In this document: positions 1 through 61,088 of the stretch, in pieces | Layout of the letters: each line of letters opens with the position of its first letter | Numbering within the stretch: the first letter of the stretch is position 1 | NCBI GenBank assembly: GCA_964533295.1 | Contig: CAZHLM010000003.1 | Span: 34,281-95,368, forward strand | Length of the DNA: 61,088 nucleotides | From: an uncultured Verrucomicrobiota bacterium | Lineage (GTDB): Bacteria > Verrucomicrobiota > Verrucomicrobiia > Palsa-1439 | Direction: 5' to 3' | Position numbers and translations under genes: made by a program | Notes under the pieces: generated by a model | Database searches by the model: none | The model's input: only the letters and a program-made list of their open reading frames with translations | Told to the model about the DNA's origin: nothing

Positions 1-2
1 CC

Positions 3-1187
3 GTCGAGCAGGCGCTCGCCGAGGCTGACCGAGAGTTGCTCGCGGCGGAGGAGGAGGTGCAACTGATCGCCGAGGCGCGGGATGGCAAAGAGTGTTTGGA
101 TCTGACCACCAAGCTGCGACCGGACGTGTTGCTGCTAAAACGGGAACTGCCGGTGATCAGCGGTTTGGACGTGGCCGAACAACTTGTCACCAACGGCTCG
201 GCAACCGCCGTTATTCTCCTGCTCACCGGCAAGGAGAACGAAGAGGTCTGGCACCGGATGTTGCGCGCCGGGATCCGACAATTCATCTCCCGCCCCTACG
301 AAGCCGGCAAACTGTCGGAGGAACTGCAAAAATGCTCCGCGGACCGCGAGCAGCCCGGTAAGAAATCGGGAGCAACCGCCCCCGCCGCTCCGAGCGGCCC
401 CGCCCATCGGGTCATCACCGTGACCGGCCCGCGCGGCGGTTGCGGCAAGAGCATCATCGCCACCAATCTGGCCGTCGCCATGGCCGGCGCCAGTGAACGG
501 ATTGCGTTGGTGGACTTGAATCTGTGGGGTGGTGATGTGGCGATGTTGCTGGACCTGACACCCCGCCGCACGTTGGGCGACCTGCTGCCGGGTTTTGGCG
601 GGATTGACAATGATGTGGTCGAAAGCGTCATCACCAAGCACGGCAGTGGCGTGTCGGTGATTGCCGCGCCGATGACGGGTCAGTTCGACGGTACGACGCT
701 GTCCCGCTACATCGTGCAGAGCATTCTCGATTCCCTGCGGGATCATTACGAATGCACGGTGGTGGATACCGGCTATGCGAATCTCGAATCCACGCTCGCG
801 GCGATGGATTCCTCGGACATCATCCTCGTGGTGGTCGGCACCGACCTGCCGCGTTTGCGCGACGGCAAACATTATTTGAAGAACCTGCTCGCCGCCAATT
901 ATCCCAAGGAAAAACTCCGGGTCGTTGTGAACCGAACCTCGGGCGGCAAGGAGATTTCGCCGAGCGAGATCGAAACCATTCTCGAGTTTCCCGTAACGGT
1001 GCGAATTCCGAACGATGACAACCTGGTCGGCTCGTCGGTCAATCTGGGGCAGCCGTTTGTGGCGGCCAGCCCGTCGAAGCCAACCTCCAAAACCGTGATT
1101 TCGCTGGCGGAGCAACTGATGCCGGCCGCTGCGGAGGCCAAGCACAAAGAACGGGCGGCATCCAAGTGGTTTTCGTTTCTGCATTAA
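3..1187 (+). CDS. cpaE: CpaE/TadZ-like pilus assembly protein (receiver-like domain + MinD/ParA-type ATPase); 5' end runs off the window
   Basis: Frame is open from base 3 (VEQALAEADRELLAAEEEV...). N-terminal receiver-like fold, then deviant Walker A GPRGGCGKS, LVDLNLWGGDV, VVDTG. Directly upstream of tadA/B/C. Confidence 0.85.
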   Translation, partial: VEQALAEADRELLAAEEEVQLIAEARDGKECLDLTTKLRPDVLLLKRELPVISGLDVAEQLVTNGSATAVILLLTGKENEEVWHRMLRAGIRQFISRPYEAGKLSEELQKCSADREQPGKKSGATAPAAPSGPAHRVITVTGPRGGCGKSIIATNLAVAMAGASERIALVDLNLWGGDVAMLLDLTPRRTLGDLLPGFGGIDNDVVESVITKHGSGVSVIAAPMTGQFDGTTLSRYIVQSILDSLRDHYECTVVDTGYANLESTLAAMDSSDIILVVVGTDLPRLRDGKHYLKNLLAANYPKEKLRVVVNRTSGGKEISPSEIETILEFPVTVRIPNDDNLVGSSVNLGQPFVAASPSKPTSKTVISLAEQLMPAAAEAKHKERAASKWFSFLH

Positions 1188-1205
1188 CGACCGGGCCGAT
1201 GCCCG

Positions 1206-2519
1206 ATGAGAAAGGCGGGAAAGCCGATGGCGCCCAATCCTGAAATCAGTTCCCAGTTGTACGTGGAATCGAAGAACGCGATTCTGGCGTACCTCGTCCA
1301 GAACATTGACCAAAAACTGTTGGAACGCGGCGATGAAGCGATGTTGCGCGCGCGCGTCGAGGAGTTGGTCGAGGAAAAACTCCGGGCGGAAAAAGTTCCC
1401 TACTCCCGCCAGATGCGAAACCGGCTGGTCTCGGACATCGCCGATGAAATTCTGGGCTTCGGCCCGATCGAACCGCTCCTGCGCGACCCGACGGTCACGG
1501 AAGTGATGGTCAACCGGTATGACCAGATCTATTGCGAACGTTTCGGCAAACTGGAATTGACCGACGTGCAGTTTCGCGACAACGAGCACATCCGCCATGT
1601 TATTGACAAGATCGTCACGCCGCTCGGCCGGCGGGTGGATGAATCCAGTCCGATGGTGGACGCGCGCTTGCCGGACGGCTCGCGCGTAAACGCGATCATC
1701 CCGCCACTGTCCTTGAACGGGCCGGTGCTGACCATCCGCAAATTCTCCGTGGACCCGTACACGGTGGAGGACTTGATCGGCTTCGGTTCGTTGACCCAGC
1801 AGATGGCGGCGTTCCTTTCCGCCTGCGTCAAAATCAAACTGAATATTCTCGTCTCCGGCGGCTCCGGCGCCGGCAAGACAACCCTGTTGAATGTCCTTTC
1901 ATCCTTCATCCCCGAAGGCGAACGAGTCGTCACGGTGGAGGATGCGGCGGAATTGAAGTTGCACCAGCCGCACGTGGTCCGTCTCGAATCGCGCCCGCCC
2001 AACATCGAAGGCAAAGGCGAGGTAAAAATCCGCGACCTGGTCCGCAACTGTCTGCGAATGCGGCCGGACCGAATCGTGGTGGGCGAAGTCCGCGGTGGCG
2101 AGGCGCTCGACATGTTGCAGGCAATGAACACCGGTCACGAAGGCTCCATTTCCACCGTCCACGCCAATACCCCGCGGGATGCGGTCGCCCGCATGGAGAC
2201 GATGGTCATGATGGCCGGCATGGATTTGCCGTCCCGCGCGATTCGCGAGCAAATCGCGGCGGCCATTCACCTCATCGTTCAGATTGGACGGTTGAGCGAC
2301 GGGAGCCGCAAAGTGCTCAGTGTGACCGAAGTGCAGGGCATGGAAGGCAACGTGGTCGTGATGCAGGACATTTTCGCCTTCCAGCAAAAGGGCATCGGCG
2401 AGGGCGGCAAGGTTCAGGGTGTCATGCAACCGACGGGCATGGTGCCGCGCTTCATGAACCGGTTTGCCGCCGCCGGGATCCACATGCCAAACGAAATCTT
2501 CCGTCGTCCCAGCAACTGA
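1206..2519 (+). CDS. tadA: CpaF/TadA pilus assembly ATPase
   Basis: Walker A GGSGAGKT, TVEDAAEL, LRMRPDRIVVGEVRG, AMNTGHEGSISTVHAN motifs. Confidence 0.95.
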   Translation: MRKAGKPMAPNPEISSQLYVESKNAILAYLVQNIDQKLLERGDEAMLRARVEELVEEKLRAEKVPYSRQMRNRLVSDIADEILGFGPIEPLLRDPTVTEVMVNRYDQIYCERFGKLELTDVQFRDNEHIRHVIDKIVTPLGRRVDESSPMVDARLPDGSRVNAIIPPLSLNGPVLTIRKFSVDPYTVEDLIGFGSLTQQMAAFLSACVKIKLNILVSGGSGAGKTTLLNVLSSFIPEGERVVTVEDAAELKLHQPHVVRLESRPPNIEGKGEVKIRDLVRNCLRMRPDRIVVGEVRGGEALDMLQAMNTGHEGSISTVHANTPRDAVARMETMVMMAGMDLPSRAIREQIAAAIHLIVQIGRLSDGSRKVLSVTEVQGMEGNVVVMQDIFAFQQKGIGEGGKVQGVMQPTGMVPRFMNRFAAAGIHMPNEIFRRPSN

Positions 2520-2527
2520 GGAACCTC

Positions 2528-3517
2528 ATGTCAGGCATCATTGTCTTTATTTTCCTGGGCGCGTTCGTGGCTGCGGCGGTGTATGGCGTTTATCAATTTA
2601 CCCGCCGCCGGCAGGTGGCGGTGGAGGACCGGGTTCGACAGTATGTCGAGATTGAGGAAGAGGCGGCGCTGGCCACGCAGGAGGAAATGCATTCGCTCAG
2701 CCCGATCGGCAAGTTCGTGCAGCTCTTTGTTGGCCGCGGTTATTTTGACCGGATCGGCGATGACCTGGCGCAGGCGGACGTGCCGATGCGACCGTCGGAA
2801 TACTTGCTGACCCGGCTGGTGCTGACCGTGGTCGGATTGGTGGTGGGATTTTATCTGTTCGGCAATCCGGTCGTCTCCGCCGTGGTGCTGGGCAGCCTGG
2901 GCTTTTTGGCTCCGCCGATTTTCGTCAAGGTTCACCAGAACAAGCGCCGCACGAAATTCGTGAAGCAACTGGCGGATGCGTTGATGCTGCTCACCAATTC
3001 GCTGCGCAGCGGATACAGTTTCCTGAAAGGCCTGGAATTGGTCGCGAAAGAGATGAGCGACCCCATCTCGAAGGAGCTGCATCGCACCCTGCGCGAGGTG
3101 AATCTGGGCGCGACCATCGAGGACGCCATGCAGAACCTCGGTCGTCGCGTCAACAGCCGCGATCTCGATATTGTCATCAGCGCCTATCTCGTCCAGAAAG
3201 AGGTCGGCGGTAATCTCACCGAGATCATGCAAAAAGTGGCCGAGACCATCCGCGAACGGCTGCGAATTCAGGGCGACATCAAGGTGCTGACGGCACAGGG
3301 CCGGCTGTCGGGTTTTTTTGTCGGCATGCTGCCGGTCATCGTGGGCTGCCTGATCTGGATGTCCAGCCCGGATTACTTCACGGTGATGTTTGGCCCGCCG
3401 CTGTTCCCCCTGTTCGGCTTTGCCGTGCCGCTGGGCTACATCCTGATCGGGGCCGCGATCATCTGGCAGTTGATCGGGGCCTATCTCATTTGGAAGATCA
3501 TCTCGATTGAGGTCTAG
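2528..3517 (+). CDS. tadB: TadB (T2SS F-family) inner-membrane pilus assembly protein
   Basis: N-terminal TM, QLADALMLLTNSLRSGYS, EVGGNLTEI, LTAQGRLS; typical TadB topology and position. Confidence 0.92.
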   Translation: MSGIIVFIFLGAFVAAAVYGVYQFTRRRQVAVEDRVRQYVEIEEEAALATQEEMHSLSPIGKFVQLFVGRGYFDRIGDDLAQADVPMRPSEYLLTRLVLTVVGLVVGFYLFGNPVVSAVVLGSLGFLAPPIFVKVHQNKRRTKFVKQLADALMLLTNSLRSGYSFLKGLELVAKEMSDPISKELHRTLREVNLGATIEDAMQNLGRRVNSRDLDIVISAYLVQKEVGGNLTEIMQKVAETIRERLRIQGDIKVLTAQGRLSGFFVGMLPVIVGCLIWMSSPDYFTVMFGPPLFPLFGFAVPLGYILIGAAIIWQLIGAYLIWKIISIEV

Positions 3518-3519
3518 CC

Positions 3520-4455
3520 ATGGTGGTGGAAATCCTACTCGTCATTCTGATTGTCGCGTTCTTCATCGTGGTCGGCTACGCGGTGTACCGCAACAGCAGC
3601 AAGTACGCGGTCACGCAACGCATTGAACAGATCAAGGATCAGCAGCCCCAGACGCAATCGGAAGAACTGCAGCAACCGTTTGTCCAGCGCGTGATCCTGC
3701 CGATTGGCGAGTCGGTTGCGCGCATGTTTCGCCGGTACACCCCGGCCGAACAGGCGGAGCGCGTCCACAAGAAACTCGTCATGGCCGGTCTGTATCCGCG
3801 CGTCACCGCCGCCCAGTTTCAGGGGCTGTGCTGGATTTCGGCGGCGGCTTTCGTCGTACTGATGGTGTTGTTGATCACGTCGCTGACCAAAGCGCCCAGC
3901 GCCGCGGTAAATTGGAGCGACCCGTTCAACATCTTGTTTCTGCTGGTCGCGTTGTTCGGCGGCTACACCTTTCCACAGTTTCTTGTCAGCCGCCAGGCAC
4001 GCACCCGCCAGCAATCCATTTTGGCCACCCTGCCCTACTCGATTGATCTGCTCTCGATCAGCGTGGAGGCGGGAATGGGGTTTGACGCCGCGGTCGGTTA
4101 CACGATGCGCAAGATCAAAGGTCCGCTGGCCGAGGAGTTTTCCAAGACCCTCAACGAAATCCGCCTCGGCAAACCGCGCCTCGACGCTCTGGAGGATTTG
4201 GGCAACCGCACCGGCGTGGATGAACTGAAAATTTTCATCACGGCGGTCGTCCACGCCAGCCGGTTGGGCGGGAGCATCACCAACACGCTGCGCGTCCAGG
4301 CCGACTCGATCCGCGTGCGACACCGACAACGCGTCCAAGAATTGGCGATGAAGGCGCCGATCAAAATGGTGTTCCCGCTGGTGCTGTTCATTTTCCCGGC
4401 CTTGTTCGTTGTGATTCTCGGCCCGGCCCTGATTTCGATCATGCGCAACCTGTAA
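3520..4455 (+). CDS. tadC: TadC (T2SS F-family) inner-membrane pilus assembly protein
   Basis: LPYSIDLLSISVEAGMGFD, AMKAPIKMVFPLVLFIFPALFVVILGPA C-terminus; follows tadB. Confidence 0.92.
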   Translation: MVVEILLVILIVAFFIVVGYAVYRNSSKYAVTQRIEQIKDQQPQTQSEELQQPFVQRVILPIGESVARMFRRYTPAEQAERVHKKLVMAGLYPRVTAAQFQGLCWISAAAFVVLMVLLITSLTKAPSAAVNWSDPFNILFLLVALFGGYTFPQFLVSRQARTRQQSILATLPYSIDLLSISVEAGMGFDAAVGYTMRKIKGPLAEEFSKTLNEIRLGKPRLDALEDLGNRTGVDELKIFITAVVHASRLGGSITNTLRVQADSIRVRHRQRVQELAMKAPIKMVFPLVLFIFPALFVVILGPALISIMRNL

Positions 4456-4463
4456 CCGTCCCC

Positions 4464-4856
4464 ATGACCCTCTATAACGTCACCCGCCAGACGACGCTGA
4501 GCGACCGCTGCCGGTTCGCCAACACCGTCTTCAAGCGGATGATTGGCCTGCTCAATCGGTCACGGCTGGAGGAAGGCGAGGGGTTGCTGATTAACCGATG
4601 TTACGGGATCCACACGTTCTTCATGCGGTTCCCGATTGACATCCTTTTCCTCGACCAGAATTACACCGTCCTGAGAGCGGTCGAATCTCTCCCGCCGTTC
4701 CGCACGAGCGTCGTCAAAAAGGCGGTCTTCGTCCTGGAGCTTCCCGCCGGAATCATCAAACGCACCGCCACACAGGAGGGCGACCAGATTCAAGTCCGCT
4801 CCACCCCGGTCGGAACGCGAACCGAGAATCAACGTCCCGCATCCGCCTCCCGGTAG
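4464..4856 (+). CDS. DUF192 family protein
   Basis: RMIGLL...GLLI...IHTFFMRFPIDILFLD...VLELPAG pattern characteristic of DUF192. Confidence 0.85.
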   Translation: MTLYNVTRQTTLSDRCRFANTVFKRMIGLLNRSRLEEGEGLLINRCYGIHTFFMRFPIDILFLDQNYTVLRAVESLPPFRTSVVKKAVFVLELPAGIIKRTATQEGDQIQVRSTPVGTRTENQRPASASR

Positions 4857-5353
4857 GTTGCGGCCAGTCGTTGATATTTTTCCGCCCAGCGCCGAATCGC
4901 CTGCCGCTCCGATTCCGCCAGGCGACTGACGACCTTTGCCGGTGACCCGTACACCAGCGAACCGCGCGGCACCGCCAACCCCTCGGTCAGCAACGCCCCC
5001 GCCCCGATGATCGACTGCGAGCCGACCGTCACTCCGTTCATCAAAATCGCGCCCATCCCGACGAGCACCTCATCGCCAATCGTACACCCGTGCAGAATGG
5101 CCGAGTGCCCCACCGTCACATAATCGCCCACGACGCACGGCCATTCGTCGGCCACGTGACACACGGCGAGATCCTGCAGGTTGCTCGCCCGGCCCACGAC
5201 CACCCGGTTAATGTCCCCGCGCAACACGGCGTTGCACCACACACTCGCGTGATCGCCCAATTCGACCGCTCCAATCACGCGCGCGCCCGCCGCCAGATAA
5301 ACTCCCACCCCCAGCCGCGGACGGACCCCGGCAAATTCGCAAATCGTGCCCAT
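4829..5353 (-). CDS. Gamma-class carbonic anhydrase family (hexapeptide repeat) protein
   Basis: Start reassigned to ATG at 5353 (MGTICEF). VWCNAVLRGD, NLQD, three His (CHV, GHS, LHG), hexapeptide repeats. Confidence 0.9.
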   Translation of the reverse strand: MGTICEFAGVRPRLGVGVYLAAGARVIGAVELGDHASVWCNAVLRGDINRVVVGRASNLQDLAVCHVADEWPCVVGDYVTVGHSAILHGCTIGDEVLVGMGAILMNGVTVGSQSIIGAGALLTEGLAVPRGSLVYGSPAKVVSRLAESERQAIRRWAEKYQRLAATYREADAGR

Positions 5354-5398
5354 CGCAGCTTGATTCTCGGCGTCCGTGTCGCAAAATGCCACCGGAAA

Positions 5399-5926
5399 AT
5401 GAATGCGCCTCCCTGGCTGATCATCCAACTGGGCGACGATCTCAACTGGTGGGTCGTCGAAACCAGCCGCGCGCGCCACGGCGACGACGCGCCGCGTGGA
5501 TTGCTCGACCCCCGCCAACTCTCCTATCTGGTCACCCAACTGGCTGACTACGCCGAGTTCGGCCTGTCCGACCAACAATTCGCCACCGGCTTCCAACTCT
5601 ACTCCGTCGCCGCCGAGCTATCCGATGGCCGACTGCGGCTCATCCGCACCGACGACAACCTGTTGGACACCGGCGCCGACCACTTTGCGCTGCCCACCGA
5701 CAACTACGAATCCTTTCTCGAAGCGCTCAGCGCCGCCCACATCCGCCGACTCAACAACCAGCACCACTTCGCGCAACCCTGCACCACCGACGAAATGTTC
5801 CGCGAACTCGACCTCCTCGACAACGACCGCTACTTCAACGCCGACCAACTCCACAGCTTCGACGAAATCAACGAGATCCTCGAATGGAACCCGGCCCAAT
5901 GGGACGATCCCTCTGCCTGCTCATGA
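5399..5926 (+). CDS. Acidic hypothetical protein (175 aa)
   Basis: Start reassigned to ATG 5399 (MNAPPWLII); fills the gap between divergent gamma-CA and the amidase, C-ending codon bias, stop overlaps next start (ATGA). No family recognised. Confidence 0.7.
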   Translation: MNAPPWLIIQLGDDLNWWVVETSRARHGDDAPRGLLDPRQLSYLVTQLADYAEFGLSDQQFATGFQLYSVAAELSDGRLRLIRTDDNLLDTGADHFALPTDNYESFLEALSAAHIRRLNNQHHFAQPCTTDEMFRELDLLDNDRYFNADQLHSFDEINEILEWNPAQWDDPSACS

Positions 5927-6987
5927 CCCTGGCTTTGCCGGCGCTGGCCGACTGGACAACGCTCGCGGCGTACCACGACCAAATTCCCCGCGCCGAATTC
6001 GACCGCTTGCTGCGCGATCTCTATTCCCCCGACCTAGCCATCACCAACCACCTCACCTACGGCCCGGACACCGTCACGCTCCACCCCACCTTCACCCTCC
6101 GCTTCACCTCGACTCCACAACCGACTCCGCCGCCCTCCCCCATCCGCACCATTTGCCTCGACCCCGGCCACATCGGCGGAGAATGGGCGCGCATGGAACA
6201 ACGCTGGTTCCAACACGGCCGCGACCGCCCCGTCCAAGAGGCCGAACTCAACCTCATTGTCGCGCGGCTGCTCAAACCGCGCCTCGAACAACTCGGCTTT
6301 ACCGTCACCCTCAGTAAAAACGATTTCCAGCCAGTTACCCCGCAAAGGCCCGAAGACTTCCGGGCCCAAGCCGAGCGCGACGTGCCGCCCAGCGACGACC
6401 TTGCCACCCGCGCCGACGCCGTCCGCCAACGCATGGAACTGCTCTTCTATCGTCACGCCGAAATCGCCGCCCGCGCCCGTCGCATCAACACCGAGATCAA
6501 ACCGGACCTTACCCTCGCCATCCATTTCAACGCCGTCCCGTGGGACGAATGTCAGAGCCTTGTCGCTGACAACCGCCTGCTCTTTTTCGTCCACGGCCAC
6601 TACCTCGCTCACGAACTAGCCGACGAATCCCAACGCTACCGGCTGTTCTACAAACTGCTGCGCGGCACGCACCGCACCGAGATGGCGGTGGCCGACGCCA
6701 TTGCCGCCGCGTTTCAAAAAGCCACCGGGCTGCCCCCCGCTGCATATCCGCTACCCGTCGGAACCACCGGCTACGTCTTCGCCCGCAACCTCGCCGCCAA
6801 CCGCCTGATTGACAGCCCGGTCGTCTATCTCGAGCCCTACTACATGAACAACCGGCTCGTGTACCACCGGCTCCAACTCGGCGATTACGACGGCAAACGA
6901 CTCGTCGAAGGTCAACTCTACCCCAGCATCTTCCGCGAATACGCCGACGCCGTGGCGACCGGCCTGGCGGCGTTCACTCCCCGATGA
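5923..6987 (+). CDS. N-acetylmuramoyl-L-alanine amidase (Amidase_3-like)
   Basis: Zn-ligand/catalytic pattern ICLDPGH, EAELNL, LAIHFNA, YLEP; short hydrophobic N-terminus from ATG 5923. Confidence 0.8.
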
Positions 6988-7390
6988 TTTTCACCAACAC
7001 CCGCTTGCGCCGTTTCCCGTCAAACTCGCCGTAGAACATCTGCTCCCACGGCCCAAAATCCAGCCGACCGTCGGTAATCGCCACCACCGTCTCCCGCCCC
7101 ATGATCGTCCGCTTCAAATGCGCATCCGCGTTGTCCTCCCCCACGTTGTGCGCGTACTGCGAATGCGGTTTTTCCGGCGCCAGTTTTTCCAACCACCGCT
7201 CGAAATCCTCGTGCAACCCGGCCTCGTTGTCGTTGATGAACACGCTGGCCGAGATGTGCATCGCATTGACCAACACCAACCCCTCGCGGACGCCGCTTTC
7301 CCGCACACACTCTTCCACCTGCGGCGTGATGTTCACAAACCCCCGCCGCACCGGCAGGTGAAACCAAAGCTCTTTGCGATAGCTTTTCAT
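6974..7390 (-). CDS. yjbQ: YjbQ/UPF0047 family protein
   Basis: Start ATG 7390 (MKSYRKEL); [34 protein letters not shown]. Confidence 0.92.
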
Positions 7391-7487
7391 GGCCGCGACT
7401 GTACCGGGTTTTTTCCCAAACGCCAACGCCGCCCACCCACTCGATTTTTCGTGGCTTTCTCCGTCGCTCCCCGGTAAGTTGCTGCGC

Positions 7488-7838
7488 GTGAAAATCACTT
7501 CCGTAGATCAAGTGCCCCTGGAACCGGTCACGATGCCGGGCGCGGTCGGTTGTTCGTACCGGGTGGCGGTTTCGGCGAAGGACGGCGCGCCGACGTTCGC
7601 GATGCGCTTTTTCGAGGTCGTCCCCGGTGGGCACACGCCGCTGCATCAGCATCCGTACGAGCACGAAATCTACGTAATCGAGGGCGCCGGCACGGTTTGG
7701 CGCGACGGACAGGAGACGGCCATCCGGCCCGGCGATGTGTTGTTCATCCCCGCCGACGAACGCCACCAATTCAAGAATACCGGGAACAGCGCCTTCAAGT
7801 TCATGTGCCTGATCCCGGCACAATTCCAGAAGTGCTGA
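7488..7838 (+). CDS. Cupin domain protein
   Basis: GTG start at 7488; [21 protein letters not shown] and [14 protein letters not shown] cupin motifs. Confidence 0.88.
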
Positions 7839-7840
7839 CG

Positions 7841-8395
7841 ATGGCGCGCCTGACGCACATCATCACCCGCACGGGCGACGACGGCACCACCGGCCTCGTC
7901 GGCGGCGAACGAGTCAGCAAGGATTCCCCGCGCGTGTGGGCCTGCGGCACCGTGGATGAGTTGAACTCCGCCCTGGGCGTGGCTCGGTCACTTCTCACGG
8001 ATCAGTCGCTCACGGAACTGCTGCGCGCCGTGCAAAATGATTTGTTCAATCTCGGCGCGGAACTGGCCACCCCGCCGGGCCGGTTTTTAGACGGTATGCC
8101 GCGAATCGAAGAGCGCCACCTCCTGGAGTTGGAACAACGCGTCGCGACTTGGAACGCGGAATTGGGACCGCTGCAAGAATTCATCCTGCCCGGCGGTCAT
8201 CCCGCCGCCGCCCAGCTCCACGTGGCGCGCACCGTATGCCGCCGCGCGGAACGGTTTTGTGTCCGCCTCGCGAAAACCGAGCCGGTCGGGGAATGGGTCG
8301 TGCCGTACTTGAATCGCCTGGGTGACGCGTTGTTCACGCTGGCGCGCTGGGTCAATCACCGGGCCAACATTCCCGAGACCTGCTGGCGCAAGTAA
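7841..8395 (+). CDS. PduO-type ATP:cob(I)alamin adenosyltransferase
   Basis: IITRTGDDGTTGL, GTVDELNS, QNDLFNLGAELA, FILPGG, HVARTVCRRAER, YLNRLGD. Confidence 0.93.
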   Translation: MARLTHIITRTGDDGTTGLVGGERVSKDSPRVWACGTVDELNSALGVARSLLTDQSLTELLRAVQNDLFNLGAELATPPGRFLDGMPRIEERHLLELEQRVATWNAELGPLQEFILPGGHPAAAQLHVARTVCRRAERFCVRLAKTEPVGEWVVPYLNRLGDALFTLARWVNHRANIPETCWRK

Positions 8396-8409
8396 ACGCG
8401 GGGGCGGGC

Positions 8410-9150
8410 TTATGCGCCAACCAGTGTTTCGCCGAAGCGGACACTGAGGGCGGTGAAGATAATCTCGACGACCTGATCGAGATTGAACCGCGAGTTGTCA
8501 ATAACCAGGTCATGGTGAAACGGGTGCTTCGGGTCTTGCACGAAGAAGGTGCGCAAAAATTGTTCCCGCTGGCGCTCGGCGTCCTCCACCAGCTTGGCGG
8601 CGGTGGCGTGATCCACCTCGCGTTTGTGGGCGACCTGGGCGATGCGCCAATCCCGCGGCGCTTCCAAGCGGACATGCAGCCCGGTCTTCAAATCCTGCGT
8701 CAGCAGGTAACTGCCCCGTCCCACGAGGATCGCGTGGCCATGGATCGCCAGCGCCCGCACCACCTCGGCCAGCTTGCGAAACAACAACGTCTCGTCCACG
8801 CGCCGGTTTAGAATCGCATCGAACATCTCGCTCATCTCGTTGCGTCGCCGCCCGTCCACGGCTTCGACCACGCCGCGCTGGAGTTGCAGCTCCTGCGAAA
8901 CCTTGTCCAGCAGTTCGCGGTCGTAGGCGACCCAGGTGAAGAACGGCTGGCACCGCTCATTGAGCACCTCGCTCAACCGCAACGCCAGCGGCACCGCTTC
9001 ACAACCGAATTGCCGCGAGATGGTGACGAAGGGAGTCGTGCCCGTGGCCAGCGGCTGGCCGGACTGTCTGGCTTTCTCCCACGCATGCACGTGCGCCGTA
9101 ATCCGCGCTTGCAGATTGGCCTCGGCCCAGGCGTGCGAGAGTCGGCTCAT
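8410..9150 (-). CDS. Cytidylate kinase-like family protein
   Basis: FVTISRQFGC, YDRELL, AILVGRG, HVRLEAPRDWRI, DLVIDNS resemble the cytidylate-kinase-like family; start overlaps atpC stop. Confidence 0.75.
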   Translation of the reverse strand: MSRLSHAWAEANLQARITAHVHAWEKARQSGQPLATGTTPFVTISRQFGCEAVPLALRLSEVLNERCQPFFTWVAYDRELLDKVSQELQLQRGVVEAVDGRRRNEMSEMFDAILNRRVDETLLFRKLAEVVRALAIHGHAILVGRGSYLLTQDLKTGLHVRLEAPRDWRIAQVAHKREVDHATAAKLVEDAERQREQFLRTFFVQDPKHPFHHDLVIDNSRFNLDQVVEIIFTALSVRFGETLVGA

Positions 9151-9572
9151 TTCTCTGTCGCAGCATAGTCGGCCACCCGCAGTCGCGCAAGCGACCGTTG
9201 CAAGGCAGCCTGCGCCCGCGCGGTATCCACTGATTCGGCACGCTCCGCGAGCCGCTGTTCCGCGCGTTCTTTGGCGCGACGAGCGCGATCCTTGTCAATT
9301 TCGTGGGGCAACTCGGCGCTGCGCGTCATTAGCGACGTGCGTTCGGCCTGCACGACCAGGAAGCCGCCGCCGACCGCGATGAACTGGTCGCGGCCGTCAG
9401 GCTGACGAATCTGCAGCGGACCGGGCTTGAGCGCGAAGACGTAGGGCGCATGACCGGGCAGGATTTCAAACAGCCCTTCCTGACCGGGCGCGATCACAAA
9501 GCGCGCGTCAGTCCGCAGGAACGCTTTCTGCAGCGTCAAGATTTCAAACGGAAATGTCTTTTCGTCTGGCAT
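9147..9572 (-). CDS. atpC: ATP synthase F1 epsilon subunit
   Basis: FEILPGHAP, IAVGGGF, IDKDRARRAKERAE; last canonical atp gene. Confidence 0.95.
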   Translation of the reverse strand: MPDEKTFPFEILTLQKAFLRTDARFVIAPGQEGLFEILPGHAPYVFALKPGPLQIRQPDGRDQFIAVGGGFLVVQAERTSLMTRSAELPHEIDKDRARRAKERAEQRLAERAESVDTARAQAALQRSLARLRVADYAATEK

Positions 9573-9578
9573 CGCGGG

Positions 9579-11003
<1,425 letters not shown>

Positions 11004-11870
11004 CTAGGATTCCTTGGCCAGCGCGTCGGCGCCCGAAACGACTTCCAACAACTGGCTGGTGATGCTGGCTTGGCGGGCGTTGTTGTACTCCCGCGTCAGG
11101 CCGGTGATCATTTCCGAGGCGCTGTCCGTGGCCGCCTTCATGGCGATCATGCGCGCCGCCTGCTCGCTCGCGAGGGATTCCACCAAGGCCCGGTAGACCA
11201 GCACCTCGATGTATTGCGGCAGCAAGCTGTCCAGCAATTGCCCCGCGCTCGGCTCAAATTCATACGCCGCCCTGGCGGGCTTGTCGCTGGCCGCCGCCGT
11301 GGCCAGCGGCAACAACGGGCTGACCACCGGCTGCGATTTCAAAACGCTGACAAACTGGGCGTAGGCCAGGTGAACCTCGTCGTAATGTCCCCGGCCATAG
11401 TCGCCGACGATGCGTTTGGCAATCGCGCCGATCTCTTCCAGGCGCACGTCGCGCGAGGGCTGCGGGAAATGTTGCGCGATCGTCACTCCCAGCCGTTGAA
11501 AATGATCGCGGCCTTTTCGGCCGACGGTGATCAACTCCACCGGCGCCCGCTGCTCCCGCAGGAATCGTTGCGCCTCGCGAATGATCCCCGCGTTGAACGC
11601 CCCGCACAACCCGCGATCGGCCGTCACCAACACCAGCGCCGCGCGCGCGACCGGACGGCGGGCCATCAGCGGGTGGCGGGCCGCGCCGCCGCTGGAAGCC
11701 ACCACATCCTGCAAAATCTCCGCCAGCCGAACCGCGTAGGGGCGGGCGGACTCGGCCTTGGATTGGGCGCGCCGCAAACGCGCCGCCGCGATCATGTTCA
11801 TCGCGCGGGTGACTTGCCGGATGTTTTTGACGCCTTTGATCCGGCGGCGGATGTCGCGGAGGGAAGCCAT
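11004..11870 (-). CDS. atpG: ATP synthase F1 gamma subunit
   Basis: TADRGLCGAFN, SEQAARMIAM, YNNARQASIT. Confidence 0.98.
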   Translation of the reverse strand: MASLRDIRRRIKGVKNIRQVTRAMNMIAAARLRRAQSKAESARPYAVRLAEILQDVVASSGGAARHPLMARRPVARAALVLVTADRGLCGAFNAGIIREAQRFLREQRAPVELITVGRKGRDHFQRLGVTIAQHFPQPSRDVRLEEIGAIAKRIVGDYGRGHYDEVHLAYAQFVSVLKSQPVVSPLLPLATAAASDKPARAAYEFEPSAGQLLDSLLPQYIEVLVYRALVESLASEQAARMIAMKAATDSASEMITGLTREYNNARQASITSQLLEVVSGADALAKES

Positions 11871-13420
11871 TACTTGCCGGAGAAGATTCCGCGAAACTCG
11901 TCCGCGGCTTTTTTCAAGCCCGCCACGATGTCGTCGGTCAGTTCTTTCTTGGCCCGCAACTGTTCCATCGTGGCGGCGTACTTGGTTTTGAGGAACTGGA
12001 GAAATTCGGTCTCGTATTTTCGGATGGCCGAAACGGCGACGCCGTCGAGATACCCGTTGGTGGCCGCCCAGATGACGGCCACCTGATCCTCGTTGGTCAT
12101 GGGCTGATACTGCGGTTGTTTCAGCAACTCGACCATGCGTTGGCCGCGTTCGAGTTGGGCTTTCGTGTTCTTGTCCAGATCGCTCGACAACTGCGCGAAA
12201 GCCGCCAGCTCCCGGTACTGCGCGAGGCTCAGCCGGAGCGTACCGGCGATCTTTTTCATCGCCTTGGTCTGCGCCGCGCCACCGACGCGGCTGACGGAAA
12301 GCCCGACCGAAATCGCCGGCCGAACTCCGGCATAGAACAGGTCGGATTCGAGGTAAATCTGGCCGTCGGTGATCGAAATGACGTTGGTGGGAATGTACGC
12401 GGAAAAGTCGCCCTCCTGCGTCTCGATGATCGGCAACGCGGTCAGTGACCCGCCGCCCTTGGGGTAGACCGGGTTCAGCTTCGGCGCCTCCGGATGCAAT
12501 TTGGCGGCGCGCTCCAGCAACCGGCTGTGGAGGTTGAAGATATCACCCGGGAAGGCTTCCCGACCGGGCGGACGGCGCAGCAGCAACGAAACCTGGCGGT
12601 AGGCAATCGCGTGTTTGGAAAGATCGTCGTAAATGATCAGCGCGTGCCGGCCGTTATCGCGGAAGTACTCGCCCATCGCGCAGCCCGCGTAGGGGGCTAC
12701 GAACTGCATCGGCGCCGGGTCGCTGGCGGTGGCGCTGACGACGATGGTGTAATCCATCGCTCCCGCTTTCGTCAGCGTATCCACGACGCTGACGACGGTG
12801 GATTTCTTCTGGCCAATCGCGACGTAAATGCACAACACATCGCCGCCGCGTTGATTGAGGATCGTGTCCACGCAAATCGCCGTCTTGCCGGTCTGGCGAT
12901 CGCCGATGATCAACTCGCGCTGGCCGCGACCAATCGGAATCATCGAGTCAATCGCTTTCAGGCCGGTCGCCAACGGTTGTTTGACCGGCTCGCGCTCGAT
13001 CACGCTGGGCGCGCGGCTCTCGATGGGCCGGTAGGTCTGACTGTTGAGGGGGCCTTTGCCGTCAATCGGCTGGCCAAGGGCGTTGACCACGCGGCCAAGA
13101 AGCGCGTCTCCGACAGGGACGCTGAGGACGCGGCCCGTCCGTTTGACGAGCTGGCCTTCCTCGATCTGGGTGTAGTCACCCAGAATCATCACGCCCACGT
13201 TGTCGCGCTCCAGATTGAGCGCCACGCCGTAGTTGCCGCCCGGAAACTCCAGCATTTCCTCCGACAGGCAGTTCGGCAGCCCTTTGACGCGGGCAATGCC
13301 GTCGCCACATTCGAGGACTTCGCCCACTTCCTCGACGGTCACTTCCGATTTGAAGTCGCGAATGCTGCGCTGCAGCACTTCAGAGATGTGTTTCGGGTCA
13401 AGTGTCAGGGTGTCGGGCAT
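11870..13420 (-). CDS. atpA: ATP synthase F1 alpha subunit
   Basis: [25 protein letters not shown]. Confidence 0.99.
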
Positions 13421-13430
13421 GATCTACCTC

Positions 13431-13967
13431 TCACTGCGCTAACGTGGCTTTCAACTGGTCGAGTTTCCGCCGCAGACTGCCGTCAATAATCTGTTCGCCC
13501 ACGGTGATGACCGCGCCGCCGAGAATTGCCGGGTCCAGCCGCGGCACCAAGCGGACGTTCTTGCCGGTCAGGCGCGTCAGTTCCGCAGCCAGCCGGTTCA
13601 AGACCGAGTCGTCGAGTTCAACGGCCGTGGTCACTTCGCCGGTCACGGTCTGGCGCGCGGCGGCCGCGACCGCGCCAAATTCCTCGATGATGGCAAGCAC
13701 CCGACCCGCCCGATCCTGATCGCTCAACGTGGTCAGCAGCGAAAGCACCAACGGGTGGACGCGGCCTTGAAACAGCTCCGCCAACGCGCGCCGTTTGCCT
13801 TCGGCCTGGACGTTGGGGTCCTTGAGAAATTGCAGGAGTTCGGGATTGGTCTTGAGCAAATCCCGCAACCGGATGAGTTCCTCCTCGACGCGGGCGACCA
13901 CGCCTTCGGCCTGCGCCATCTCCCAGAGGGCGCGCGCGTAGCCGGTATGAATGGGGTCGTGGGCCAT
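13431..13967 (-). CDS. atpH: ATP synthase delta subunit
   Basis: YARAL N-terminus, DPAILGGAVITVGEQIIDGSL C-terminus; operon position. Confidence 0.95.
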   Translation of the reverse strand: MAHDPIHTGYARALWEMAQAEGVVARVEEELIRLRDLLKTNPELLQFLKDPNVQAEGKRRALAELFQGRVHPLVLSLLTTLSDQDRAGRVLAIIEEFGAVAAAARQTVTGEVTTAVELDDSVLNRLAAELTRLTGKNVRLVPRLDPAILGGAVITVGEQIIDGSLRRKLDQLKATLAQ

Positions 13968-14536
13968 TACTGTTTCCGCACCTTTGCGAGGTCTTGAATC
14001 AACGACTCCACCAACTGCCGGTGGGTCGCGGCGTTGACTTCCTTCTCAATCACGCGCCCGGCAATCTGCACAGAGATCGCGGCGATGGTGTCCTTCATCT
14101 CCTGAATCCCCTTCTCTTTCTGGCGCATGATTTCTTCCTGCGCGCGAGTGACGATGGCCGAGGCTTCGGCGTTGGCTTTGTCCACGACATCCTTGCGCAC
14201 CTTCTCGCCCAATTGCCGGGCTTCTTCGATGACCTTCCCGGCCTCGGCGCGGGCTTCGGCGAGCTGTTTCTGGTATTCCGCCATCATCTGCTTGGCTTCG
14301 GCGCGGGATTTTTCCGCGTCGTCAAGCGCCGCCTTGATCGTCTGACCGCGGCGATCCAGGGCGTCGGCAATCGGCTTAAACGCCAGTTTCGCCAGCAACC
14401 CCAACATCACGAGAAAGGTGACGATCACCCAGATTTGCAGGCCAAGGTTGGTCGGTTTGACATCCACACCACCTTCGGCCGCCAGCGCGACCACCGGGGC
14501 GAGCACGCCGCCGAGGAAAAATACGGCTTTCTTCAC
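13967..14536 (-). CDS. atpF: ATP synthase Fo b subunit
   Basis: TM helix ending LAFKPI followed by long Ala/Glu/Lys coiled coil; operon position. Confidence 0.93.
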   Translation of the reverse strand: MKKAVFFLGGVLAPVVALAAEGGVDVKPTNLGLQIWVIVTFLVMLGLLAKLAFKPIADALDRRGQTIKAALDDAEKSRAEAKQMMAEYQKQLAEARAEAGKVIEEARQLGEKVRKDVVDKANAEASAIVTRAQEEIMRQKEKGIQEMKDTIAAISVQIAGRVIEKEVNAATHRQLVESLIQDLAKVRKQ

Positions 14537-14554
14537 AGGGCCTCCGGGATTGGC

Positions 14555-14821
14555 TTATTTGAACACGAGAATGAACGCCACCAGCAGCGCGTACAACACC
14601 TGCGCTTCCACCAGCGCGAAGCCGATGAACATCAGGCGTTGAACCAGCGGCAACGCTTCCGGCTGCCGGGCCGCGCTCTCGATGGCTTTGCTGAAAATGT
14701 TGCCGATACCGATCGCGCCACCCATCGCGCCGATACCGATCGCGAGACCGCCACCGACGTACGCCAGCGCGGCGTTGCTCAACGCGGTTTTGCCGACTTC
14801 CACTGCCACTTCTGCTGCCAT
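14555..14821 (-). CDS. atpE: ATP synthase Fo c subunit
   Basis: Gly-rich helix, ARQPE loop, ion-binding Glu in FALVEAQVLY. Confidence 0.97.
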   Translation of the reverse strand: MAAEVAVEVGKTALSNAALAYVGGGLAIGIGAMGGAIGIGNIFSKAIESAARQPEALPLVQRLMFIGFALVEAQVLYALLVAFILVFK

Positions 14822-14844
14822 GTTCGTTCTCCTGTTGGTTTTCT

Positions 14845-15573
14845 CTAATGATGCTCTTCCAGAGACTCGCTCAAATAGAGCGCGGACAACAACGTGAAAA
14901 TAAACGCCTGGATAAACGCCACGAACAATTCAAACGCCACCAAAATCACGCTCAATGCAAACGGCATCACCGCCGCCGCTTTCGCCACAACATTCGGTTG
15001 CTCCAGCAACCATACCCCGCCCACCATCGGCGCCGTGGCAAACGTCAGCAACACCATGTGCCCAGCCGTCATGTTCGCGAACAGACGAACCGCGAGGGAA
15101 AACGGCTCCGCCAACAACACCAGGAACATAATCGGGATGGCCGGTATCTGCACCCACAGCGGCGCCGGCAGCAGGAATTTCTTCTTGAAATAACCCCACG
15201 GTCCCAGCTTCACGATCCCGACCAATTGCGCCACGACAAAGACCAACACCGCCAGCGCCGCCGTGACATTGATGTTGCCGGTCGGCGAGTGAAACCCCGG
15301 CAGCGGAATCTTGCCAATCAGATTGGCGAACAAGATGAAAAAGAACAGCGTCGCGAAGAAACCAAACCACTTCCGCCCGTGGTCCCCGAGAAACTCGCGC
15401 ACGATGTTCTCTTCCACAAACCCGACCATCGCCTCGACGAGGTTGGCGTAGCGGCCGGTGGCGACCGTGCCCGCCGCAATGAGGCGCGCGCCGATCAACA
15501 AAATCACAAAGGCCACCGCGGCGGCGGACCAGACCATGATCACATCGCCCGTGATTCCGAGATTGATCTCCAT
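14845..15573 (-). CDS. atpB: ATP synthase Fo a subunit
   Basis: SPTGNINVT, LAVRLFANMTAGH (essential Arg), FELFVAFIQAFIF. Confidence 0.96.
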   Translation of the reverse strand: MEINLGITGDVIMVWSAAAVAFVILLIGARLIAAGTVATGRYANLVEAMVGFVEENIVREFLGDHGRKWFGFFATLFFFILFANLIGKIPLPGFHSPTGNINVTAALAVLVFVVAQLVGIVKLGPWGYFKKKFLLPAPLWVQIPAIPIMFLVLLAEPFSLAVRLFANMTAGHMVLLTFATAPMVGGVWLLEQPNVVAKAAAVMPFALSVILVAFELFVAFIQAFIFTLLSALYLSESLEEHH

Positions 15574-15589
15574 AACGTGTTCCTGTTGC

Positions 15590-15892
15590 TTACCGCTTCT
15601 GCGACCACATCTGGCGCAGTTTCACCACGATGGGCACGGTGTAACAAACCACGACCGCGCCCACCAACCATCCCCGACTCAGCCGGCTGGGCGGCACCGT
15701 CGCCACTAACGCCAGCACCACCAACAGCAATCCAATCCGAACCGCCGAATCCATCAACTGCCGGCCAAACGACGGCATCTCGCCGCGCAACCGCGCCTCG
15801 TTCTGCCGCCGCAACGACCGCAACTGCCACCACGCGTACGCCCCTCCCAAGACCGCCCCGGCAACCAGTCCGTTCCACGCCGCTGACTCCAT
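15590..15892 (-). CDS. atpI: AtpI-like membrane protein
   Basis: Start reassigned to ATG 15892 with AGGAGG SD upstream; three hydrophobic segments; directly before atpB. Confidence 0.65.
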   Translation of the reverse strand: MESAAWNGLVAGAVLGGAYAWWQLRSLRRQNEARLRGEMPSFGRQLMDSAVRIGLLLVVLALVATVPPSRLSRGWLVGAVVVCYTVPIVVKLRQMWSQKR

Positions 15893-15899
15893 TTCCTCC

Positions 15900-16127
15900 T
15901 TACCGGCGCGGCGGCCGGCCGCCTCCCTCCTGCATGACGGCCCGCCAGACCACGGCCATCCCCCCCAACGCGCCCGCCACAAAAAACACGATCAAAAACA
16001 GCGGCGCCCGTCCCGTGCGCTCGTCCAGCCACCACCCCACCGCCGTGATGACGGCAGTCACGACGACCATCTGGACTCCCAGCGCCATGTATGACCCGAC
16101 ACCGCGCAACTCCGGTAACTTTTTCAT
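15900..16127 (-). CDS. AtpZ/AtpI family small membrane protein
   Basis: Two TM helices with GWWLDERTGRAPLF pattern typical of AtpZ/AtpI; first gene of the atp operon. Confidence 0.85.
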   Translation of the reverse strand: MKKLPELRGVGSYMALGVQMVVVTAVITAVGWWLDERTGRAPLFLIVFFVAGALGGMAVVWRAVMQEGGGRPPRR

Positions 16128-16162
16128 CAGGCATTCACGTCAGACACAGCCGCTGAAAAGCG

Positions 16163-16178
16163 TGTGAAAAAAATCACA
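16163..16178. promoter_or_regulatory. TGTGA-N6-TCACA palindrome (CRP-family or Rex-type operator)
   Basis: Exact TGTGA-AAAAAA-TCACA in the divergent atp/ppx intergenic region. Confidence 0.6.
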
Positions 16179-16219
16179 ACCTACCACCTCGCGCAAGACC
16201 TTTTTTCAAAAACTTTTCC

Positions 16220-16228
16220 TGCTATAAC
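16220..16228 (+). promoter_or_regulatory. Extended -10 promoter element (TGcTATAAC) for ppx
   Basis: TG-n-TATAAC ending 6 nt before the ppx ATG at 16235. Confidence 0.55.
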
Positions 16229-16234
16229 CCAGGC

Positions 16235-17080
16235 ATGCGCCGCGCCGTCATTGATGTGGGAACCAACACCGTCAAGCTCCTCGTCGCCGATGTGACCGGC
16301 CACGAGATCACCGTCGTCGCCCAAGACGACGCCCCCACCCGCCTCGGAGAAAACGTGCAGCAAACGCGGCGGCTGGCTCCCGCCGCCGTTGCCCGCACCG
16401 CCGACGTGGTTGCGGATTACTGCCGGCAGGCCCGCCGTCTCGGCGCGTCCGATATCCGCGCCTTCAGCACCAGCGCGGCGCGCGACGCAACCAACCGGGC
16501 CGATTTCCTGAACGCCGTGCGGGATCGCTGCGGCTTGGCGGTCGAAGTCATCACGGGAGAACGCGAGGCGGCGCTGATTTACCAAGGCGTGATCTCGGAC
16601 CCGTTTTTTGCCGATCAGTCGCTGCTGGTGATGGACGTGGGCGGCGGCAGCGCGGAATTCATCCAGTCTCACCGTCGGGTCAGCCTTCCCTTGGGAGCGG
16701 TCCGCCTCATGGAAATGTTCCGCGATGATTTTGCCGCGCTTTGCGCCCACATCCGCGCGGCACTGGCGCCGGTGCTGACGACGTACCGGCAGGAGGGACG
16801 GTTGCTGGTGGCGACGGGTGGCACGATCATCACGCTGACGAAGCTGCTGCGCGAGCGCGCCGATCACCAGGTTCTGACAGAGCCGGAACTGCGCGCCCTC
16901 GTGCTCCACCTGAATGCGATGCCGCTGGACGCCCGCCGTCAGGTTCCGCGCCTGCCGCCCGACCGCGCAGATATCATTGTGGCCGGTGGCATGGTGTTCG
17001 TGCTTGCAATGGAGACTTTGGACGTGACGAAACTGACCTGCAGCACCCGCAATCTGCGGTACGGCGCGCTGCTGGATTAG
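16235..17080 (+). CDS. ppx: Ppx/GppA phosphatase family protein (short form)
   Basis: AVIDVGTNTVK, VITGEREA, MDVGGGSAE, SLPLGAVRL, DRADIIVAG, NLRYG. Confidence 0.9.
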   Translation: MRRAVIDVGTNTVKLLVADVTGHEITVVAQDDAPTRLGENVQQTRRLAPAAVARTADVVADYCRQARRLGASDIRAFSTSAARDATNRADFLNAVRDRCGLAVEVITGEREAALIYQGVISDPFFADQSLLVMDVGGGSAEFIQSHRRVSLPLGAVRLMEMFRDDFAALCAHIRAALAPVLTTYRQEGRLLVATGGTIITLTKLLRERADHQVLTEPELRALVLHLNAMPLDARRQVPRLPPDRADIIVAGGMVFVLAMETLDVTKLTCSTRNLRYGALLD

Positions 17081-17090
17081 CCCAAAAGGC

Positions 17091-17119
17091 TTGCGATTTT
17101 TGGACGCCTCGCGTACTGT
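17091..17119 (+). promoter_or_regulatory. Putative sigma70 promoter for metK-ahcY operon
   Basis: TTGCGA (17091-17096), 17 nt spacer, TACTGT (17114-17119). Confidence 0.5.
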
Positions 17120-17143
17120 TCGCCGCTTCAAAAAGGACCATTC

Positions 17144-18316
17144 ATGAGCAAAGGCCGGTATATCTTCTCGTCGGAATCCGTTGGTGAAGGCCACCCGGAC
17201 AAGGTTTGCGACACGATCTCGGATGCCGTTTTGGACGCCTGTCTGGCCCAGGACAAGTTCAGCCGCGTCGCGTGCGAAACGTATGCCAAATCGAATGTGG
17301 TGGTCGTGGGCGGAGAGATCACCACCCAGGCCAAACTTGATTTTGTGAAGATCGCTCGCGACGCAATTCGCGGGATCGGTTATGTGAACGACGATGACGT
17401 GTTCCACGCCGACAAGGTATTCGTGCAGGTTCTCGTCACCCAGCAATCGCCGGACATCGCCCAGGGCGTGGACGCGCGGAAAGCCAAAGGCAAGCGAACC
17501 GCCAAACAAGGGGCCGGTGATCAAGGGCTGATGTTCGGCTATGCCTGCAACGAGACACCGGAGTTGATGCCCGCGCCGATCATGTTTGCGCACCGGCTCG
17601 GCCGGGAACTGACGCGCATCCGCAAATCCGGCACGGTGGGCTGGCTCCGACCGGATGCCAAGTCGCAGGTCTCGGTCGTGTACGAAAACGACAAGCCGGT
17701 CGCGATCTCAAACGTGGTCATCTCCACGCAACATGCGGCGGATGTGTCGCACCGCGAGATCGAACGGTTCTGCATCGAACAAGTGATCAAGAAAGTGCTG
17801 CCCGCGCGACTGCTGACCAGCAAGACCGAGTACCTGATCAACCCGACCGGCCGATTCGTCATCGGCGGTCCCCAGGGAGATACCGGGCTGACGGGGCGCA
17901 AAATCATTGTGGACTCCTACGGCGGCATGGGCCGACATGGCGGGGGGGCGTTTTCCGGCAAGGATCCGACGAAAGTGGACCGCAGCGCCGCCTACATGGG
18001 CCGCTGGGTCGCGAAGAACGTCGTGGCGGCCAAGCTGGCCGCCCGGTGTGAGTTGCAGTTCGCGTACGCCATCGGCCATCCCGAGCCGGTCAGTGTCCAT
18101 GTGGACACCTTCGGGACGGGCGTGGTTTCCGACGACCGGATTGCCCGCGCGATTAACCGTGTGTTCAGCTTTCAACCGGCGGACATCATCGCTCAACTAG
18201 ACCTTCGCCGTCCCATTTACGGCCGTACCACCAATTACGGACACTTCGGCAAAAGCGATCCCGCGCTGACGTGGGAACGAACCGACAAGATAAAGGAATT
18301 GAAACGCGCCCTGTAG
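17144..18316 (+). CDS. metK: S-adenosylmethionine synthetase
   Basis: [26 protein letters not shown] signatures. Confidence 0.99.
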
Positions 18317-18334
18317 CTTTGGAGTCTAACCGAT

Positions 18335-19801
18335 ATGCCAACCGTCAAACTCTCTCCGAGCCGACCGAAACTCACCAAGTCCAACGGCGCAGGCGCCTCT
18401 GGCGACTTCAAGGTTCGTGACCTGACGCTCGCCGAATGGGGCCGCAAGACCATTCAAGTTTCCGAGCATGAAATGCCGGGGTTGATGGCCATTCGCAAGA
18501 AATACGGCCCGGCCAAGCCACTGAAGGGCGTGCGGATTACCGGCTCGTTGCACATGACCATCGAGACGGCCATTCTCATCGAAACACTGGCCGAACTCGG
18601 CGCCTCCGTCCGCTGGGCCAGTTGCAATATTTTCTCCACGCAAGACCACGCGGCCGCCGCGATTGCCAAAGCGGGAATCCCCGTCTTTGCGTGGAAGGGC
18701 GAGACGTTGGAGGAGTACTGGGAATGCACGCTCGACGCGCTTACTCATCCGGGCATGAAAGGCCCGCAACTTGTCGTGGACGACGGCGGCGATGCGACCC
18801 TCCTCATTCACAAAGGCTACGAACTCGAAAACGGCAGCGATTGGGTTCACTCCAAATCCGCCAGCCACGAGGAACAGGTCATCAAAAACCTGCTCAAACG
18901 CGTCCTGAAAGATCGCCCGGGCTTCTGGCACAACGTGGTCAAAGATTGGAAGGGCGTCTCCGAGGAAACCACCACCGGCGTCCATCGCCTTTACCAGATG
19001 CTCGAAGCCGGCAAGCTGCTGGTGCCGGCGATCAATGTGAATGATTCCGTCACCAAATCGAAGTTCGACAACCTCTACGGCTGTCGGGAATCACTGGCCG
19101 ACGGAATCAAACGCGCTACCGATGTGATGGTGGCCGGCAAGGTGGCGGTCGTTTGCGGCTATGGCGATGTCGGCAAAGGCAGTGCGCATTCCCTGAAGGG
19201 TTTTGGCGCGCGCGTCATCGTGACGGAGATTGATCCCATCAATGCGCTGCAGGCCGCGATGGAAGGATTTGAAGTCACCACCGTCGAAGACACGCTCGGC
19301 AAAGCCGATATTTACGTCACCGCGACGGGCAACTGCGACGTGATCACGCTCGAACACCTGCAGCGAATGAAAGACCAAGCCATCGTCTGCAACATCGGGC
19401 ATTTCGACAACGAGATTCAGGTGGATCGCCTGAACAACGCCCCCGGCGTGAATAAGATCAACATCAAGCCCCAAGTGGACAAATACACGTTCGCCGACGG
19501 CCACAGCATTTATCTGCTGGCCGAAGGTCGGCTCGTGAACCTCGGTTGCGCGACCGGCCACCCCAGCTTCGTCATGTCCAACAGCTTCACCAACCAATGC
19601 CTCGCCCAGATGGATTTGTGGGCCAACAGGGACACCAACAAAGTCGGCGTGTACCGGCTCCCCAAGCGGCTCGACGAGGAGGTCGCCCGCCTTCATCTCG
19701 AAAAAATCGGAGTAAAACTCTCCAAGCTCACCCAAAAACAAGCCGACTACCTGGGCGTCTCGGTGGATGGCCCGTACAAGCCCGACCATTACCGGTACTG
19801 A
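18335..19801 (+). CDS. ahcY: Adenosylhomocysteinase
   Basis: [53 protein letters not shown]. Confidence 0.99.
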
Positions 19802-19804
19802 TTC

Positions 19805-20050
19805 GTGCCGCGAATCACCCTCTACTCCAGGCCCGACTGCCGGCTCTGTGAGCGAGCGCGAGAGGTTTTGTTGCGGTGTCGCGAACAGGCCTCGTTCGAA
19901 TTGGAGTATGTGGACATCTCGCCGCACCCGGATTTGATGGCCCGATATGGTCATGACGTTCCCGTCATCCTGCTTGACGGCCAGGAGATCGCCCGGCACT
20001 TTGTGCGGGAACAACAACTGCTCGAACAATTGCGGAGGAATAACCCATGA
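19805..20050 (+). CDS. Glutaredoxin-like protein (DUF836-type)
   Basis: LYSRPDCRLC, YVDIS, YGHDVPVILLDG. Confidence 0.85.
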   Translation: MPRITLYSRPDCRLCERAREVLLRCREQASFELEYVDISPHPDLMARYGHDVPVILLDGQEIARHFVREQQLLEQLRRNNP

Positions 20051-20259
20051 ACATCAAACTGATCGCTTTGGCAGCCACCCTCGCCCTGACCGGCCTCTGC
20101 GTCGCTTACGCGGCGGATGGGGATAAAAAAGTGGAGGATCCGCGAATTGACAAACTGATTCAGCAGAATGAGCAAATCCTCAAAAACCAAGCGGAGATTC
20201 TCAAGCGCCTCGACAAGATTGACCAAGATCTGCTGCAACTGCGCCGACGAGTCAGTTAA
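20047..20259 (+). CDS. Small secreted coiled-coil hypothetical protein (70 aa)
   Basis: Signal peptide ending AYA, then heptad-like IDKLIQQNEQILKNQAEILKRLDKIDQDL; start overlaps previous stop. Confidence 0.7.
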   Translation: MNIKLIALAATLALTGLCVAYAADGDKKVEDPRIDKLIQQNEQILKNQAEILKRLDKIDQDLLQLRRRVS

Positions 20260-20356
20260 TTTCGGCTTGCGATTCACTGCGGCTTTTACTACAACTCGGC
20301 CAAGAAAAAAACGGAGAATTGGCGCACGCCAATTGGCCGTTTTTCTTTGGTTAAAA

Positions 20357-20374
20357 TGCTAAAACGGTTTAGCA
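20357..20374. promoter_or_regulatory. TGCTAAA-acgg-TTTAGCA inverted repeat, possible LacI-family operator
   Basis: 7-bp perfect arms around an AAACGGTTT core, directly after a TAAAAT hexamer and upstream of the GH13 gene. Confidence 0.4.
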
Positions 20375-20438
20375 CAACTCGGCGGCCCCCATGCCGTGTG
20401 CCGTCGCCAATCACGGAAGCTTGCCGGGAGAACCGGTC

Positions 20439-23400
20439 ATGAAACCCGCGTCTGCTAGCACGCCCGCGTCTCCCATGCTTCCGCTGGTCAGGAAGGTCGT
20501 CGTCGCAGGGCTGGTTTTAGGGCTGGGCGCGGCGGCGACCTCTCCCGGCTGGGCTTGGTCCACCCTGCCCGCGCGCACCAACGACACGCCCGGCTTTGTC
20601 CATTTCCCCTCCGCCGCCGACTGGCGCGACATCAACATTTACCACGTCATGACCGATCGCTTCTTCAACGGCGACACCGGCAACGACGCCGCCAACCCGC
20701 GCGGCACCGTTGACTACGCCGACCCCGACAAAATCCACGGGGGCGATTTCCTCGGCGTCCAACAAAAACTCGATTACCTCCAAATGCTCGGGGTGAAAGC
20801 CATCCTGTTGGCGCCGGTGCTGCACAACACCTGGGGCGCCTACCAAGGCTACGGCACCGGTGACTTCAATCAGATTGATCCCCACTGGGGTGGTCTCGCC
20901 GACCTGCGCGCGTTGATTGATGCCGCCCACGCCCGCGGCATGTACGTCTTCCTCGACATGGTCGTCAACCACGCCGCCGACCTGATTGATTCCGCCGACC
21001 CAGGCTACCCGGCCTTTCGGCTCACCCCCGAATACACGCCCCGCTGGAAACCCGAAGTCGGTTCCGTCCGCCACGTCGCGCCGTTTGACACGTTCGACAA
21101 GTTCTACATGCACGGCACGATGGAAAACTGGGACGACCCGATCCAGGCCGAGTTGGGCGATTATCCCGGCCTCGACAGCATTCGCACCACGCTGCCGCAA
21201 GTCCGGCAGGATTTCATCACGATCTACCGCGCCTTGATTGCCGCGACGGATTGCGACGGGTTTCGCGCCGACACCGCCAAACACGTCGAACTGGGCTTTT
21301 GGGACGTGTTCCTGCCGGCGATTGCCAGCGCCACGAGCGGCTTCGGCAAATCCAACTTCCTCATCTTCGCCGAAGCCACCAAGGGCACCGAGCCGGAACT
21401 CGGCGTCTATACGCAAAGCAATCGCTTCAACTCCGCCATCAACTTTCCGCTGCGCGGCACGTTCGACGCCGTGTTCATCGAAAACAGCGACACCGGCCGG
21501 CTCACCCATCATTTCCGCGACGCTCAACTGACCAATTATTCCGCCCGCGCCCGTTACCAACTCGTCAACTTCGTGGACAACCACGACGTCGCCCGCTACG
21601 CCGCCCGCCTCAACAGTCACCTCGACCGGCTCAAACTCGCCCTCACCTATCTCCACACCACCCTGCACATCCCTTACGTGTACTACGGCACCGAGCAGGC
21701 GTTCGACGGCGCCGGCGACCCCGACAATCGCGAAGACATGTTCGATGGTCTCTGGGAATTTGGTCCGTCGCTCGGCGACAACTTCGACTACACCCACCCG
21801 CTCTTCATCCACATCCGCAAACTCAATCTCCTCCGCGACGCCCTTCCCCCACTGCGTCGCGGTGGCTACCTCGAACGCTGGAGCACCTACCAGGCAACCG
21901 GCGGCGCCGGCCTCTACGTCTTCAGCCGCACCAACGGCACCGACGAAGTCGTCATCGCCCTCAACACCACCAACGCCACCCGCTCCGCCGCCAACATCCC
22001 GGTCGGCTACCCTGCCGGCACCCTCCTCCGCAACGTCGAGGATCCCGCCGACATCCTCACCGTCACCACCGGCTCGAACATCGCCGTCACCCTTGCCGGC
22101 TACACCGCCAAAATCTACCACCCCAACCTCCTCAACCTCCCGCCCACCATCCTCGCCCAAGCTCCCGGCCACTCCAGCAACAACATCCCCACCACCGCCA
22201 CGCTCTCGCTGAGCTTCGACAAGCCCGTCAACAAGCCGCTCATCGAAACCAACTTCGCCCTCGACCCGCTCGTCCCCGGCACCTTTGCCTGGTTTGATGG
22301 CGATCGCCGTTTCGTTTTCACCCCGGCCCGCCCGCTCGGCGCCAACACCCGCCACACGATCACCCTCGCCGCCCCTGCCGGGCTGGGCGCAGCCTTCCGT
22401 TCCTTCTTCGACACCACCGGCTACGCCACCCTCGGCGTCGCCGGCAGCTTCAACGGCTGGAACCCCGCCGCCAACAACATGACACTGGTCGCCCCGCATC
22501 TCTGGCGCTACGACACCACGTTCACCAACGCCACCGCCGTCCAATTCAAATTCACCGCCAACGGTTCCTGGGACCTCAACTGGGGCGAAACCAATCAAAC
22601 CAAGTCCACCCCGCCCCTGACCGGCACCGCCGAGTTCTTTGCCCCCAACAACATCACCGTGGCCGGCACCCTCCACGGCCCCTACCGCTTCGAGTTCAAC
22701 GACCAAACCTTCGCCTACTCCCTCGCCGTCCTCGATCCGCCGACCGTTCTCGCCGTCGCGCCCACCAACTCCCAATTCAACGTCCCGCTAACCACCCCCA
22801 TCACCGTCACCTTCAGCAAACCGATGAACCGCCCCGCCACCGAATCCGCCTTCGCGCTCGCCCCGCCTGTCACCGGCACCTTCACCTGGCTCGACGGCGA
22901 CACCCGCCTCGTCTTCACCCCGACCGCGCCCCTGACGATGCACACCACCTACACCCTCACCCTCGGCGTCGGCGCTCTCGCCACCAACGGCCAGGGACTC
23001 ACCGCCCCGCACCAAACCACCTTCGACACCGCCAGCGGCTACACCACCCTGAGCGTGGCCGGCACCTTCAACGGCTTCAACCCCGCCGCCAACAACATGA
23101 CCGTCGTCGGCAAAAACCTCTGGCAATGGGACACCACCTTCCTCAACACCCCCACCATCGCCTTCAAATTCGCCGCCAACGGCAACTGGAACATCAACTG
23201 GGGCGACAACAACCCCACCGGCACCACCATCCCACTGATCGGCACTGGCGAACACTTCGGTGCCGACATCCAAGCCACCGGCCCGCTCCACGGCACCTAC
23301 CGCTTCCTGCTCAACGACCAAACCGGCGCCTTCGCCCTCGTCGTGCCGGGAACCGACAGCGATGGCGACGGCGCGACCGACATGGACGAATTTCTTACCG

Positions 23401-23636
23401 GCACCAACCCCCTCAACGCCGCCGACGCCCTGCGCATCACCAACATCACCGCCCAGGCCGGCCACATCACCATCCAATTCACCACCGCCCCCGGCCGCCG
23501 CTACATCCTCGACACCCAACCACACCCCGCCGCGCCGTGGGTCCCTCTGCTCGGCCCCGCTGCCACCAACCAATTCACTCACCCCGGCGCCACCGTCGAA
23601 ACCAACCGCCTCTACCGGATCCGACTCGCCCCATGA
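20439..23636 (+). CDS. Secreted modular GH13 alpha-amylase-family enzyme with two Ig-like + starch-binding-like repeats and conserved C-terminal module
   Basis: GH13 regions LDMVVNH, GFRADTAKH, IFAEA, FVDNHD; two repeats of Ig-like (LSFDKPVN / VTFSKPMN) plus VAGSFNGWNP / VAGTFNGFNP domain. Start uncertain (20391, 20439 or later). Confidence 0.88.
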   Translation: MKPASASTPASPMLPLVRKVVVAGLVLGLGAAATSPGWAWSTLPARTNDTPGFVHFPSAADWRDINIYHVMTDRFFNGDTGNDAANPRGTVDYADPDKIHGGDFLGVQQKLDYLQMLGVKAILLAPVLHNTWGAYQGYGTGDFNQIDPHWGGLADLRALIDAAHARGMYVFLDMVVNHAADLIDSADPGYPAFRLTPEYTPRWKPEVGSVRHVAPFDTFDKFYMHGTMENWDDPIQAELGDYPGLDSIRTTLPQVRQDFITIYRALIAATDCDGFRADTAKHVELGFWDVFLPAIASATSGFGKSNFLIFAEATKGTEPELGVYTQSNRFNSAINFPLRGTFDAVFIENSDTGRLTHHFRDAQLTNYSARARYQLVNFVDNHDVARYAARLNSHLDRLKLALTYLHTTLHIPYVYYGTEQAFDGAGDPDNREDMFDGLWEFGPSLGDNFDYTHPLFIHIRKLNLLRDALPPLRRGGYLERWSTYQATGGAGLYVFSRTNGTDEVVIALNTTNATRSAANIPVGYPAGTLLRNVEDPADILTVTTGSNIAVTLAGYTAKIYHPNLLNLPPTILAQAPGHSSNNIPTTATLSLSFDKPVNKPLIETNFALDPLVPGTFAWFDGDRRFVFTPARPLGANTRHTITLAAPAGLGAAFRSFFDTTGYATLGVAGSFNGWNPAANNMTLVAPHLWRYDTTFTNATAVQFKFTANGSWDLNWGETNQTKSTPPLTGTAEFFAPNNITVAGTLHGPYRFEFNDQTFAYSLAVLDPPTVLAVAPTNSQFNVPLTTPITVTFSKPMNRPATESAFALAPPVTGTFTWLDGDTRLVFTPTAPLTMHTTYTLTLGVGALATNGQGLTAPHQTTFDTASGYTTLSVAGTFNGFNPAANNMTVVGKNLWQWDTTFLNTPTIAFKFAANGNWNINWGDNNPTGTTIPLIGTGEHFGADIQATGPLHGTYRFLLNDQTGAFALVVPGTDSDGDGATDMDEFLTGTNPLNAADALRITNITAQAGHITIQFTTAPGRRYILDTQPHPAAPWVPLLGPAATNQFTHPGATVETNRLYRIRLAP

Positions 23637-24025
23637 ACCGCCTCCGCCTCCTCGCCTTCCTCGCCCTGGCCGCCACCGCCGTCGCCTTCCCCACCTGGAT
23701 TGGCGTCCCGCCTCCCCTCCAGCGCCACGACGGCAAAAACCCCGGTACATTCACCGTCTGCCTCAATGAAGACTACCGCGGCCTCCGCGCCAACGTCGGC
23801 ATCCAGGTCAACGACGGTCCCTGGCGCGAATTCCCCATGACCGCCGACGGCTCCGTGGCCGGTCATTCCAAATGGACCCACACCCCAAAAGAACCCTTTC
23901 CGCCCGGGGCCACCGTGAAATACTTTTTCCACGGCTGGGACGACTGGGGCGGCAACATCTGGGACACCAACAACGGCCGCAACTACACCTTCCTCGTCCC
24001 CCACCCCGTCTCCACAACGCCCTGA
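23633..24025 (+). CDS. Small secreted carbohydrate-binding-module-like protein
   Basis: Signal peptide, aromatic-rich body, WDTNNGRNY motif seen in starch-binding CBMs; ATGA-coupled to the GH13 gene. Confidence 0.65.
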   Translation: MNRLRLLAFLALAATAVAFPTWIGVPPPLQRHDGKNPGTFTVCLNEDYRGLRANVGIQVNDGPWREFPMTADGSVAGHSKWTHTPKEPFPPGATVKYFFHGWDDWGGNIWDTNNGRNYTFLVPHPVSTTP

Positions 24026-24060
24026 CCTCCCCGCTCCGCCATCCGCCGACCGTCCCGCCC

Positions 24061-25119
24061 TCACTCACGTCCCTTCGCCCGCAACCGCTCCCGCATGTCG
24101 CGGTTCCGTTGCTTCCACTTCGCCTTTTCCTGCAACTGCGCGCGCTGACTCTGCTGCCGTTCCAGGAACGCCAGCTCGCGCTGCAACTTCTGAAAACTCT
24201 CATACCGCTCGCGAGCCAACGACCCCGTCGCCAACGCCGTTTGCACAGCACAACCCGGCTCGGCGTCGTGGCGGCAATCCCGAAACCGACAACTCCGGGC
24301 CAACGCCTCAATCTCATCAAACGCCATCGCCAACCCCGACTCATCCGACCACAACTGCAACTCGCGCATCCCCGGATTATCAATAATCAACGCGCCCCCC
24401 GGCAACCGCACCAACTCGCGATGCGACGTGGTGTGCCGGCCGCGACTGTCCCCCGCCCGCACCGACCCGGTCGCCAACCGCTCCTCGCCAAGCAGCCGGT
24501 TGATCAGCGTGGATTTTCCCGCCCCCGATGACCCCACCAACGCGATGGTCCGACCGGGGCGCAGGTACGGCAGCACCGCCTCCACTCCATCGCCGTGCTG
24601 CGCCGCGATCAGATGCACCGCCACCCCGGCCGCCAACCGCTCGATCTCCGCCGCCCGCGCGGCGGCATCGGCGCACACATCACGCTTATTCAGCAGGATC
24701 ACCGGCCTTGCGCCGCTGTCCCATGCCGGCGGCAGATACCGTTCGATGCGCCGCGGATTGTAGTCCCCGTCCAATCCGCAGACGATGAACAACGTGTCCA
24801 CATTGGCGGCCACAACCTGTTCTTCGGTGAGTTCACCGGGATGCTTGCGGGAAAACCGACTGCGACGCGGCAACACCGCTTGAATCACCGCCTCCTGCTC
24901 CACCGCCACCCAGTCTCCCACCGCCGGGTAATCGGCCCGACTCGCCGCCTGGTGCCGAAACTTGCCGGACGTCTCCGCGTGAAGCTCGCCCGCCGCCCCG
25001 ACCACCGTGTACACGCCCCGCGCGGTCCGCACCACGCGCGCCGGTGTCCACGTCGGCTGCTGCAACGCGGCAAACGTCGCGCCCCACGCCTCGTCCCAAC
25101 CCCAATCCGCCAGACTCAT
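24061..25119 (-). CDS. rsgA: Ribosome small subunit-dependent GTPase A
   Basis: VAANVD, LNKRD, GSSGAGKS, GRHTT, DNPG and CRFRDCRHDAEPGC Zn site. Confidence 0.95.
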   Translation of the reverse strand: MSLADWGWDEAWGATFAALQQPTWTPARVVRTARGVYTVVGAAGELHAETSGKFRHQAASRADYPAVGDWVAVEQEAVIQAVLPRRSRFSRKHPGELTEEQVVAANVDTLFIVCGLDGDYNPRRIERYLPPAWDSGARPVILLNKRDVCADAAARAAEIERLAAGVAVHLIAAQHGDGVEAVLPYLRPGRTIALVGSSGAGKSTLINRLLGEERLATGSVRAGDSRGRHTTSHRELVRLPGGALIIDNPGMRELQLWSDESGLAMAFDEIEALARSCRFRDCRHDAEPGCAVQTALATGSLARERYESFQKLQRELAFLERQQSQRAQLQEKAKWKQRNRDMRERLRAKGRE

Positions 25120-25877
25120 GAGGAGGGTCGCAGTACGCGAATCCGGTCGCGCAGCTCGGCGGCGCGCTCGAACTGCTGCTCGGCCACCGCCGTCCGCAAG
25201 GCCCGCTCCAGCCGTTCCAATTCACTCAAGGGGCGGGTGATCTCAATCTGCTCTGCCAACTCACGGAGCGCCTGCAGCGACCGGTCGCGTTCGAACTTAA
25301 ACGTCTCGTCGTCCAACTCCGGCAACGCCTCGATCCGTTCGCTGGCCCGCCGCACAATCGCCAACGCAGCCGCGTGATGCTCGCGATCCCACTCGATCAT
25401 CGCCGCCGCAATCGCGTTCATGCGCAGAACGTAGGGGCGCCATTGCTCCAAATGCAACCGGTCTTCGCGACGGTGGGCATACTGCCGTACCAGATCGAAC
25501 AGCCCGATGTTGCGATGCGTGTCCCGCACGACCCGCGGCCAGTCCTTGATCTGGAACAGATGCAGATACCGGTAGTAATACAGCACCGCTTCCGTGAACA
25601 ACTCCGCGCATTCCTCGGCGCTGAGCCGAAACGCCGCCTCCCGGCCGGCCGCGCGCGCCGCTTCCAACCGCTGAAGCTGATGAACCAGCGCCGACTCGAC
25701 GCCGTACGGCCGCGCGCCATCGGGACGCCCCTCCAACTCGTACTGCTCGATGCCCATCGGCGTGCGGACCTGCATCACCTCCCGCCCATCCGCGCCGTGC
25801 GCCAAACGCACATGGTCGTCGGGATCAAACGGCCACGCCCGCAACACGTCCCGCAAATCAGGTTTGGGATCCTTCAC
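25116..25877 (-). CDS. UVR (UvrB/UvrC) motif-containing protein of unknown function
   Basis: Helical protein ending in LRTAVAEQQFERAAELRDRIR UVR motif; GTG start. Confidence 0.8.
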   Translation of the reverse strand: MKDPKPDLRDVLRAWPFDPDDHVRLAHGADGREVMQVRTPMGIEQYELEGRPDGARPYGVESALVHQLQRLEAARAAGREAAFRLSAEECAELFTEAVLYYYRYLHLFQIKDWPRVVRDTHRNIGLFDLVRQYAHRREDRLHLEQWRPYVLRMNAIAAAMIEWDREHHAAALAIVRRASERIEALPELDDETFKFERDRSLQALRELAEQIEITRPLSELERLERALRTAVAEQQFERAAELRDRIRVLRPSS

Positions 25878-25917
25878 ACCGGCAGGCTAGACCACGCCCC
25901 CGCGAAACGCAAGCCAC

Positions 25918-27144
25918 CTACGCATCCAGTCGCAGGCTCGCGTACGTCACCACCGAATTCGTCTCCGCCTCGTAGCTCTGATCGTAATGCAACAGCCGGC
26001 CATCGCTGACCAAGCACCCATGCAGCAGCGTGTACAACGTCGGCCACGCATCCACCCGCCGCCGGTCCTCCTCCTGGTAGATGAACCGCAACAACTCCGG
26101 CGCGTCGCACGCCTCGACCAGCGACAACATCCGCCGATCCTCGATTTCCAACTGCCGCCGCACCTCGTCGTTGACCGTGAACTCATCGCCAAATCGCCCG
26201 CCCACATGCGCCAGGTCCACGCTCGCCACCACACACACCCGCCGGCCCGATTCCGCGATCGTCTCGCGCAACGCCTTTACGAATGCCGCCACTTGCCGGT
26301 CGGCCAGCGGATCCTGGCCGGCCTCCAGCAAATCGTGAAACGAACCGGTCAGCAACGGCGCCATCCGAAACGACCCCGCCAGAGCGTGCCGCGCGTACAC
26401 CGCCTGAAACTCCACCGAATGTTCCCGCCGATGCGCCAACTCGTCGGCGAACAAATCAAACGGCAGCTTCCCGGCCAGCGCCTCCAAGAACTCCACGTCC
26501 GTCGCCACCGTTCCCAACGGCGTCGCAAAATCCTTTCGCGTCCCCACAAACCGGTTTTTCGTCGGCGCATGCGCCACACCCAGCACCACCAACGTGTCCA
26601 ACGCCGGTTGCCGGCCCAGTTGCGCGTACGCCCACGCAAAGGCCGGTCCGCCGCGCCGCAAATCAATATGCGGAACCACCAGCGCCACCGGCAGCTTGCC
26701 CGGCGCCGCGCCATTCGCCCCGGGTCCCTGGGGCGGTTCCCAATGCCTCGCAAACACGCGCCGAATCCCCGCCGCCGTGGCCGGATACGACTGGCCAGCG
26801 TGCGCCGCGGACCGATGCGGGGCTTGCCGGTACCGTTCCAATTCCGCCGCCACATGCGCCGCCAACCGCGGACTGTCCAACCACAACGCCTCGTCCAGCT
26901 CCCGAATGAATTTCTCGATCGCCCCCACCGCCACGGTCTGCCCGGTCACCTGCTTCACCCGTCTCTGAATCTGCGCCACGGTGTGTTTTCCGTCCAGACA
27001 CTGCAACACCACGCCGGCCGACGCCGCCACGGCCATCACCTGGTCGGTCAATCCCTGCGGATCGCGCAAGCAGAGCACCTCCCGCCCGCCGTCCCGCGCC
27101 GGGAAAATTTCCACCGCCCGCAACCGGGGTCGTTCCACGCTCAT
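25918..27144 (-). CDS. amrB: MEMO1-family (AmmeMemoRadiSam protein B) long form with N-terminal extension
   Basis: AHAGQSYP, VVPHIDLRRG, HRREHSVEFQ, ASVDLAHVG; start reassigned to ATG 27144. Confidence 0.88.
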   Translation of the reverse strand: MSVERPRLRAVEIFPARDGGREVLCLRDPQGLTDQVMAVAASAGVVLQCLDGKHTVAQIQRRVKQVTGQTVAVGAIEKFIRELDEALWLDSPRLAAHVAAELERYRQAPHRSAAHAGQSYPATAAGIRRVFARHWEPPQGPGANGAAPGKLPVALVVPHIDLRRGGPAFAWAYAQLGRQPALDTLVVLGVAHAPTKNRFVGTRKDFATPLGTVATDVEFLEALAGKLPFDLFADELAHRREHSVEFQAVYARHALAGSFRMAPLLTGSFHDLLEAGQDPLADRQVAAFVKALRETIAESGRRVCVVASVDLAHVGGRFGDEFTVNDEVRRQLEIEDRRMLSLVEACDAPELLRFIYQEEDRRRVDAWPTLYTLLHGCLVSDGRLLHYDQSYEAETNSVVTYASLRLDA

Positions 27145-27204
27145 CGGCACCCATCGTAGCACGGCTCGACACCCTTCCGCCATTCTGCTAATCAACCTCC
27201 GCTC

Positions 27205-28242
27205 ATGAAACTGCGTCAGGAACTGCTCGGCCGCGCCCGCCGCCTGGTCATCAAAGTCGGCACCGGCCTACTGACCGACGCGCAAAACCGGGTCTCCCGC
27301 CCGCAGATGGCCGATCTGGTCGCCCAACTGGCCGCGCTCCACGCCGCGGGCAAGCAGGTCATCCTCGTCTCCTCGGGCGCCATCGGCGCCGGCATGGCCC
27401 AACTCGGATGTCACAAGCGCCCCACGCGCCTCGACGAACTGCAAGCCGCCGCCGCCATCGGCCAAAGCAAGCTGATGGCGATTTACGATGAACTGTTTGG
27501 CGCGCACGACATCACCGTCGCCCAAATTCTTCTGACCCATGCCGACCTCAAAGACCGCTCCCGCCATCTCAACGCCCAAAACACCCTCACCACCCTCCTC
27601 GCCCGGCGCGTCCTGCCCATCATCAACGAAAACGACACCGTCTCGGTGGACGAAATCAAGTTTGGCGACAACGACCGGCTCGGCGCCCTGACCGCCACAT
27701 TGATGGATGCGGATCTGCTGGTGATTCTCTCACACGTCGAAGGCTTGCTCGACCGCACCGGCCAACGCATCCCCCTCGTCCCCACCGTCACGCGCGAAAT
27801 CGAAGCCCTGGCGGGCGGCACCGACCGTGTCACCAGCGTCGGCGGCATGAAATCAAAACTCGAAGCCGCCAAAATCGTCACCCGCAGCGGCGCGCCCATG
27901 ATCATCGCCCGCGGCGACCAACCGGACGTGCTGGCCCGAATCCTGGCCGGCGACGAGATCGGCACGTTGTTCCTGCCCGCCGACACCCGGCTGGCCCACC
28001 GCAAACGCTGGATCGCCTTCTTTCAACGTCCCACCGGGGCCTTGATTGTGGATGACGGCGCCCGCCGCGCGGTTCGCGAAGCCGGCAAAAGCCTGCTGGC
28101 CAAAGGCATTCTTCGCGCCGAAGGCGACTGCACCCCGGGCACCGTCGTCAGCATTCGCGACACGACCGGTCAGGAATTCGCCCGCGGCCTGCTGCGCGCC
28201 GGCAACATCCGCGTCCACCGCGACGACCTCGCCTTGCTCTAA
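27205..28242 (+). CDS. proB: Glutamate 5-kinase
   Basis: VIKVGT, VSSGAIGAG, AAIGQ, PIINEND, FGDNDRL, shortened PUA domain. Confidence 0.96.
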   Translation: MKLRQELLGRARRLVIKVGTGLLTDAQNRVSRPQMADLVAQLAALHAAGKQVILVSSGAIGAGMAQLGCHKRPTRLDELQAAAAIGQSKLMAIYDELFGAHDITVAQILLTHADLKDRSRHLNAQNTLTTLLARRVLPIINENDTVSVDEIKFGDNDRLGALTATLMDADLLVILSHVEGLLDRTGQRIPLVPTVTREIEALAGGTDRVTSVGGMKSKLEAAKIVTRSGAPMIIARGDQPDVLARILAGDEIGTLFLPADTRLAHRKRWIAFFQRPTGALIVDDGARRAVREAGKSLLAKGILRAEGDCTPGTVVSIRDTTGQEFARGLLRAGNIRVHRDDLALL

Positions 28243-28323
28243 CCGCCCCGATTCACCCCGGGGAAACCGTCCCCTGGCCGCACTGTCGTCCCGCCCCGCC
28301 CCCCAACCCTCTGCTCCTTTCGG

Positions 28324-28359
28324 TGCACGACTTTGTAACAATTGTTACAATGTTATGCA
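28324..28359. repeat. AT-rich inverted repeat with perfect 18-bp core TTGTAACAATTGTTACAA
   Basis: Core at 28333-28350 is its own reverse complement; TGCA arms at 28324-27/28356-59 share the same centre. Confidence 0.8.
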
Positions 28360-28460
28360 AAGCAGGAGCGAACGGGTTCCCGCGCGTGGTTGCGTCGCGA
28401 TTCGCTGGCGGATGGCGCGGAGGGTTCGAGGCGCGGGCCTTCCGCTGTCTCGTGTTCGGT

Positions 28461-30398
28461 TCAGGGAACAACACGTACCCGGTAGAACTGGTTGGTCAGC
28501 AGCGCGCCGCCACTGTGCCGGTAGTTGGTGCTGGTGGTGGTGGTAAAAATCTGGCCGCTCAGGTTCGTGAACACGCCACCGCCGAGTTCCCCGGTGTGTT
28601 GGACGATGTTGGTCCGCGCGAGCGCCGTCTGCCACGTCACGTGGATGTCGTTTCCGATCCGCTCGATCGCGGTAATTCGCAGCAGCGAATCGGGGTCGGT
28701 CGGATCGGTGCCGGCGCGGAATTCCGCGCCGTCGGTCTGACCGTCGCCGTCCGCATCCTCGTCGGCGCTGGGTCGCAACGGCGGCAGGCCGTAGAGTTGT
28801 TCCCAGTCATTCGGCAGAGCATCTCCGTCGGCATCCAGCCCCGGAGTCAACACCACCGCGCCCGTGGTCAAGGCGCCGCCGCTCCAGATGAACCGCGCGC
28901 AGGAGTTGGTCACGACGAGCCGGTCAACGTGGAGAGTGCCGCCGCCGAGCGTGAAGGTTCCGGTCTGCACATTCAACGGCGCGGTCCCGGTGGCGTTGGT
29001 CACCACCACATCGCCGCCGGTTTGGTGGACCAAGCCGGTGGCCGTACAGGCGGCGTTGCCGAGGAGGAAATGTTCAAGCGCGCGAATCGAACCACCGGCG
29101 ATCGTGAACGTGCCGACCGAGCCGGCTTGGGTGCCGGCTTGCAGGCGGCGGGTACGGATGACGCCGTTGGAAACGGTCAATTCGCCCGCGCCACCGTAGC
29201 CGACGATGACATGGCCGTTGGAGTTGGTGGCCAGCAACTGACCACCGGTGATCCATGCGGCGGCGGTCGCGCCCGGGCCGTCGCCGATGCCGTAGCCGTT
29301 GGCGCAAACCAGCACGCCGTTGGTCAGCCGCAACGTCCCGCGCGTACCGGCCTGGAAGCCGAGGCTCAGGTCCGGCAAGGCCACCGTTCCGCCCTGCACC
29401 GTCAACGTTCCCTCGCCCGTCTGGCCGACGATGGCGACGCCGTTACTGATGCCGACCTGCCCGGCGCTGACGATCAGGTGCCCGTCCACGAACAAACCGG
29501 TATCACTGGTGACGGTGGCGGGTGAGTTGGTAAGCACGACCTGGCCGCCGGTCAGCCAGACCGCACCGCTGCCACCATTCCCGCCCACTTCGAGAAGCGG
29601 ACCGGCGGCAAACGTGCCACCGCGCACCGTCAGTGTGCCGGTTCCCCCCGACCGACCGATATCCACCCAGTACGCCGCCACCAACCCGTTCGACAACGTC
29701 AATTGTCCGGAGCCCGTCAGGCCAATGAGCAACTCGGCGCTGAGGTTGGTGTTCAGCAACGAACCGCCGGTGACCCAGACCATGCCCGTCCCTGTGCCTG
29801 CCGCGGGCACCTGGCACTTTCGTTCCACCTCAACGCGCCCGCTCGAGATCGTGAGTGTGGACGGCGGGCGCAGGCTGATGCCCAGGGTGCGCGTCGCCAG
29901 CGTGCCTCCGCGCACCTGAACGGCCACGGGATTGACGCCGCCGAGCTGAGTGGTTCCCAACGGGACGCGCAACACGCCCCCCTCCCGAAACTCCACCAAC
30001 CCATCCACGTCGGCTCGGCCCTGGACCTGCACGACGCCATTGGTCAGCCGCAACGCGCTGGCGGTGGCCATGGTCAGGTTGCTGCGAATCAACAGCGGGA
30101 CCAGCGCCCCCGAGTTCGCCACGGCCAGCGTGTTCGTTGCGCCACCAACTCCCACGATAACCAAATTGCTAATTGTCAACGTCTGCGGATGAAACTGCGC
30201 CGTCACATCATCAATCGTCACCGTCTTGGTGAAGGCGTTGCCGATTCGACAGACCGCCTGCGTCGCCGCCGGCAACCCCTGCGACCAGTTCGCTGCCACG
30301 TCCCAGAAGCCACTGCCCGTATTGACCCAGTTATTCGTCTGCGCCCCCACCCCAGCGGCGCCGAGAAGCATCGCTCCGATGATCCACCACCTGTGCAT
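28461..30398 (-). CDS. Secreted beta-strand repeat protein (T5SS/PEP-CTERM-associated-repeat-like) with conserved C-terminal module
   Basis: Start reassigned to ATG 30398 (signal peptide MHRWWIIGAMLLGAAGVGA); repeated G-x-G-x-L-T-[LV]-x-x-G units; DxDGD tail. Confidence 0.78.
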   Translation of the reverse strand: MHRWWIIGAMLLGAAGVGAQTNNWVNTGSGFWDVAANWSQGLPAATQAVCRIGNAFTKTVTIDDVTAQFHPQTLTISNLVIVGVGGATNTLAVANSGALVPLLIRSNLTMATASALRLTNGVVQVQGRADVDGLVEFREGGVLRVPLGTTQLGGVNPVAVQVRGGTLATRTLGISLRPPSTLTISSGRVEVERKCQVPAAGTGTGMVWVTGGSLLNTNLSAELLIGLTGSGQLTLSNGLVAAYWVDIGRSGGTGTLTVRGGTFAAGPLLEVGGNGGSGAVWLTGGQVVLTNSPATVTSDTGLFVDGHLIVSAGQVGISNGVAIVGQTGEGTLTVQGGTVALPDLSLGFQAGTRGTLRLTNGVLVCANGYGIGDGPGATAAAWITGGQLLATNSNGHVIVGYGGAGELTVSNGVIRTRRLQAGTQAGSVGTFTIAGGSIRALEHFLLGNAACTATGLVHQTGGDVVVTNATGTAPLNVQTGTFTLGGGTLHVDRLVVTNSCARFIWSGGALTTGAVVLTPGLDADGDALPNDWEQLYGLPPLRPSADEDADGDGQTDGAEFRAGTDPTDPDSLLRITAIERIGNDIHVTWQTALARTNIVQHTGELGGGVFTNLSGQIFTTTTSTNYRHSGGALLTNQFYRVRVVP

Positions 30399-30445
30399 GC
30401 CCGTCCCCCTACCAAATTTTCGTGCGCCGGGCGAGCAGACTTTCC

Positions 30446-30473
30446 TTGCAAATCCCGCCGCGCCGCCTACCAT
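30446..30473 (+). promoter_or_regulatory. Putative sigma70 promoter for ispA
   Basis: TTGCAA (30446-51), 16 nt spacer, TACCAT (30468-73), 9 nt before the GTG start. Confidence 0.45.
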
Positions 30474-30482
30474 CCGCGCTCC

Positions 30483-31349
30483 GTGAAGCCTTTCTCTCTG
30501 GACGATTATCTGCGGCGCACCACCCAGCGCGTGGACGCGGCACTCGACAAACTGCTGCCCGCCGAGAACACGCCGCCCGCCACCCTCCACAAGGCGATGC
30601 GCTACTCGATTTTTGCCGGCGGCAAACGCATCCGCCCCGCGCTCTGTCTCGCCGCCTGCCAGGCCGTCGGCGGCCGCACCAAAGCCGCGCTGCCGCTGGC
30701 GTGCGCCGTCGAGTGCATCCACACCTACTCGCTGATTCACGACGACCTGCCGTGCATGGACGACGATGATTTCCGCCGCGGCAAGCCGACGAACCACAAA
30801 GTCTTCGGCGAAGGCATCGCCGTGCTGGCCGGGGATGCGTTGCTCACCCACGCCTTCACCCTCGTCGCCCGCGATGTCCGGTACGTCAAAGAACTCGCCC
30901 TGGCCGCCGGCAGTCTGCGGTTGATTGCCGGCCAGGTGCAGGATTTGGAAAACGAAAGCCGGCAAGCCACGCTGACCGAAGTCAAAACCACCCACCTCAA
31001 CAAAACCGCCGCGCTGATCATGGCCAGCATTCGATTGGGCGCCATGGCCGGCAACGCCACGCCCGGCGAACTGAAACGACTCACCAAGTACGGCGAGGAT
31101 CTGGGGCTTGCGTTTCAGGTGGTGGACGACGTTCTCGACGTGACGAGCACGAAAGAAGTCATGGGCAAAAGCGTCGGTGCCGACGCCAAGAATCAGAAGA
31201 GCACGTACCCGAAACTGCTCGGCGTGGACGGCAGCCGCCGGTACGCCGCCGACCTGATCGCCGACGCCCACCGGCAGTTAAGCGGCTTCGGCCCGGCCGC
31301 CCAACCACTCCGCGCGATCGCCGATTTCTTCCTCACGCGGCAGAACTAG
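30483..31349 (+). CDS. ispA: Polyprenyl (farnesyl/geranylgeranyl) diphosphate synthase
   Basis: GGKRIRP, HDDLPCMDDDDFRRG, KTAAL, FQVVDDVLD; GTG start at 30483. Confidence 0.93.
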   Translation: MKPFSLDDYLRRTTQRVDAALDKLLPAENTPPATLHKAMRYSIFAGGKRIRPALCLAACQAVGGRTKAALPLACAVECIHTYSLIHDDLPCMDDDDFRRGKPTNHKVFGEGIAVLAGDALLTHAFTLVARDVRYVKELALAAGSLRLIAGQVQDLENESRQATLTEVKTTHLNKTAALIMASIRLGAMAGNATPGELKRLTKYGEDLGLAFQVVDDVLDVTSTKEVMGKSVGADAKNQKSTYPKLLGVDGSRRYAADLIADAHRQLSGFGPAAQPLRAIADFFLTRQN

Positions 31350-31369
31350 CACGCCTAACAAACCTCCTT

Positions 31370-31498
31370 GTGGGAGGGGCTTGCGCCCGCCACTTTCTCG
31401 GAAAAGCCGGTGGGCCGAGCGTCCCCGCGAGGCGGGGCGTGACACTCCGCTCGCGGCGCCGCTCGCGCCACCGGTCGCGCCCGGAAGGGCGCTGCCAC
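31370..31498. repeat. Cluster of REP-like palindromes between convergent genes
   Basis: GTGGGAGGGGCTTGCGCCCGCCAC hairpin (31370-93), imperfect inverted pair 31409-31472, and a 23/24 reverse-complement match (31475-98) to the 24-mer at 43751 and 61053. Confidence 0.75.
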
Positions 31499-31551
31499 AA
31501 CAGCAGTTTGGGCTTTGGCGCGGGTTGCGAAACGGGTGTCGCCGCCGCTCG

Positions 31552-33015
31552 TCACCGCTGAAGTCGAACACGATAAAAGCCGGCGGTCTCTATGCTCACC
31601 GTGGTCTCACCCGTCGCGGCGCAGACGATGTTCGTGTGCGGTTGCCATTGGCCGGTGGCGATGTCGGGGCGGGTCTCGACGATGTACTGGCGACCGGCCG
31701 AGGTTGTGAACGTGAGGTTGCTGGCGGTGATGGCGGTGATGCGCAACGCGCTGAGCGCGTTCAACGGATGGGTGCCGGCCAGAAACTCCTGCCGGTGCGT
31801 GAACCCGTCGCCGTCGAGATCGTCGCCGGGTTCACCGGGGTACAACTGCTCGAACCAGTCCGGCAGGCCATCGGCGTCACTGTCCTTCGCCACGATCTGG
31901 TAAATGCGGCCGTTGCCGCGATGGGCCACGTACAACTCGCCACATTCATCTTCGCCAAACGTGCTGATCCCGAAATCCGCGAAATCCAGCGGCGTGCCCA
32001 CTGTCCATACCCCGGCAGCTTCCGTCGCCGCCCAAATCCGACTGGAACAGTAGTCGGCGAAGAAGTACCGGCCCACCAGCGGCGGGATGCGGCTGCCGCG
32101 GTAGCGATAGCCGCCGGTAATGGACCAGCATGGTCCCGGCGCGACGTGATCGTAGGTGATAATCGGGCGCGTCATGGCCGCCGTCGCGCACGCGGTTGCG
32201 CAGGTGTTCGACAGGACGCCTTCCATGCATTTCCAGCCGTAGTTTTGGCCGCCGAGACTACCGGCCGTTTGAAAGTTCACTTCTTCCTGCGCGTCCTGGC
32301 CGACATCGGCGATGAACAGGTCGCCCGTGTCGCGGTCGAAGCTGAACCGAAACGGATTGCGCAAGCCGGTCGCCCAGATTTCCGGCCGCGCCCCCGCTGC
32401 GCTCACAAATGGATTGTCGGGCGGGATCGCATACGGCAGCGCCGAGTTGACGTCAATCCGCACCATTTTGCCCAGGAGCGTGCCGAGATCTTGCGAGTTG
32501 TTGTTGGGGTCACAGGTGCCGCCACCGTCACCGGGCGCAAAATAGAGATAGCCGTCCGGCCCGAATTGGATGCCGCCGCCGTTGTGATTGTCCTGGCCCG
32601 GATGCGCAACCCGGATGATCTCCACGCCGGTGGCGGGGTTAACGACGTTGGTGGTCGGCGGCGCGGCGGTGTACCGCCACACGACGTTGCTGCTGCCGTT
32701 GGCGTTGGTGAAATAGACAACGAAATGTCCGTTGGTCCGGTAGCCTGGATGAAATGCGAGACCGAGCAATCCCTGTTCCCCGCTAAACAACGTCTGCCCG
32801 GTGATGTCGAGGAACGCCGTCGCCAGCAGGTTCGTCCCCACGATCACCCGCACGCGGCCGGCCTGTTCAACGACGAACAATCGGCCCGAGCCGTCCCGCG
32901 CGCTGGCGATGTCCACCGGCTGCGCCAACCCGGCGACGATCTCGTGCAGTTGAAACTCCTGCGCCGCCACCCAGGTGGCGACCCCGCAAATCAGTCCGAT
33001 CCACACGCGCCACAT
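31552..33015 (-). CDS. Secreted PQQ-dependent sugar dehydrogenase (Gdh-B/YliI-type beta-propeller) with conserved C-terminal module
   Basis: LFVVEQAG, GEQGLLGLAFHP, NHNGGGIQFGPDGYLY, GLRNPFRFSFD, DVGQ, NYGW; start ATG 33015. Confidence 0.9.
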   Translation of the reverse strand: MWRVWIGLICGVATWVAAQEFQLHEIVAGLAQPVDIASARDGSGRLFVVEQAGRVRVIVGTNLLATAFLDITGQTLFSGEQGLLGLAFHPGYRTNGHFVVYFTNANGSSNVVWRYTAAPPTTNVVNPATGVEIIRVAHPGQDNHNGGGIQFGPDGYLYFAPGDGGGTCDPNNNSQDLGTLLGKMVRIDVNSALPYAIPPDNPFVSAAGARPEIWATGLRNPFRFSFDRDTGDLFIADVGQDAQEEVNFQTAGSLGGQNYGWKCMEGVLSNTCATACATAAMTRPIITYDHVAPGPCWSITGGYRYRGSRIPPLVGRYFFADYCSSRIWAATEAAGVWTVGTPLDFADFGISTFGEDECGELYVAHRGNGRIYQIVAKDSDADGLPDWFEQLYPGEPGDDLDGDGFTHRQEFLAGTHPLNALSALRITAITASNLTFTTSAGRQYIVETRPDIATGQWQPHTNIVCAATGETTVSIETAGFYRVRLQR

Positions 33016-33083
33016 GGCCGAACCATAAACAACTTCCGCCAAAACACCAACACGAGTTTTACCTTCCCCGCCCGGCTGGCATT

Positions 33084-33668
33084 GTGTACAAACACGCTCC
33101 CGTGACCGAAGCCGATGTATTGCGGATTTTTCGCGAGACCAACGCGCTGTTGGAGGGGCATTTTCTGCTCCGCTCGGGGCTGCATTCCCGGCAGTACTTC
33201 CAGTGCGCGCAGGTGTTGCAATGGCCGCGCCACGCGGAAACCTTGTGCGCGGCGCTGGCCGCCCGGTTCGTGGACGCGGGCGCGCAAACCGTCGTCTCCC
33301 CGGCGCTGGGAGGGTTGTTTGTCGGACACGAGGTGGCGCGCGCGCTGGGTGTGCGACACATTTTTGCGGAGAAGAACGCCACCGGGGCGCTCGAGTTGCG
33401 GCGCAATTTCCAGATCGCCGACGGCGAGCGGATTCTCGTGGTGGAGGATGTGGTCACGCGCGGCGGTCGGGTGCAGGAGACGATCGGCCTCGCCCGCGCG
33501 CGCGGCGGGCGCGTCGTGGGAGTCGGCACGATCGTGGATCGGTCCGATGGGACGGTTCGTTTTGGCGTTCCGCTGCAGAGCTTGTTGCGATTGGCGATCG
33601 AAACCTTTGAGGCGGCGGCATGTCCGATGTGTCAGGCCGGCAGCCAGCCGGTGAAGCCGGGAAGTTGA
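33084..33668 (+). CDS. pyrE: Orotate phosphoribosyltransferase
   Basis: [26 protein letters not shown] loop; alternative GTG start at 33102. Confidence 0.95.
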
Positions 33669-33678
33669 GTGGATTTTT

Positions 33679-36600
33679 ATGGTTAAGTGGATCTTGCAGA
33701 AAATCATGGGGTCGAAAAACCAGCGCGAGATCAAGCGTCTGTGGCCGCTGGTGCAGCAGATCAACCAGATCGAGCAGGAGTATCAACGGTTGAGCGATGA
33801 CCAGTTGCGCGCGAAGACCGCGGAGTTCCAACAGCGGCTGGCCACCGGCGCCACGCTGGATGACGTGCTGCCGGAGGCGTTCGCGGCGGTCAAGAACACC
33901 TGCCGGCGGTTGTGCGGCCGCGAGTGGATTGTGCGCGGCCATCCGTATCGCTGGGACATGGTGCCCTTCGATGTGCAGCTCATCGGCGGCATTGTGCTGC
34001 ACCGCGGCAACATTGCCGAAATGGCCACCGGCGAAGGCAAAACCCTCGTCGCCACGTTGCCCGTTTACCTCAACGCCCTGACCGGCCGTGGCGTCCATGT
34101 CGTCACCGTCAACGATTACCTCGCCGCGCGCGACGCGGAGTGGATGGGCGAAATCTACCGCTTTCTCGGTCTGACCGTCGGCGTGATCCAGCACGACCAG
34201 CGACCGGATGTGCGCCGCGCCCAATACGCCTGCGATATCACCTACGGCACGAACGCCGAGTTCGGCTTCGATTACCTCCGCGACAACGGCATGGCCACCA
34301 GCGCCGAAACCCAGGTCCAGCGCGGCCATTACTACGCGATCGTGGACGAGGTGGACTCGATCCTGATTGACGAGGCGCGCACCCCGCTGATCATCTCCGG
34401 CCCCAGCACGGTCGCGACGCATTCCTTTGACAAGTACAAGCCGGGCGTCGCCGAGTTGTACCGCGCCCAGACGATGCTCTGCAACCGGCTCGTCGCCGAA
34501 GCGAAGGACTTGCTGGAAAAACGCGACCCGAAACATGTGGACGACGAGTTGAATCGTGAAGAACGGGCCGGTCGGTTGTTGTACCAGGTGAAGCTGGGCA
34601 TGCCGAAGAACAAGCAGTTGCTGAAGATGATGGAAGAACCGGCCATCCGCAAATTGATGGATGAAGCCGAGTTGAACTGCCTGCGCGACCAGTCCAAAAA
34701 GGAACTGCACGACCTGAAGGAAGAACTGTTTTTCACGATTGATGAGAAGCAGCACGACTCCGACCTCACCGAGAAAGGCCGCAAACTGCTCAGTCCCAGC
34801 GACCCGGAAGCGTTTGTGATCCCCGACCTCGTGACAGAGATGCAGGAAATTGACGCCGCCGACCTGCCGGAGGCGGAAAAGGAAAACCGCAAACAACAAC
34901 TGCAACTGCACTACGACGAGCGCACGGAGCGCATCCACAACATCTCCCAACTGCTCCGCGCCTACTGTCTCTTCGAACGCGATGTCGAGTATGTCGTGCA
35001 AGACGGCAAGGTCATGATCGTGGACGAATTCACCGGCCGCCTGATGCCCGGCCGCCGCTGGAGCGACGGCTTGCACCAAGCCATCGAGGCCAAAGAGGGC
35101 GTCACCGTCGAGCGCGAAACCCAGACGCTGGCCACCATCACCATCCAGAACTATTTCCGCCTCTACGAAAAACTGGCCGGCATGACCGGCACCGCCGAAA
35201 CCGAGGCGACCGAGTTTCACAACATCTACAAGCTCGACGTCATCGTCATCCCCACCAACAAGCCGAACATCCGCAAGGACGAAAACGATATCGTTTACAA
35301 GACCCGCCGCGAAAAATACAACGCGATCATCAACGAGATCATCGAACGCCACCGCAAAGGGCAACCCCTCCTCGTCGGCACCGCCAGCGTCGAAGCCAGC
35401 GAAGTGCTCTCGCGGATGTTGGCCCGCCAAAAAATCCCCCACACCGTTCTGAACGCCAAGTTTCACCAGCAGGAAGCCGAAATCGTGGCCCGCGCGGGCC
35501 AGCGCGGCGCCGTCACCATCGCCACCAACATGGCCGGCCGCGGCACCGACATTAAACTCGGTCCCGGCGTCACCGAACTCGGCGGCCTCCACGTCATTGG
35601 CAGTGAACGCCACGAAGCGCGCCGCATTGACCGCCAGTTGCGCGGTCGCTGCGCCCGCCAGGGCGACCCCGGTAGCTCGCGCTTTTACGTCTCCCTCGAG
35701 GATGACCTGATGCGCTTGTTCGCCAGCGGCCGAATCGCCAACATCATGGAAAAGCTCGGCATGAAGGAGGGCGAGGAACTCCAGCATCCGCTGCTGAACC
35801 GCTCCATCGAGACCGCCCAGCGCCGCGTCGAGGAACACAACTTCGCCATCCGCAAACACACGCTCGAATACGACGACGTGATGAACAAACAGCGCGAGGT
35901 CGTCTATGGCTTTCGCAACGAGATTCTCCACAGCGACAATCCGCGCGAGGCGATTTTTGAGATTCTCGACGAAGTCATCGAAACCCGCGTGGAAGAGTTT
36001 TGTCCTGCGGACCGGCCCGACGACGAATGGGACCGCGATGGGTTGCTGCGCTGGGCCAACCACGCGTTCCCCATCGGTTTGCGCGCCGACCAGATCGCCG
36101 GCAAGACCACCGCGGAGGTCCGCCAGTTCGTCCTCGACCGGGTCACCAGGGCGTACGAGGCGAAGATCGCGCACGAACAGCCGGAGACGTTGCGGATGGT
36201 CGAACGGTTGATCGTGCTCAACGCCCTCGACCGGCTCTGGCAGGAGCACCTCTACAACATGGACCAACTGCGCGGCGGCATTGGCCTGCGCGCCTACGGC
36301 CAGAAGGATCCGCTGACCGAGTACAAGAGCGAAGCGTTCAAGATGTTCGAGGAAATGATGTCCAATGTGAAAAGCGAAATCGCCAACAACGTCTTCCGCT
36401 CCGCCAGCAGCCTCGCTGCGTTTGAGAATTTCCTCCGCGCCCTGCCCCAACAACTCAGCGCGCCGGATGTTTCCCAGCCCGGTGCCTTTCGCGGCACGAT
36501 GACCGCTTCCACCGCCGCGGCTCCGCAGCCGGCCGCAACGGCCGGCAGTGCCGTCGTCGAAAAAGCCATCGAGGAAGCGGCCCGCCCCATCAAACGCGAG

Positions 36601-36681
36601 GTGCCCAAAGTCGGTCGCAACGAGCCGTGCCCCTGCGGCAGCGGCAAGAAGTACAAGCAGTGCTGCGGCAAAATCGCGTGA
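33679..36681 (+). CDS. secA: Preprotein translocase subunit SecA
   Basis: [35 protein letters not shown]-terminal [13 protein letters not shown]. Confidence 0.99.
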
Positions 36682-38255
36682 AGCTCCTGCTGTTTCGTTG
36701 GCTCCTGCCCGCTGCCGCCGGCGCGCTGCTGGCGCTGGCGTTCCCGCCGTGGGAGGCTTTCCAACTGGCGTGGCTCGGTTTGATCCCCTTGTTCGTCGCG
36801 GTGCGCGACGTGTCCGGGGGCGAAGCCGCTCGGCGCGGTTACATTGCCGGGCTGGTCTTCTTCGGCCTGACGCTCTGGTGGATCGGCCACGTCACCGTAC
36901 CCGGTGCCGTCGCCGTCATCGCCGTCCTCGCGCTCTACTTCGCCCTCGCCGCGCTCTGGTTCCGGCTCGTGCTCGCCCCGGCGCGTTCGGGTGAACGGCC
37001 GCTCGCCAACCTCGGCGCCGCCCTGTTGGCGGCCGCCGGTTGGGCCACCCTCGAATGGGTGCGCGGCTGCGTTCTGCTCGGCGGGTTCGGTTGGAATTTT
37101 CTCGGCGCCAGCCAGTACCGCGCCGCTGCCCTGCTCCAATTCGCCAGTGTCACCGGCATCTACGGCGTCTCGGCGCTGTTGTGCGCCGTCAACGTGATCT
37201 TCTATCTCACCGGCCTGCGTTTCTGCGCCCATCTCCAGGCCGGTCCACCCGCCCGTCGCTTGAGCTGGGAACTGTACGCGGTAATACTGCTGGCCTGCGG
37301 CCTGTTTCTGCACGGCGCCCGCGAGTTGACCGCGCGCCCGTCCCAACCGCACCGGTCGTTGCGCCTGGCGCTGGTGCAGGCCAACATTCCCCAATCGCTA
37401 AAGTTCGTGCCCGAACAAAAACAAATGGTGCTCGACCGGCATCGCCAACTGACCGCCACCGCAGCGCTCTCCCAACCCGACCTCATCCTCTGGCCGGAAA
37501 CCGCTGTGCCCGAGCCGTTGCGCTTCGACCGGGATTCCTACACGCTGGCCACGAACGTCGCGATCCGCAGCCGCGCGTACTTGCTGACTGGTACGATTGA
37601 TTACCAGCCCTACAGCCAGCCGCCCGAAGCCTACAACGCCGCCATCCTGCTTAGCCCGACCGGCGACACCCTCAAGATTTACCGCAAAATCCACCTCGTC
37701 CCGTTCGGCGAATATGTCCCCCTCCAACGCTACACCGCCGGCCTCGTCAGCCGCATCGGCCCGGAAGGCTACGACGTGACGCAGGGCTACGGTTTCCAAC
37801 GCGGCACGGAGCTTACGATCTTTGAAGCCGGTGATTTTCGGTTCGGCGTCGTCATCTGTTTCGAGGACACCGTCCCGCATCTCTACCGGCGGTTTGCCGC
37901 CCATCAGTTGGATTTCATGGTGAACCTGACCAACGACGCTTGGTTCCGCGAATCCCCGGCAGCGCGGATGCATCTGGCCAATGCCGTCTTTCGCGCCGTC
38001 GAAACCCGCCGCCCGCTGATTCGCAGCACCAACAACGGCGTCTCCTGTGTGGTGGACGAATGCGGCGTCATCCGCGCCGAACTCGAACCGTTCACCGAAG
38101 CCGCCCTCACCCATGAGCTGCCAATCCCCCACCCCACCGGCCCAACCTTCTACGTCCGCCACGGCGACCTCTTTGTCGCGGTCTGCGCACTGCTGTCGGC
38201 GGCACGTCTGGCCGTCACCCTATCGCCGGCGCAATGGCGCTTGTCCCGCGCGTGA
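36678..38255 (+). CDS. lnt: Apolipoprotein N-acyltransferase
   Basis: Multiple TM segments, [29 protein letters not shown]; GTG start overlaps secA stop. Confidence 0.95.
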
Positions 38256-38268
38256 CCGACCAGTCAGC

Positions 38269-38351
38269 CCTGCGGGTCTGAATGAACGGTGATGGTAACA
38301 TCGTTGAGACGATCGTCTCAACAATCTGAACCGTCGAGAACGACTCGCAGG
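38269..38351. repeat. Long imperfect hairpin with perfect 20-bp palindromic core GTTGAGACGATCGTCTCAAC
   Basis: Core 38303-38322; outer arms ACGGT/ACCGT and CCTGCGGGTC/GACTCGCAGG; lies between convergent lnt and rny. Confidence 0.8.
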
Positions 38352-38371
38352 TCCGCCGCAAGCGGCGGGAC
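38352..38371. terminator. GC-rich stem-loop, possible terminator between lnt and rny
   Basis: CCGCCGC-AA-GCGGCGG stem; no U-tract on either side. Confidence 0.3.
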
Positions 38372-38397
38372 ACCGGCGGCCGTCACCCCCGACATCG

Positions 38398-39942
38398 TCA
38401 TTTGGCAAACTCGACGGCGCGGGTTTCGCGTACCACCGTGACCTTGATCTGGCCCGGGTACTGCAGTTCGGCCTCGATCTTTTTGCGGATCTCCCGCGCC
38501 AGGCTCATCGCGTCCGTGTCGCTGATTTTGGCCGGCTCGACGATGATCCGCACTTCCCGCCCGGCGGAGAGCGCGTAGCTCTTTTCCACGCCGGCAAAAC
38601 TGTTCGCAATCGCTTCGAGTTTCTCCAGCCGCTGCAGATAGATTTCCATGCTCTCACTGCGCGCACCGGGCCGGGAGGCGCTGATGGCGTCACAGGCCCC
38701 GGCCAACACCCCGTAGACCGTGAGCGGCTCGACCTCGTGATGATGGCACGCCACGCCCTGCCACACTTCCTCCCCTTCACCGTGTCGTTTGAGCAACTGC
38801 GCACCAATCACCGCGTGCGAACCCTGCACATCGTGGTCGAGCGCCTTGCCGATGTCGTGGAACAATCCTACGCGCTTGGCGATGTCCAGATTCAGGTTCA
38901 ACTCCGCCGCGATCGTCGCCATCAACCGCGCCACTTCCATCGAATGATCGAGCACGTTCTGCGCAAAACTGTGACGGAACTTCAGCCGCCCCAGCACGTC
39001 CACCACCTCCGGCGCAACGCCGCCCAGACCAAGTTGAAAAATCGCCTCGTCACCGGCCTTGCGGATGGAGTGCTGAACTTCCTCGTTGACCTTCGCCGCC
39101 TCCTCCTCGATTCGCGCCGGGTTGATCCGCCCGTCGGCCACCAGTCGTTCCATGGTCAGCTTCGCCACTTCCCGGCGGACGGGGTCGAACCCGCTCAACA
39201 CGACTGTTTGCGGCGTGTCGTCAATCAACACATTCACCCCGGTCACCGCCTCAAAGGCGCGTATATTGCGGCCCTCACGACCGATGATCCGGCCCTTCAT
39301 CTCCTCGCTGGGCAACGCAAGCTGACAGCTCGTGCTCGATTGCACATGCCCGGACGCATAGCGCTCAATGGCGATGGTGAGGATGCGTTTCGCCTCGCGC
39401 TCCGCGCCGGTCTTGGCCTCCTCAACAATGGCGCGGGACAACGCCGCCGCTTCCTTGCGCGCCTCGTCCTCCACCTGCTGCAGCAACAACCGCTGCGCCT
39501 CGTCGCTGGTCATTCCGGAAATCCGCTGCAACTCCCTCTGCAGCGCCGCCTTCATCGTATCGAGATCGTCCTGCAACTTGAACAACTCGCCTTCGCGCTT
39601 CGCCAGATCGCGCTCCTGATCGAGCATCTCCGCCATCCGGCGCTCGTGCGCTTCCGTCCGCCGCTCCAATTGCGCCTCGCGCTGCACCAACCGTTTCTCC
39701 GTGTCCGCAAACTCCGCCCGGCGCTCGCGCGTCTCCTGGTCGAACAACTCCCGGGCTTTGTGCAACTCTTCGTGCGACTGCATCCGCGCCTCGCGCAAGA
39801 CCGTCTGCGCCTCCTGCCGGGCGCGTTCCACAATGCTGCCCGCTGATTTCGCATCCGCCCGCGCCCGCCACCATTGCAATCCCACGCCGAGCGCCACGCC
39901 CACCACGAGCGCGATGACCACGAGCAGCAGGGGGTTGTCCAT
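38398..39942 (-). CDS. rny: Ribonuclease Y
   Basis: N-terminal TM, coiled coil, KH domain (KGRIIGREGRN), HD motif (FHDIGK); start reassigned to ATG 39942. Confidence 0.97.
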   Translation of the reverse strand: MDNPLLLVVIALVVGVALGVGLQWWRARADAKSAGSIVERARQEAQTVLREARMQSHEELHKARELFDQETRERRAEFADTEKRLVQREAQLERRTEAHERRMAEMLDQERDLAKREGELFKLQDDLDTMKAALQRELQRISGMTSDEAQRLLLQQVEDEARKEAAALSRAIVEEAKTGAEREAKRILTIAIERYASGHVQSSTSCQLALPSEEMKGRIIGREGRNIRAFEAVTGVNVLIDDTPQTVVLSGFDPVRREVAKLTMERLVADGRINPARIEEEAAKVNEEVQHSIRKAGDEAIFQLGLGGVAPEVVDVLGRLKFRHSFAQNVLDHSMEVARLMATIAAELNLNLDIAKRVGLFHDIGKALDHDVQGSHAVIGAQLLKRHGEGEEVWQGVACHHHEVEPLTVYGVLAGACDAISASRPGARSESMEIYLQRLEKLEAIANSFAGVEKSYALSAGREVRIIVEPAKISDTDAMSLAREIRKKIEAELQYPGQIKVTVVRETRAVEFAK

Positions 39943-39943
39943 G

Positions 39944-40507
39944 TCAGGTTCCTTTAATGGTTTGATGTTCCGTGATGATGTAATCCAGCCGCACGTCGTG
40001 CGCCGCGACGGGAACCGATTCGACGATCTGAAAATCGTACGCCAATCCGATCTTCGTGCCCGGCCGACCGGCCAGTAGCTGGTCGAAATACCCCTTGCCG
40101 TGTCCCAGCCGGTAGCCGCGTCCGTCAAACGCCACGCCCGGCACCAACCACACCTCCGGCTCTCCACCGGCCCGCACCACTCGCGGTTCCAAAATCCCCC
40201 AGTGTCCCGGCCGCAAATCGGCGTCAAAATCCTCCACCCGCCCCACCCCGTACCGGCCGTCGCGAAAGACCGGCACAACAATCTCCCGGCCTGCTGCCAG
40301 AAGGTGCCGGATCAACCCGTGCGTTCCCACTTCCTGTCCTGTCGAGACGTAGGCGCACAGGCACCGGGCCGCTCGAAACTCCGGTACCTTCGCCAGCCGC
40401 TGTTCGATCGCCGCCGAAGCGGAGCGCACCTGCTCCGGCGACAGCGCCAGCCGCTGCGCAACCATCCGGCGTCTCAGCTCGTTTTTTTGCCGAGCAACTG
40501 CTTCCAT
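39944..40507 (-). CDS. ygfA: 5-formyltetrahydrofolate cyclo-ligase
   Basis: KNELRRR, GILEP, LVPGVAFDGRGYRLGHGKGYFD, HDVRLD. Confidence 0.93.
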   Translation of the reverse strand: MEAVARQKNELRRRMVAQRLALSPEQVRSASAAIEQRLAKVPEFRAARCLCAYVSTGQEVGTHGLIRHLLAAGREIVVPVFRDGRYGVGRVEDFDADLRPGHWGILEPRVVRAGGEPEVWLVPGVAFDGRGYRLGHGKGYFDQLLAGRPGTKIGLAYDFQIVESVPVAAHDVRLDYIITEHQTIKGT

Positions 40508-41790
40508 TTCTCCATCCGTTCCCGCACGCGCACCTCAAACCCCTGATCCGTCGGCGTGTAATAGGTCCGCGGCTCGGGCAGATACTCCTGCGCCACAATG
40601 TGTCCCTCGTAATCGTGGGCGTACCGGTAGCCCTTGTGTCCCAACCGCTCGGCGCCCCGGTAATGCGTGTCCTTCAAGTGCGCCGGCACGTCCAATGTCC
40701 GGCCAGCCTGCACGTCCGCTTTCGCCGTGCCGATGGCCACCGTCACCGAGTTCGATTTCGGCGCGGTGGCGCAATACACCGTCGCCTCCGCCAACACCAG
40801 TTCGCCCTCGGGCCAACCGATGAACTCCACCGCGTGATGCGCCGCCACCGCCACTACCAACGCCTGGGGATCGGCCAACCCGACATCTTCCGCCGCCAAA
40901 ATCACAATCCGCCGCGCGATGAACCGCGGATCCTCGCCGGCGACGATCATTTTCGCCAGCCAGTACAACGCCGCGTCCGGGTCGCTCCCGCGCACCGATT
41001 TGATAAACGCCGAGATCGTGTCGTAATGCGCATCCTCGTCGCCGTCGTACACGACCGCTTTTTTCTGAATGGATTCCTCGGCCACCGGCCGCGTCACATG
41101 CCGCGACTCCGTTGTTAGCACCGCGATCTCCAGCGCGTTCAGCGCCTTGCGCGCGTCCCCGTCGCAGGCGGTGGCCAGAAACTCCAGCGCGTCGGCGGTG
41201 GCCGTGGCGTTCAACTCGCGCAACCCGCGCTGCAGCAGCGTCTGAATGTCGGCGGGCGCGAGCGGTTTCAACTCGAAGACCTGCGACCGAGACACCAGTG
41301 GCGCGTTGACATGGAAAAACGGGTTGTGCGTCGTCGCGCCAATCAACCGCACCGTACCGGCCTCGACATCCGGCAGCAACACATCCTGCTGTGCCTTGTT
41401 GAAACGGTGAATCTCATCTATGAACAGAATCGTTCGCTGTCCCGTGTTGGCGAGCCGGTGGGCCGCGGCGGCAATGACACGGCGGATGTCGGCCACGTTT
41501 GATTCAACCCCGCTGAGCCGCTCGAACTTGCATTGCGTCGCGGTGGCGATGACGTGGGCGAGCGACGTTTTGCCCGTGCCCGGCGGGCCGTAGAGAATGA
41601 TCGAACTAATCCGGTCGGCTTGAATGGCGCGCCACAGCAGTTTGCCCTCGGCGAGAATGTGTTGCTGGCCGACGAACTCCGCCAACGTCCGGGGTCGCAG
41701 CCGCGTGGCCAGCGGCGCGGCGCGCGCCGCGGGTGAATCGTCCGGCGGCGGCGCTTGCGACTCGAATTGTGAAAAGAGGTTCTCGGCCAT
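40474..41790 (-). CDS. rarA: Replication-associated recombination protein A (MgsA/RarA AAA+ ATPase)
   Basis: PLATRLRP, YGPPGTGKT, FIDEIHRFNKAQQD, ISAFIKSVRGSDPDA; start reassigned to ATG 41790. Confidence 0.96.
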   Translation of the reverse strand: MAENLFSQFESQAPPPDDSPAARAAPLATRLRPRTLAEFVGQQHILAEGKLLWRAIQADRISSIILYGPPGTGKTSLAHVIATATQCKFERLSGVESNVADIRRVIAAAAHRLANTGQRTILFIDEIHRFNKAQQDVLLPDVEAGTVRLIGATTHNPFFHVNAPLVSRSQVFELKPLAPADIQTLLQRGLRELNATATADALEFLATACDGDARKALNALEIAVLTTESRHVTRPVAEESIQKKAVVYDGDEDAHYDTISAFIKSVRGSDPDAALYWLAKMIVAGEDPRFIARRIVILAAEDVGLADPQALVVAVAAHHAVEFIGWPEGELVLAEATVYCATAPKSNSVTVAIGTAKADVQAGRTLDVPAHLKDTHYRGAERLGHKGYRYAHDYEGHIVAQEYLPEPRTYYTPTDQGFEVRVRERMEKWKQLLGKKTS

Positions 41791-41838
41791 GGCCAAACTC
41801 GGAGGATTCAACGGGCGGCTGACCGGCTTGGCAAAAAA

Positions 41839-42019
41839 GAAATACCCCGCCGTAATGCCGTTAGAATGCAATCTTATGAACCCCTCAACAAAGGGGGTGC
41901 TCTGTCAGCGACTTTCGGCTTCCTGAGCAGGCATGCCGGCCACCGCCAAACCCGAGCTCCGTCACAGACGGTATTGGCTCAAAGAATCCGCATTCCTCAC
42001 GAACATGGCAGGGTATTTC
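41839..42019 (-). ncRNA. ssrS: 6S RNA
   Basis: 181 nt bounded by a closing stem (GAAAUACCCUGCCAU pairs with ACGGCGGGGUAUUUC); 6S-like segments AUGUUCG, UGAGCCAAUA, GGAAGCC, GGGUUCA; upstream of ygfA on the same strand. Confidence 0.85.
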
Positions 42020-42104
42020 CAATCGAAATCTTTCCAAAGAACATACTCACGACACCGGCTTTCTAACAAACCTTGATCTCGAATTCAATCTCAAACCCTG
42101 CCCC

Positions 42105-44348
42105 TCAGCTCTCCCGAATCTCGCACGCCAACTCGCGCCGCAACGCCTGTTTCAACTGCTCATGCGCGGCGTTGACTTCCGCGTCCGTCAACGTGCGGTC
42201 CGCGGCCCGGTACGTCAGCGAATAGGCCACCGACTTCTTGCCCGTCGGAATCACTCCGCCCCGGAAAATATCAAACAGCGCCACCTGCTCCAAGTTTTTA
42301 TTCCGATGCTTCTCCACCACCGCCAACACCGCGGCGTGGGTCACTTCTTCCGCCACCACCAACGCCACGTCCCGCACCACGGCCGGATGTTTCGGCAACT
42401 CGCGGTACTGTTTCTCCGCGCGCGGCGCCGCCAACACCGGCTCCAAGTCCAACTCCGCCACCGCCACCGCGTCGCCCAAATCCAGGCGCTTCGCCTCCCA
42501 TCCCGAAATCTGTTTCACTTCACCCGGCAATCCCAACTCCTCCAGTGCGCCTTTTAGGTCGAAGTAATCCACCTTCTCCGTCCGCTCCCAATCCCCTGTC
42601 GTCCGCCGTCCCGTCGCCACCAATGCCAACCGCAACGTCTCCCGCCCCGTGGCATCAAACACCCGTCCGATCTCGAACAACCTCACATCGTACTGATGCC
42701 GCGCGACGTTCGTCCGCACGTTCTCCAACAGTCCCGGCACCAAGCTGCTGCGCAACGCGGTCATGTCCGCGTTCAACGGATTTTGCAACTTCAACGCGCC
42801 GTCGTGCACCATCGTCTGATTCACCGCCTCGTGGTACCCCAGCGCCGTCAACTGCCGCCGCAACTCCATCAACCGATCCCAACGCTCATCAAATGCCGAC
42901 ACCGCCGGCCGCGCCGGCTGCATCCGCGCCGCAATCTTCTCCACCCCGTAAATCCGGCACACCTCCTCGATCAAATCCGCCTCCCGCTCCAAATCCACCC
43001 GAAACGTCGGCGCCTCCACCTCCAACCCGCTCGCGTCCTCGCCGACCACGACCAGCCCCAAACTCACGAAAATCCGCCGCACTTCTGCCGGCGGGACGTC
43101 CACACCCAACACGCGATTCACCTGACCGTGCCGGCACCGCACCCGCCGCCGCGTCACCGGCTGGGCGCACACATCCACCAGCGGTCCCGCCTCCCCACCG
43201 GCCACCTCCCGAATCAACTGCGCCGCCCGATCACTCGCCCACACCACCCCGCCAATGTCCGCCCCTCGTTCAAACCGGTAACTCGACTCGCTGGCCAGTC
43301 CGGTGCGCTTCGAGGTCTGCCGCACATTGCCGGGCTGAAACCACGCGCTCTCCAGCAACACATCCACCGTCGCCGGGTTGATCTCCGATTCCTTTCCGCC
43401 CATGATCCCCGCCAACGCCACCGCCCGATCCGCATCCGCAATCACCAACATCTCCGCGCTCAACTCGTGCGCACTGTCGTCCAATGCCACAAACCGCTCC
43501 CCCACCCGCGCGCGCCGCACGACGATTCTGCCGCCGTGCAACCGCCGGTAATCAAATGCATGCAACGGATGCCCGCATTCCAACAACACGTAATTGGTCA
43601 CATCCACCACGTTGTTGATCGAACGCATCCCCACCTTCTCCAACGCACCCCGCAACCAAGCCGGCGACGGCCCAATCTTCACCCCGGTAATCAACCGCGC
43701 CGTGTACCGCGGACACAGATCCAGCGCTTCGACCGCGACCAAGTCCGATGGTGGGAGCGCCCTTCCGGGCGCGACCTCCGGCAGTCGCAACACATTCCCC
43801 GTCAACGCCGCCACCTCCCGCGCAATCCCAATCACGCTCAACCAATCCGGCCGATTCGGCGTCACCTCGATATCGAACAGCGCATCGCCCGGCCCCATGT
43901 ATTCGGCGAACTTCATCCCCACCGGTGCGTCCGCCGGCAAAATCAACAACCCATCCTCCCCTTTCGGCAACCCCAACTCCTCCGCCGAACACATCATCCC
44001 CTGCGACAACTCGCCACGCAGCTTCGATTCCTTGATCGTGAACCCGGCCGGCATCTCCGCTCCCGGCAACGCCAACGGCACCTTGTCGCCCACCTGGTAA
44101 TTCTTCGCCCCGCACACAATTTGCCGCTCGCTCGTCCCGTCAAACACCCGGCAAACCGACAACTTGTCCGCGTTGGGATGTTTTACCGACGACAAAATCT
44201 GCGCCACCACCACCCGCGCCGGTATCTTCCCGCCGAGCGGGACCACGTCCTCCACCTCGATCCCCGCAAACGTCAACCTCTCCGCCAACTCCCCCGCCGA
44301 CCACGGAACGTCCACATACTGCTTCAACCAGTTGTACGTGAATTTCAT
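42105..44348 (-). CDS. pheT: Phenylalanine--tRNA ligase beta subunit
   Basis: MKFTYNWLK, HPNADKL, CGAKN, TPNRPD, SYRFERG, READLIEEV, FDX-ACB C-terminus. Confidence 0.98.
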   Translation of the reverse strand: MKFTYNWLKQYVDVPWSAGELAERLTFAGIEVEDVVPLGGKIPARVVVAQILSSVKHPNADKLSVCRVFDGTSERQIVCGAKNYQVGDKVPLALPGAEMPAGFTIKESKLRGELSQGMMCSAEELGLPKGEDGLLILPADAPVGMKFAEYMGPGDALFDIEVTPNRPDWLSVIGIAREVAALTGNVLRLPEVAPGRALPPSDLVAVEALDLCPRYTARLITGVKIGPSPAWLRGALEKVGMRSINNVVDVTNYVLLECGHPLHAFDYRRLHGGRIVVRRARVGERFVALDDSAHELSAEMLVIADADRAVALAGIMGGKESEINPATVDVLLESAWFQPGNVRQTSKRTGLASESSYRFERGADIGGVVWASDRAAQLIREVAGGEAGPLVDVCAQPVTRRRVRCRHGQVNRVLGVDVPPAEVRRIFVSLGLVVVGEDASGLEVEAPTFRVDLEREADLIEEVCRIYGVEKIAARMQPARPAVSAFDERWDRLMELRRQLTALGYHEAVNQTMVHDGALKLQNPLNADMTALRSSLVPGLLENVRTNVARHQYDVRLFEIGRVFDATGRETLRLALVATGRRTTGDWERTEKVDYFDLKGALEELGLPGEVKQISGWEAKRLDLGDAVAVAELDLEPVLAAPRAEKQYRELPKHPAVVRDVALVVAEEVTHAAVLAVVEKHRNKNLEQVALFDIFRGGVIPTGKKSVAYSLTYRAADRTLTDAEVNAAHEQLKQALRRELACEIRES
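43751..43774. repeat. REP-like 24-mer embedded in pheT coding sequence
   Basis: GTGGGAGCGCCCTTCCGGGCGCGA, identical to intergenic copy at 61053-61076. Confidence 0.8.
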
Positions 44349-44356
44349 CGCGCGCG

Positions 44357-44385
44357 ACATTACCGACCACAAACAGAGGCGACAA
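44357..44385 (-). promoter_or_regulatory. Putative sigma70 promoter dedicated to pheT
   Basis: Minus strand TTGTCG, 17 nt spacer, TAATGT, then 8 nt to the ATG. Confidence 0.55.
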
Positions 44386-44616
44386 GCCGAATGACCGGGT
44401 CGATCTCGTACTGAATAGAGCTTTTTGCTTGCCTTTTCGCGATGTCTTATGGCATAAGCACCACTTGTACGGGGGCGCAGTGAAGTCTGGTGGCAATCTT
44501 ACTTCCGCGCAGATGTGTTTCGCCTTCTGGCCTCGTGGCGGACCAAGGACTCACTGTTGTTGCACCCCATCTTCGCACTCAAGCCGTTTGCAACCTTCAT
44601 AAGGAGCGGTACCGTC

Positions 44617-45963
44617 ATGAAACGTCATAAATCTATTGTCCGTCTAATCGGAGTCTTGGCCGGGATTGTTAGTTTGCCTGCCCAAGGAGTGGTCGTCTCG
44701 TTTGACCAAGTCGACTGGGGAGACGGCAGCGGGGGATACCAAGTGCAGGATTCCGCATGGGGCCAAGCCACCATCCAACTCCAAGCGGCCGACCTCGGCC
44801 TCCTTGCGTCCGATGGCCTCGGCGGCTATTACGGCTACGTCAACATCACCACCGACACGAGCGCCTTCGGCGGCTCGGCCAATAACTGGGCCGTGGAGAA
44901 TCTCGCGTTGCATTTCAACGACCTCGCCGCCCTCGGTGGCGGTCAAATGGCCACCACTGTCGAGTTCGACCTGGGCGTGTCCATCGGCACGGACGTGACC
45001 AGCTTGAACTACGCGCTCGACTTGACGCCGGCGCCACTGGCTGTGCCAACCAGCCCGTTTGTCGCGACCGACGTCGGCGAGGCCGAACGGCTCACCGGCA
45101 TCACAAGCGAGATGTCTTTGACAGGTGGCGGTCCCGGATTGCGTCCCGCACAAAATTTCCGCGGAGCAAACGCCGGCACAGCGGCCATCCGCGGTGGTTC
45201 GATCGCCATCAACGAAACGAACGTCCCGGCCGTCAACGAATCTCTCAACGGTTGCGCCCCCGGCGCGGCTGCCCGTTCGCTGGCGTACCTCACGCAGGCC
45301 GGCGCAATCGGCATGACCCAGACCGCGCAACAGGCGTACGGCGCCCTGACCAATGCCATGAACTCCTCGACCGGCCCCGGCAGCACGGGCACGGGGTCAC
45401 TTGGCACCAACAGTCCATTCACCAATGGCAAGGACGCGTTCGTCGCTTCGAACTCACTCAACGTCGCCCGCACCACGTTCACCAACACCCCGCTCTATCA
45501 AGGGTTCTTCGGAACCAACGCCGGCAGCTTTGCCGGGGCGATCAGCGCGCTGAACCGCACCAGCGACGTCGAGGTGTATCTTGATTGGGGGCGGACCTTC
45601 GTGCAGACCAACATCACCGGCCCCGTCTCCGGCACCAACGTGCTCTACGGCGCGCACATGGCGTTTGTCGTCTCCATTACTCCGAACACGAACGCCGCGG
45701 GCCAGATCGTCTCCTACACGTTGCGTTACATGGATGACCCACGCCAGCAGGATGGTAGTGCCTCGAACCAAGTCCACGCGATGACCATCCTCCCTGATGG
45801 TCGCGATGTCCGCTACACCAACTCCAACGTTCAATTGGCCGGGGTGGTTGGTTTTTTCATCGAAGATGTCACTACGGCCGCCGTGCCGGAACCAAGTCTC
45901 TTCGGGCTGTTCGCGCTGGGGACCGGCCTCGCGGCGTGGTTGCGCCGACGACGAAACACATGA
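44617..45963 (+). CDS. PEP-CTERM protein with possible papain-fold catalytic motifs
   Basis: AAGGAG SD, signal peptide, C-terminal VPEPS + TM helix + RRRR; internal NGCAPGAAARSLAYL and AHMAFVV motifs. Confidence 0.9.
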   Translation: MKRHKSIVRLIGVLAGIVSLPAQGVVVSFDQVDWGDGSGGYQVQDSAWGQATIQLQAADLGLLASDGLGGYYGYVNITTDTSAFGGSANNWAVENLALHFNDLAALGGGQMATTVEFDLGVSIGTDVTSLNYALDLTPAPLAVPTSPFVATDVGEAERLTGITSEMSLTGGGPGLRPAQNFRGANAGTAAIRGGSIAINETNVPAVNESLNGCAPGAAARSLAYLTQAGAIGMTQTAQQAYGALTNAMNSSTGPGSTGTGSLGTNSPFTNGKDAFVASNSLNVARTTFTNTPLYQGFFGTNAGSFAGAISALNRTSDVEVYLDWGRTFVQTNITGPVSGTNVLYGAHMAFVVSITPNTNAAGQIVSYTLRYMDDPRQQDGSASNQVHAMTILPDGRDVRYTNSNVQLAGVVGFFIEDVTTAAVPEPSLFGLFALGTGLAAWLRRRRNT

Positions 45964-45967
45964 CTGT

Positions 45968-46990
45968 TCAAAACTGCTCCAGAAACCGCACGTCGTTTTC
46001 CGTGAACAGCCGGATATCCGTGATCCCGTAGCGGATCATCGCCAGCCGTTCGATCCCGAAACCGAACGCCCAACCAGTGTACGCATCGTCGGGATAACCC
46101 ACCGCCCGAAACACGTTCGGGTCCACCATCCCGCAGCCGGCAATCTCGATCCATTCCTTGCCGCGCGCGCGGAAATGCGGCGTGCTCAGGTCAATCTCGA
46201 AACTCGGTTCCGTGTACGGAAAGAAATGCGGTCGAAACCGCACCTTCGTGTCCGGGTCGAGCAACTGCCGGAAGAAAAACTCCACCGTGCCCTTCAAATC
46301 GGCCACCGTCACGTTTTCATCCACGTACAACCCCTCGATCTGATGAAACGTCGGACTGTGCGTCGCGTCGGGATTGTCGCGGCGGAAAACCCGACCGGGC
46401 GCGACGATGCGAATCGGCGGTTTCTGCCGCATCATCGTGCGGATTTGCACCGGACTGGTGTGCGTTCGCAACAAGTACCGGCCGTACTTCTCATGCGGCG
46501 GCAAATCCACGTACAACGTGTCCTGAATGTCCCGCGCCGGGTGATTGGCCGGCGTGTTCAGCGCATCGAAACAATGCCACTCATCCTCCATCTCCGGCCC
46601 ATCCTCCACCGCAAACCCCATCCGCCGGAAAATTTTCACCGTCTCATCAAAAATCTGCGTCAACGGATGCAACCGCCCCAGCCGATGCCGCCGACCCGGC
46701 AACGTCGTGTCAATGGCCGGACCGCCGGCCGACGCTTTCGCTTCCAACTGCTCGCGCTTGGCCGCAACCGCGGCGCTCAACGCATGTTTGACCTCGTTGG
46801 CCAGCCGGCCAATCACCGGCTTTTGTTCCTTCGGCAAGCCGCCCAACTGACTCAGCAGGCCGGTCACCTTCCCCTGCGCGCCGAGATACCGGGCTTTCAC
46901 CTGTTCCAACGCCGGCAGGTCCGCGCAACCGGCAATCTCCGCCTCCGCTGCCGCGCGCGCGTCACGCAATTGTTGTTCCAGCTCGCTCAT
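45968..46990 (-). CDS. pheS: Phenylalanine--tRNA ligase alpha subunit
   Basis: GRLHPL, HPARDIQDT, LRTHTSPVQIR, HSPTFHQIEGL, FPYTEPS, FGFGIERL; start ATG 46990. Confidence 0.98.
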   Translation of the reverse strand: MSELEQQLRDARAAAEAEIAGCADLPALEQVKARYLGAQGKVTGLLSQLGGLPKEQKPVIGRLANEVKHALSAAVAAKREQLEAKASAGGPAIDTTLPGRRHRLGRLHPLTQIFDETVKIFRRMGFAVEDGPEMEDEWHCFDALNTPANHPARDIQDTLYVDLPPHEKYGRYLLRTHTSPVQIRTMMRQKPPIRIVAPGRVFRRDNPDATHSPTFHQIEGLYVDENVTVADLKGTVEFFFRQLLDPDTKVRFRPHFFPYTEPSFEIDLSTPHFRARGKEWIEIAGCGMVDPNVFRAVGYPDDAYTGWAFGFGIERLAMIRYGITDIRLFTENDVRFLEQF

Positions 46991-47059
46991 GAAACCGGCG
47001 GCGACGGTAACGAAACGCTCTGGCGCGCGCAAGATTCAATATGCTACGCTGCTCGGCGC

Positions 47060-47926
47060 ATGCAGGTCTGGATTGTCTCGGACGGCAAAGCCGGCCACGT
47101 CAACCAGTCGCACGGCCTGGCGCAAGCCCTCGCGCGACTCACCCCCGTCCATGTCTCCACCATCCTGGTCGTTCATTGCTGGGATGCGTGCCGTGCCGGA
47201 CGCGCCCTGCCGCGTCCTGATTTGATTCTCGCCGCCGGCCACCGCACGCATCTGGCTGCGCTGCTTGCCCGCCGCACGCACGGCGGAAAAATCGTCGTCC
47301 TGATGAAACCCACCTGGCCTTCCGGCTTCTTCGATCTGTGTCTGATCCCCGAACACGACGGCGCGCAAACGACCGGCAACATCATCGCCACCCGCGGCGC
47401 GCTCAACCCGATCACACCGGGCCGACCCGAACCCGGTCGCGGGCTGATCCTCATCGGCGGCCCGTCGCCGCATCACCGCTGGGATGACGCCGACGTCGCC
47501 GCGCAAGTCCGCGCCACCGCACAAGCCGCACCAGCCACCCACTGGGAACTGACCACCTCGCGCCGCACCCCGACCGGCTTCATCGCGCGGCTCGGCACGC
47601 TTCCCAACCTGCGCGTCACGCCCGTCGAACAAACCGGCCCCGACTGGGTACCGGCCCGACTGGCGCGCGCCGCCGCAGTCTGGGTCACGGCCGACAGCGT
47701 CTCGATGATTTACGAAGCACTCACGGCGGGCGCGGCAGTTGGGTTGCTGGCGGTTCCCTACCGGCGTCGCAGCCGAGTCGTCCGCGGCATCGAACAACTC
47801 ATCCACGACCGGCTCGTCACCACGTTCGCCGCGTGGCGCACGGGCCAACCGCTTCATCCGCCCGCCAGCCCGCTGCGCGAAGCCGACCGTTGCGCCACCC
47901 TGATCCGCGAGCGTTTTGGCCTATGA
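47060..47926 (+). CDS. ELM1 (mitochondrial fission ELM1-like / DUF1022) family protein, copy 1
   Basis: VSDGKAGHVNQSHGLA, LIGGPS, TTSRRTP, VTADSVSMIYEA; start ATG 47060. Confidence 0.88.
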   Translation: MQVWIVSDGKAGHVNQSHGLAQALARLTPVHVSTILVVHCWDACRAGRALPRPDLILAAGHRTHLAALLARRTHGGKIVVLMKPTWPSGFFDLCLIPEHDGAQTTGNIIATRGALNPITPGRPEPGRGLILIGGPSPHHRWDDADVAAQVRATAQAAPATHWELTTSRRTPTGFIARLGTLPNLRVTPVEQTGPDWVPARLARAAAVWVTADSVSMIYEALTAGAAVGLLAVPYRRRSRVVRGIEQLIHDRLVTTFAAWRTGQPLHPPASPLREADRCATLIRERFGL

Positions 47927-48984
47927 CGATTCTCCAACTGGTTCCCAATCTCGAAGCCGGTGGGGTCGAGCGCGGCACGCTGGAAGTCGCCGCCGAACTG
48001 GTGCGGCGCGGGCACACCTCGCTGGTCATCTCGGGTGGCGGACGCCTTGTCGAACCGCTCATGAACGCCGGTAGCGAACACATCACGCTGCCGATCGGCG
48101 TGAAATCACCGGCCACACTGCGGCTGGTGGGCAAACTCCGCCAGATCATCCGCGACCGCCGGGTGGACATCGTCCACGCCCGCTCGCGCGTCCCGGCCTG
48201 GATCGGGTACTGGGCCTGCCGCGGCACGCCGGCCCGGTTCGTGACCACGGTGCACGGCTTGTACACGCATCCCCGCTACAGCGCGGTGATGACTCGCGGC
48301 GAACGCGTGATGGCCGTCAGCGAGACGGTCCGCGACTACATCCTGCGCACCTACCGAACCTGTTCGCCCGAGAAGATTCGCGTCATCCACCACGGGATTG
48401 ACCCAGCCGAGTTTCCCCGCGGCTACCGGCCGCCGTCAGATTGGAACTCGCCCGCGCCCGGTCGACGCCTGATCACGTTGCCGGCGCGGATCACGCGTTG
48501 GAAAGGCCAGACCGATTTCGTCGAGTTGATGACCCGGTTGCGCGACACGCAGCCGGACGTGGTCGGCGCGTTGGTCGGGCGCACCGACGCGCGACGCAAT
48601 CGGTTTGAAGCCGAGTTGCGCCAAACCATCGCGCAACGCGGCCTGACCAACATCCTGTTTCTCGGTCATCGCGCGGACATGCGGGAGATGTACGCCGCCT
48701 CCCGAATCGTCCTGTCGCTCTCGCACGACCCGGAAGCGTTCGGTCGCACGACGCTGGAAGCGTTGAGCATCGGCACGCCGGTGATTGGCTACGACCACGG
48801 CGGCGTCGCGGAGACGCTCGGCGCGTTGTACCCGGTGGGGCGCGTGCCGGTCGGCGATGTGACCGCCCTGACCGAACGGGTGACCGCTTTCCTTCAAGCT
48901 CCGCCGCCCGTTCCGCCCAACGACAAGTTTCTGCTGCGCGACACGCTGGCTCGCACGGTGGCGGTGTACGAGGAACTGCGATGA
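47923..48984 (+). CDS. GT4 family glycosyltransferase
   Basis: LEAGGVERG, HARSRVPAW, PEAFGRTTLEA; ATGA-coupled to ELM1. Confidence 0.92.
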   Translation: MTILQLVPNLEAGGVERGTLEVAAELVRRGHTSLVISGGGRLVEPLMNAGSEHITLPIGVKSPATLRLVGKLRQIIRDRRVDIVHARSRVPAWIGYWACRGTPARFVTTVHGLYTHPRYSAVMTRGERVMAVSETVRDYILRTYRTCSPEKIRVIHHGIDPAEFPRGYRPPSDWNSPAPGRRLITLPARITRWKGQTDFVELMTRLRDTQPDVVGALVGRTDARRNRFEAELRQTIAQRGLTNILFLGHRADMREMYAASRIVLSLSHDPEAFGRTTLEALSIGTPVIGYDHGGVAETLGALYPVGRVPVGDVTALTERVTAFLQAPPPVPPNDKFLLRDTLARTVAVYEELR

Positions 48985-49031
48985 AGGGCTTGCGCCGTCA
49001 CGGGGCGCTCGCTAATGCTGGCGGGTGACGC

Positions 49032-50894
49032 ATGTGCGGTTTTCTTCAGGTCATCGAACGGGGCCGACCGGTGGCGGAAACGCGGTTCACCCGCGCGTTC
49101 GACCTCATCCAACATCGCGGTCCCGATTACCGCGCCACGTGGTTTCGCACGCTGCCGTCGCGCGGCGCGCCGCTGACCGTCGCCGCCGGACATCACCGGC
49201 TGGCGATCCTCGATCTCGATGAGCGGTCGCACCAACCCTTCCATCGCGGCTCCCACACGCTGCTGTTCAACGGCGAGATTTACAATTTCGCCGACCTGAA
49301 ACATCACGCCGCGCTCCGCGACATCGCGTGGCAGACGACCGGCGACACCGAAGTGCTCTGTGAAGGGTTGCGCCGCATCGGACCGGAGTTCCTGCAACAC
49401 GCCAACGGCATGTGGGCGCTGACCCTGCTGGATGCCGGGGCGCTGACGTTGTTCGCCTCGTGTGACCGCTACGGGAAGAAACCGTTGTTCTGGTATCAGG
49501 ACGAGACGACGCTTTGTTTCGCCTCGACCAACGCTGCGATCTGTCACTACCTCGACTACCGGCCCGTCCTGCGCGAACAGCCGTTGCACGAGTACCTGCT
49601 CACCGGCAAAATGTTTCCGTCAGCCGATGACCGCACGCATCTGGAACGCATCCGGCGCGTCCCCGGTGGCCATCATCTGCACGTCAACCTCGCCACGTGG
49701 CAGACCCGACTCGAACCGTTTTTTCAACCCACCCGCGACCAGCTCCATCACGCCGCCGATCAAACGACCCTGGCTGAAATCGTGCGCGACGCGGCGCGAG
49801 TGCGGATGGTCTCCGACCGGCAAGTCGGCCTGCTGTTGTCCGGCGGCGTGGACAGCACGTTGGTGTTGGCGGCGCTCTACGCCAACCAACTGCACGACCG
49901 GGTGCATTGTTTCATCGGCGAGGCCGGGCGATCCGAGGACGCCGACTACGCGCGACGCTCGGCCGCCCAGCTCGGTATCACCGCCACCGAAATCACCCTG
50001 CGCTACGACGAGGGCGCGTTCGATCGTTTTCTGAGGATGTGCCAGCACCACGAGAAAGCCTTTCCCCTGCTCGGCAACTCGATGGCGATGGCGGAGATGT
50101 ACGAGGCCGTCGCGCAGCACAACATCCCGGTGGTCCTCGATGGGACAGGCGGCGACGAGTTGTTTGGAGGGTACTGGGGCCGGTGCTTCCCCGTCGCGGT
50201 CCGCGACACCGTCCGCCACCGCGACCGCGACTGGTGGCGCAGCACCGCGTGGCTGCCGGTTCATCGCGCGAAAACCTGGCGCGCGCTGCGAACCTGGCCG
50301 CTCCAAAACTCCCGCTGGAACCTCGATCTTCACCTCCTGCGAAAATGTCTCCATCCGCTCCCGCTCTGGCTTGGTGTCCACGCCCCCGTCTGGCGGCGGT
50401 CACCGGACCCCGCGGAAAACCCGCAACCGGATTTCACCGCCGCGCTCCTGTCCGAGGTCCAACCGGGCGGTCGCCTTGCCGAATGGATTTGGCATAATGA
50501 CCGCAACGCGATGATGTCCGGCATTGAAAATCGCAGTCCGTTGCTCGACTACCGGCTCGTTCCGTTTCTGGGCACCGGCTATCGCGAAAAACTCCACGGT
50601 CCCTACAACAAATACGAGTTGCGGCGCCTCTTCGATGCGTTCGCCAAACTGCCCACGCAATGGCGGACGGAAAAACAGGGCTTCCGCTGGCATCGCAAAC
50701 GGTTCCTGACCGACAACCGCGCCCGCATCCTCGACGTCATCGCCGCGTCGGAGTTCCTCCAGACGCGGTTTCGCATCCAACGCTTCGTGGATCTGGCGCA
50801 CCGTTCCGACCGGGTGTTTCACAGTTCGCTGACCGCCCGGCTGCTCTGCCTGGCCGGTGTGGACCGCGCCCTCCACCTGCGGCCCGCCTCATGA
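49032..50894 (+). CDS. asnB: Asparagine synthase-like glutamine amidotransferase (probable glycan amidation)
   Basis: N-terminal MCG, HRGPD, FNGEIYN, LSGGVDS, GTGGDELFGGY, ENRSPLLD. Confidence 0.88.
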   Translation: MCGFLQVIERGRPVAETRFTRAFDLIQHRGPDYRATWFRTLPSRGAPLTVAAGHHRLAILDLDERSHQPFHRGSHTLLFNGEIYNFADLKHHAALRDIAWQTTGDTEVLCEGLRRIGPEFLQHANGMWALTLLDAGALTLFASCDRYGKKPLFWYQDETTLCFASTNAAICHYLDYRPVLREQPLHEYLLTGKMFPSADDRTHLERIRRVPGGHHLHVNLATWQTRLEPFFQPTRDQLHHAADQTTLAEIVRDAARVRMVSDRQVGLLLSGGVDSTLVLAALYANQLHDRVHCFIGEAGRSEDADYARRSAAQLGITATEITLRYDEGAFDRFLRMCQHHEKAFPLLGNSMAMAEMYEAVAQHNIPVVLDGTGGDELFGGYWGRCFPVAVRDTVRHRDRDWWRSTAWLPVHRAKTWRALRTWPLQNSRWNLDLHLLRKCLHPLPLWLGVHAPVWRRSPDPAENPQPDFTAALLSEVQPGGRLAEWIWHNDRNAMMSGIENRSPLLDYRLVPFLGTGYREKLHGPYNKYELRRLFDAFAKLPTQWRTEKQGFRWHRKRFLTDNRARILDVIAASEFLQTRFRIQRFVDLAHRSDRVFHSSLTARLLCLAGVDRALHLRPAS

Positions 50895-51916
50895 ATACCC
50901 TCCGCCTCCTCGTCCTCAGCGACGGCCGACCGGGTCACTTCAATCTTTCCAAAGGCCTGATCCGCGCCCTTCAATATTATTACTCGGTCGAAATGACATG
51001 GCTCGACATTCGCCTGCGCGCGGGGCTGGGTCGCGCGGTGATGCAACGTCTGCTCAACCGTCCCCGCGCCCGTCTCACCACCGACCGGCTCCGTTGGTTC
51101 TACGAGTTCGCGACCGACCCGCTACCGGCCTGCGACCTCATCGTCTCCGCCGGTGGCAACACGCTGCACGCCAACGCCTGGCTCGCCCGCAGCCTTGACT
51201 GCCGCAACCTGTTCATCGGCAAAATCCGCGCCCTCGCGCCCCACTGTTTCTGGCGCATCCTCACCGTCTTGCCCGCCGAACCGCAACCGCCGTTCCTGTA
51301 CTGGCCCATCGCGCCGGTGCCGGTCGTGCCCGAGGAACTCACCGCCCGCCGCGACGCCTTCGTGACCCGCGCCGACCTGACCGGCGCGCGGCTCTGGACC
51401 ATGCTCGTCGGCGGCGATGGCGCGGGATACACGTACACGGCTGCCGATTGGGAGGACCTGGGCGCCTTGCTGACCCGGCTGACCCACGATCACGCTTGCC
51501 GCTGGCTGGTCATTACCGGCCGCCGCACCGGCCCGGTCGGCGAACAACAACTTCGCAGTCTGCCGCCCGCCGTTGTGGCGCGCCTGTCGTTGTTCACCGC
51601 GGATCAAGGCCGACACTACCCCGACTTTCTCGCGGCGGGCGAACGCATCTTCGTCACCGAGGACAGCGGCACGATGATCACGGAAGCCATCTACACCCAG
51701 CGCCCGGTTGTCGCGCTGCGCCCGCGCCACGCTCAACCGCACGCCATCAACAAATTGTTCCTCGAACAGTTTGCCGACCGGCGCCTCATCCACCGCGCCG
51801 CGATGGCCGAATTCGGCTTGCCGGGCCATCCCCTGCCGGACGCGACGGCCGTCACCCCGCCGCCAACGCTCCGGGAACTCGGCGCGGCGCTGCAACGGGA
51901 GTGGTGCGCCGCATGA
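50891..51916 (+). CDS. ELM1 family protein, copy 2
   Basis: LSDGRPGHFNLSKGL, LVGGDG, TGRRT, VTEDSGTMITEA; start ATG 50891. Confidence 0.85.
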   Translation: MNTLRLLVLSDGRPGHFNLSKGLIRALQYYYSVEMTWLDIRLRAGLGRAVMQRLLNRPRARLTTDRLRWFYEFATDPLPACDLIVSAGGNTLHANAWLARSLDCRNLFIGKIRALAPHCFWRILTVLPAEPQPPFLYWPIAPVPVVPEELTARRDAFVTRADLTGARLWTMLVGGDGAGYTYTAADWEDLGALLTRLTHDHACRWLVITGRRTGPVGEQQLRSLPPAVVARLSLFTADQGRHYPDFLAAGERIFVTEDSGTMITEAIYTQRPVVALRPRHAQPHAINKLFLEQFADRRLIHRAAMAEFGLPGHPLPDATAVTPPPTLRELGAALQREWCAA

Positions 51917-52935
51917 GTGCCGCTCGCATCCCGGTGGTGGTGCTGGGCGACACCGCGCGCGCCATCCATCACGGTTGCCGGCAGGTGATGGAAAATCTTG
52001 CGCGCGGTTTGACGGCCATCGGCTGCGACATCACCGCCCGCCATCCCGGTCCCGGCTGGCGGAACGACCCCACTCTCGTCGCGGCCATGAAACAGGCCCG
52101 GGCCATCATCATCAACGGCGAGGGCACCATCCATCATGACCGGCCCGGTGGTGCGGAATACATGGCCGCCGCCGAGTTCGCGCGCGACCACGGCGTACCG
52201 GTGTTCCTGATCAATTGCACATGGGCGGCGAACTCACCGGAGTTGAGCCGCCGCGCCGCCGTGTTCCGCCGGATTTACGTCCGCGAATCGTTCAGCCAAC
52301 AGGAACTGGCCGCGGCCGGTATTGTCAGCACCGTTGTCCCCGACCTGACGCTCGCCACACCGGCCCCGCCGCCGGCAACCACACGCCGCGGCTGGTGGAT
52401 CACCGATTCCGCTCAAACCGCCACCACCGAACGCCTGTACCGGCTGACCCGGCAAATTCCGAACGCCGCCTTTGCGCCGATTCTCGCCAGCGACTGGCAC
52501 GCAACCTCACCGGGGCGACGCGCCAAACGCCACTTCCAACGCTGGCTCGGCCGTCACTTCAGTCCGTTGGCTCCCGCCCGGTATGTCGCGCTCGCCCACG
52601 CCCTGCCCGACGCCGCCACCTACCTGCGCGCGATGACCGGCGTGCGCGCCGTGTTGACCGGCCGATTTCACGCCGCGTGTTTTGCGCTGGTCACCGGCAC
52701 GCCGTTTCTCGCCGTCCGCGCCAACACAACCAAACTGGAAGCGTTGCTGCAGGATGCCGGGCTGCGGAGCGACCGGCTGTTGGCGGAGTCGGAGCTGACG
52801 CCGTCCACAGTCGGCGCACGGTTGGATACCGTCGCGTGGGACACCGCCGAAGCCGCTCACCTCGCCGCGTATGTGGCGCGAGCGCAAACGGCCATTGCCG
52901 CGATGTTCGCCCACATCGCGCAGGAGGCGCGGTGA
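51913..52935 (+). CDS. Polysaccharide pyruvyl transferase family protein
   Basis: HHGC, IINGEGTIHH, VRESFS, VPDLT, TGRFHA...GTPF; start ATG 51913. Confidence 0.8.
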   Translation: MSAARIPVVVLGDTARAIHHGCRQVMENLARGLTAIGCDITARHPGPGWRNDPTLVAAMKQARAIIINGEGTIHHDRPGGAEYMAAAEFARDHGVPVFLINCTWAANSPELSRRAAVFRRIYVRESFSQQELAAAGIVSTVVPDLTLATPAPPPATTRRGWWITDSAQTATTERLYRLTRQIPNAAFAPILASDWHATSPGRRAKRHFQRWLGRHFSPLAPARYVALAHALPDAATYLRAMTGVRAVLTGRFHAACFALVTGTPFLAVRANTTKLEALLQDAGLRSDRLLAESELTPSTVGARLDTVAWDTAEAAHLAAYVARAQTAIAAMFAHIAQEAR

Positions 52936-53900
52936 CAATTGCACTGGTCGTCGCGGGACGAGGCGACGGCGGATTGGAACGCCATGTCATCTCGCTGGCC
53001 AACGCACTGGCCGCGCGCCATGACGTGACGCTCGTCGGCCATCCGAGCTTTACCGGCCCGCGCGCCGCGCCGCTGGATCTGACGCGCAGCCGGTTCGACC
53101 CGGTCATTCTCTGGCAACTGGCGCGGACGCTGCGCGCGTTGCGGCCGGACATCATCCACGCCCACGCCAACAAGGCGGCCGCAATGATCAGCGCCATCCG
53201 CTCGTTCCTGCCGGGGCGGCGCGTGGCGACCATTCACGGGTTGAAACGCGATACGCGGATGTACCGCAGCTTCGACGCGGTGATCGCGGTGAGTCAGGGA
53301 ATCGCGGAACGGGTCGTCCATCCCAACCTGCACGTCATCTACAACGGCATCGCCCCGCTGCCGCCAGGACCGCCGCTCGACCTGGACGCACCGGGGCCGG
53401 TCACGGTTGCCGTGGGCCGGTTGGCGCCGGTCAAAGGCTTCGATGTGTTGCTGCGCGCGTGGAGCGGGCTGCCGGGCACGTTGCTGATTGTCGGTGACGG
53501 ACCCGAGCGACGCACGCTGGAGGCGCTGGCGCCCCCGAATGTCCGGCTCCTCGGCCAGCGCGATGACGTGGCGGCCATCTTGCGCCGCGCCGATGTCGTC
53601 GTGATCCCCTCACGGCGGGAGGGCTTCCCGCTGATTCTGGCCGAAGCGCTCCATTGCCGGCGCGTGGTGGTGGCGACCGAGGTGCCGGGCGTCCGCGAAA
53701 TCCTGCCGGCCTCGCGCCTCGTGCCGGTGGAGAACCCGTTGGCGCTGCGCGCGAAGTTGCGTGCCACCATCGAAAACCTGCCGGCCGCGGCGGCGGAGTG
53801 CGCGGCGGCGTGGGAGTTTGCCGCCGCCGAGTTGACGCTCGCGCAGATGGTGGCGAAAACCGAGGCGGTTTACCGGCGCGTGAACACAAACCAGTCGTGA
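52932..53900 (+). CDS. GT4 family glycosyltransferase
   Basis: GGLERHV, GRLAPVKGFD, PSRREGFPLILAEA; GTG start overlapping previous stop. Confidence 0.9.
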   Translation: MTIALVVAGRGDGGLERHVISLANALAARHDVTLVGHPSFTGPRAAPLDLTRSRFDPVILWQLARTLRALRPDIIHAHANKAAAMISAIRSFLPGRRVATIHGLKRDTRMYRSFDAVIAVSQGIAERVVHPNLHVIYNGIAPLPPGPPLDLDAPGPVTVAVGRLAPVKGFDVLLRAWSGLPGTLLIVGDGPERRTLEALAPPNVRLLGQRDDVAAILRRADVVVIPSRREGFPLILAEALHCRRVVVATEVPGVREILPASRLVPVENPLALRAKLRATIENLPAAAAECAAAWEFAAAELTLAQMVAKTEAVYRRVNTNQS

Positions 53901-54553
53901 ATCTCTTTTGGCCGGGTGCGGGTGTAGAACTCCGTGTAATCGGGCCGGTAGGTGGCGCGCAGGCCCACACGGTCGGCGGTGGATTCGACGGTGGTCTTGG
54001 TGAACCACGAGATGCCGGGATAGACCCATTCCTTGTCGAGCGAGTCTTTTTTGTCGGCGCTGCCGGTGCTGCCGAAGGCGTTGCCCTCCGCCAGGCGCAG
54101 CGAAGCGCAGATTTTGCCAGTCGGCGCGAGGACTTTGGCGGTGTTGGCGAGGAACTGTTCGAGTTGATGATGGGCGGCGTGCGACAGCACGGAATGGGAC
54201 AGCACGTAATCAAACGTCACGCCCAACGAACTGGCGTCGAAGTCGAAGCGGTGGAGGAACCGCGGCCGTTTCTCGGCGACCAATCGCGCCACCGGCGGGG
54301 CGCGCATCGCTTTGTCCAGCAGCCAGCGGTTCGGTTCGATCCCCACGAAGTGACCGGGCTCGAGGTATTGCATCAGCGGCACACCGGCATGGAGACAGCC
54401 GCAGCCGACTTCGAGCACGCGCGACGCGGGCAGGCATCCTTCCTGTTTGAGGATCTCGAACTGGAGCTGGCCGCTGACCTCGTCGGTCTTGACGTATTTT
54501 TTCGGGTCGCCCAGTCGGCGGCGGATTTCCCGAAACCAATGTTTCCATTTCAT
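53870..54553 (-). CDS. Class I SAM-dependent methyltransferase
   Basis: VLEVGCGCL, FDYVLSHSVLSH; start ATG 54553. Confidence 0.85.
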   Translation of the reverse strand: MKWKHWFREIRRRLGDPKKYVKTDEVSGQLQFEILKQEGCLPASRVLEVGCGCLHAGVPLMQYLEPGHFVGIEPNRWLLDKAMRAPPVARLVAEKRPRFLHRFDFDASSLGVTFDYVLSHSVLSHAAHHQLEQFLANTAKVLAPTGKICASLRLAEGNAFGSTGSADKKDSLDKEWVYPGISWFTKTTVESTADRVGLRATYRPDYTEFYTRTRPKEIHDWFVFTRR

Positions 54554-55311
54554 GAGCCGATTCCTCGGGGGAAAAAAATGAAATTCAGAATGCGGTCGCC
54601 CGGCGGCGGCTGGGTCGGCCGGGCGCGGAACCAATCCAGATTGAGCGTCCGCCAGTAGCAGATTTGTTCGCCCTTGAGCGCGAATGCGAGGTAGCCGTAG
54701 CCCTCGATTCGCGCCAGCGCCTCTTCGATTGGCGTGCCGTTCAACTCCTCGCGCACCTCGATCAACAGGACCGGTCGGTCCCGTTCCAACACCCGCCGCG
54801 CGCCGGCCAGCGCGGCCAGTTCGTGGCCTTCGATGTCCATCTTGATGAAGCCGACGTTCTCGACCGGCTCGTCGTCGAGCCGAACGGATTTGACGGTGAA
54901 GCGGACCGCATCGTGATCGTAGAGTTTGGTTTCGAGCGTACCGGCCGTGTGCCGGTAGCCGCGGGGAGAATTCGGAATGGTGAACTGCGCTTCCCCGGGT
55001 TTGTCGGACAATCCGCACTCGGAGATGACGACGTTGCGGCGCACGACGCGGCGGAGATAATCGCGCATCACGGGGTTCGGTTCGTAGGCGTACACGTTGG
55101 GGCAGAGCCGGGCGAGGAAGTAACAGTAGCTGCCGCGATGCGCACCGGCATCCACGGCGTTACGGGCGGGGTCCACGAGAAACGGCAGCAGATGCAGCTC
55201 CGCCTCGTAGCGGCGCAGGTCGCGATGCGCCCGGTAATGCGCGTAGAGCCGTTTCGGCGTCAGCGCATACCGCAGTCGCCGCCACGGTGAAATGAGTCGC
55301 GCCCCCTCCAT
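54550..55311 (-). CDS. FkbM family methyltransferase
   Basis: VDAGAHRG, YAYEPNP, FIKMDIEGHE, LLIEV; start ATG 55311. Confidence 0.9.
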   Translation of the reverse strand: MEGARLISPWRRLRYALTPKRLYAHYRAHRDLRRYEAELHLLPFLVDPARNAVDAGAHRGSYCYFLARLCPNVYAYEPNPVMRDYLRRVVRRNVVISECGLSDKPGEAQFTIPNSPRGYRHTAGTLETKLYDHDAVRFTVKSVRLDDEPVENVGFIKMDIEGHELAALAGARRVLERDRPVLLIEVREELNGTPIEEALARIEGYGYLAFALKGEQICYWRTLNLDWFRARPTQPPPGDRILNFIFFPRGIGS

Positions 55312-55319
55312 GGCCGCCA

Positions 55320-55348
55320 ATTCTAGAGACGCCCCGCCGGCAACGCAA
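55320..55348 (-). promoter_or_regulatory. Putative sigma70 promoter for the FkbM gene
   Basis: Minus strand TTGCGT, 17 nt spacer, TAGAAT, then 8 nt to ATG. Confidence 0.6.
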
Positions 55349-55398
55349 CCACCCTTTCGCCTTGCCGCCGCGCCCGGCATCCGGTAAACAAGCCGCGC

Positions 55399-56181
55399 AT
55401 GGGCGATCGGCTGAAAACCGAGTTGGCGGCGTTCCAGCCCATCTGGAAGGGCGGTTATTACGAGGGCGACCCGTTGCAGCCGGTCAAGATGTCGAAGTAC
55501 GGCGTCGTCAATTACGTCAGCACGCTGCACGCGACCTATCTGCGGTGCATCAAACCGTACGTGCGCGCGCAAACTGTGGCGCTGGAAATCGGTCCCGGCC
55601 GCGGCGCGTGGACCCGCACCCTGCTGGCGGCGCGGGAGGTGTGGGTGCTGGACGCGCTCTCGGCCGAACACAATCAAACGTTTGAGTTTCTCGGTCATCC
55701 GCAGAATCTGCGCTATTTCCAAGTCACCGATTTCGAATGCGCGATGCTGCCGGAGAATCATTTCGACTATCTCTTCAGCTACGGCTGCCTCTGTCACGTC
55801 TCGTTCCACGGCATCACGGAGTACGCCCGGCATCTCTTTCCGAAACTGAAATCCGGCGCGAATGGTTTCTGGCTCGTCGCGGATTACGACAAGTACAACC
55901 ATTGCGCTGCGCACCTGGACGACTACAGCGTCTGGCGCAATCTCACGCCGCCCAAACCAAAGTACCAGCCACTCTGGTGGTTCTTGCGCGGGTGCGAACG
56001 GTTCATGAACCGCCCCAAACTCAAAGCGCCCGATGTGGACGACACCCCCGCCCCCGCGCGGTGGTACCACGCCGGCACGCAACGCACCTGTCAGATGCTG
56101 CGCGAGACGGGCTTTCAGATCGTGGACGAAGACGTCGGCACCTGCCATCGCGACCCGATCATTCACTTCGTCAAACCGTGA
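55399..56181 (+). CDS. Class I SAM-dependent methyltransferase
   Basis: LEIGPGRGAWT, FDYLFSYGCLCH. Confidence 0.85.
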   Translation: MGDRLKTELAAFQPIWKGGYYEGDPLQPVKMSKYGVVNYVSTLHATYLRCIKPYVRAQTVALEIGPGRGAWTRTLLAAREVWVLDALSAEHNQTFEFLGHPQNLRYFQVTDFECAMLPENHFDYLFSYGCLCHVSFHGITEYARHLFPKLKSGANGFWLVADYDKYNHCAAHLDDYSVWRNLTPPKPKYQPLWWFLRGCERFMNRPKLKAPDVDDTPAPARWYHAGTQRTCQMLRETGFQIVDEDVGTCHRDPIIHFVKP

Positions 56182-56188
56182 CGCGGCG

Positions 56189-56989
56189 TCAGCCCCCGGC
56201 GACGGCCCACATGTTGTCGCTGGTCGGCGACCGGCGCCACCAGGGAAACCGCACCGTGGTGAAGCCCGCCGTCTGTAACGCTCGCCGCAAATCACCGGGG
56301 CGAAAATAGTTCACATGGTCCGGCAACCGCACTCCCGGCCAGCCCGCGCCACGCAGCCGGGAATTCCAGCAGGCGAAGTTGGGCACCTTGATGATGACCA
56401 CTCCGCCCGGCGCGAGGGCCTGCCGGGCCAATCGCAGGACATCGGCCACATGAACTTCGTGTTCGAGAAACGACCGCATCATCACGCATTGAAACTGTCC
56501 GGCCGGCCAGGCCGCCAATCCGTCCACCGCGACCGCCTGGCGGACGGCGCCGCCATGGGGCCGGCAGTAGGCATCGGCGCGTTGCGCAAGCGACGGAGAC
56601 GGCTCGATACCAAAGGGTCGCCAGCGCGACACGTCCAGTTGCCGCAACGTCCCGCCGTCGGCACAGCCGACATCGAGGAGGTTTCCGCCCGGCGGAGCGC
56701 AGCGGTCAATGATCCGAATTTCCTTGCGCGTCCGTCCGCGGACCCACCCTTTGAGATATTTCAGACCATCGCTGATCCAGTAATAGGCGCGGCGTTGCTG
56801 CCGGCGTTTGCCCCGTTCCGACTGCCGGGTCCTGGCCCAGTCAAACTCGTCCATCAAGTCCTGCTGGGCCGGTGGATTTTGCAGGTAGGTCATTCCGCAA
56901 TCCGCGCAGCGCACCACCCGCCACGGCGGCGAGGCGAGAGGGGATGCCGTGGTTCGGGAGTCGCCACAGATGGGGCAGCTACGTTCCAT
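56189..56989 (-). CDS. Class I SAM-dependent methyltransferase with N-terminal CxxC...CxxC
   Basis: CPICG...CADCG, LLDVGCADG, GIEPS, FLEH, PDHVNYF; start ATG 56989. Confidence 0.85.
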   Translation of the reverse strand: MERSCPICGDSRTTASPLASPPWRVVRCADCGMTYLQNPPAQQDLMDEFDWARTRQSERGKRRQQRRAYYWISDGLKYLKGWVRGRTRKEIRIIDRCAPPGGNLLDVGCADGGTLRQLDVSRWRPFGIEPSPSLAQRADAYCRPHGGAVRQAVAVDGLAAWPAGQFQCVMMRSFLEHEVHVADVLRLARQALAPGGVVIIKVPNFACWNSRLRGAGWPGVRLPDHVNYFRPGDLRRALQTAGFTTVRFPWWRRSPTSDNMWAVAGG

Positions 56990-57023
56990 GCGCGAGGTGT
57001 ATAACGCGTCGCGACGAACCGGG

Positions 57024-58019
57024 TCAAACGGCTTTCCCGGTCTTGGGCGGCATCGCGCCGACGAAGGGCCGCGTGTAGAACGGATAGCCCGCCGGCTGGC
57101 CGGGCGGGTGGTACTTCCATCGTTTGTACGTCCACATCCACATCCCCGGTGCTTCGCGAATGACCTCCTCGCAGCGCCGCAAGCAGAACTGGCTGAGCGC
57201 CTGCACATCGGCCGCATCGTTACCGGTTCGTGGAACGTCCGGCAACGGGGTGAAGGTCGCCCGCAATTTCCCGGTGTCCCGGGCGGGTCGGCCGGTCGCC
57301 AACACCAACGTCGCCCCGCTGCGCAACGCGAGCCACGCCGCCGCGGCATTGTTGTACACGGGCTTGCCGAAGAATTCGACCCAGACCCCGCCGGTTCGCG
57401 GGTCGGCATTCAGGTCAATCAGCAGCGCAATCGCCCCGCCGCGGCGCAAGGCGCGCAACAGTTTCGGCGCCGCGCCTCGTTGCGGGATGACGGTGTTGCC
57501 GGTGCTGGCCCGCAACTGCCGAATCCGTTCCCCCACTGCTGGGTTGGCCGGCATTTCCATCACGACCGTTGTCGGAAGTCCCGCGCGACCGGTCAGCAGT
57601 CCGAGCGCCTCCCAATCACCGAGATGAGGAATGACAAAAATGATGCCCTGCCCCCGCGCCCGAAGCTCCCGGAGGCGTGCCCATTCCGCCGCATCCACTT
57701 CCCACAGTTCATCGAACCGTTGGTGGTTGCGGGCGGGCAGCCACAACAAACTGAGCATCGTCGCGCAGAATTGCCGGCAGGAGTCGCGACCGATGCGATT
57801 CTGGTCCGCGGCCGTGAACGCGTCGCCGAACGCCAGCGCCAGGTTGGCGCGCGCGATCTGCCGACTGCGGGCGGAGACGGCCCAGAAGCCGGTACCGAGT
57901 GCGCGCGCGAGCCACCGGACGCCGCGCCGCGACAATCGCGGCACGACCGCCGCCACGCCGGCAAAAACGATCCGCTCCACGACGAACCGAAGCCGTTTGC
58001 CTGCCGAAATCCGACTCAT
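57024..58019 (-). CDS. Lipid A late acyltransferase (LpxL/HtrB-like) family protein
   Basis: IARANLALAF, PHLGDWE, LLIDLN, VEFFG, WMWTYKRWK; start ATG 58019. Confidence 0.85.
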   Translation of the reverse strand: MSRISAGKRLRFVVERIVFAGVAAVVPRLSRRGVRWLARALGTGFWAVSARSRQIARANLALAFGDAFTAADQNRIGRDSCRQFCATMLSLLWLPARNHQRFDELWEVDAAEWARLRELRARGQGIIFVIPHLGDWEALGLLTGRAGLPTTVVMEMPANPAVGERIRQLRASTGNTVIPQRGAAPKLLRALRRGGAIALLIDLNADPRTGGVWVEFFGKPVYNNAAAAWLALRSGATLVLATGRPARDTGKLRATFTPLPDVPRTGNDAADVQALSQFCLRRCEEVIREAPGMWMWTYKRWKYHPPGQPAGYPFYTRPFVGAMPPKTGKAV

Positions 58020-58669
58020 GGCACATCGGCGGCGGCCAGCAGCCGTCCGGCGATCAGATCGTGGGCGGCCTCGTTCAAGTGCGTCGCATCGAATGAGTAG
58101 TCGGCCAGCCGCCCGGCGAGCGCAGCGTAAATCTCCACGCACCGAACCCGCGGATGGCGGCGGGCCAAATCGTGGAGCAGGGCATTGTACTGTTCGATGG
58201 CGGGGTTACGCTCGGCGTGGGTGTGCGGGGCGGTTTCGATGAGGAACACGGGGATGGGCGCGGCGGCGGTGATGATGTGTTCGAGGTTGGCCCGGTATTC
58301 GTCGGGCGGCACGACATGGGTTTCGCCGAGGCGCGCGTTCCAGCCCCACTGGCGCGCGAGCGCCTTGTACTTTTTAACCAGTTTGCGGGCGGCTTTGCGC
58401 AGGGAATTGTCGGGGTAATACAACACGTACGGGGCGTACCGGAACGTGCGCCACGAGTCGACCAGGCCGTATTGAATCGTGACGCAGGCCGTGTCGGCGT
58501 CGAAGCAATCGGCGAAGAATCGGCGCGCCTCGCGGGTGGTGGCCATCGCGCAGCCGCAGTTGACCGGCGTCAGACCCCGCGCGGCGGCGAACCGTTCGAC
58601 GTAGGTGCGGTAAACGAAATGGGCCACGCCCAGCGTATTGCAGTCGCCGAGCGCCAGAAGCTTGGCCAT
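58016..58669 (-). CDS. SGNH/GDSL-fold protein with non-canonical active site
   Basis: LGDCNT (block I), GLVD (block III), DATH (block V); overlaps the acyltransferase start by 4 nt. Confidence 0.75.
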   Translation of the reverse strand: MAKLLALGDCNTLGVAHFVYRTYVERFAAARGLTPVNCGCAMATTREARRFFADCFDADTACVTIQYGLVDSWRTFRYAPYVLYYPDNSLRKAARKLVKKYKALARQWGWNARLGETHVVPPDEYRANLEHIITAAAPIPVFLIETAPHTHAERNPAIEQYNALLHDLARRHPRVRCVEIYAALAGRLADYSFDATHLNEAAHDLIAGRLLAAADVP

Positions 58670-58678
58670 GGCGCGGCG

Positions 58679-59404
58679 TCACCTTCCCTGTTCGAGTCGT
58701 TGTGCCAGGGATTCCGGCAACCCGGCGGCGCGGATCTTTTTCTGGACGGCGGCGACATCGTAGGGCACCCGGCGCGATTCGATGACGTTGTTGACCAGGT
58801 CGAAGATGACGTACGAGGCTTTGGGGTTGCGGTCGCGGGGTTGACCGATCGAGCCGACGTTGACGAAATACTTGCGGGCGACTTCGATTTTGATTTTGGT
58901 GTACAGACCGCCCTGGATGCCGGCCGGGGTGCGGATGAAGGCGATCGGGATGTGGGTGTGGCCGTTGAAGCAGACGGCGGTGTGCTGGTAGTTGAAGCTG
59001 GCGGCGGCGGCGAGTTTGTCGAAGACGTAGGCCCAGCGCTCCGGCAGGTCGAGGGTGGCGTGGACGATGGTGAACGGATCCACGGCGCGAACGTATTTCA
59101 GCTCGCGCAGCCATTGTTTCTCGTCGGCATTGAGTTGTTCGCGCGTCCACTTGATGCCATCGGCGGCCATCGGATTGAAGCCGGTGAGCGCCTGTTCCTT
59201 GGCGACGTATTCGTCGTGGTTGCCCATGACGGTCGGGCAGTTCAAGTTGCGGATGATCTCGATGCATTCGCGCGGGTTGGGGCCGTACCCGACCACGTCG
59301 CCGAGGCAGACGTAGTGGGTGCAGCCCTGTTCCTTGGTGTCTTTGAGGACGACCTCCAGGGCGTCCACGTTGGCGTGAATGTCACTTAGGATCGCGTATC
59401 TCAT
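58679..59404 (-). CDS. Metallophosphoesterase family protein
   Basis: SDIHAN, LGDVVGYG, GNHD, VHA, GHTH. Confidence 0.92.
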   Translation of the reverse strand: MRYAILSDIHANVDALEVVLKDTKEQGCTHYVCLGDVVGYGPNPRECIEIIRNLNCPTVMGNHDEYVAKEQALTGFNPMAADGIKWTREQLNADEKQWLRELKYVRAVDPFTIVHATLDLPERWAYVFDKLAAAASFNYQHTAVCFNGHTHIPIAFIRTPAGIQGGLYTKIKIEVARKYFVNVGSIGQPRDRNPKASYVIFDLVNNVIESRRVPYDVAAVQKKIRAAGLPESLAQRLEQGR

Positions 59405-60168
59405 GCGCGGATGCGTTGCTGGGCGGGGATATTAAGCCGTTCCTCGAGCCGGCGCAACTCGCGACGCATGACACTTTTCAAGTCAATGCCGTCGCGGCTG
59501 GGGATCGGGTTGCCCTCGCGCCAGTACTGTTTCCACAGATCGTAGGCCGCCTGCGGACCGTCGCAATCCTCGACGCGTCGGGCGTACATTCGCAGGCAGT
59601 AACTCGGCGCGTCGGGAAACGCCGCCGCTTGCCGGAAAAAATCGCGCGCCTGGCAGTGGTCGTTGAATTTCAACCAATACAGCATGCCCATCCCGTGATG
59701 CAGTTCCCAGCGGTGAGGAATGTTGGCGAGGCCATCGGCGAGAAACTCGCGGGCTTTGTTCTGCCATTCACGCTGACGTTTCAACCCTTCGGCCTGGGTG
59801 CGGTTGGCGGGATCAATGCTGACCGCATGGGCAATGTTCCAGCCCATGTGCCAGGCGCCGGTATCCCAGAACGTGACCGCCTGCGGCTGGAGCGTGGTGC
59901 ATAACTCCATGTTGCGGTACATCCGAATCCATTCTTTGCGCTCGAAGTAGCCGTGATTGCCGATCCAGAGAAAGTCCGCCACGACGCCGCGGAAACCGGC
60001 GAGCAATCCAATCGCCATCCCCTGCCCCACCCGGTCGCGCATCGCCAGCGTTACCGGTGTTCCGCCATATTTCAACGCGACTCGCTCGGCGCGAATCCGG
60101 TCCTCCAACGGCATCATCCCCGCGGCCAACCCCAACGCCAACGCCGCCACAATCAGCCACGTCCGCAT
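59401..60168 (-). CDS. Membrane-anchored TPR-like hypothetical protein (PilG/XapA-like)
   Basis: N-terminal hydrophobic segment, LLAGFRGVVADFLW, helical repeats; follows an ABC-2-type permease. Confidence 0.6.
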   Translation of the reverse strand: MRTWLIVAALALGLAAGMMPLEDRIRAERVALKYGGTPVTLAMRDRVGQGMAIGLLAGFRGVVADFLWIGNHGYFERKEWIRMYRNMELCTTLQPQAVTFWDTGAWHMGWNIAHAVSIDPANRTQAEGLKRQREWQNKAREFLADGLANIPHRWELHHGMGMLYWLKFNDHCQARDFFRQAAAFPDAPSYCLRMYARRVEDCDGPQAAYDLWKQYWREGNPIPSRDGIDLKSVMRRELRRLEERLNIPAQQRIRA

Positions 60169-60171
60169 CCG

Positions 60172-61026
60172 TCAAATCTCCCGATCGGCAAACACCAGAT
60201 ACGCAACCACGACCACGACCGTTGTGTAGGCCACGCCGTAGAGCGCCACGTGCGCGCAATGCTCCCACGGAATCGCGTTCCCGAGGATGATGTCGTCGGC
60301 GACATTGAACGCGCCCAGATCCGGGATGACCGTCAGCAACCAGCGAATCACGCGGCCTTCGCCGAGGATTTCCACGACGGCCCCCCGCAAGTGACCGGCC
60401 AGGAACGCCATGAATCCCATCGCCACGTTGAACACCATCGAGGTCGAAACCGTCGAGAACAACAAGGTAATCGCCGCCAGCAAGCACAACTTCACAAACG
60501 TCAACGCCACGCCCTTGACCAAATCCCCATCGCGCGCCTCCCGATGAATCCGCGTCACCGTCGTCGCCGCCTCTTCCGCCGACAAGTTCTGGTCGAGCCG
60601 CGTTTCGGCCACCAGCCGGTTCTCCTTGAAGTACAACGCCGCGCCGAACATCACCGACATGACAACCACGCTCAGGAACACGAGCCAGAGGCTCCCGAGA
60701 TATTTCCCCAACAAAAACTCCCCCCGCCGCACCGGCTTGGCGAGGATGGTGTAGATCGTCCGGTTCTCCAACTCGGCCGGCAACAACTGCGCCGTCCCCA
60801 CAATCGCGATCAGCGTCCCAAATACCGAGATCGCCCCCAGACAGAAATCCTTCACGAACTTCAACTGCTCGCTGAAGGTGAACTGGGAGAAAAAACTCGC
60901 GCTCGCAATCACCACCAGCGCAAACACCAGCAGAATGTTGTACACCTTTTGCCGCAACGACTCGATGAACGTATTCGCCGCAATCGTTACGATTCTGCCG
61001 AAAGAAAACCCAACGCGTTCCGTCAT
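60172..61026 (-). CDS. ABC-2-type transporter permease (PilI/XapB-like)
   Basis: IAANTFIESLRQK, ELENRTIYTILAKPVRRGEFLLGKYLG, six TM segments. Confidence 0.85.
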   Translation of the reverse strand: MTERVGFSFGRIVTIAANTFIESLRQKVYNILLVFALVVIASASFFSQFTFSEQLKFVKDFCLGAISVFGTLIAIVGTAQLLPAELENRTIYTILAKPVRRGEFLLGKYLGSLWLVFLSVVVMSVMFGAALYFKENRLVAETRLDQNLSAEEAATTVTRIHREARDGDLVKGVALTFVKLCLLAAITLLFSTVSTSMVFNVAMGFMAFLAGHLRGAVVEILGEGRVIRWLLTVIPDLGAFNVADDIILGNAIPWEHCAHVALYGVAYTTVVVVVAYLVFADREI

Positions 61027-61052
61027 AAGCGCTCCGCCCGGCCCGTCTCCGT

Positions 61053-61076
61053 GTGGGAGCGCCCTTCCGGGCGCGA
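61053..61076. repeat. REP-like 24-mer, intergenic copy
   Basis: GTGGGAGCGCCCTTCCGGGCGCGA with GCGCCC/GGGCGC stem. Confidence 0.8.
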
Positions 61077-61088
61077 GCAGTCCCGGTC

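Follow-up and report, generated by a model that had tools for sequence, protein, structure and literature searches.

A portable C-terminal module on Sec-exported proteins of Verrucomicrobiota with predicted calcium-loop units and a fibronectin type III-like sandwich

Why do three secreted proteins with unrelated cores, encoded in one stretch of a Verrucomicrobiota genome, end in the same C-terminal tail, and could this tail be a signal that sorts them? Polymer-degrading Verrucomicrobiota of the Limisphaerales/Pedosphaerales type abound in soil and freshwater and, to our knowledge, the mechanism by which they secrete their enzymes and retain them at the surface is essentially unknown. The stretch analysed here (the window) comprises 61,088 nucleotides from an uncultured member of the phylum, and an earlier note on it had proposed a new protein-sorting system. 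In this study, the view of the tail as a portable C-terminal tag proved to be well supported, and a sorting system with its own machinery is plausible but unproven.

Three secreted proteins with a common tail

The three proteins are a GH13 alpha-amylase-family protein, a beta-strand-repeat protein and a glucose/sorbosone-dehydrogenase-type (PQQ) protein (Table 1). The GH13 protein is laid out as a signal peptide, a GH13 catalytic domain, two copies of a Big_5 domain plus an X25-like module, and the tail (Pfam Alpha-amylase, E 1e-44; Big_5, E 1.5e-22). P0009 is this same protein, with its start at MKPASAST. The PQQ dehydrogenase matched GSDH of Pfam (E 2e-40) and TIGR03606 (E 3e-20). The core of the beta-repeat protein showed weak similarity to a T5SS/PEP-CTERM-associated repeat (TIGR04393, E 0.017), and the protein had a 100% match (P0275) in a Logan assembly. 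The N-termini of all three resemble Sec signal peptides, as had been claimed before, although this was judged by inspection only.

Table 1. Positions of the three tail-bearing proteins, their parts and the PEP-CTERM protein within the window
Feature	Positions	Strand	Remarks
GH13 alpha-amylase-family secreted protein	20439..23636	+	1065 aa from M at 20439; ORF opens at 20391
Putative Sec signal peptide, GH13 protein	20439..20561	+	MKPASASTPASPMLPLVRKVVVAGLVLGLGAAATSPGWAWS; translation inspected by eye
GH13 tail, single TSP3/dockerin-like Ca-loop + helix unit	23355..23429	+	DSDGDGATDMDEFLTGTNPLNAADA; TSP3_bac match
GH13 tail, Fn3-like six-strand beta-sandwich	23430..23636	+	LRITNI...LYRIRLAP + stop codon; alignments, hhalign vs Fn3
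Beta-strand-repeat secreted protein	28461..30398	-	645 aa, MHRWW...; tail at C-terminus
Beta-repeat tail, Fn3-like six-strand sandwich	28461..28682	-	LRITAI...FYRVRVVP + stop codon; AF2, Foldseek
Beta-repeat tail, two Ca-loop + helix units	28683..28838	-	LDADGDALPNDWEQLY... and DADGDGQTDGAEFRAGTDP; units start at 28838/28757; AF2, TSP3_bac
Putative Sec signal peptide, beta-repeat protein	30342..30398	-	MHRWWIIGAMLLGAAGVGA/QT; translation inspected by eye
Glucose/sorbosone-dehydrogenase-type (PQQ) secreted protein	31552..33015	-	likely start M at 33015; ORF opens with TTG at 33042
PQQ tail, Fn3-like six-strand sandwich	31552..31746	-	LRITAI...FYRVRLQR + stop codon; AF2, Foldseek, hhalign
PQQ tail, two Ca-loop + helix units	31747..31884	-	DSDADGLPDWFEQLY... 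and DLDGDGFTHRQEFLAGTHP; units start at 31884/31821; TSP3_bac E 0.009
Putative Sec signal peptide, PQQ dehydrogenase	32962..33015	-	MWRVWIGLICGVATWVAA/QE; translation inspected by eye
PEP-CTERM protein	44515..45963	+	Pfam PEP-CTERM E 3e-5

The tails on these unrelated cores are homologous, and their coordinates agree with those of the earlier note. All three contain both DxDGDGxTxxxEFxxGTxP-x6-LRITxI and [FW]xTxx[GA]Rx[YN]I, and their termini, LYRIRLAP, FYRVRVVP and FYRVRLQR, each directly before the stop codon, fall in the same register. Pairwise BLASTP gave E values of 1.6e-13, 6.8e-23 and 5.6e-15 among the complete tails, and of 1e-6, 2e-13 and 2e-3 when the beta part only was compared; by these sequence comparisons, the likeness is far above chance. 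When a tail HMM was built, as the earlier note had asked, the six-frame translation of the window yielded exactly three matches, which were the same three proteins. Each tail starts with one or two TSP3/dockerin-like Ca-loop-plus-helix units and continues into a beta-sandwich of about 70 residues, in which strand A (LRIT) and strand F are the two best-conserved beta segments. The chain ends four residues past the YR[VI] of strand F, with a typical end being ...RFYRVRLVP-COOH.

The tails lack a TM helix (maximum 19-aa Kyte-Doolittle hydropathy ≤1.0), and a true PEP-CTERM protein is indeed encoded in the window, both as previously stated. The latter served as the positive control for the PEP-CTERM criterion. 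The PEP-CTERM/exosortase signal is also a C-terminal tag on secreted proteins in the same genome, and the beta-repeat core resembles a repeat associated with it. As candidate exosortase substrates, the tails were rejected for having no PEP motif, hydrophobic helix or basic cluster. Among 83 homologues of the beta-repeat core, 75 carried the tail and none carried PEP-CTERM.

Fold of the sandwich and nature of the calcium loops

Alignments and predicted structures place the sandwich in the Fn3/Ig-like group, as a derivative of the fibronectin type III fold. In hhalign, the tail matched Fn3 with a probability of 96% (E 2.4e-9) over Fn3 columns 1-76 of 94, aligning to strands A-F only, so that the chain terminates at the expected start of strand G. 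The tail HMM cross-matched true Pfam fn3 domains, with matches stopping 12-15 residues before the domain ends, and the best PDB sequence match (3mpc_A, "Fn3-like protein", E 4e-4) spanned residues 16-75 of 103. By DSSP, six main strands are present in the AF2 models of both the PQQ tail (pLDDT 85.9) and the beta-repeat tail (pLDDT 90.4); both models also show helices, which lie at residues 20-25 and 46-52 in the latter (pLDDT >90). The 50 best Foldseek matches listed for the PQQ tail were almost all FN3 domains and FN3-derived binders; the beta-repeat tail matched Ig/Fn3 folds and, weakly, CBM56 and CBM21 folds. In double-tail proteins, the internal copies run from FYRVRLGQ directly into a linker with no G strand, indicating that six strands are intrinsic to the tail domain. 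Thus, the tail is not a complete seven-strand Fn3 sandwich (A, B, C, C', E, F, G), and since the Pfam fn3 HMM matched 0 of 46 tails at E≤1, its membership of Fn3 is at the superfamily and not the family level. Compared with Fn3 domains of bacterial secreted proteins (PF00041; 3mpc), the tail has the same strand order of A, B(W), C(YxV), C', E(TxYxD) and F(YRVR), and the same tyrosine-corner motif. However, it differs in that it has no strand G and terminates just past strand F, in that the sandwich is fused to a TSP3 Ca loop, and in that the C-terminal position is fixed, with a conserved ...RLVP terminus.

The earlier note had likened a conserved last beta-strand to that of the T9SS C-terminal domain (CTD). 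The strand is conserved, but it is the ordinary F strand of Fn3 (tyrosine-corner YRVR). Foldseek listed no T9SS CTD among the 50 best matches of either model. PF18962, TIGR04183 and the type B CTD model gave no match in the three window proteins at E≤0.1, nor in any of 46 diverse tails at E≤1; as a positive control, the same Pfam library detected Por_Secre_tail in P0027 and P0069. With no HMM match and with FN3/Ig structural neighbours, the tail groups with Fn3/Ig-like domains and not with the T9SS CTD. The tail and the T9SS CTD are both beta-sandwiches of about 70-80 residues, lack a TM helix and are found, each within one lineage, at the very end of many Sec-exported proteins that are unrelated to each other. 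They differ in strand number (six in the tail, seven in the T9SS CTD), in their hosts (Verrucomicrobiota versus Bacteroidota/FCB) and in the duplicated and internal copies of the tail. No PorU/V/K/L/M/N or Sov genes are located within the 61-kb window.

The Ca-loop motif, DxDxDGxxxxxE, is clear by eye in the tails. TSP3_bac scored 21.8 bits (E 1.7e-4) on both the GH13 and the beta-repeat tails and 16.3 bits on the PQQ tail, relative to a cut-off of 25, and it matched 34 of 46 family tails at E≤1 (best E 1e-8). A 24-residue stretch of the Amuc_1099_fam model was matched by 37 of the 46. With respect to bacterial TSP3 repeat proteins (PF18884; NCBIfam MtsD and the Amuc_1099 family), the likeness is limited to the Ca loop, the tail scores far under the family cut-offs, and the terminal sandwich lies outside both family models. 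The existing label for such tails is therefore at most TSP3, much as had been anticipated, with no Pfam or NCBIfam model falling on the sandwich in the three window proteins or the 46 tails. Some family members (L003 and L087) have no TSP3 unit.

Two loop-helix units were predicted in two of the three window tails. As Pfam Dockerin_1 (PF00404) nevertheless gave no match in the window proteins at E≤0.1, the resemblance to dockerins is architectural only. Like the cellulosomal dockerin/X-module-dockerin dyad, the tail has one or two tandem DxDxDG loop-plus-helix units adjoining an Ig-like module, at the C-terminus of diverse secreted enzymes. The tail differs from the dyad in its reversed order (Ca loops and then the Ig-like module) and in its Gram-negative-type verrucomicrobial host cell, and we know of no cohesin-like partner for it. 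By analogy, this likeness suggests that the tail might mediate Ca-dependent docking to a surface scaffold.

Size, position and cargo of the tail family

The tail family comprised 3298 clusters (50% identity) at E≤1e-3, a number that includes cross-matches to ordinary Fn3 domains, and 153 clusters at E≤1e-10. It is essentially restricted to Verrucomicrobiota. For example, a DNA pattern encoding FYRVRLVP and the following stop codon was found in 99 stretches, 96 of them in Verrucomicrobiota MAGs, with at least 11 copies of the exact terminal motif in one MAG and often two to three within 8 kb.

The last tail copy ended ≤5 aa from the protein end in 137 of 157 proteins (87%); 107 of these 137 (78%) had the exact terminal register and 106 (77%) had Pro as the last residue. 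In an unselected sample, 19 of 25 tails ended ≤3 aa from the stop. Tandem double tails and a few internal copies exist, including two internal tails in L085 with about 540 aa of further sequence after them. The terminal Pro is kept at 30-40% overall tail identity, whereas internal copies have Q or E there. The cores that bear the tail include GH13, GSDH, RCC1, beta-helix/pectate lyase, M36 and sedolisin peptidases, phosphatases, PKD and others. By a crude heuristic, signal-peptide-like N-termini were present in 47 of 58 complete tail-bearing ORFs versus 91 of 325 other ORFs. Most tails are thus terminal and found on proteins with signal peptides, and the domain does not correspond to a characterised binding module; on these points, which the earlier note had named as able to overturn it, the proposal stood. 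That the three tails are copies of one portable C-terminal module specific to Verrucomicrobiota is well supported.

Possible roles of the tail

The best explanation overall, which we hold tentatively and at somewhat under even confidence, is that this Verrucomicrobiota module is a common tag that keeps or displays Sec-exported proteins at the envelope or surface. The module, which is appended to exported proteins with unrelated catalytic or adhesin cores, would retain or display this cargo by docking in a Ca-dependent manner to a partner common to all of them, which could be a protein or a surface glycan. Its role would parallel that of the dockerin/X-module dyad rather than catalysis or the binding of an enzyme's own substrate; the diversity of cores with unrelated substrates argues against the latter. 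Contact would most likely be made by the selected, free C-terminus and by the open edge that strand F presents, although the structure does not require an open edge since AF2 gives a confident six-strand monomer. Duplicated tails and paired Ca-loop units fit with avidity or a docking module. Several points count against the common tag, namely that no partner was found in the window or around 99 related loci, that Dockerin_1 gave no match, that TSP3_bac scores are below the cut-off, and that L003, L087 and L085 depart from the pattern. In addition, Fn3 domains are often inert spacers in secreted enzymes.

Another possibility, which we regard as rather unlikely, is that the tail has no common partner and serves as a generic Fn3-type spacer, stabiliser or carbohydrate-binding module, its terminal position and register resulting from 3' cassette shuffling within the clade plus capping of the last strand. 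Such a role is consistent with the Fn3 superfamily membership, with the frequent occurrence of Fn3/Ig modules in glycoside hydrolases (the window GH13 protein also has Big_5 and X25-like modules), with the weak CBM56/CBM21 matches of the second model, and with the YRVR motif, which is typical of ordinary bacterial Fn3 domains as well. However, the core substrates (starch, phosphate esters, proteins, sugars by oxidation, adhesin-like repeats) are unrelated, making a shared substrate-binding role unlikely. Moreover, under neutral inheritance the stop position and the terminal Pro would not be predicted to persist down to about 30% identity, as they do, and the tail is nearly always accompanied by a Ca-binding unit (34/46 tails). 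These same features, i.e., the extreme C-terminal position with the stop codon in a conserved register and the retained Pro that internal copies replace, would also fit a true sorting or export signal. After Sec export, an outer-membrane translocon, shuttle or sortase-like peptidase would recognise the sandwich in the periplasm, and the sandwich would then be cut off or serve for covalent attachment, as happens with the T9SS CTD. The many unrelated signal-peptide cargo proteins per genome in one lineage, and a tail covered by no existing model, agree with this. We still consider it unlikely, as the nearest relatives are Fn3 domains, a sorting signal would not usually occur in tandem or internal copies, and no conserved cleavage motif other than the Ca loop lies between core and tail. 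Furthermore, neither the window nor the neighbourhoods of 99 related loci yielded a candidate for the dedicated machinery that the earlier note had postulated, so that sorting by such machinery is something we still infer.

A different use of the fold would be its completion in trans, with strand G supplied by an anchor protein or another tail through donor-strand complementation, as in chaperone-usher pilins, so that cargo is tethered or polymerised on the surface. The alignment to Fn3 strands A-F with the chain ending there, the conservation of strands A and F, and the existence of double tails all speak for this. On the other hand, the AF2 monomer is confident and closed-looking, no donor strand, periplasmic chaperone or usher gene was found in the window or the 8-kb neighbourhoods, and no association with prepilin-like genes was seen around the tail loci, rendering this idea quite improbable. 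A bolder proposal, which is doubtful in our view, is that the TSP3 plus G-strand-less Fn3 tail with its selected ...YRVRLVP-COOH end is the recognition element of an undescribed Verrucomicrobiota surface-display or export pathway. Such a pathway would catch dozens of Sec-exported enzymes and adhesins per cell, either by their free C-terminus or by the open edge of strand F. The mechanism would be beta-strand complementation or a PDZ-like reader of the C-terminus, in concert with dedicated envelope machinery, and the tail would be an independently evolved functional analogue of the T9SS CTD.

A new curated domain model could be based on the tail, whose bearers are now labelled only "TSP3 repeat" or "hypothetical", and the tail offers a concrete experimental entry point to a docking partner or export machinery. 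If the missing strand is indeed supplied in trans, this would be a novel role for an incomplete Ig-like fold, beyond pilus assembly. A single, easily modelled tag that dozens of unrelated secreted proteins share in each genome would give a bioinformatic handle on the surface and secreted proteome of these bacteria.

The tail-bearing proteins of the window

The three genes that the earlier note had joined by a shared C-terminal tail are real, and their cores are unrelated: a GH13 enzyme, a beta-strand-repeat protein and a glucose/sorbosone-dehydrogenase (GSDH)-type PQQ enzyme. All of the tail motifs quoted for them were found in each protein, as was the identical terminal register, and no hydrophobic (TM) helix is present in any of the three tails. 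By inspection only, the N-termini of all three look like Sec signal peptides. When the tails were compared pairwise by BLASTP, E-values ranged from 1.6e-13 to 6.8e-23, and the beta-rich part alone still gave 2e-3 to 2e-13; as judged from these sequence comparisons, the similarity among the three tails is not due to chance. An HMM built from the tails and run against the six-frame translation of the window returned three matches only, namely the known tails. The beta-strand-repeat protein is identical to P0275, for which the only record was a 6.8-kb Logan contig from the assembly of SRR10095373; exact look-ups of the SecA and GH13 products of the window gave no match.

Features of the window
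Feature	Position	Strand	Remarks
Tad/Flp-type set	1206-4455	+	T2SSE-family ATPase (E 3e-67), then two T2SSF (TadB/TadC-like) membrane proteins
Three long putative ORFs	13994-16167 (+), 16181-17593 (-)	+ and -	284, 439 and 470 aa; no Pfam match at E≤1e-4 or 1e-3
GH13 enzyme	20391/20439-23636	+	Pfam Alpha-amylase E 1e-44, two Big_5 modules, weak X25-like match
Tandem duplication in GH13 enzyme	~22150-23350	+	residues ~590-985, unit ~200 aa
130-aa ORF	23633-24025	+	signal peptide (MNRLRLLAFLALAATAVA...)
Beta-strand-repeat protein	28461-30398	-	645 aa; weak similarity to T5SS/PEP-CTERM-associated repeat
GSDH-type PQQ enzyme	31552-33015	-	Pfam GSDH E 2e-40
PEP-CTERM protein	44515-45963		adjoins exopolysaccharide-type cluster
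PEP-CTERM protein plus exopolysaccharide-type cluster	44515-56295		cluster: two ELM1-like proteins, two GT4 glycosyltransferases, asparagine synthase (AsnB) homologue, FkbM methyltransferase
Other genes			ATP synthase genes, RNase Y, MgsA, PheT

The tandem duplication of the GH13 enzyme lies between the catalytic domain and the tail, and each unit joins a Big_5 Ig-like domain to an X25/CBM-like module bearing the motifs NGWNPAANNM...FKF(T/A)ANG(S/N)W. The 130-aa ORF begins at an ATG that shares nucleotides with the final codon and the stop codon of the GH13 gene, which suggests translational coupling. A Pfam search with this small protein gave a single, weak match (DUF6209, E 5e-4); the protein is a possible accessory partner of the amylase, or one that binds starch.

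Anatomy and position of the tail

The tail opens with a Ca loop and a helix, a unit of the bacterial TSP3 type. TSP3_bac was matched by 34 of 46 diverse family tails, with the window proteins falling slightly below the Pfam cut-off, and a second, upstream Ca unit of the form DxDxDxLPxxWEQLY is present in the beta-repeat and PQQ proteins. In two relatives (L003:1110-6047 and L087:5130-8000), the terminal FYRVRLVP sandwich occurs without a preceding TSP3 Ca loop, so that the Ca unit is frequent and not obligatory.

For the terminal part of about 70 aa, no Pfam or NCBIfam model gave a detection in the same 46 tails at E≤1; the only recurrent NCBIfam match, Amuc_1099_fam, spans 24 residues and covers just the Ca loop. 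This terminal part is related to fibronectin type III (Fn3) domains. Genuine Pfam fn3 repeats are cross-matched by the tail HMM, a comparison by hhalign of the tail profile with an alignment of bacterial fn3 domains gave a probability of 96% (E 2.4e-9), and the best sequence match of solved structure was 3mpc_A, an "Fn3-like protein" (E 4e-4). AlphaFold models of the PQQ tail (pLDDT 85.9) and the beta-repeat tail (pLDDT 90.4) both have short helices followed by six strands, and Foldseek searches of the PDB with either model returned FN3 and Ig-like sandwiches. For the parallel with the C-terminal domain (CTD) of T9SS substrates that the earlier note drew, these searches gave no support: with either model, the 50 best Foldseek matches listed include no T9SS CTD.

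Of the 94 Fn3 columns, the alignment with the tail covers 1-76 (strands A to F), and the protein chain ends at the point where strand G would begin. FYRVRL, previously taken for a conserved last strand, is strand F of an ordinary Fn3 domain, tyrosine-corner motif included; the unusual feature is the end of the chain straight after it. In proteins carrying two tails, the internal copy passes from ...FYRVRLGQ directly to a linker and the next Ca loop. As this copy also lacks strand G, having six strands is a property of the domain itself and is not caused by the stop codon.

To establish position, we used 157 proteins, comprising the best 150 from an exhaustive scan and seven matches of a first word-indexed search. 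The last tail copy lies within five residues of the C-terminus in 137 of them; in these terminal tails, the chain ends exactly four residues past YR[VI] in 107 cases and the final residue is proline in 106. Among 25 further tails from related loci, which had not been selected by DNA pattern, 19 end within three residues of the stop, the others being first copies of double tails, frameshift remnants, or the exceptional L085 protein described below. The C-terminus of the tail is under selection.

We rejected the notion that internal tandem copies refute terminal placement, as many such matches are ordinary Pfam fn3 domains, some of them in T9SS-CTD proteins. Two long proteins picked up by the tail HMM (P0027 and P0069) have 8-12 canonical fn3 repeats plus a T9SS Por_Secre_tail; the tail profile therefore cross-hits ordinary Fn3, and both the counts of internal copies and the total number of clusters are inflated.

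True double tails occur in P0013, P0015, P0025, P0116 and L027:1-924, where a TSP3-tail is followed by a linker of about 55 aa with another Ca loop and then by a second TSP3-tail. Their internal copy forms a subtype of its own (VSFTSVSGKYYSLERCDF...), with FYR[VI]xLGQ at its end in place of ...LVP. An exception to terminal placement is a 997-aa ORF (L085:765-3755) with two full internal tails and about 540 aa after them, made up of a run of TSP3 repeats and, as the last 400 aa or so, a C-terminal region free of annotation that closes with FCDGCNWQAP; this may be a polymorphic-toxin-like architecture. Three short ORFs (L055:2738-3028, L075:3335-3589 and L077:2381-2608), in which unrelated sequence precedes the last 20-35 tail residues (...TNYLDxGxATNxPxxFYRVRLVP), look like frameshifted or decaying tail-bearing genes.

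Family, hosts and gene surroundings

When 1.84 billion representative proteins were scanned exhaustively with HMMER, 153 tail clusters were obtained at E≤1e-10 and 3298 at E≤1e-3, the latter number including ordinary Fn3 cross-hits. Cores differ widely among 43 full-length members and include GH13, GSDH, RCC1, beta-helix/pectate lyase, M36 and sedolisin peptidases, apiosidase-like enzymes, PhoD, purple-acid and calcineurin-type phosphatases, PKD, LVIVD and Chlamydia-PMP repeats. Word-indexed searches with the tail profile returned only fragments of up to 196 aa, from which names could be used and architectures could not; the public names are "hypothetical", "TSP3 repeat-containing" and "beta strand repeat-containing". 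Searches of the literature on a Verrucomicrobial C-terminal sorting or Fn3 tail, on TSP3_bac and on Amuc_1099 turned up no account of this module.

In GTDB species representatives, 99 stretches matched a degenerate DNA pattern that encodes FYRVRLVP and a stop codon, and 96 of them belong to some 45 Verrucomicrobiota MAGs, which carry the labels Verrucomicrobiia, Limisphaerales, Pedosphaera and, once, Chthoniobacterales. Complete or near-complete carriers of the tail are, for example, the 4.6-Mb contig ERZ25039558:contig_20627 and the MAGs CAWIJG01 and DATJBF01. The three matches outside the phylum contain no tail and were set aside as chance. One MAG has at least 11 exact pattern matches and another at least nine, and 27 of 83 tail-containing loci resemble the window in having two or three tails inside 8 kb. 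By a crude heuristic, a signal-peptide-like N-terminus is present in 47 of 58 complete tail-bearing ORFs versus 91 of 325 other long ORFs, in agreement with the co-occurrence expected in the earlier note. The module is portable, restricted to a lineage and present in multiple copies, and it sits at the C-terminus of Sec-exported proteins.

The neighbours of the window's tail genes are housekeeping genes (MetK, AhcY, RsgA, a UVR-motif protein, a Memo-like protein, ProB, a polyprenyl synthase, PyrE and SecA), and no obvious partner of the tail was found among the genes of the window; for the Tad/Flp-type set, no link to the tail was found. Clustering of ORFs of at least 150 aa from the 99 related loci gave no recurrent non-tail neighbour; what emerged were families that carry the tail, antisense shadow ORFs of these, and housekeeping genes. 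A scan for prepilin motifs was positive in five of the 99 loci and in none of the window's genes, with no association between tails and prepilin-like genes. When homologues of the beta-repeat core were inspected for alternative anchors, such as an autotransporter domain, 75 of 83 carried the same tail and none carried PEP-CTERM.

Possible function and relation to known systems

Since the substrates of the carriers are unrelated, we infer a function common to all of them: most likely, the tail would retain or display its carriers at the cell envelope, docked to a partner that they share. With its paired units of Ca loop and helix beside an Ig-like module, and with double tails occurring, the tail resembles a dockerin/X-module arrangement. 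It may be an avidity-type binding module for envelope docking, to which we give somewhat less than an even chance.

The main alternative, a genuine signal for export or sorting that has its own machinery, would account for the fixed stop register and for the terminal proline, which is Q or E in internal copies. However, internal and duplicated copies exist and neither the window nor the 99 related loci offered a candidate for the machinery, and we regard this alternative as unlikely. The shared C-terminal tail of the earlier note is confirmed; the new sorting system proposed with it is neither refuted nor established. Another possibility is a generic spacer of the Fn3 type, or a CBM-like module, that has spread in the form of a 3' cassette; we find this rather doubtful, as the exact terminus kept at about 30% overall identity would stay unexplained. 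In a hypothetical mechanistic variant, the missing G strand would be completed in trans; this seems very improbable.

As a shared C-terminal tag, the tail is like the T9SS CTD and dockerin, but it is unlike both in that there is no HMM match, details of the fold differ, and the host phylum differs. It belongs to the Fn3 superfamily and not to Pfam fn3, lacking the defining seventh strand. Nor is it PEP-CTERM, although the PEP-CTERM protein claimed for the window is genuine, so that at least two types of C-terminal tag exist in the same genome.

In our view, the tail is a truncated Fn3 subfamily that no existing model covers and that serves Verrucomicrobiota as a C-terminal tag; its function and machinery are what we infer beyond this. 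The pattern is large and well founded, lacks a curated model, and raises a testable question on the surface display of proteins in a phylum of ecological importance.

Follow-up and report, generated by a model that had tools for sequence, protein, structure and literature searches.

REPs are defined by a GT(A/G)G head next to a palindrome (PMC3686654). In the Pseudomonas REP/REPIN-RAYT systems, one class of which is exemplified by GTrGGAGCAAGGCTTGCCCGCGAT (Nunvar et al. 2013, PMC3686654), a GT(A/G)GGAGC head is followed by a short G+C-rich hairpin and a GCGA tail, and hundreds of copies, mostly inverted doublets, accompany a single-copy Y1 transposase (RAYT) that they also flank (PMC3686654; PMC3116915). 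All of these features are shared by the family described here. Different REP classes occur at orthologous RAYT loci of related Pseudomonas strains (PMC3686654).

REPs have also been found inside genes of several species, the GTAG-tagged ones being most numerous in Opitutus terrae (Verrucomicrobia), and a catalogue of intragenic GTAG REPs is available (Di Nocera, De Gregorio and Rocco 2013, Additional file 3; PMC3733652). The catalogued elements are in-frame singlets or dimers encoding 7-30 residues, with hosts including purL, an AcrB-type pump, uvrA, dnaE2 and helicases, and tRNA synthetase genes in other species. In most GTAG-20 elements of O. terrae the head has mutated to GTGG. The same authors argue that in-gene insertions are tolerated rather than functional, and report a single instance in which different REPs occupy roughly one site, in the recB genes of two Xanthomonas species (PMC3733652). 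The Rickettsia palindromic elements (RPEs) carry a CGTC tag (RPE-4, RPE-6) or form a longer palindromic insertion (RPE-1) (PMC3733652).

Here we describe a REP within pheT of an uncultured hot-spring lineage of Verrucomicrobiota, located in a 61,088-nt stretch of DNA (the window). Like the O. terrae GTAG REPs, it is short, has a GT(A/G)G head and lies in frame in the gene of a known protein, in the same phylum; pheT is absent from the published list (PMC3733652). It resembles RPEs in being selfish palindromic DNA carried in frame by functional, often essential proteins and tolerated in surface loops (PMC3733652), and the preliminary description was apt in drawing this comparison as to how the REP works in the gene. 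It is nevertheless not an RPE, being a 27-nt unit with a GTGG head in a verrucomicrobium, and whereas RPEs lengthen the protein, the pheT copy does not. In-gene REPs are thus already published, Verrucomicrobia included (PMC3733652), and the pheT case adds one example. It differs from the single reported same-site case in that a palindrome occupies one site in eight lineages and belongs to several subfamilies.

A RAYT-associated REP family with a copy in pheT

The pheT gene (42105..44348, - strand) encodes the phenylalanine--tRNA ligase beta subunit, a protein of 747 residues beginning MKFTYNW. Between pheT and pheS (45968..47032, -) lies an oppositely oriented gene for a PEP-CTERM protein (44515..45963, +). 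A database protein, called on a 107.7-kb contig, matches the PheT sequence at 100% identity, and PheT is homologous over its full length to solved bacterial PheRS beta subunits (best match 7N8Y_B, E = 1.7e-143).

The REP unit spans 43750..43776 (+), with its GTGGGA head reading on the + strand, antisense to pheT. A search of the window found two identical copies of the 24-mer GTGGGAGCGCCCTTCCGGGCGCGA, at 43751-43774 (+) and 61053-61076 (+), and a third with 1 mismatch at 31475-31498 (-), exactly as first reported (identity to the 61053 copy, 23/24 to that at 31475). In dinucleotide-preserving shuffles, 0.00 such 24-mer matches are expected by chance. Agreement between the pheT and 31475 copies extends over 26 nt (43751-43776, 1 mismatch), and the window thus holds 3 copies in 61 kb. 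The other two copies are intergenic and outside likely genes. That at 61052..61076 (+), TGTGGGAGCGCCCTTCCGGGCGCGA, precedes the start codon of a membrane-protein gene (60172..61026, -) by 27-50 nt, while the copy at 31471..31499 (-), with its single mismatch in a GTGGCA head and with a CCGG tail, lies in the gap between the ORFs 28461..31271 and 31552..33042. More G+C-rich hairpins adjoin the latter copy. Positions 43751-43776 agree with the family consensus GTGGGAGCGCCCTTCCGGGCGCGACC at 26/26 bases; at 43750 a G stands in place of the consensus T. The palindromic core GCGCCC-TTCC-GGGCGC (43757..43772, +) comprises a 6-bp stem and a 4-nt loop, which reads GGAA in the mRNA. No partner REP with 6 or fewer mismatches was found for the pheT copy anywhere in the window, leaving it a singlet and not part of an inverted doublet, and no RAYT gene was found within the 61 kb.

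A 22-mer scan of one genome per species returned at least 90 loci with at least 113 full-flank copies. Among the scan matches listed, most copies are in Verrucomicrobiota MAGs, with others in Geomesophilobacter sediminis, Gammaproteobacteria and WOR-3. The consensus of the verrucomicrobial copies is ttGTGGGAGCGCCCTTCCGGGCGCGAccgg, and every aligned copy has a GTGG head. Many copies form inverted doublets with a 13-45 nt spacer (the REPIN arrangement), examples in relatives being L001, L004, L009, L021, L025, L030, L057, L059 and L087. Y1_Tnp genes above the Pfam cut-off were found flanked by the same REP as the pheT copy (the RAYT of L053) and by sister REP subfamilies (L011 and L220). The RAYTs flanked by the pheT-copy family in Verrucomicrobia and in Geomesophilobacter are only ~30% identical. 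Other contigs from the same samples match the window solely at the REP. With a short palindromic unit that falls in the 20-40 bp range and can form a stem-loop, a GT(A/G)G head and many dispersed copies, the pheT sequence has the hallmarks of a REP save an extragenic location. Judged by sequence, it is a bona fide member of a RAYT-associated REP family within a superfamily of the form GT(A/G)GGAGCG...CGCGAC(CGG).

In the closest relative (L092), a RAYT gene immediately precedes pheT and was considered as a local source of the REP. This was rejected: the repeats on the flanks of the L092 RAYT belong to another family, GGTGTAGCCGCGCCTCTACGAGGCGCG, of which the window has no copy. At L218, too, the RAYT that precedes pheT has GTAGCCGCGAGCCTGCTCGCGGC on its flanks, and not the REP found in the pheT there.

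On the pheT coding strand the REP reads GTC GCG CCC GGA AGG GCG CTC CCA, or V192-A-P-G-R-A-L-P199 (codons 192-199; 43752..43775, -). Translation bears out the peptide and frame given in the preliminary description, as well as the placement in a variable linker before the CPRY motif: the REP-coded stretch ends 13 residues before that motif (C212), in a linker that is hypervariable across 120 homologues and varies more than any other part of a protein otherwise 66-81% identical. In Pfam matches, tRNA_bind lies at residues 46-145, B3_4 at 212-384, B5 at 404-468, tRNA_synthFbeta at 485-605 and FDX-ACB at 652-745, so the REP-coded residues fall between the first two of these domains. In an AlphaFold2 model of PheT (mean pLDDT 83.7), residues 184-203 are mostly coil between a helix (172-183) and a strand (204-206), and block 191-200 has a mean pLDDT of 78, compared with 90 and 87 for the neighbouring blocks. 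The REP is thus predicted to sit in the loop that joins the N-terminal B1/B2 (tRNA_bind) part to the B3/4 domain. Codon usage in pheT is biased to G-ending codons. Several REP codons are rare in the gene (AGG, 3/65 Arg; CTC, 2/80 Leu; CCC, 3/38 Pro), and the only two CCA codons among its 38 Pro codons are codons 199-200. Of the two codons first singled out as unusual, AGG stands, but GGA does not (11/60 Gly).

While Pseudomonas REPs are overwhelmingly extragenic, about 1 in 7 of the copies sampled here lie in coding-like ORFs, defined as ORFs reaching at least 60 codons on both sides with a coding pattern of G+C by codon position. The count is 41/292 exact copies (~14%) over the sampled loci and is heuristic, as some cases may be read-through between neighbouring genes. 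These in-gene REPs occur as 21 sense and 20 antisense copies and occupy all six frames. Pfam domains were matched in 17/18 of the in-gene ORFs scanned, the hosts being purL, mutL, dnaE, acrB, trpE, a UvrD-like helicase, a class-V aminotransferase, peptidase U32, an RlmI-like methyltransferase and RAYT genes themselves. The purL REP lies at the same site and in the same VAPGRALP frame in two MAGs.

The pheT linker in relatives and other lineages

The sequences originate from hot-spring and sediment metagenomes, and the same pheT with an intact REP is present in independent assemblies of other metagenome runs. Contig X2 is identical over 171 nt; X3 and X4 each show 2 differences over 171 nt, none inside the REP; X6 shows 6 differences over 96 nt, with none of the 5 listed inside the REP. 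X6 diverges from the window past the REP tail, and its variant apparently reads L-P-A-E-A-P-K-F-A-P-G-R-A-L-P-P. The REP is carried by all strain-level contigs and is intact in strains with 2-6% flank divergence. This conservation carries no weight, since only ~0.6 substitutions would be expected in 26 nt at the divergence seen. The possibility that the pheT sequence resembles the REP by chance, or arose by chimeric assembly at a repeat, can be excluded: the sequence is short and G+C-rich, metagenome assemblers break at REPs and X6 leaves the window right past one, but shuffles yield no 24-mer matches, reading frame and PheT homology run on both sides of the REP, and identical junctions recur in the independent assemblies X1-X4.

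We compared the linker with those of the closest relatives, P0002 and P0003, which have 81% and 78% protein identity to the window PheT. A search of 5.8 billion proteins turned up no relative closer than 81%, and hence no true empty site. The linker has 17 residues in the window, 16 in P0002 and 17 in P0003, and the indel sought by aligning PheT from close relatives is therefore not there. Because the linker is no longer than in its nearest relatives, a simple recent insertion is not supported; because it is as short as in REP-free relatives, ~9 ancestral codons must have been lost or replaced. The original proposal of a selfish palindrome absorbed into a protein thus holds as regards REP-family membership and coding within PheT, but not as regards simple insertion. 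The P0002 linker, EVTTENTESTENV, is REP-free and of the ancestral acidic type of most homologues. The proposal would have been refuted by relatives lacking the REP family yet encoding the same peptide with divergent synonymous sites; P0002, the closest, instead holds the pheT-copy family at other loci (L009, L024 and L029) while its linker is free of it, and relatives with a similar peptide encode it by REPs of sister subfamilies. No intermediate between the ancestral and the REP linker was seen among the relatives compared.

The P0003 linker, EVAPGAARPADELV, matches the REP at 16/24 DNA positions (8 differ) and is itself palindromic at the site (GCGCCG-CGCC-CGGCGC). This diverged homologous palindrome at the same place suggests that the site was occupied before the window and P0003 lineages split. 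With the window copy at 26/26 to the consensus and P0003 differing at 8/24, simple vertical decay does not explain the window copy. The gene is mosaic, the window being nearer to P0003 in codons 80-330 and nearer to P0002 elsewhere.

A REP-like palindrome occurs at the same pheT site, on the same strand and in the same frame, in 7 other lineages. In 5 of the 7 the palindrome is a clear REP of the superfamily, with differing palindromic cores. Antisense to pheT, in the frame P-V-A-x-G-x-x-L-P and 0-5 codons past a conserved L-P-E, the sequences at the site are GTGGGA-GCGGCA-TTCC-TGCCGC-GACCGG in P0010 and L168, GTGGGA-GCGGCG-TCCC-CGCCGC-GACCGGG in P0117, GTAGAA-GCGGCG-TCCC-CGCCGC-GACCGA in P0008, GTGGGA-GCGGGC-TTCC-GCCCGC-GACCGG in P0047 and GTAGGA-GCCCCGAC-ATCGAG-GTCGGGGC-GACCGG in P0051. 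At least 5 different REP cores of one superfamily occupy this one site, in addition to the diverged P0003 palindrome. A metagenome scan with the cores of P0010/L168 and P0117/P0008 found at least 120 loci with at least 138 copies, and among the scan matches listed pheT accounts for 1 locus only. These two cores are therefore ordinary abundant REP subfamilies and do not reflect local covariation. Within the ~1.7 Mb searched, the only copies of the P0003, P0047 and P0051 cores were those in pheT, and these three may have changed in place with compensating stem mutations. The sequences themselves show that the repeat belongs to the family, lies in frame and is conserved among strains, and that sister REP subfamilies sit at its site in other lineages.

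In a single neighbour-joining tree, drawn without support values, the REP-bearing PheTs are scattered, each with a REP-free nearest neighbour. The pairs P0010/P0049, P0051/P0084 and P0117/P0089 are such REP-bearing and REP-free neighbours both globally and in the flanks. No shared local haplotype was detected: in the linker flanks, similarity among REP-bearing proteins did not exceed expectation (p = 0.55). Spread of one REP-bearing pheT segment by recombination was dropped on this basis, although short patches would be compatible with the result. P0010, P0072 and L168 have the whole linker in common, including its non-REP flanks (EA.PVAAGMPLPQDTVKV). In-gene REPs at large favour neither strand nor any one frame, so the uniformity seen in pheT needs an explanation; candidates are common descent with core replacement, recombination of the linker in short patches, or a target defined by sequence.

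The pheT linker also hosts unrelated palindromic elements. In P0018 it contains a head-to-head GTAG REP dimer with a fold energy of -68 kcal/mol, and in P0042 and P0028 a dimer encoding GTGVSPV...TGGTPVPL, in which the published GTAG-19 peptides GTGVSPV and TGGTPVP recur (PMC3733652). The linkers of P0004 and P0017 carry an element of ~100 nt, and that of P0118 another insert. Outside the linker, P0042 pheT has a clean 27-nt, nine-codon REP insertion at about codon 532 (GRGQKAAPT), which indicates that a single REP unit is frame-neutral.

Origin and persistence of the pheT REP

The pheT REP, a singlet that is antisense and in frame in the PheT linker and translated as ~9 loop residues, is probably a passenger, most likely one without a role in the enzyme. 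The linker appears to tolerate almost any sequence, and the REP would simply be read as ~9 residues of a mostly coil stretch. It can persist because the loop is unconstrained, all six REP frames are stop-free and the unit, at 27 nt, makes up nine codons. Occupation of the site probably predates the split between the window lineage and P0003. The copy may since have been trimmed or renewed, the route being a fresh insertion at the same target or a short-patch replacement in which a 10-nt core would be swapped between the head and tail common to all subfamilies. Later renewal would explain why the window copy still matches the consensus exactly. More generally, and only tentatively, the pheT linker may be a place where REPs are renewed and not just tolerated, whether through oriented RAYT integration at a defined target or through overwriting by the active subfamily via 10-nt core exchange.

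It is also possible, though we consider it on balance doubtful, that repeated, independent insertions specific to site and strand have occurred. The linker would then be a preferred RAYT target at which each lineage acquires a REP of its own genome afresh, and the window copy would be a recent insertion that replaced older sequence. The scattering of REP-bearing PheTs, each beside a REP-free nearest neighbour, and the negative test for a shared local haplotype are in line with this, as are the range of 0 to 5 codons between L-P-E and the REP tail and the perfect match of the window, P0010 and P0117 copies to abundant subfamilies. The single strand and frame would likewise fit a sequence-defined target, given that in-gene REPs generally are unbiased. 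Against this, no target motif was identified, the linker common to P0010, P0072 and L168, non-REP flanks included, points to descent or short-patch recombination, and in every case ancestral residues were replaced rather than added to. To our knowledge, site specificity has not been demonstrated for REP transposition in any case.

That the hairpin is kept by selection, either as an mRNA structure (affecting translation pacing or stability) or as a DNA site bound by RAYT or gyrase, seems very unlikely. A palindrome is found at the same position in eight lineages, its differing stems are fully complementary, and no change is seen in strains at 2-6% flank divergence. The mRNA loops are GGAA or GGGA, both of the GNRA type, and GNRA-type loops are stable. 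However, most relatives, the closest included, have no palindrome there, and the linkers of other lineages harbour unrelated palindromic elements. The mRNA hairpin is not significantly more stable than in shuffles, the local fold being not unusual for its composition (z = -1.74), and the strain conservation is uninformative, as noted above. Compensatory evolution of a functional hairpin was also considered and dropped: two of the differing stems are abundant, genome-wide REP subfamilies found in unrelated contexts, as opposed to local covariation.

Implications for verrucomicrobial genes and REP turnover

Annotators should be aware that odd G+C-rich peptides such as VAPGRALP, SRPEGRSH, WERPSGRD and VGAASPPRP, when met in verrucomicrobial proteins, derive from repeats. 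That several REP subfamilies recurrently occupy a single site in pheT modestly extends what has been published on in-gene REPs. As the host is a highly conserved essential gene, it provides exact positional homology for comparing REP cores beside REP-free sister lineages. Models of REPIN populations settle neither target specificity nor in-place replacement; complete genomes could tell the two apart. If REPs are indeed renewed at this site, orthologous in-gene REPs would constitute a natural record of REP turnover and a handle on REP movement.

In-frame REPs in pheT, purL and other reading frames

The pheT of P0042, a homologue of the window's gene, carries a second REP (GTGGGAGCGGCCTTCTGGCCGCGAC; L219:11598-11622). 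This copy is a clean nine-codon insertion, read as GRGQKAAPT at approximately codon 532, and comes on top of the REP dimer located in the linker between the tRNA_bind and B3_4 domains. The REP of the window's pheT is also found within purL, at a position common to two different MAGs (L060:4598-4619 and L062:1301-1322), in both cases in the VAPGRALP frame, as in that pheT. Alongside pheT, purL is a second essential gene in which orthologues share a REP in frame. At L034:684-705, a REP doublet lies inside a single ORF, where a BadF-type ATPase domain and SIS domains of the glucokinase-regulator type are joined through the read-through doublet; this ORF may represent two genes fused by the repeat.

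REPs and their associated transposases

In-frame REPs occur within the REP-associated Y1 (HUH) transposase (RAYT) genes themselves, at L053:7644-7668, L126:542-563 and L080:7772-7793, in each case a short distance past the HUH motif. The L053 and L080 copies, which are opposite in orientation, are located immediately ahead of a conserved VMNSFKGY stretch. The 22-mer core of the window's REP is present, unchanged in sequence, in many copies in Geomesophilobacter sediminis, a cultured Geobacter relative (L002, L005, L007 and L011, among others), as well as in MAGs of Gammaproteobacteria and WOR-3 (L013, L069 and L079; L027). Recent transfer of the whole REP-RAYT system does not explain this identity, as the RAYTs adjoining the 22-mer in Geomesophilobacter and Verrucomicrobia are only ~30% identical. 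Within the window, the intergenic REP copy at 31475 is directly followed by a second REP-like hairpin on the same strand (GTGGCGCGAGCGGCGCCGCGAGCG) and by a CCCCGCCTCGCGGGG hairpin; positions 31400-31475 hold a small group of differing palindromes.

The pheS-pheT interval and the mosaic pheT

The usual pheST pair is split in the window by a gene encoding a 482 aa PEP-CTERM protein (44515-45963, plus strand, opposite to pheS/pheT). In two relatives, a RAYT gene (Y1_Tnp) is located immediately upstream of pheT (L092:2298-2792, minus strand; L218:9431-9886, plus strand), ~100-200 nt from its start, each surrounded by its own GTAG REP family, distinct from the REP within pheT. The pheS-pheT interval seems to be a collector of insertions in the window's clade.

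A comparison of the window pheT (42105-44348) with those of L091 and L092 reveals a mosaic. Codons ~80-330 are nearer P0003, with 30-codon windows reaching as much as 96% identity to it at the nucleotide level, and the remainder is nearer P0002; these are the two closest PheT homologues (P0003 at 78% and P0002 at 81% protein identity). This divided affinity suggests recombination between fairly distant lineages inside an essential gene.
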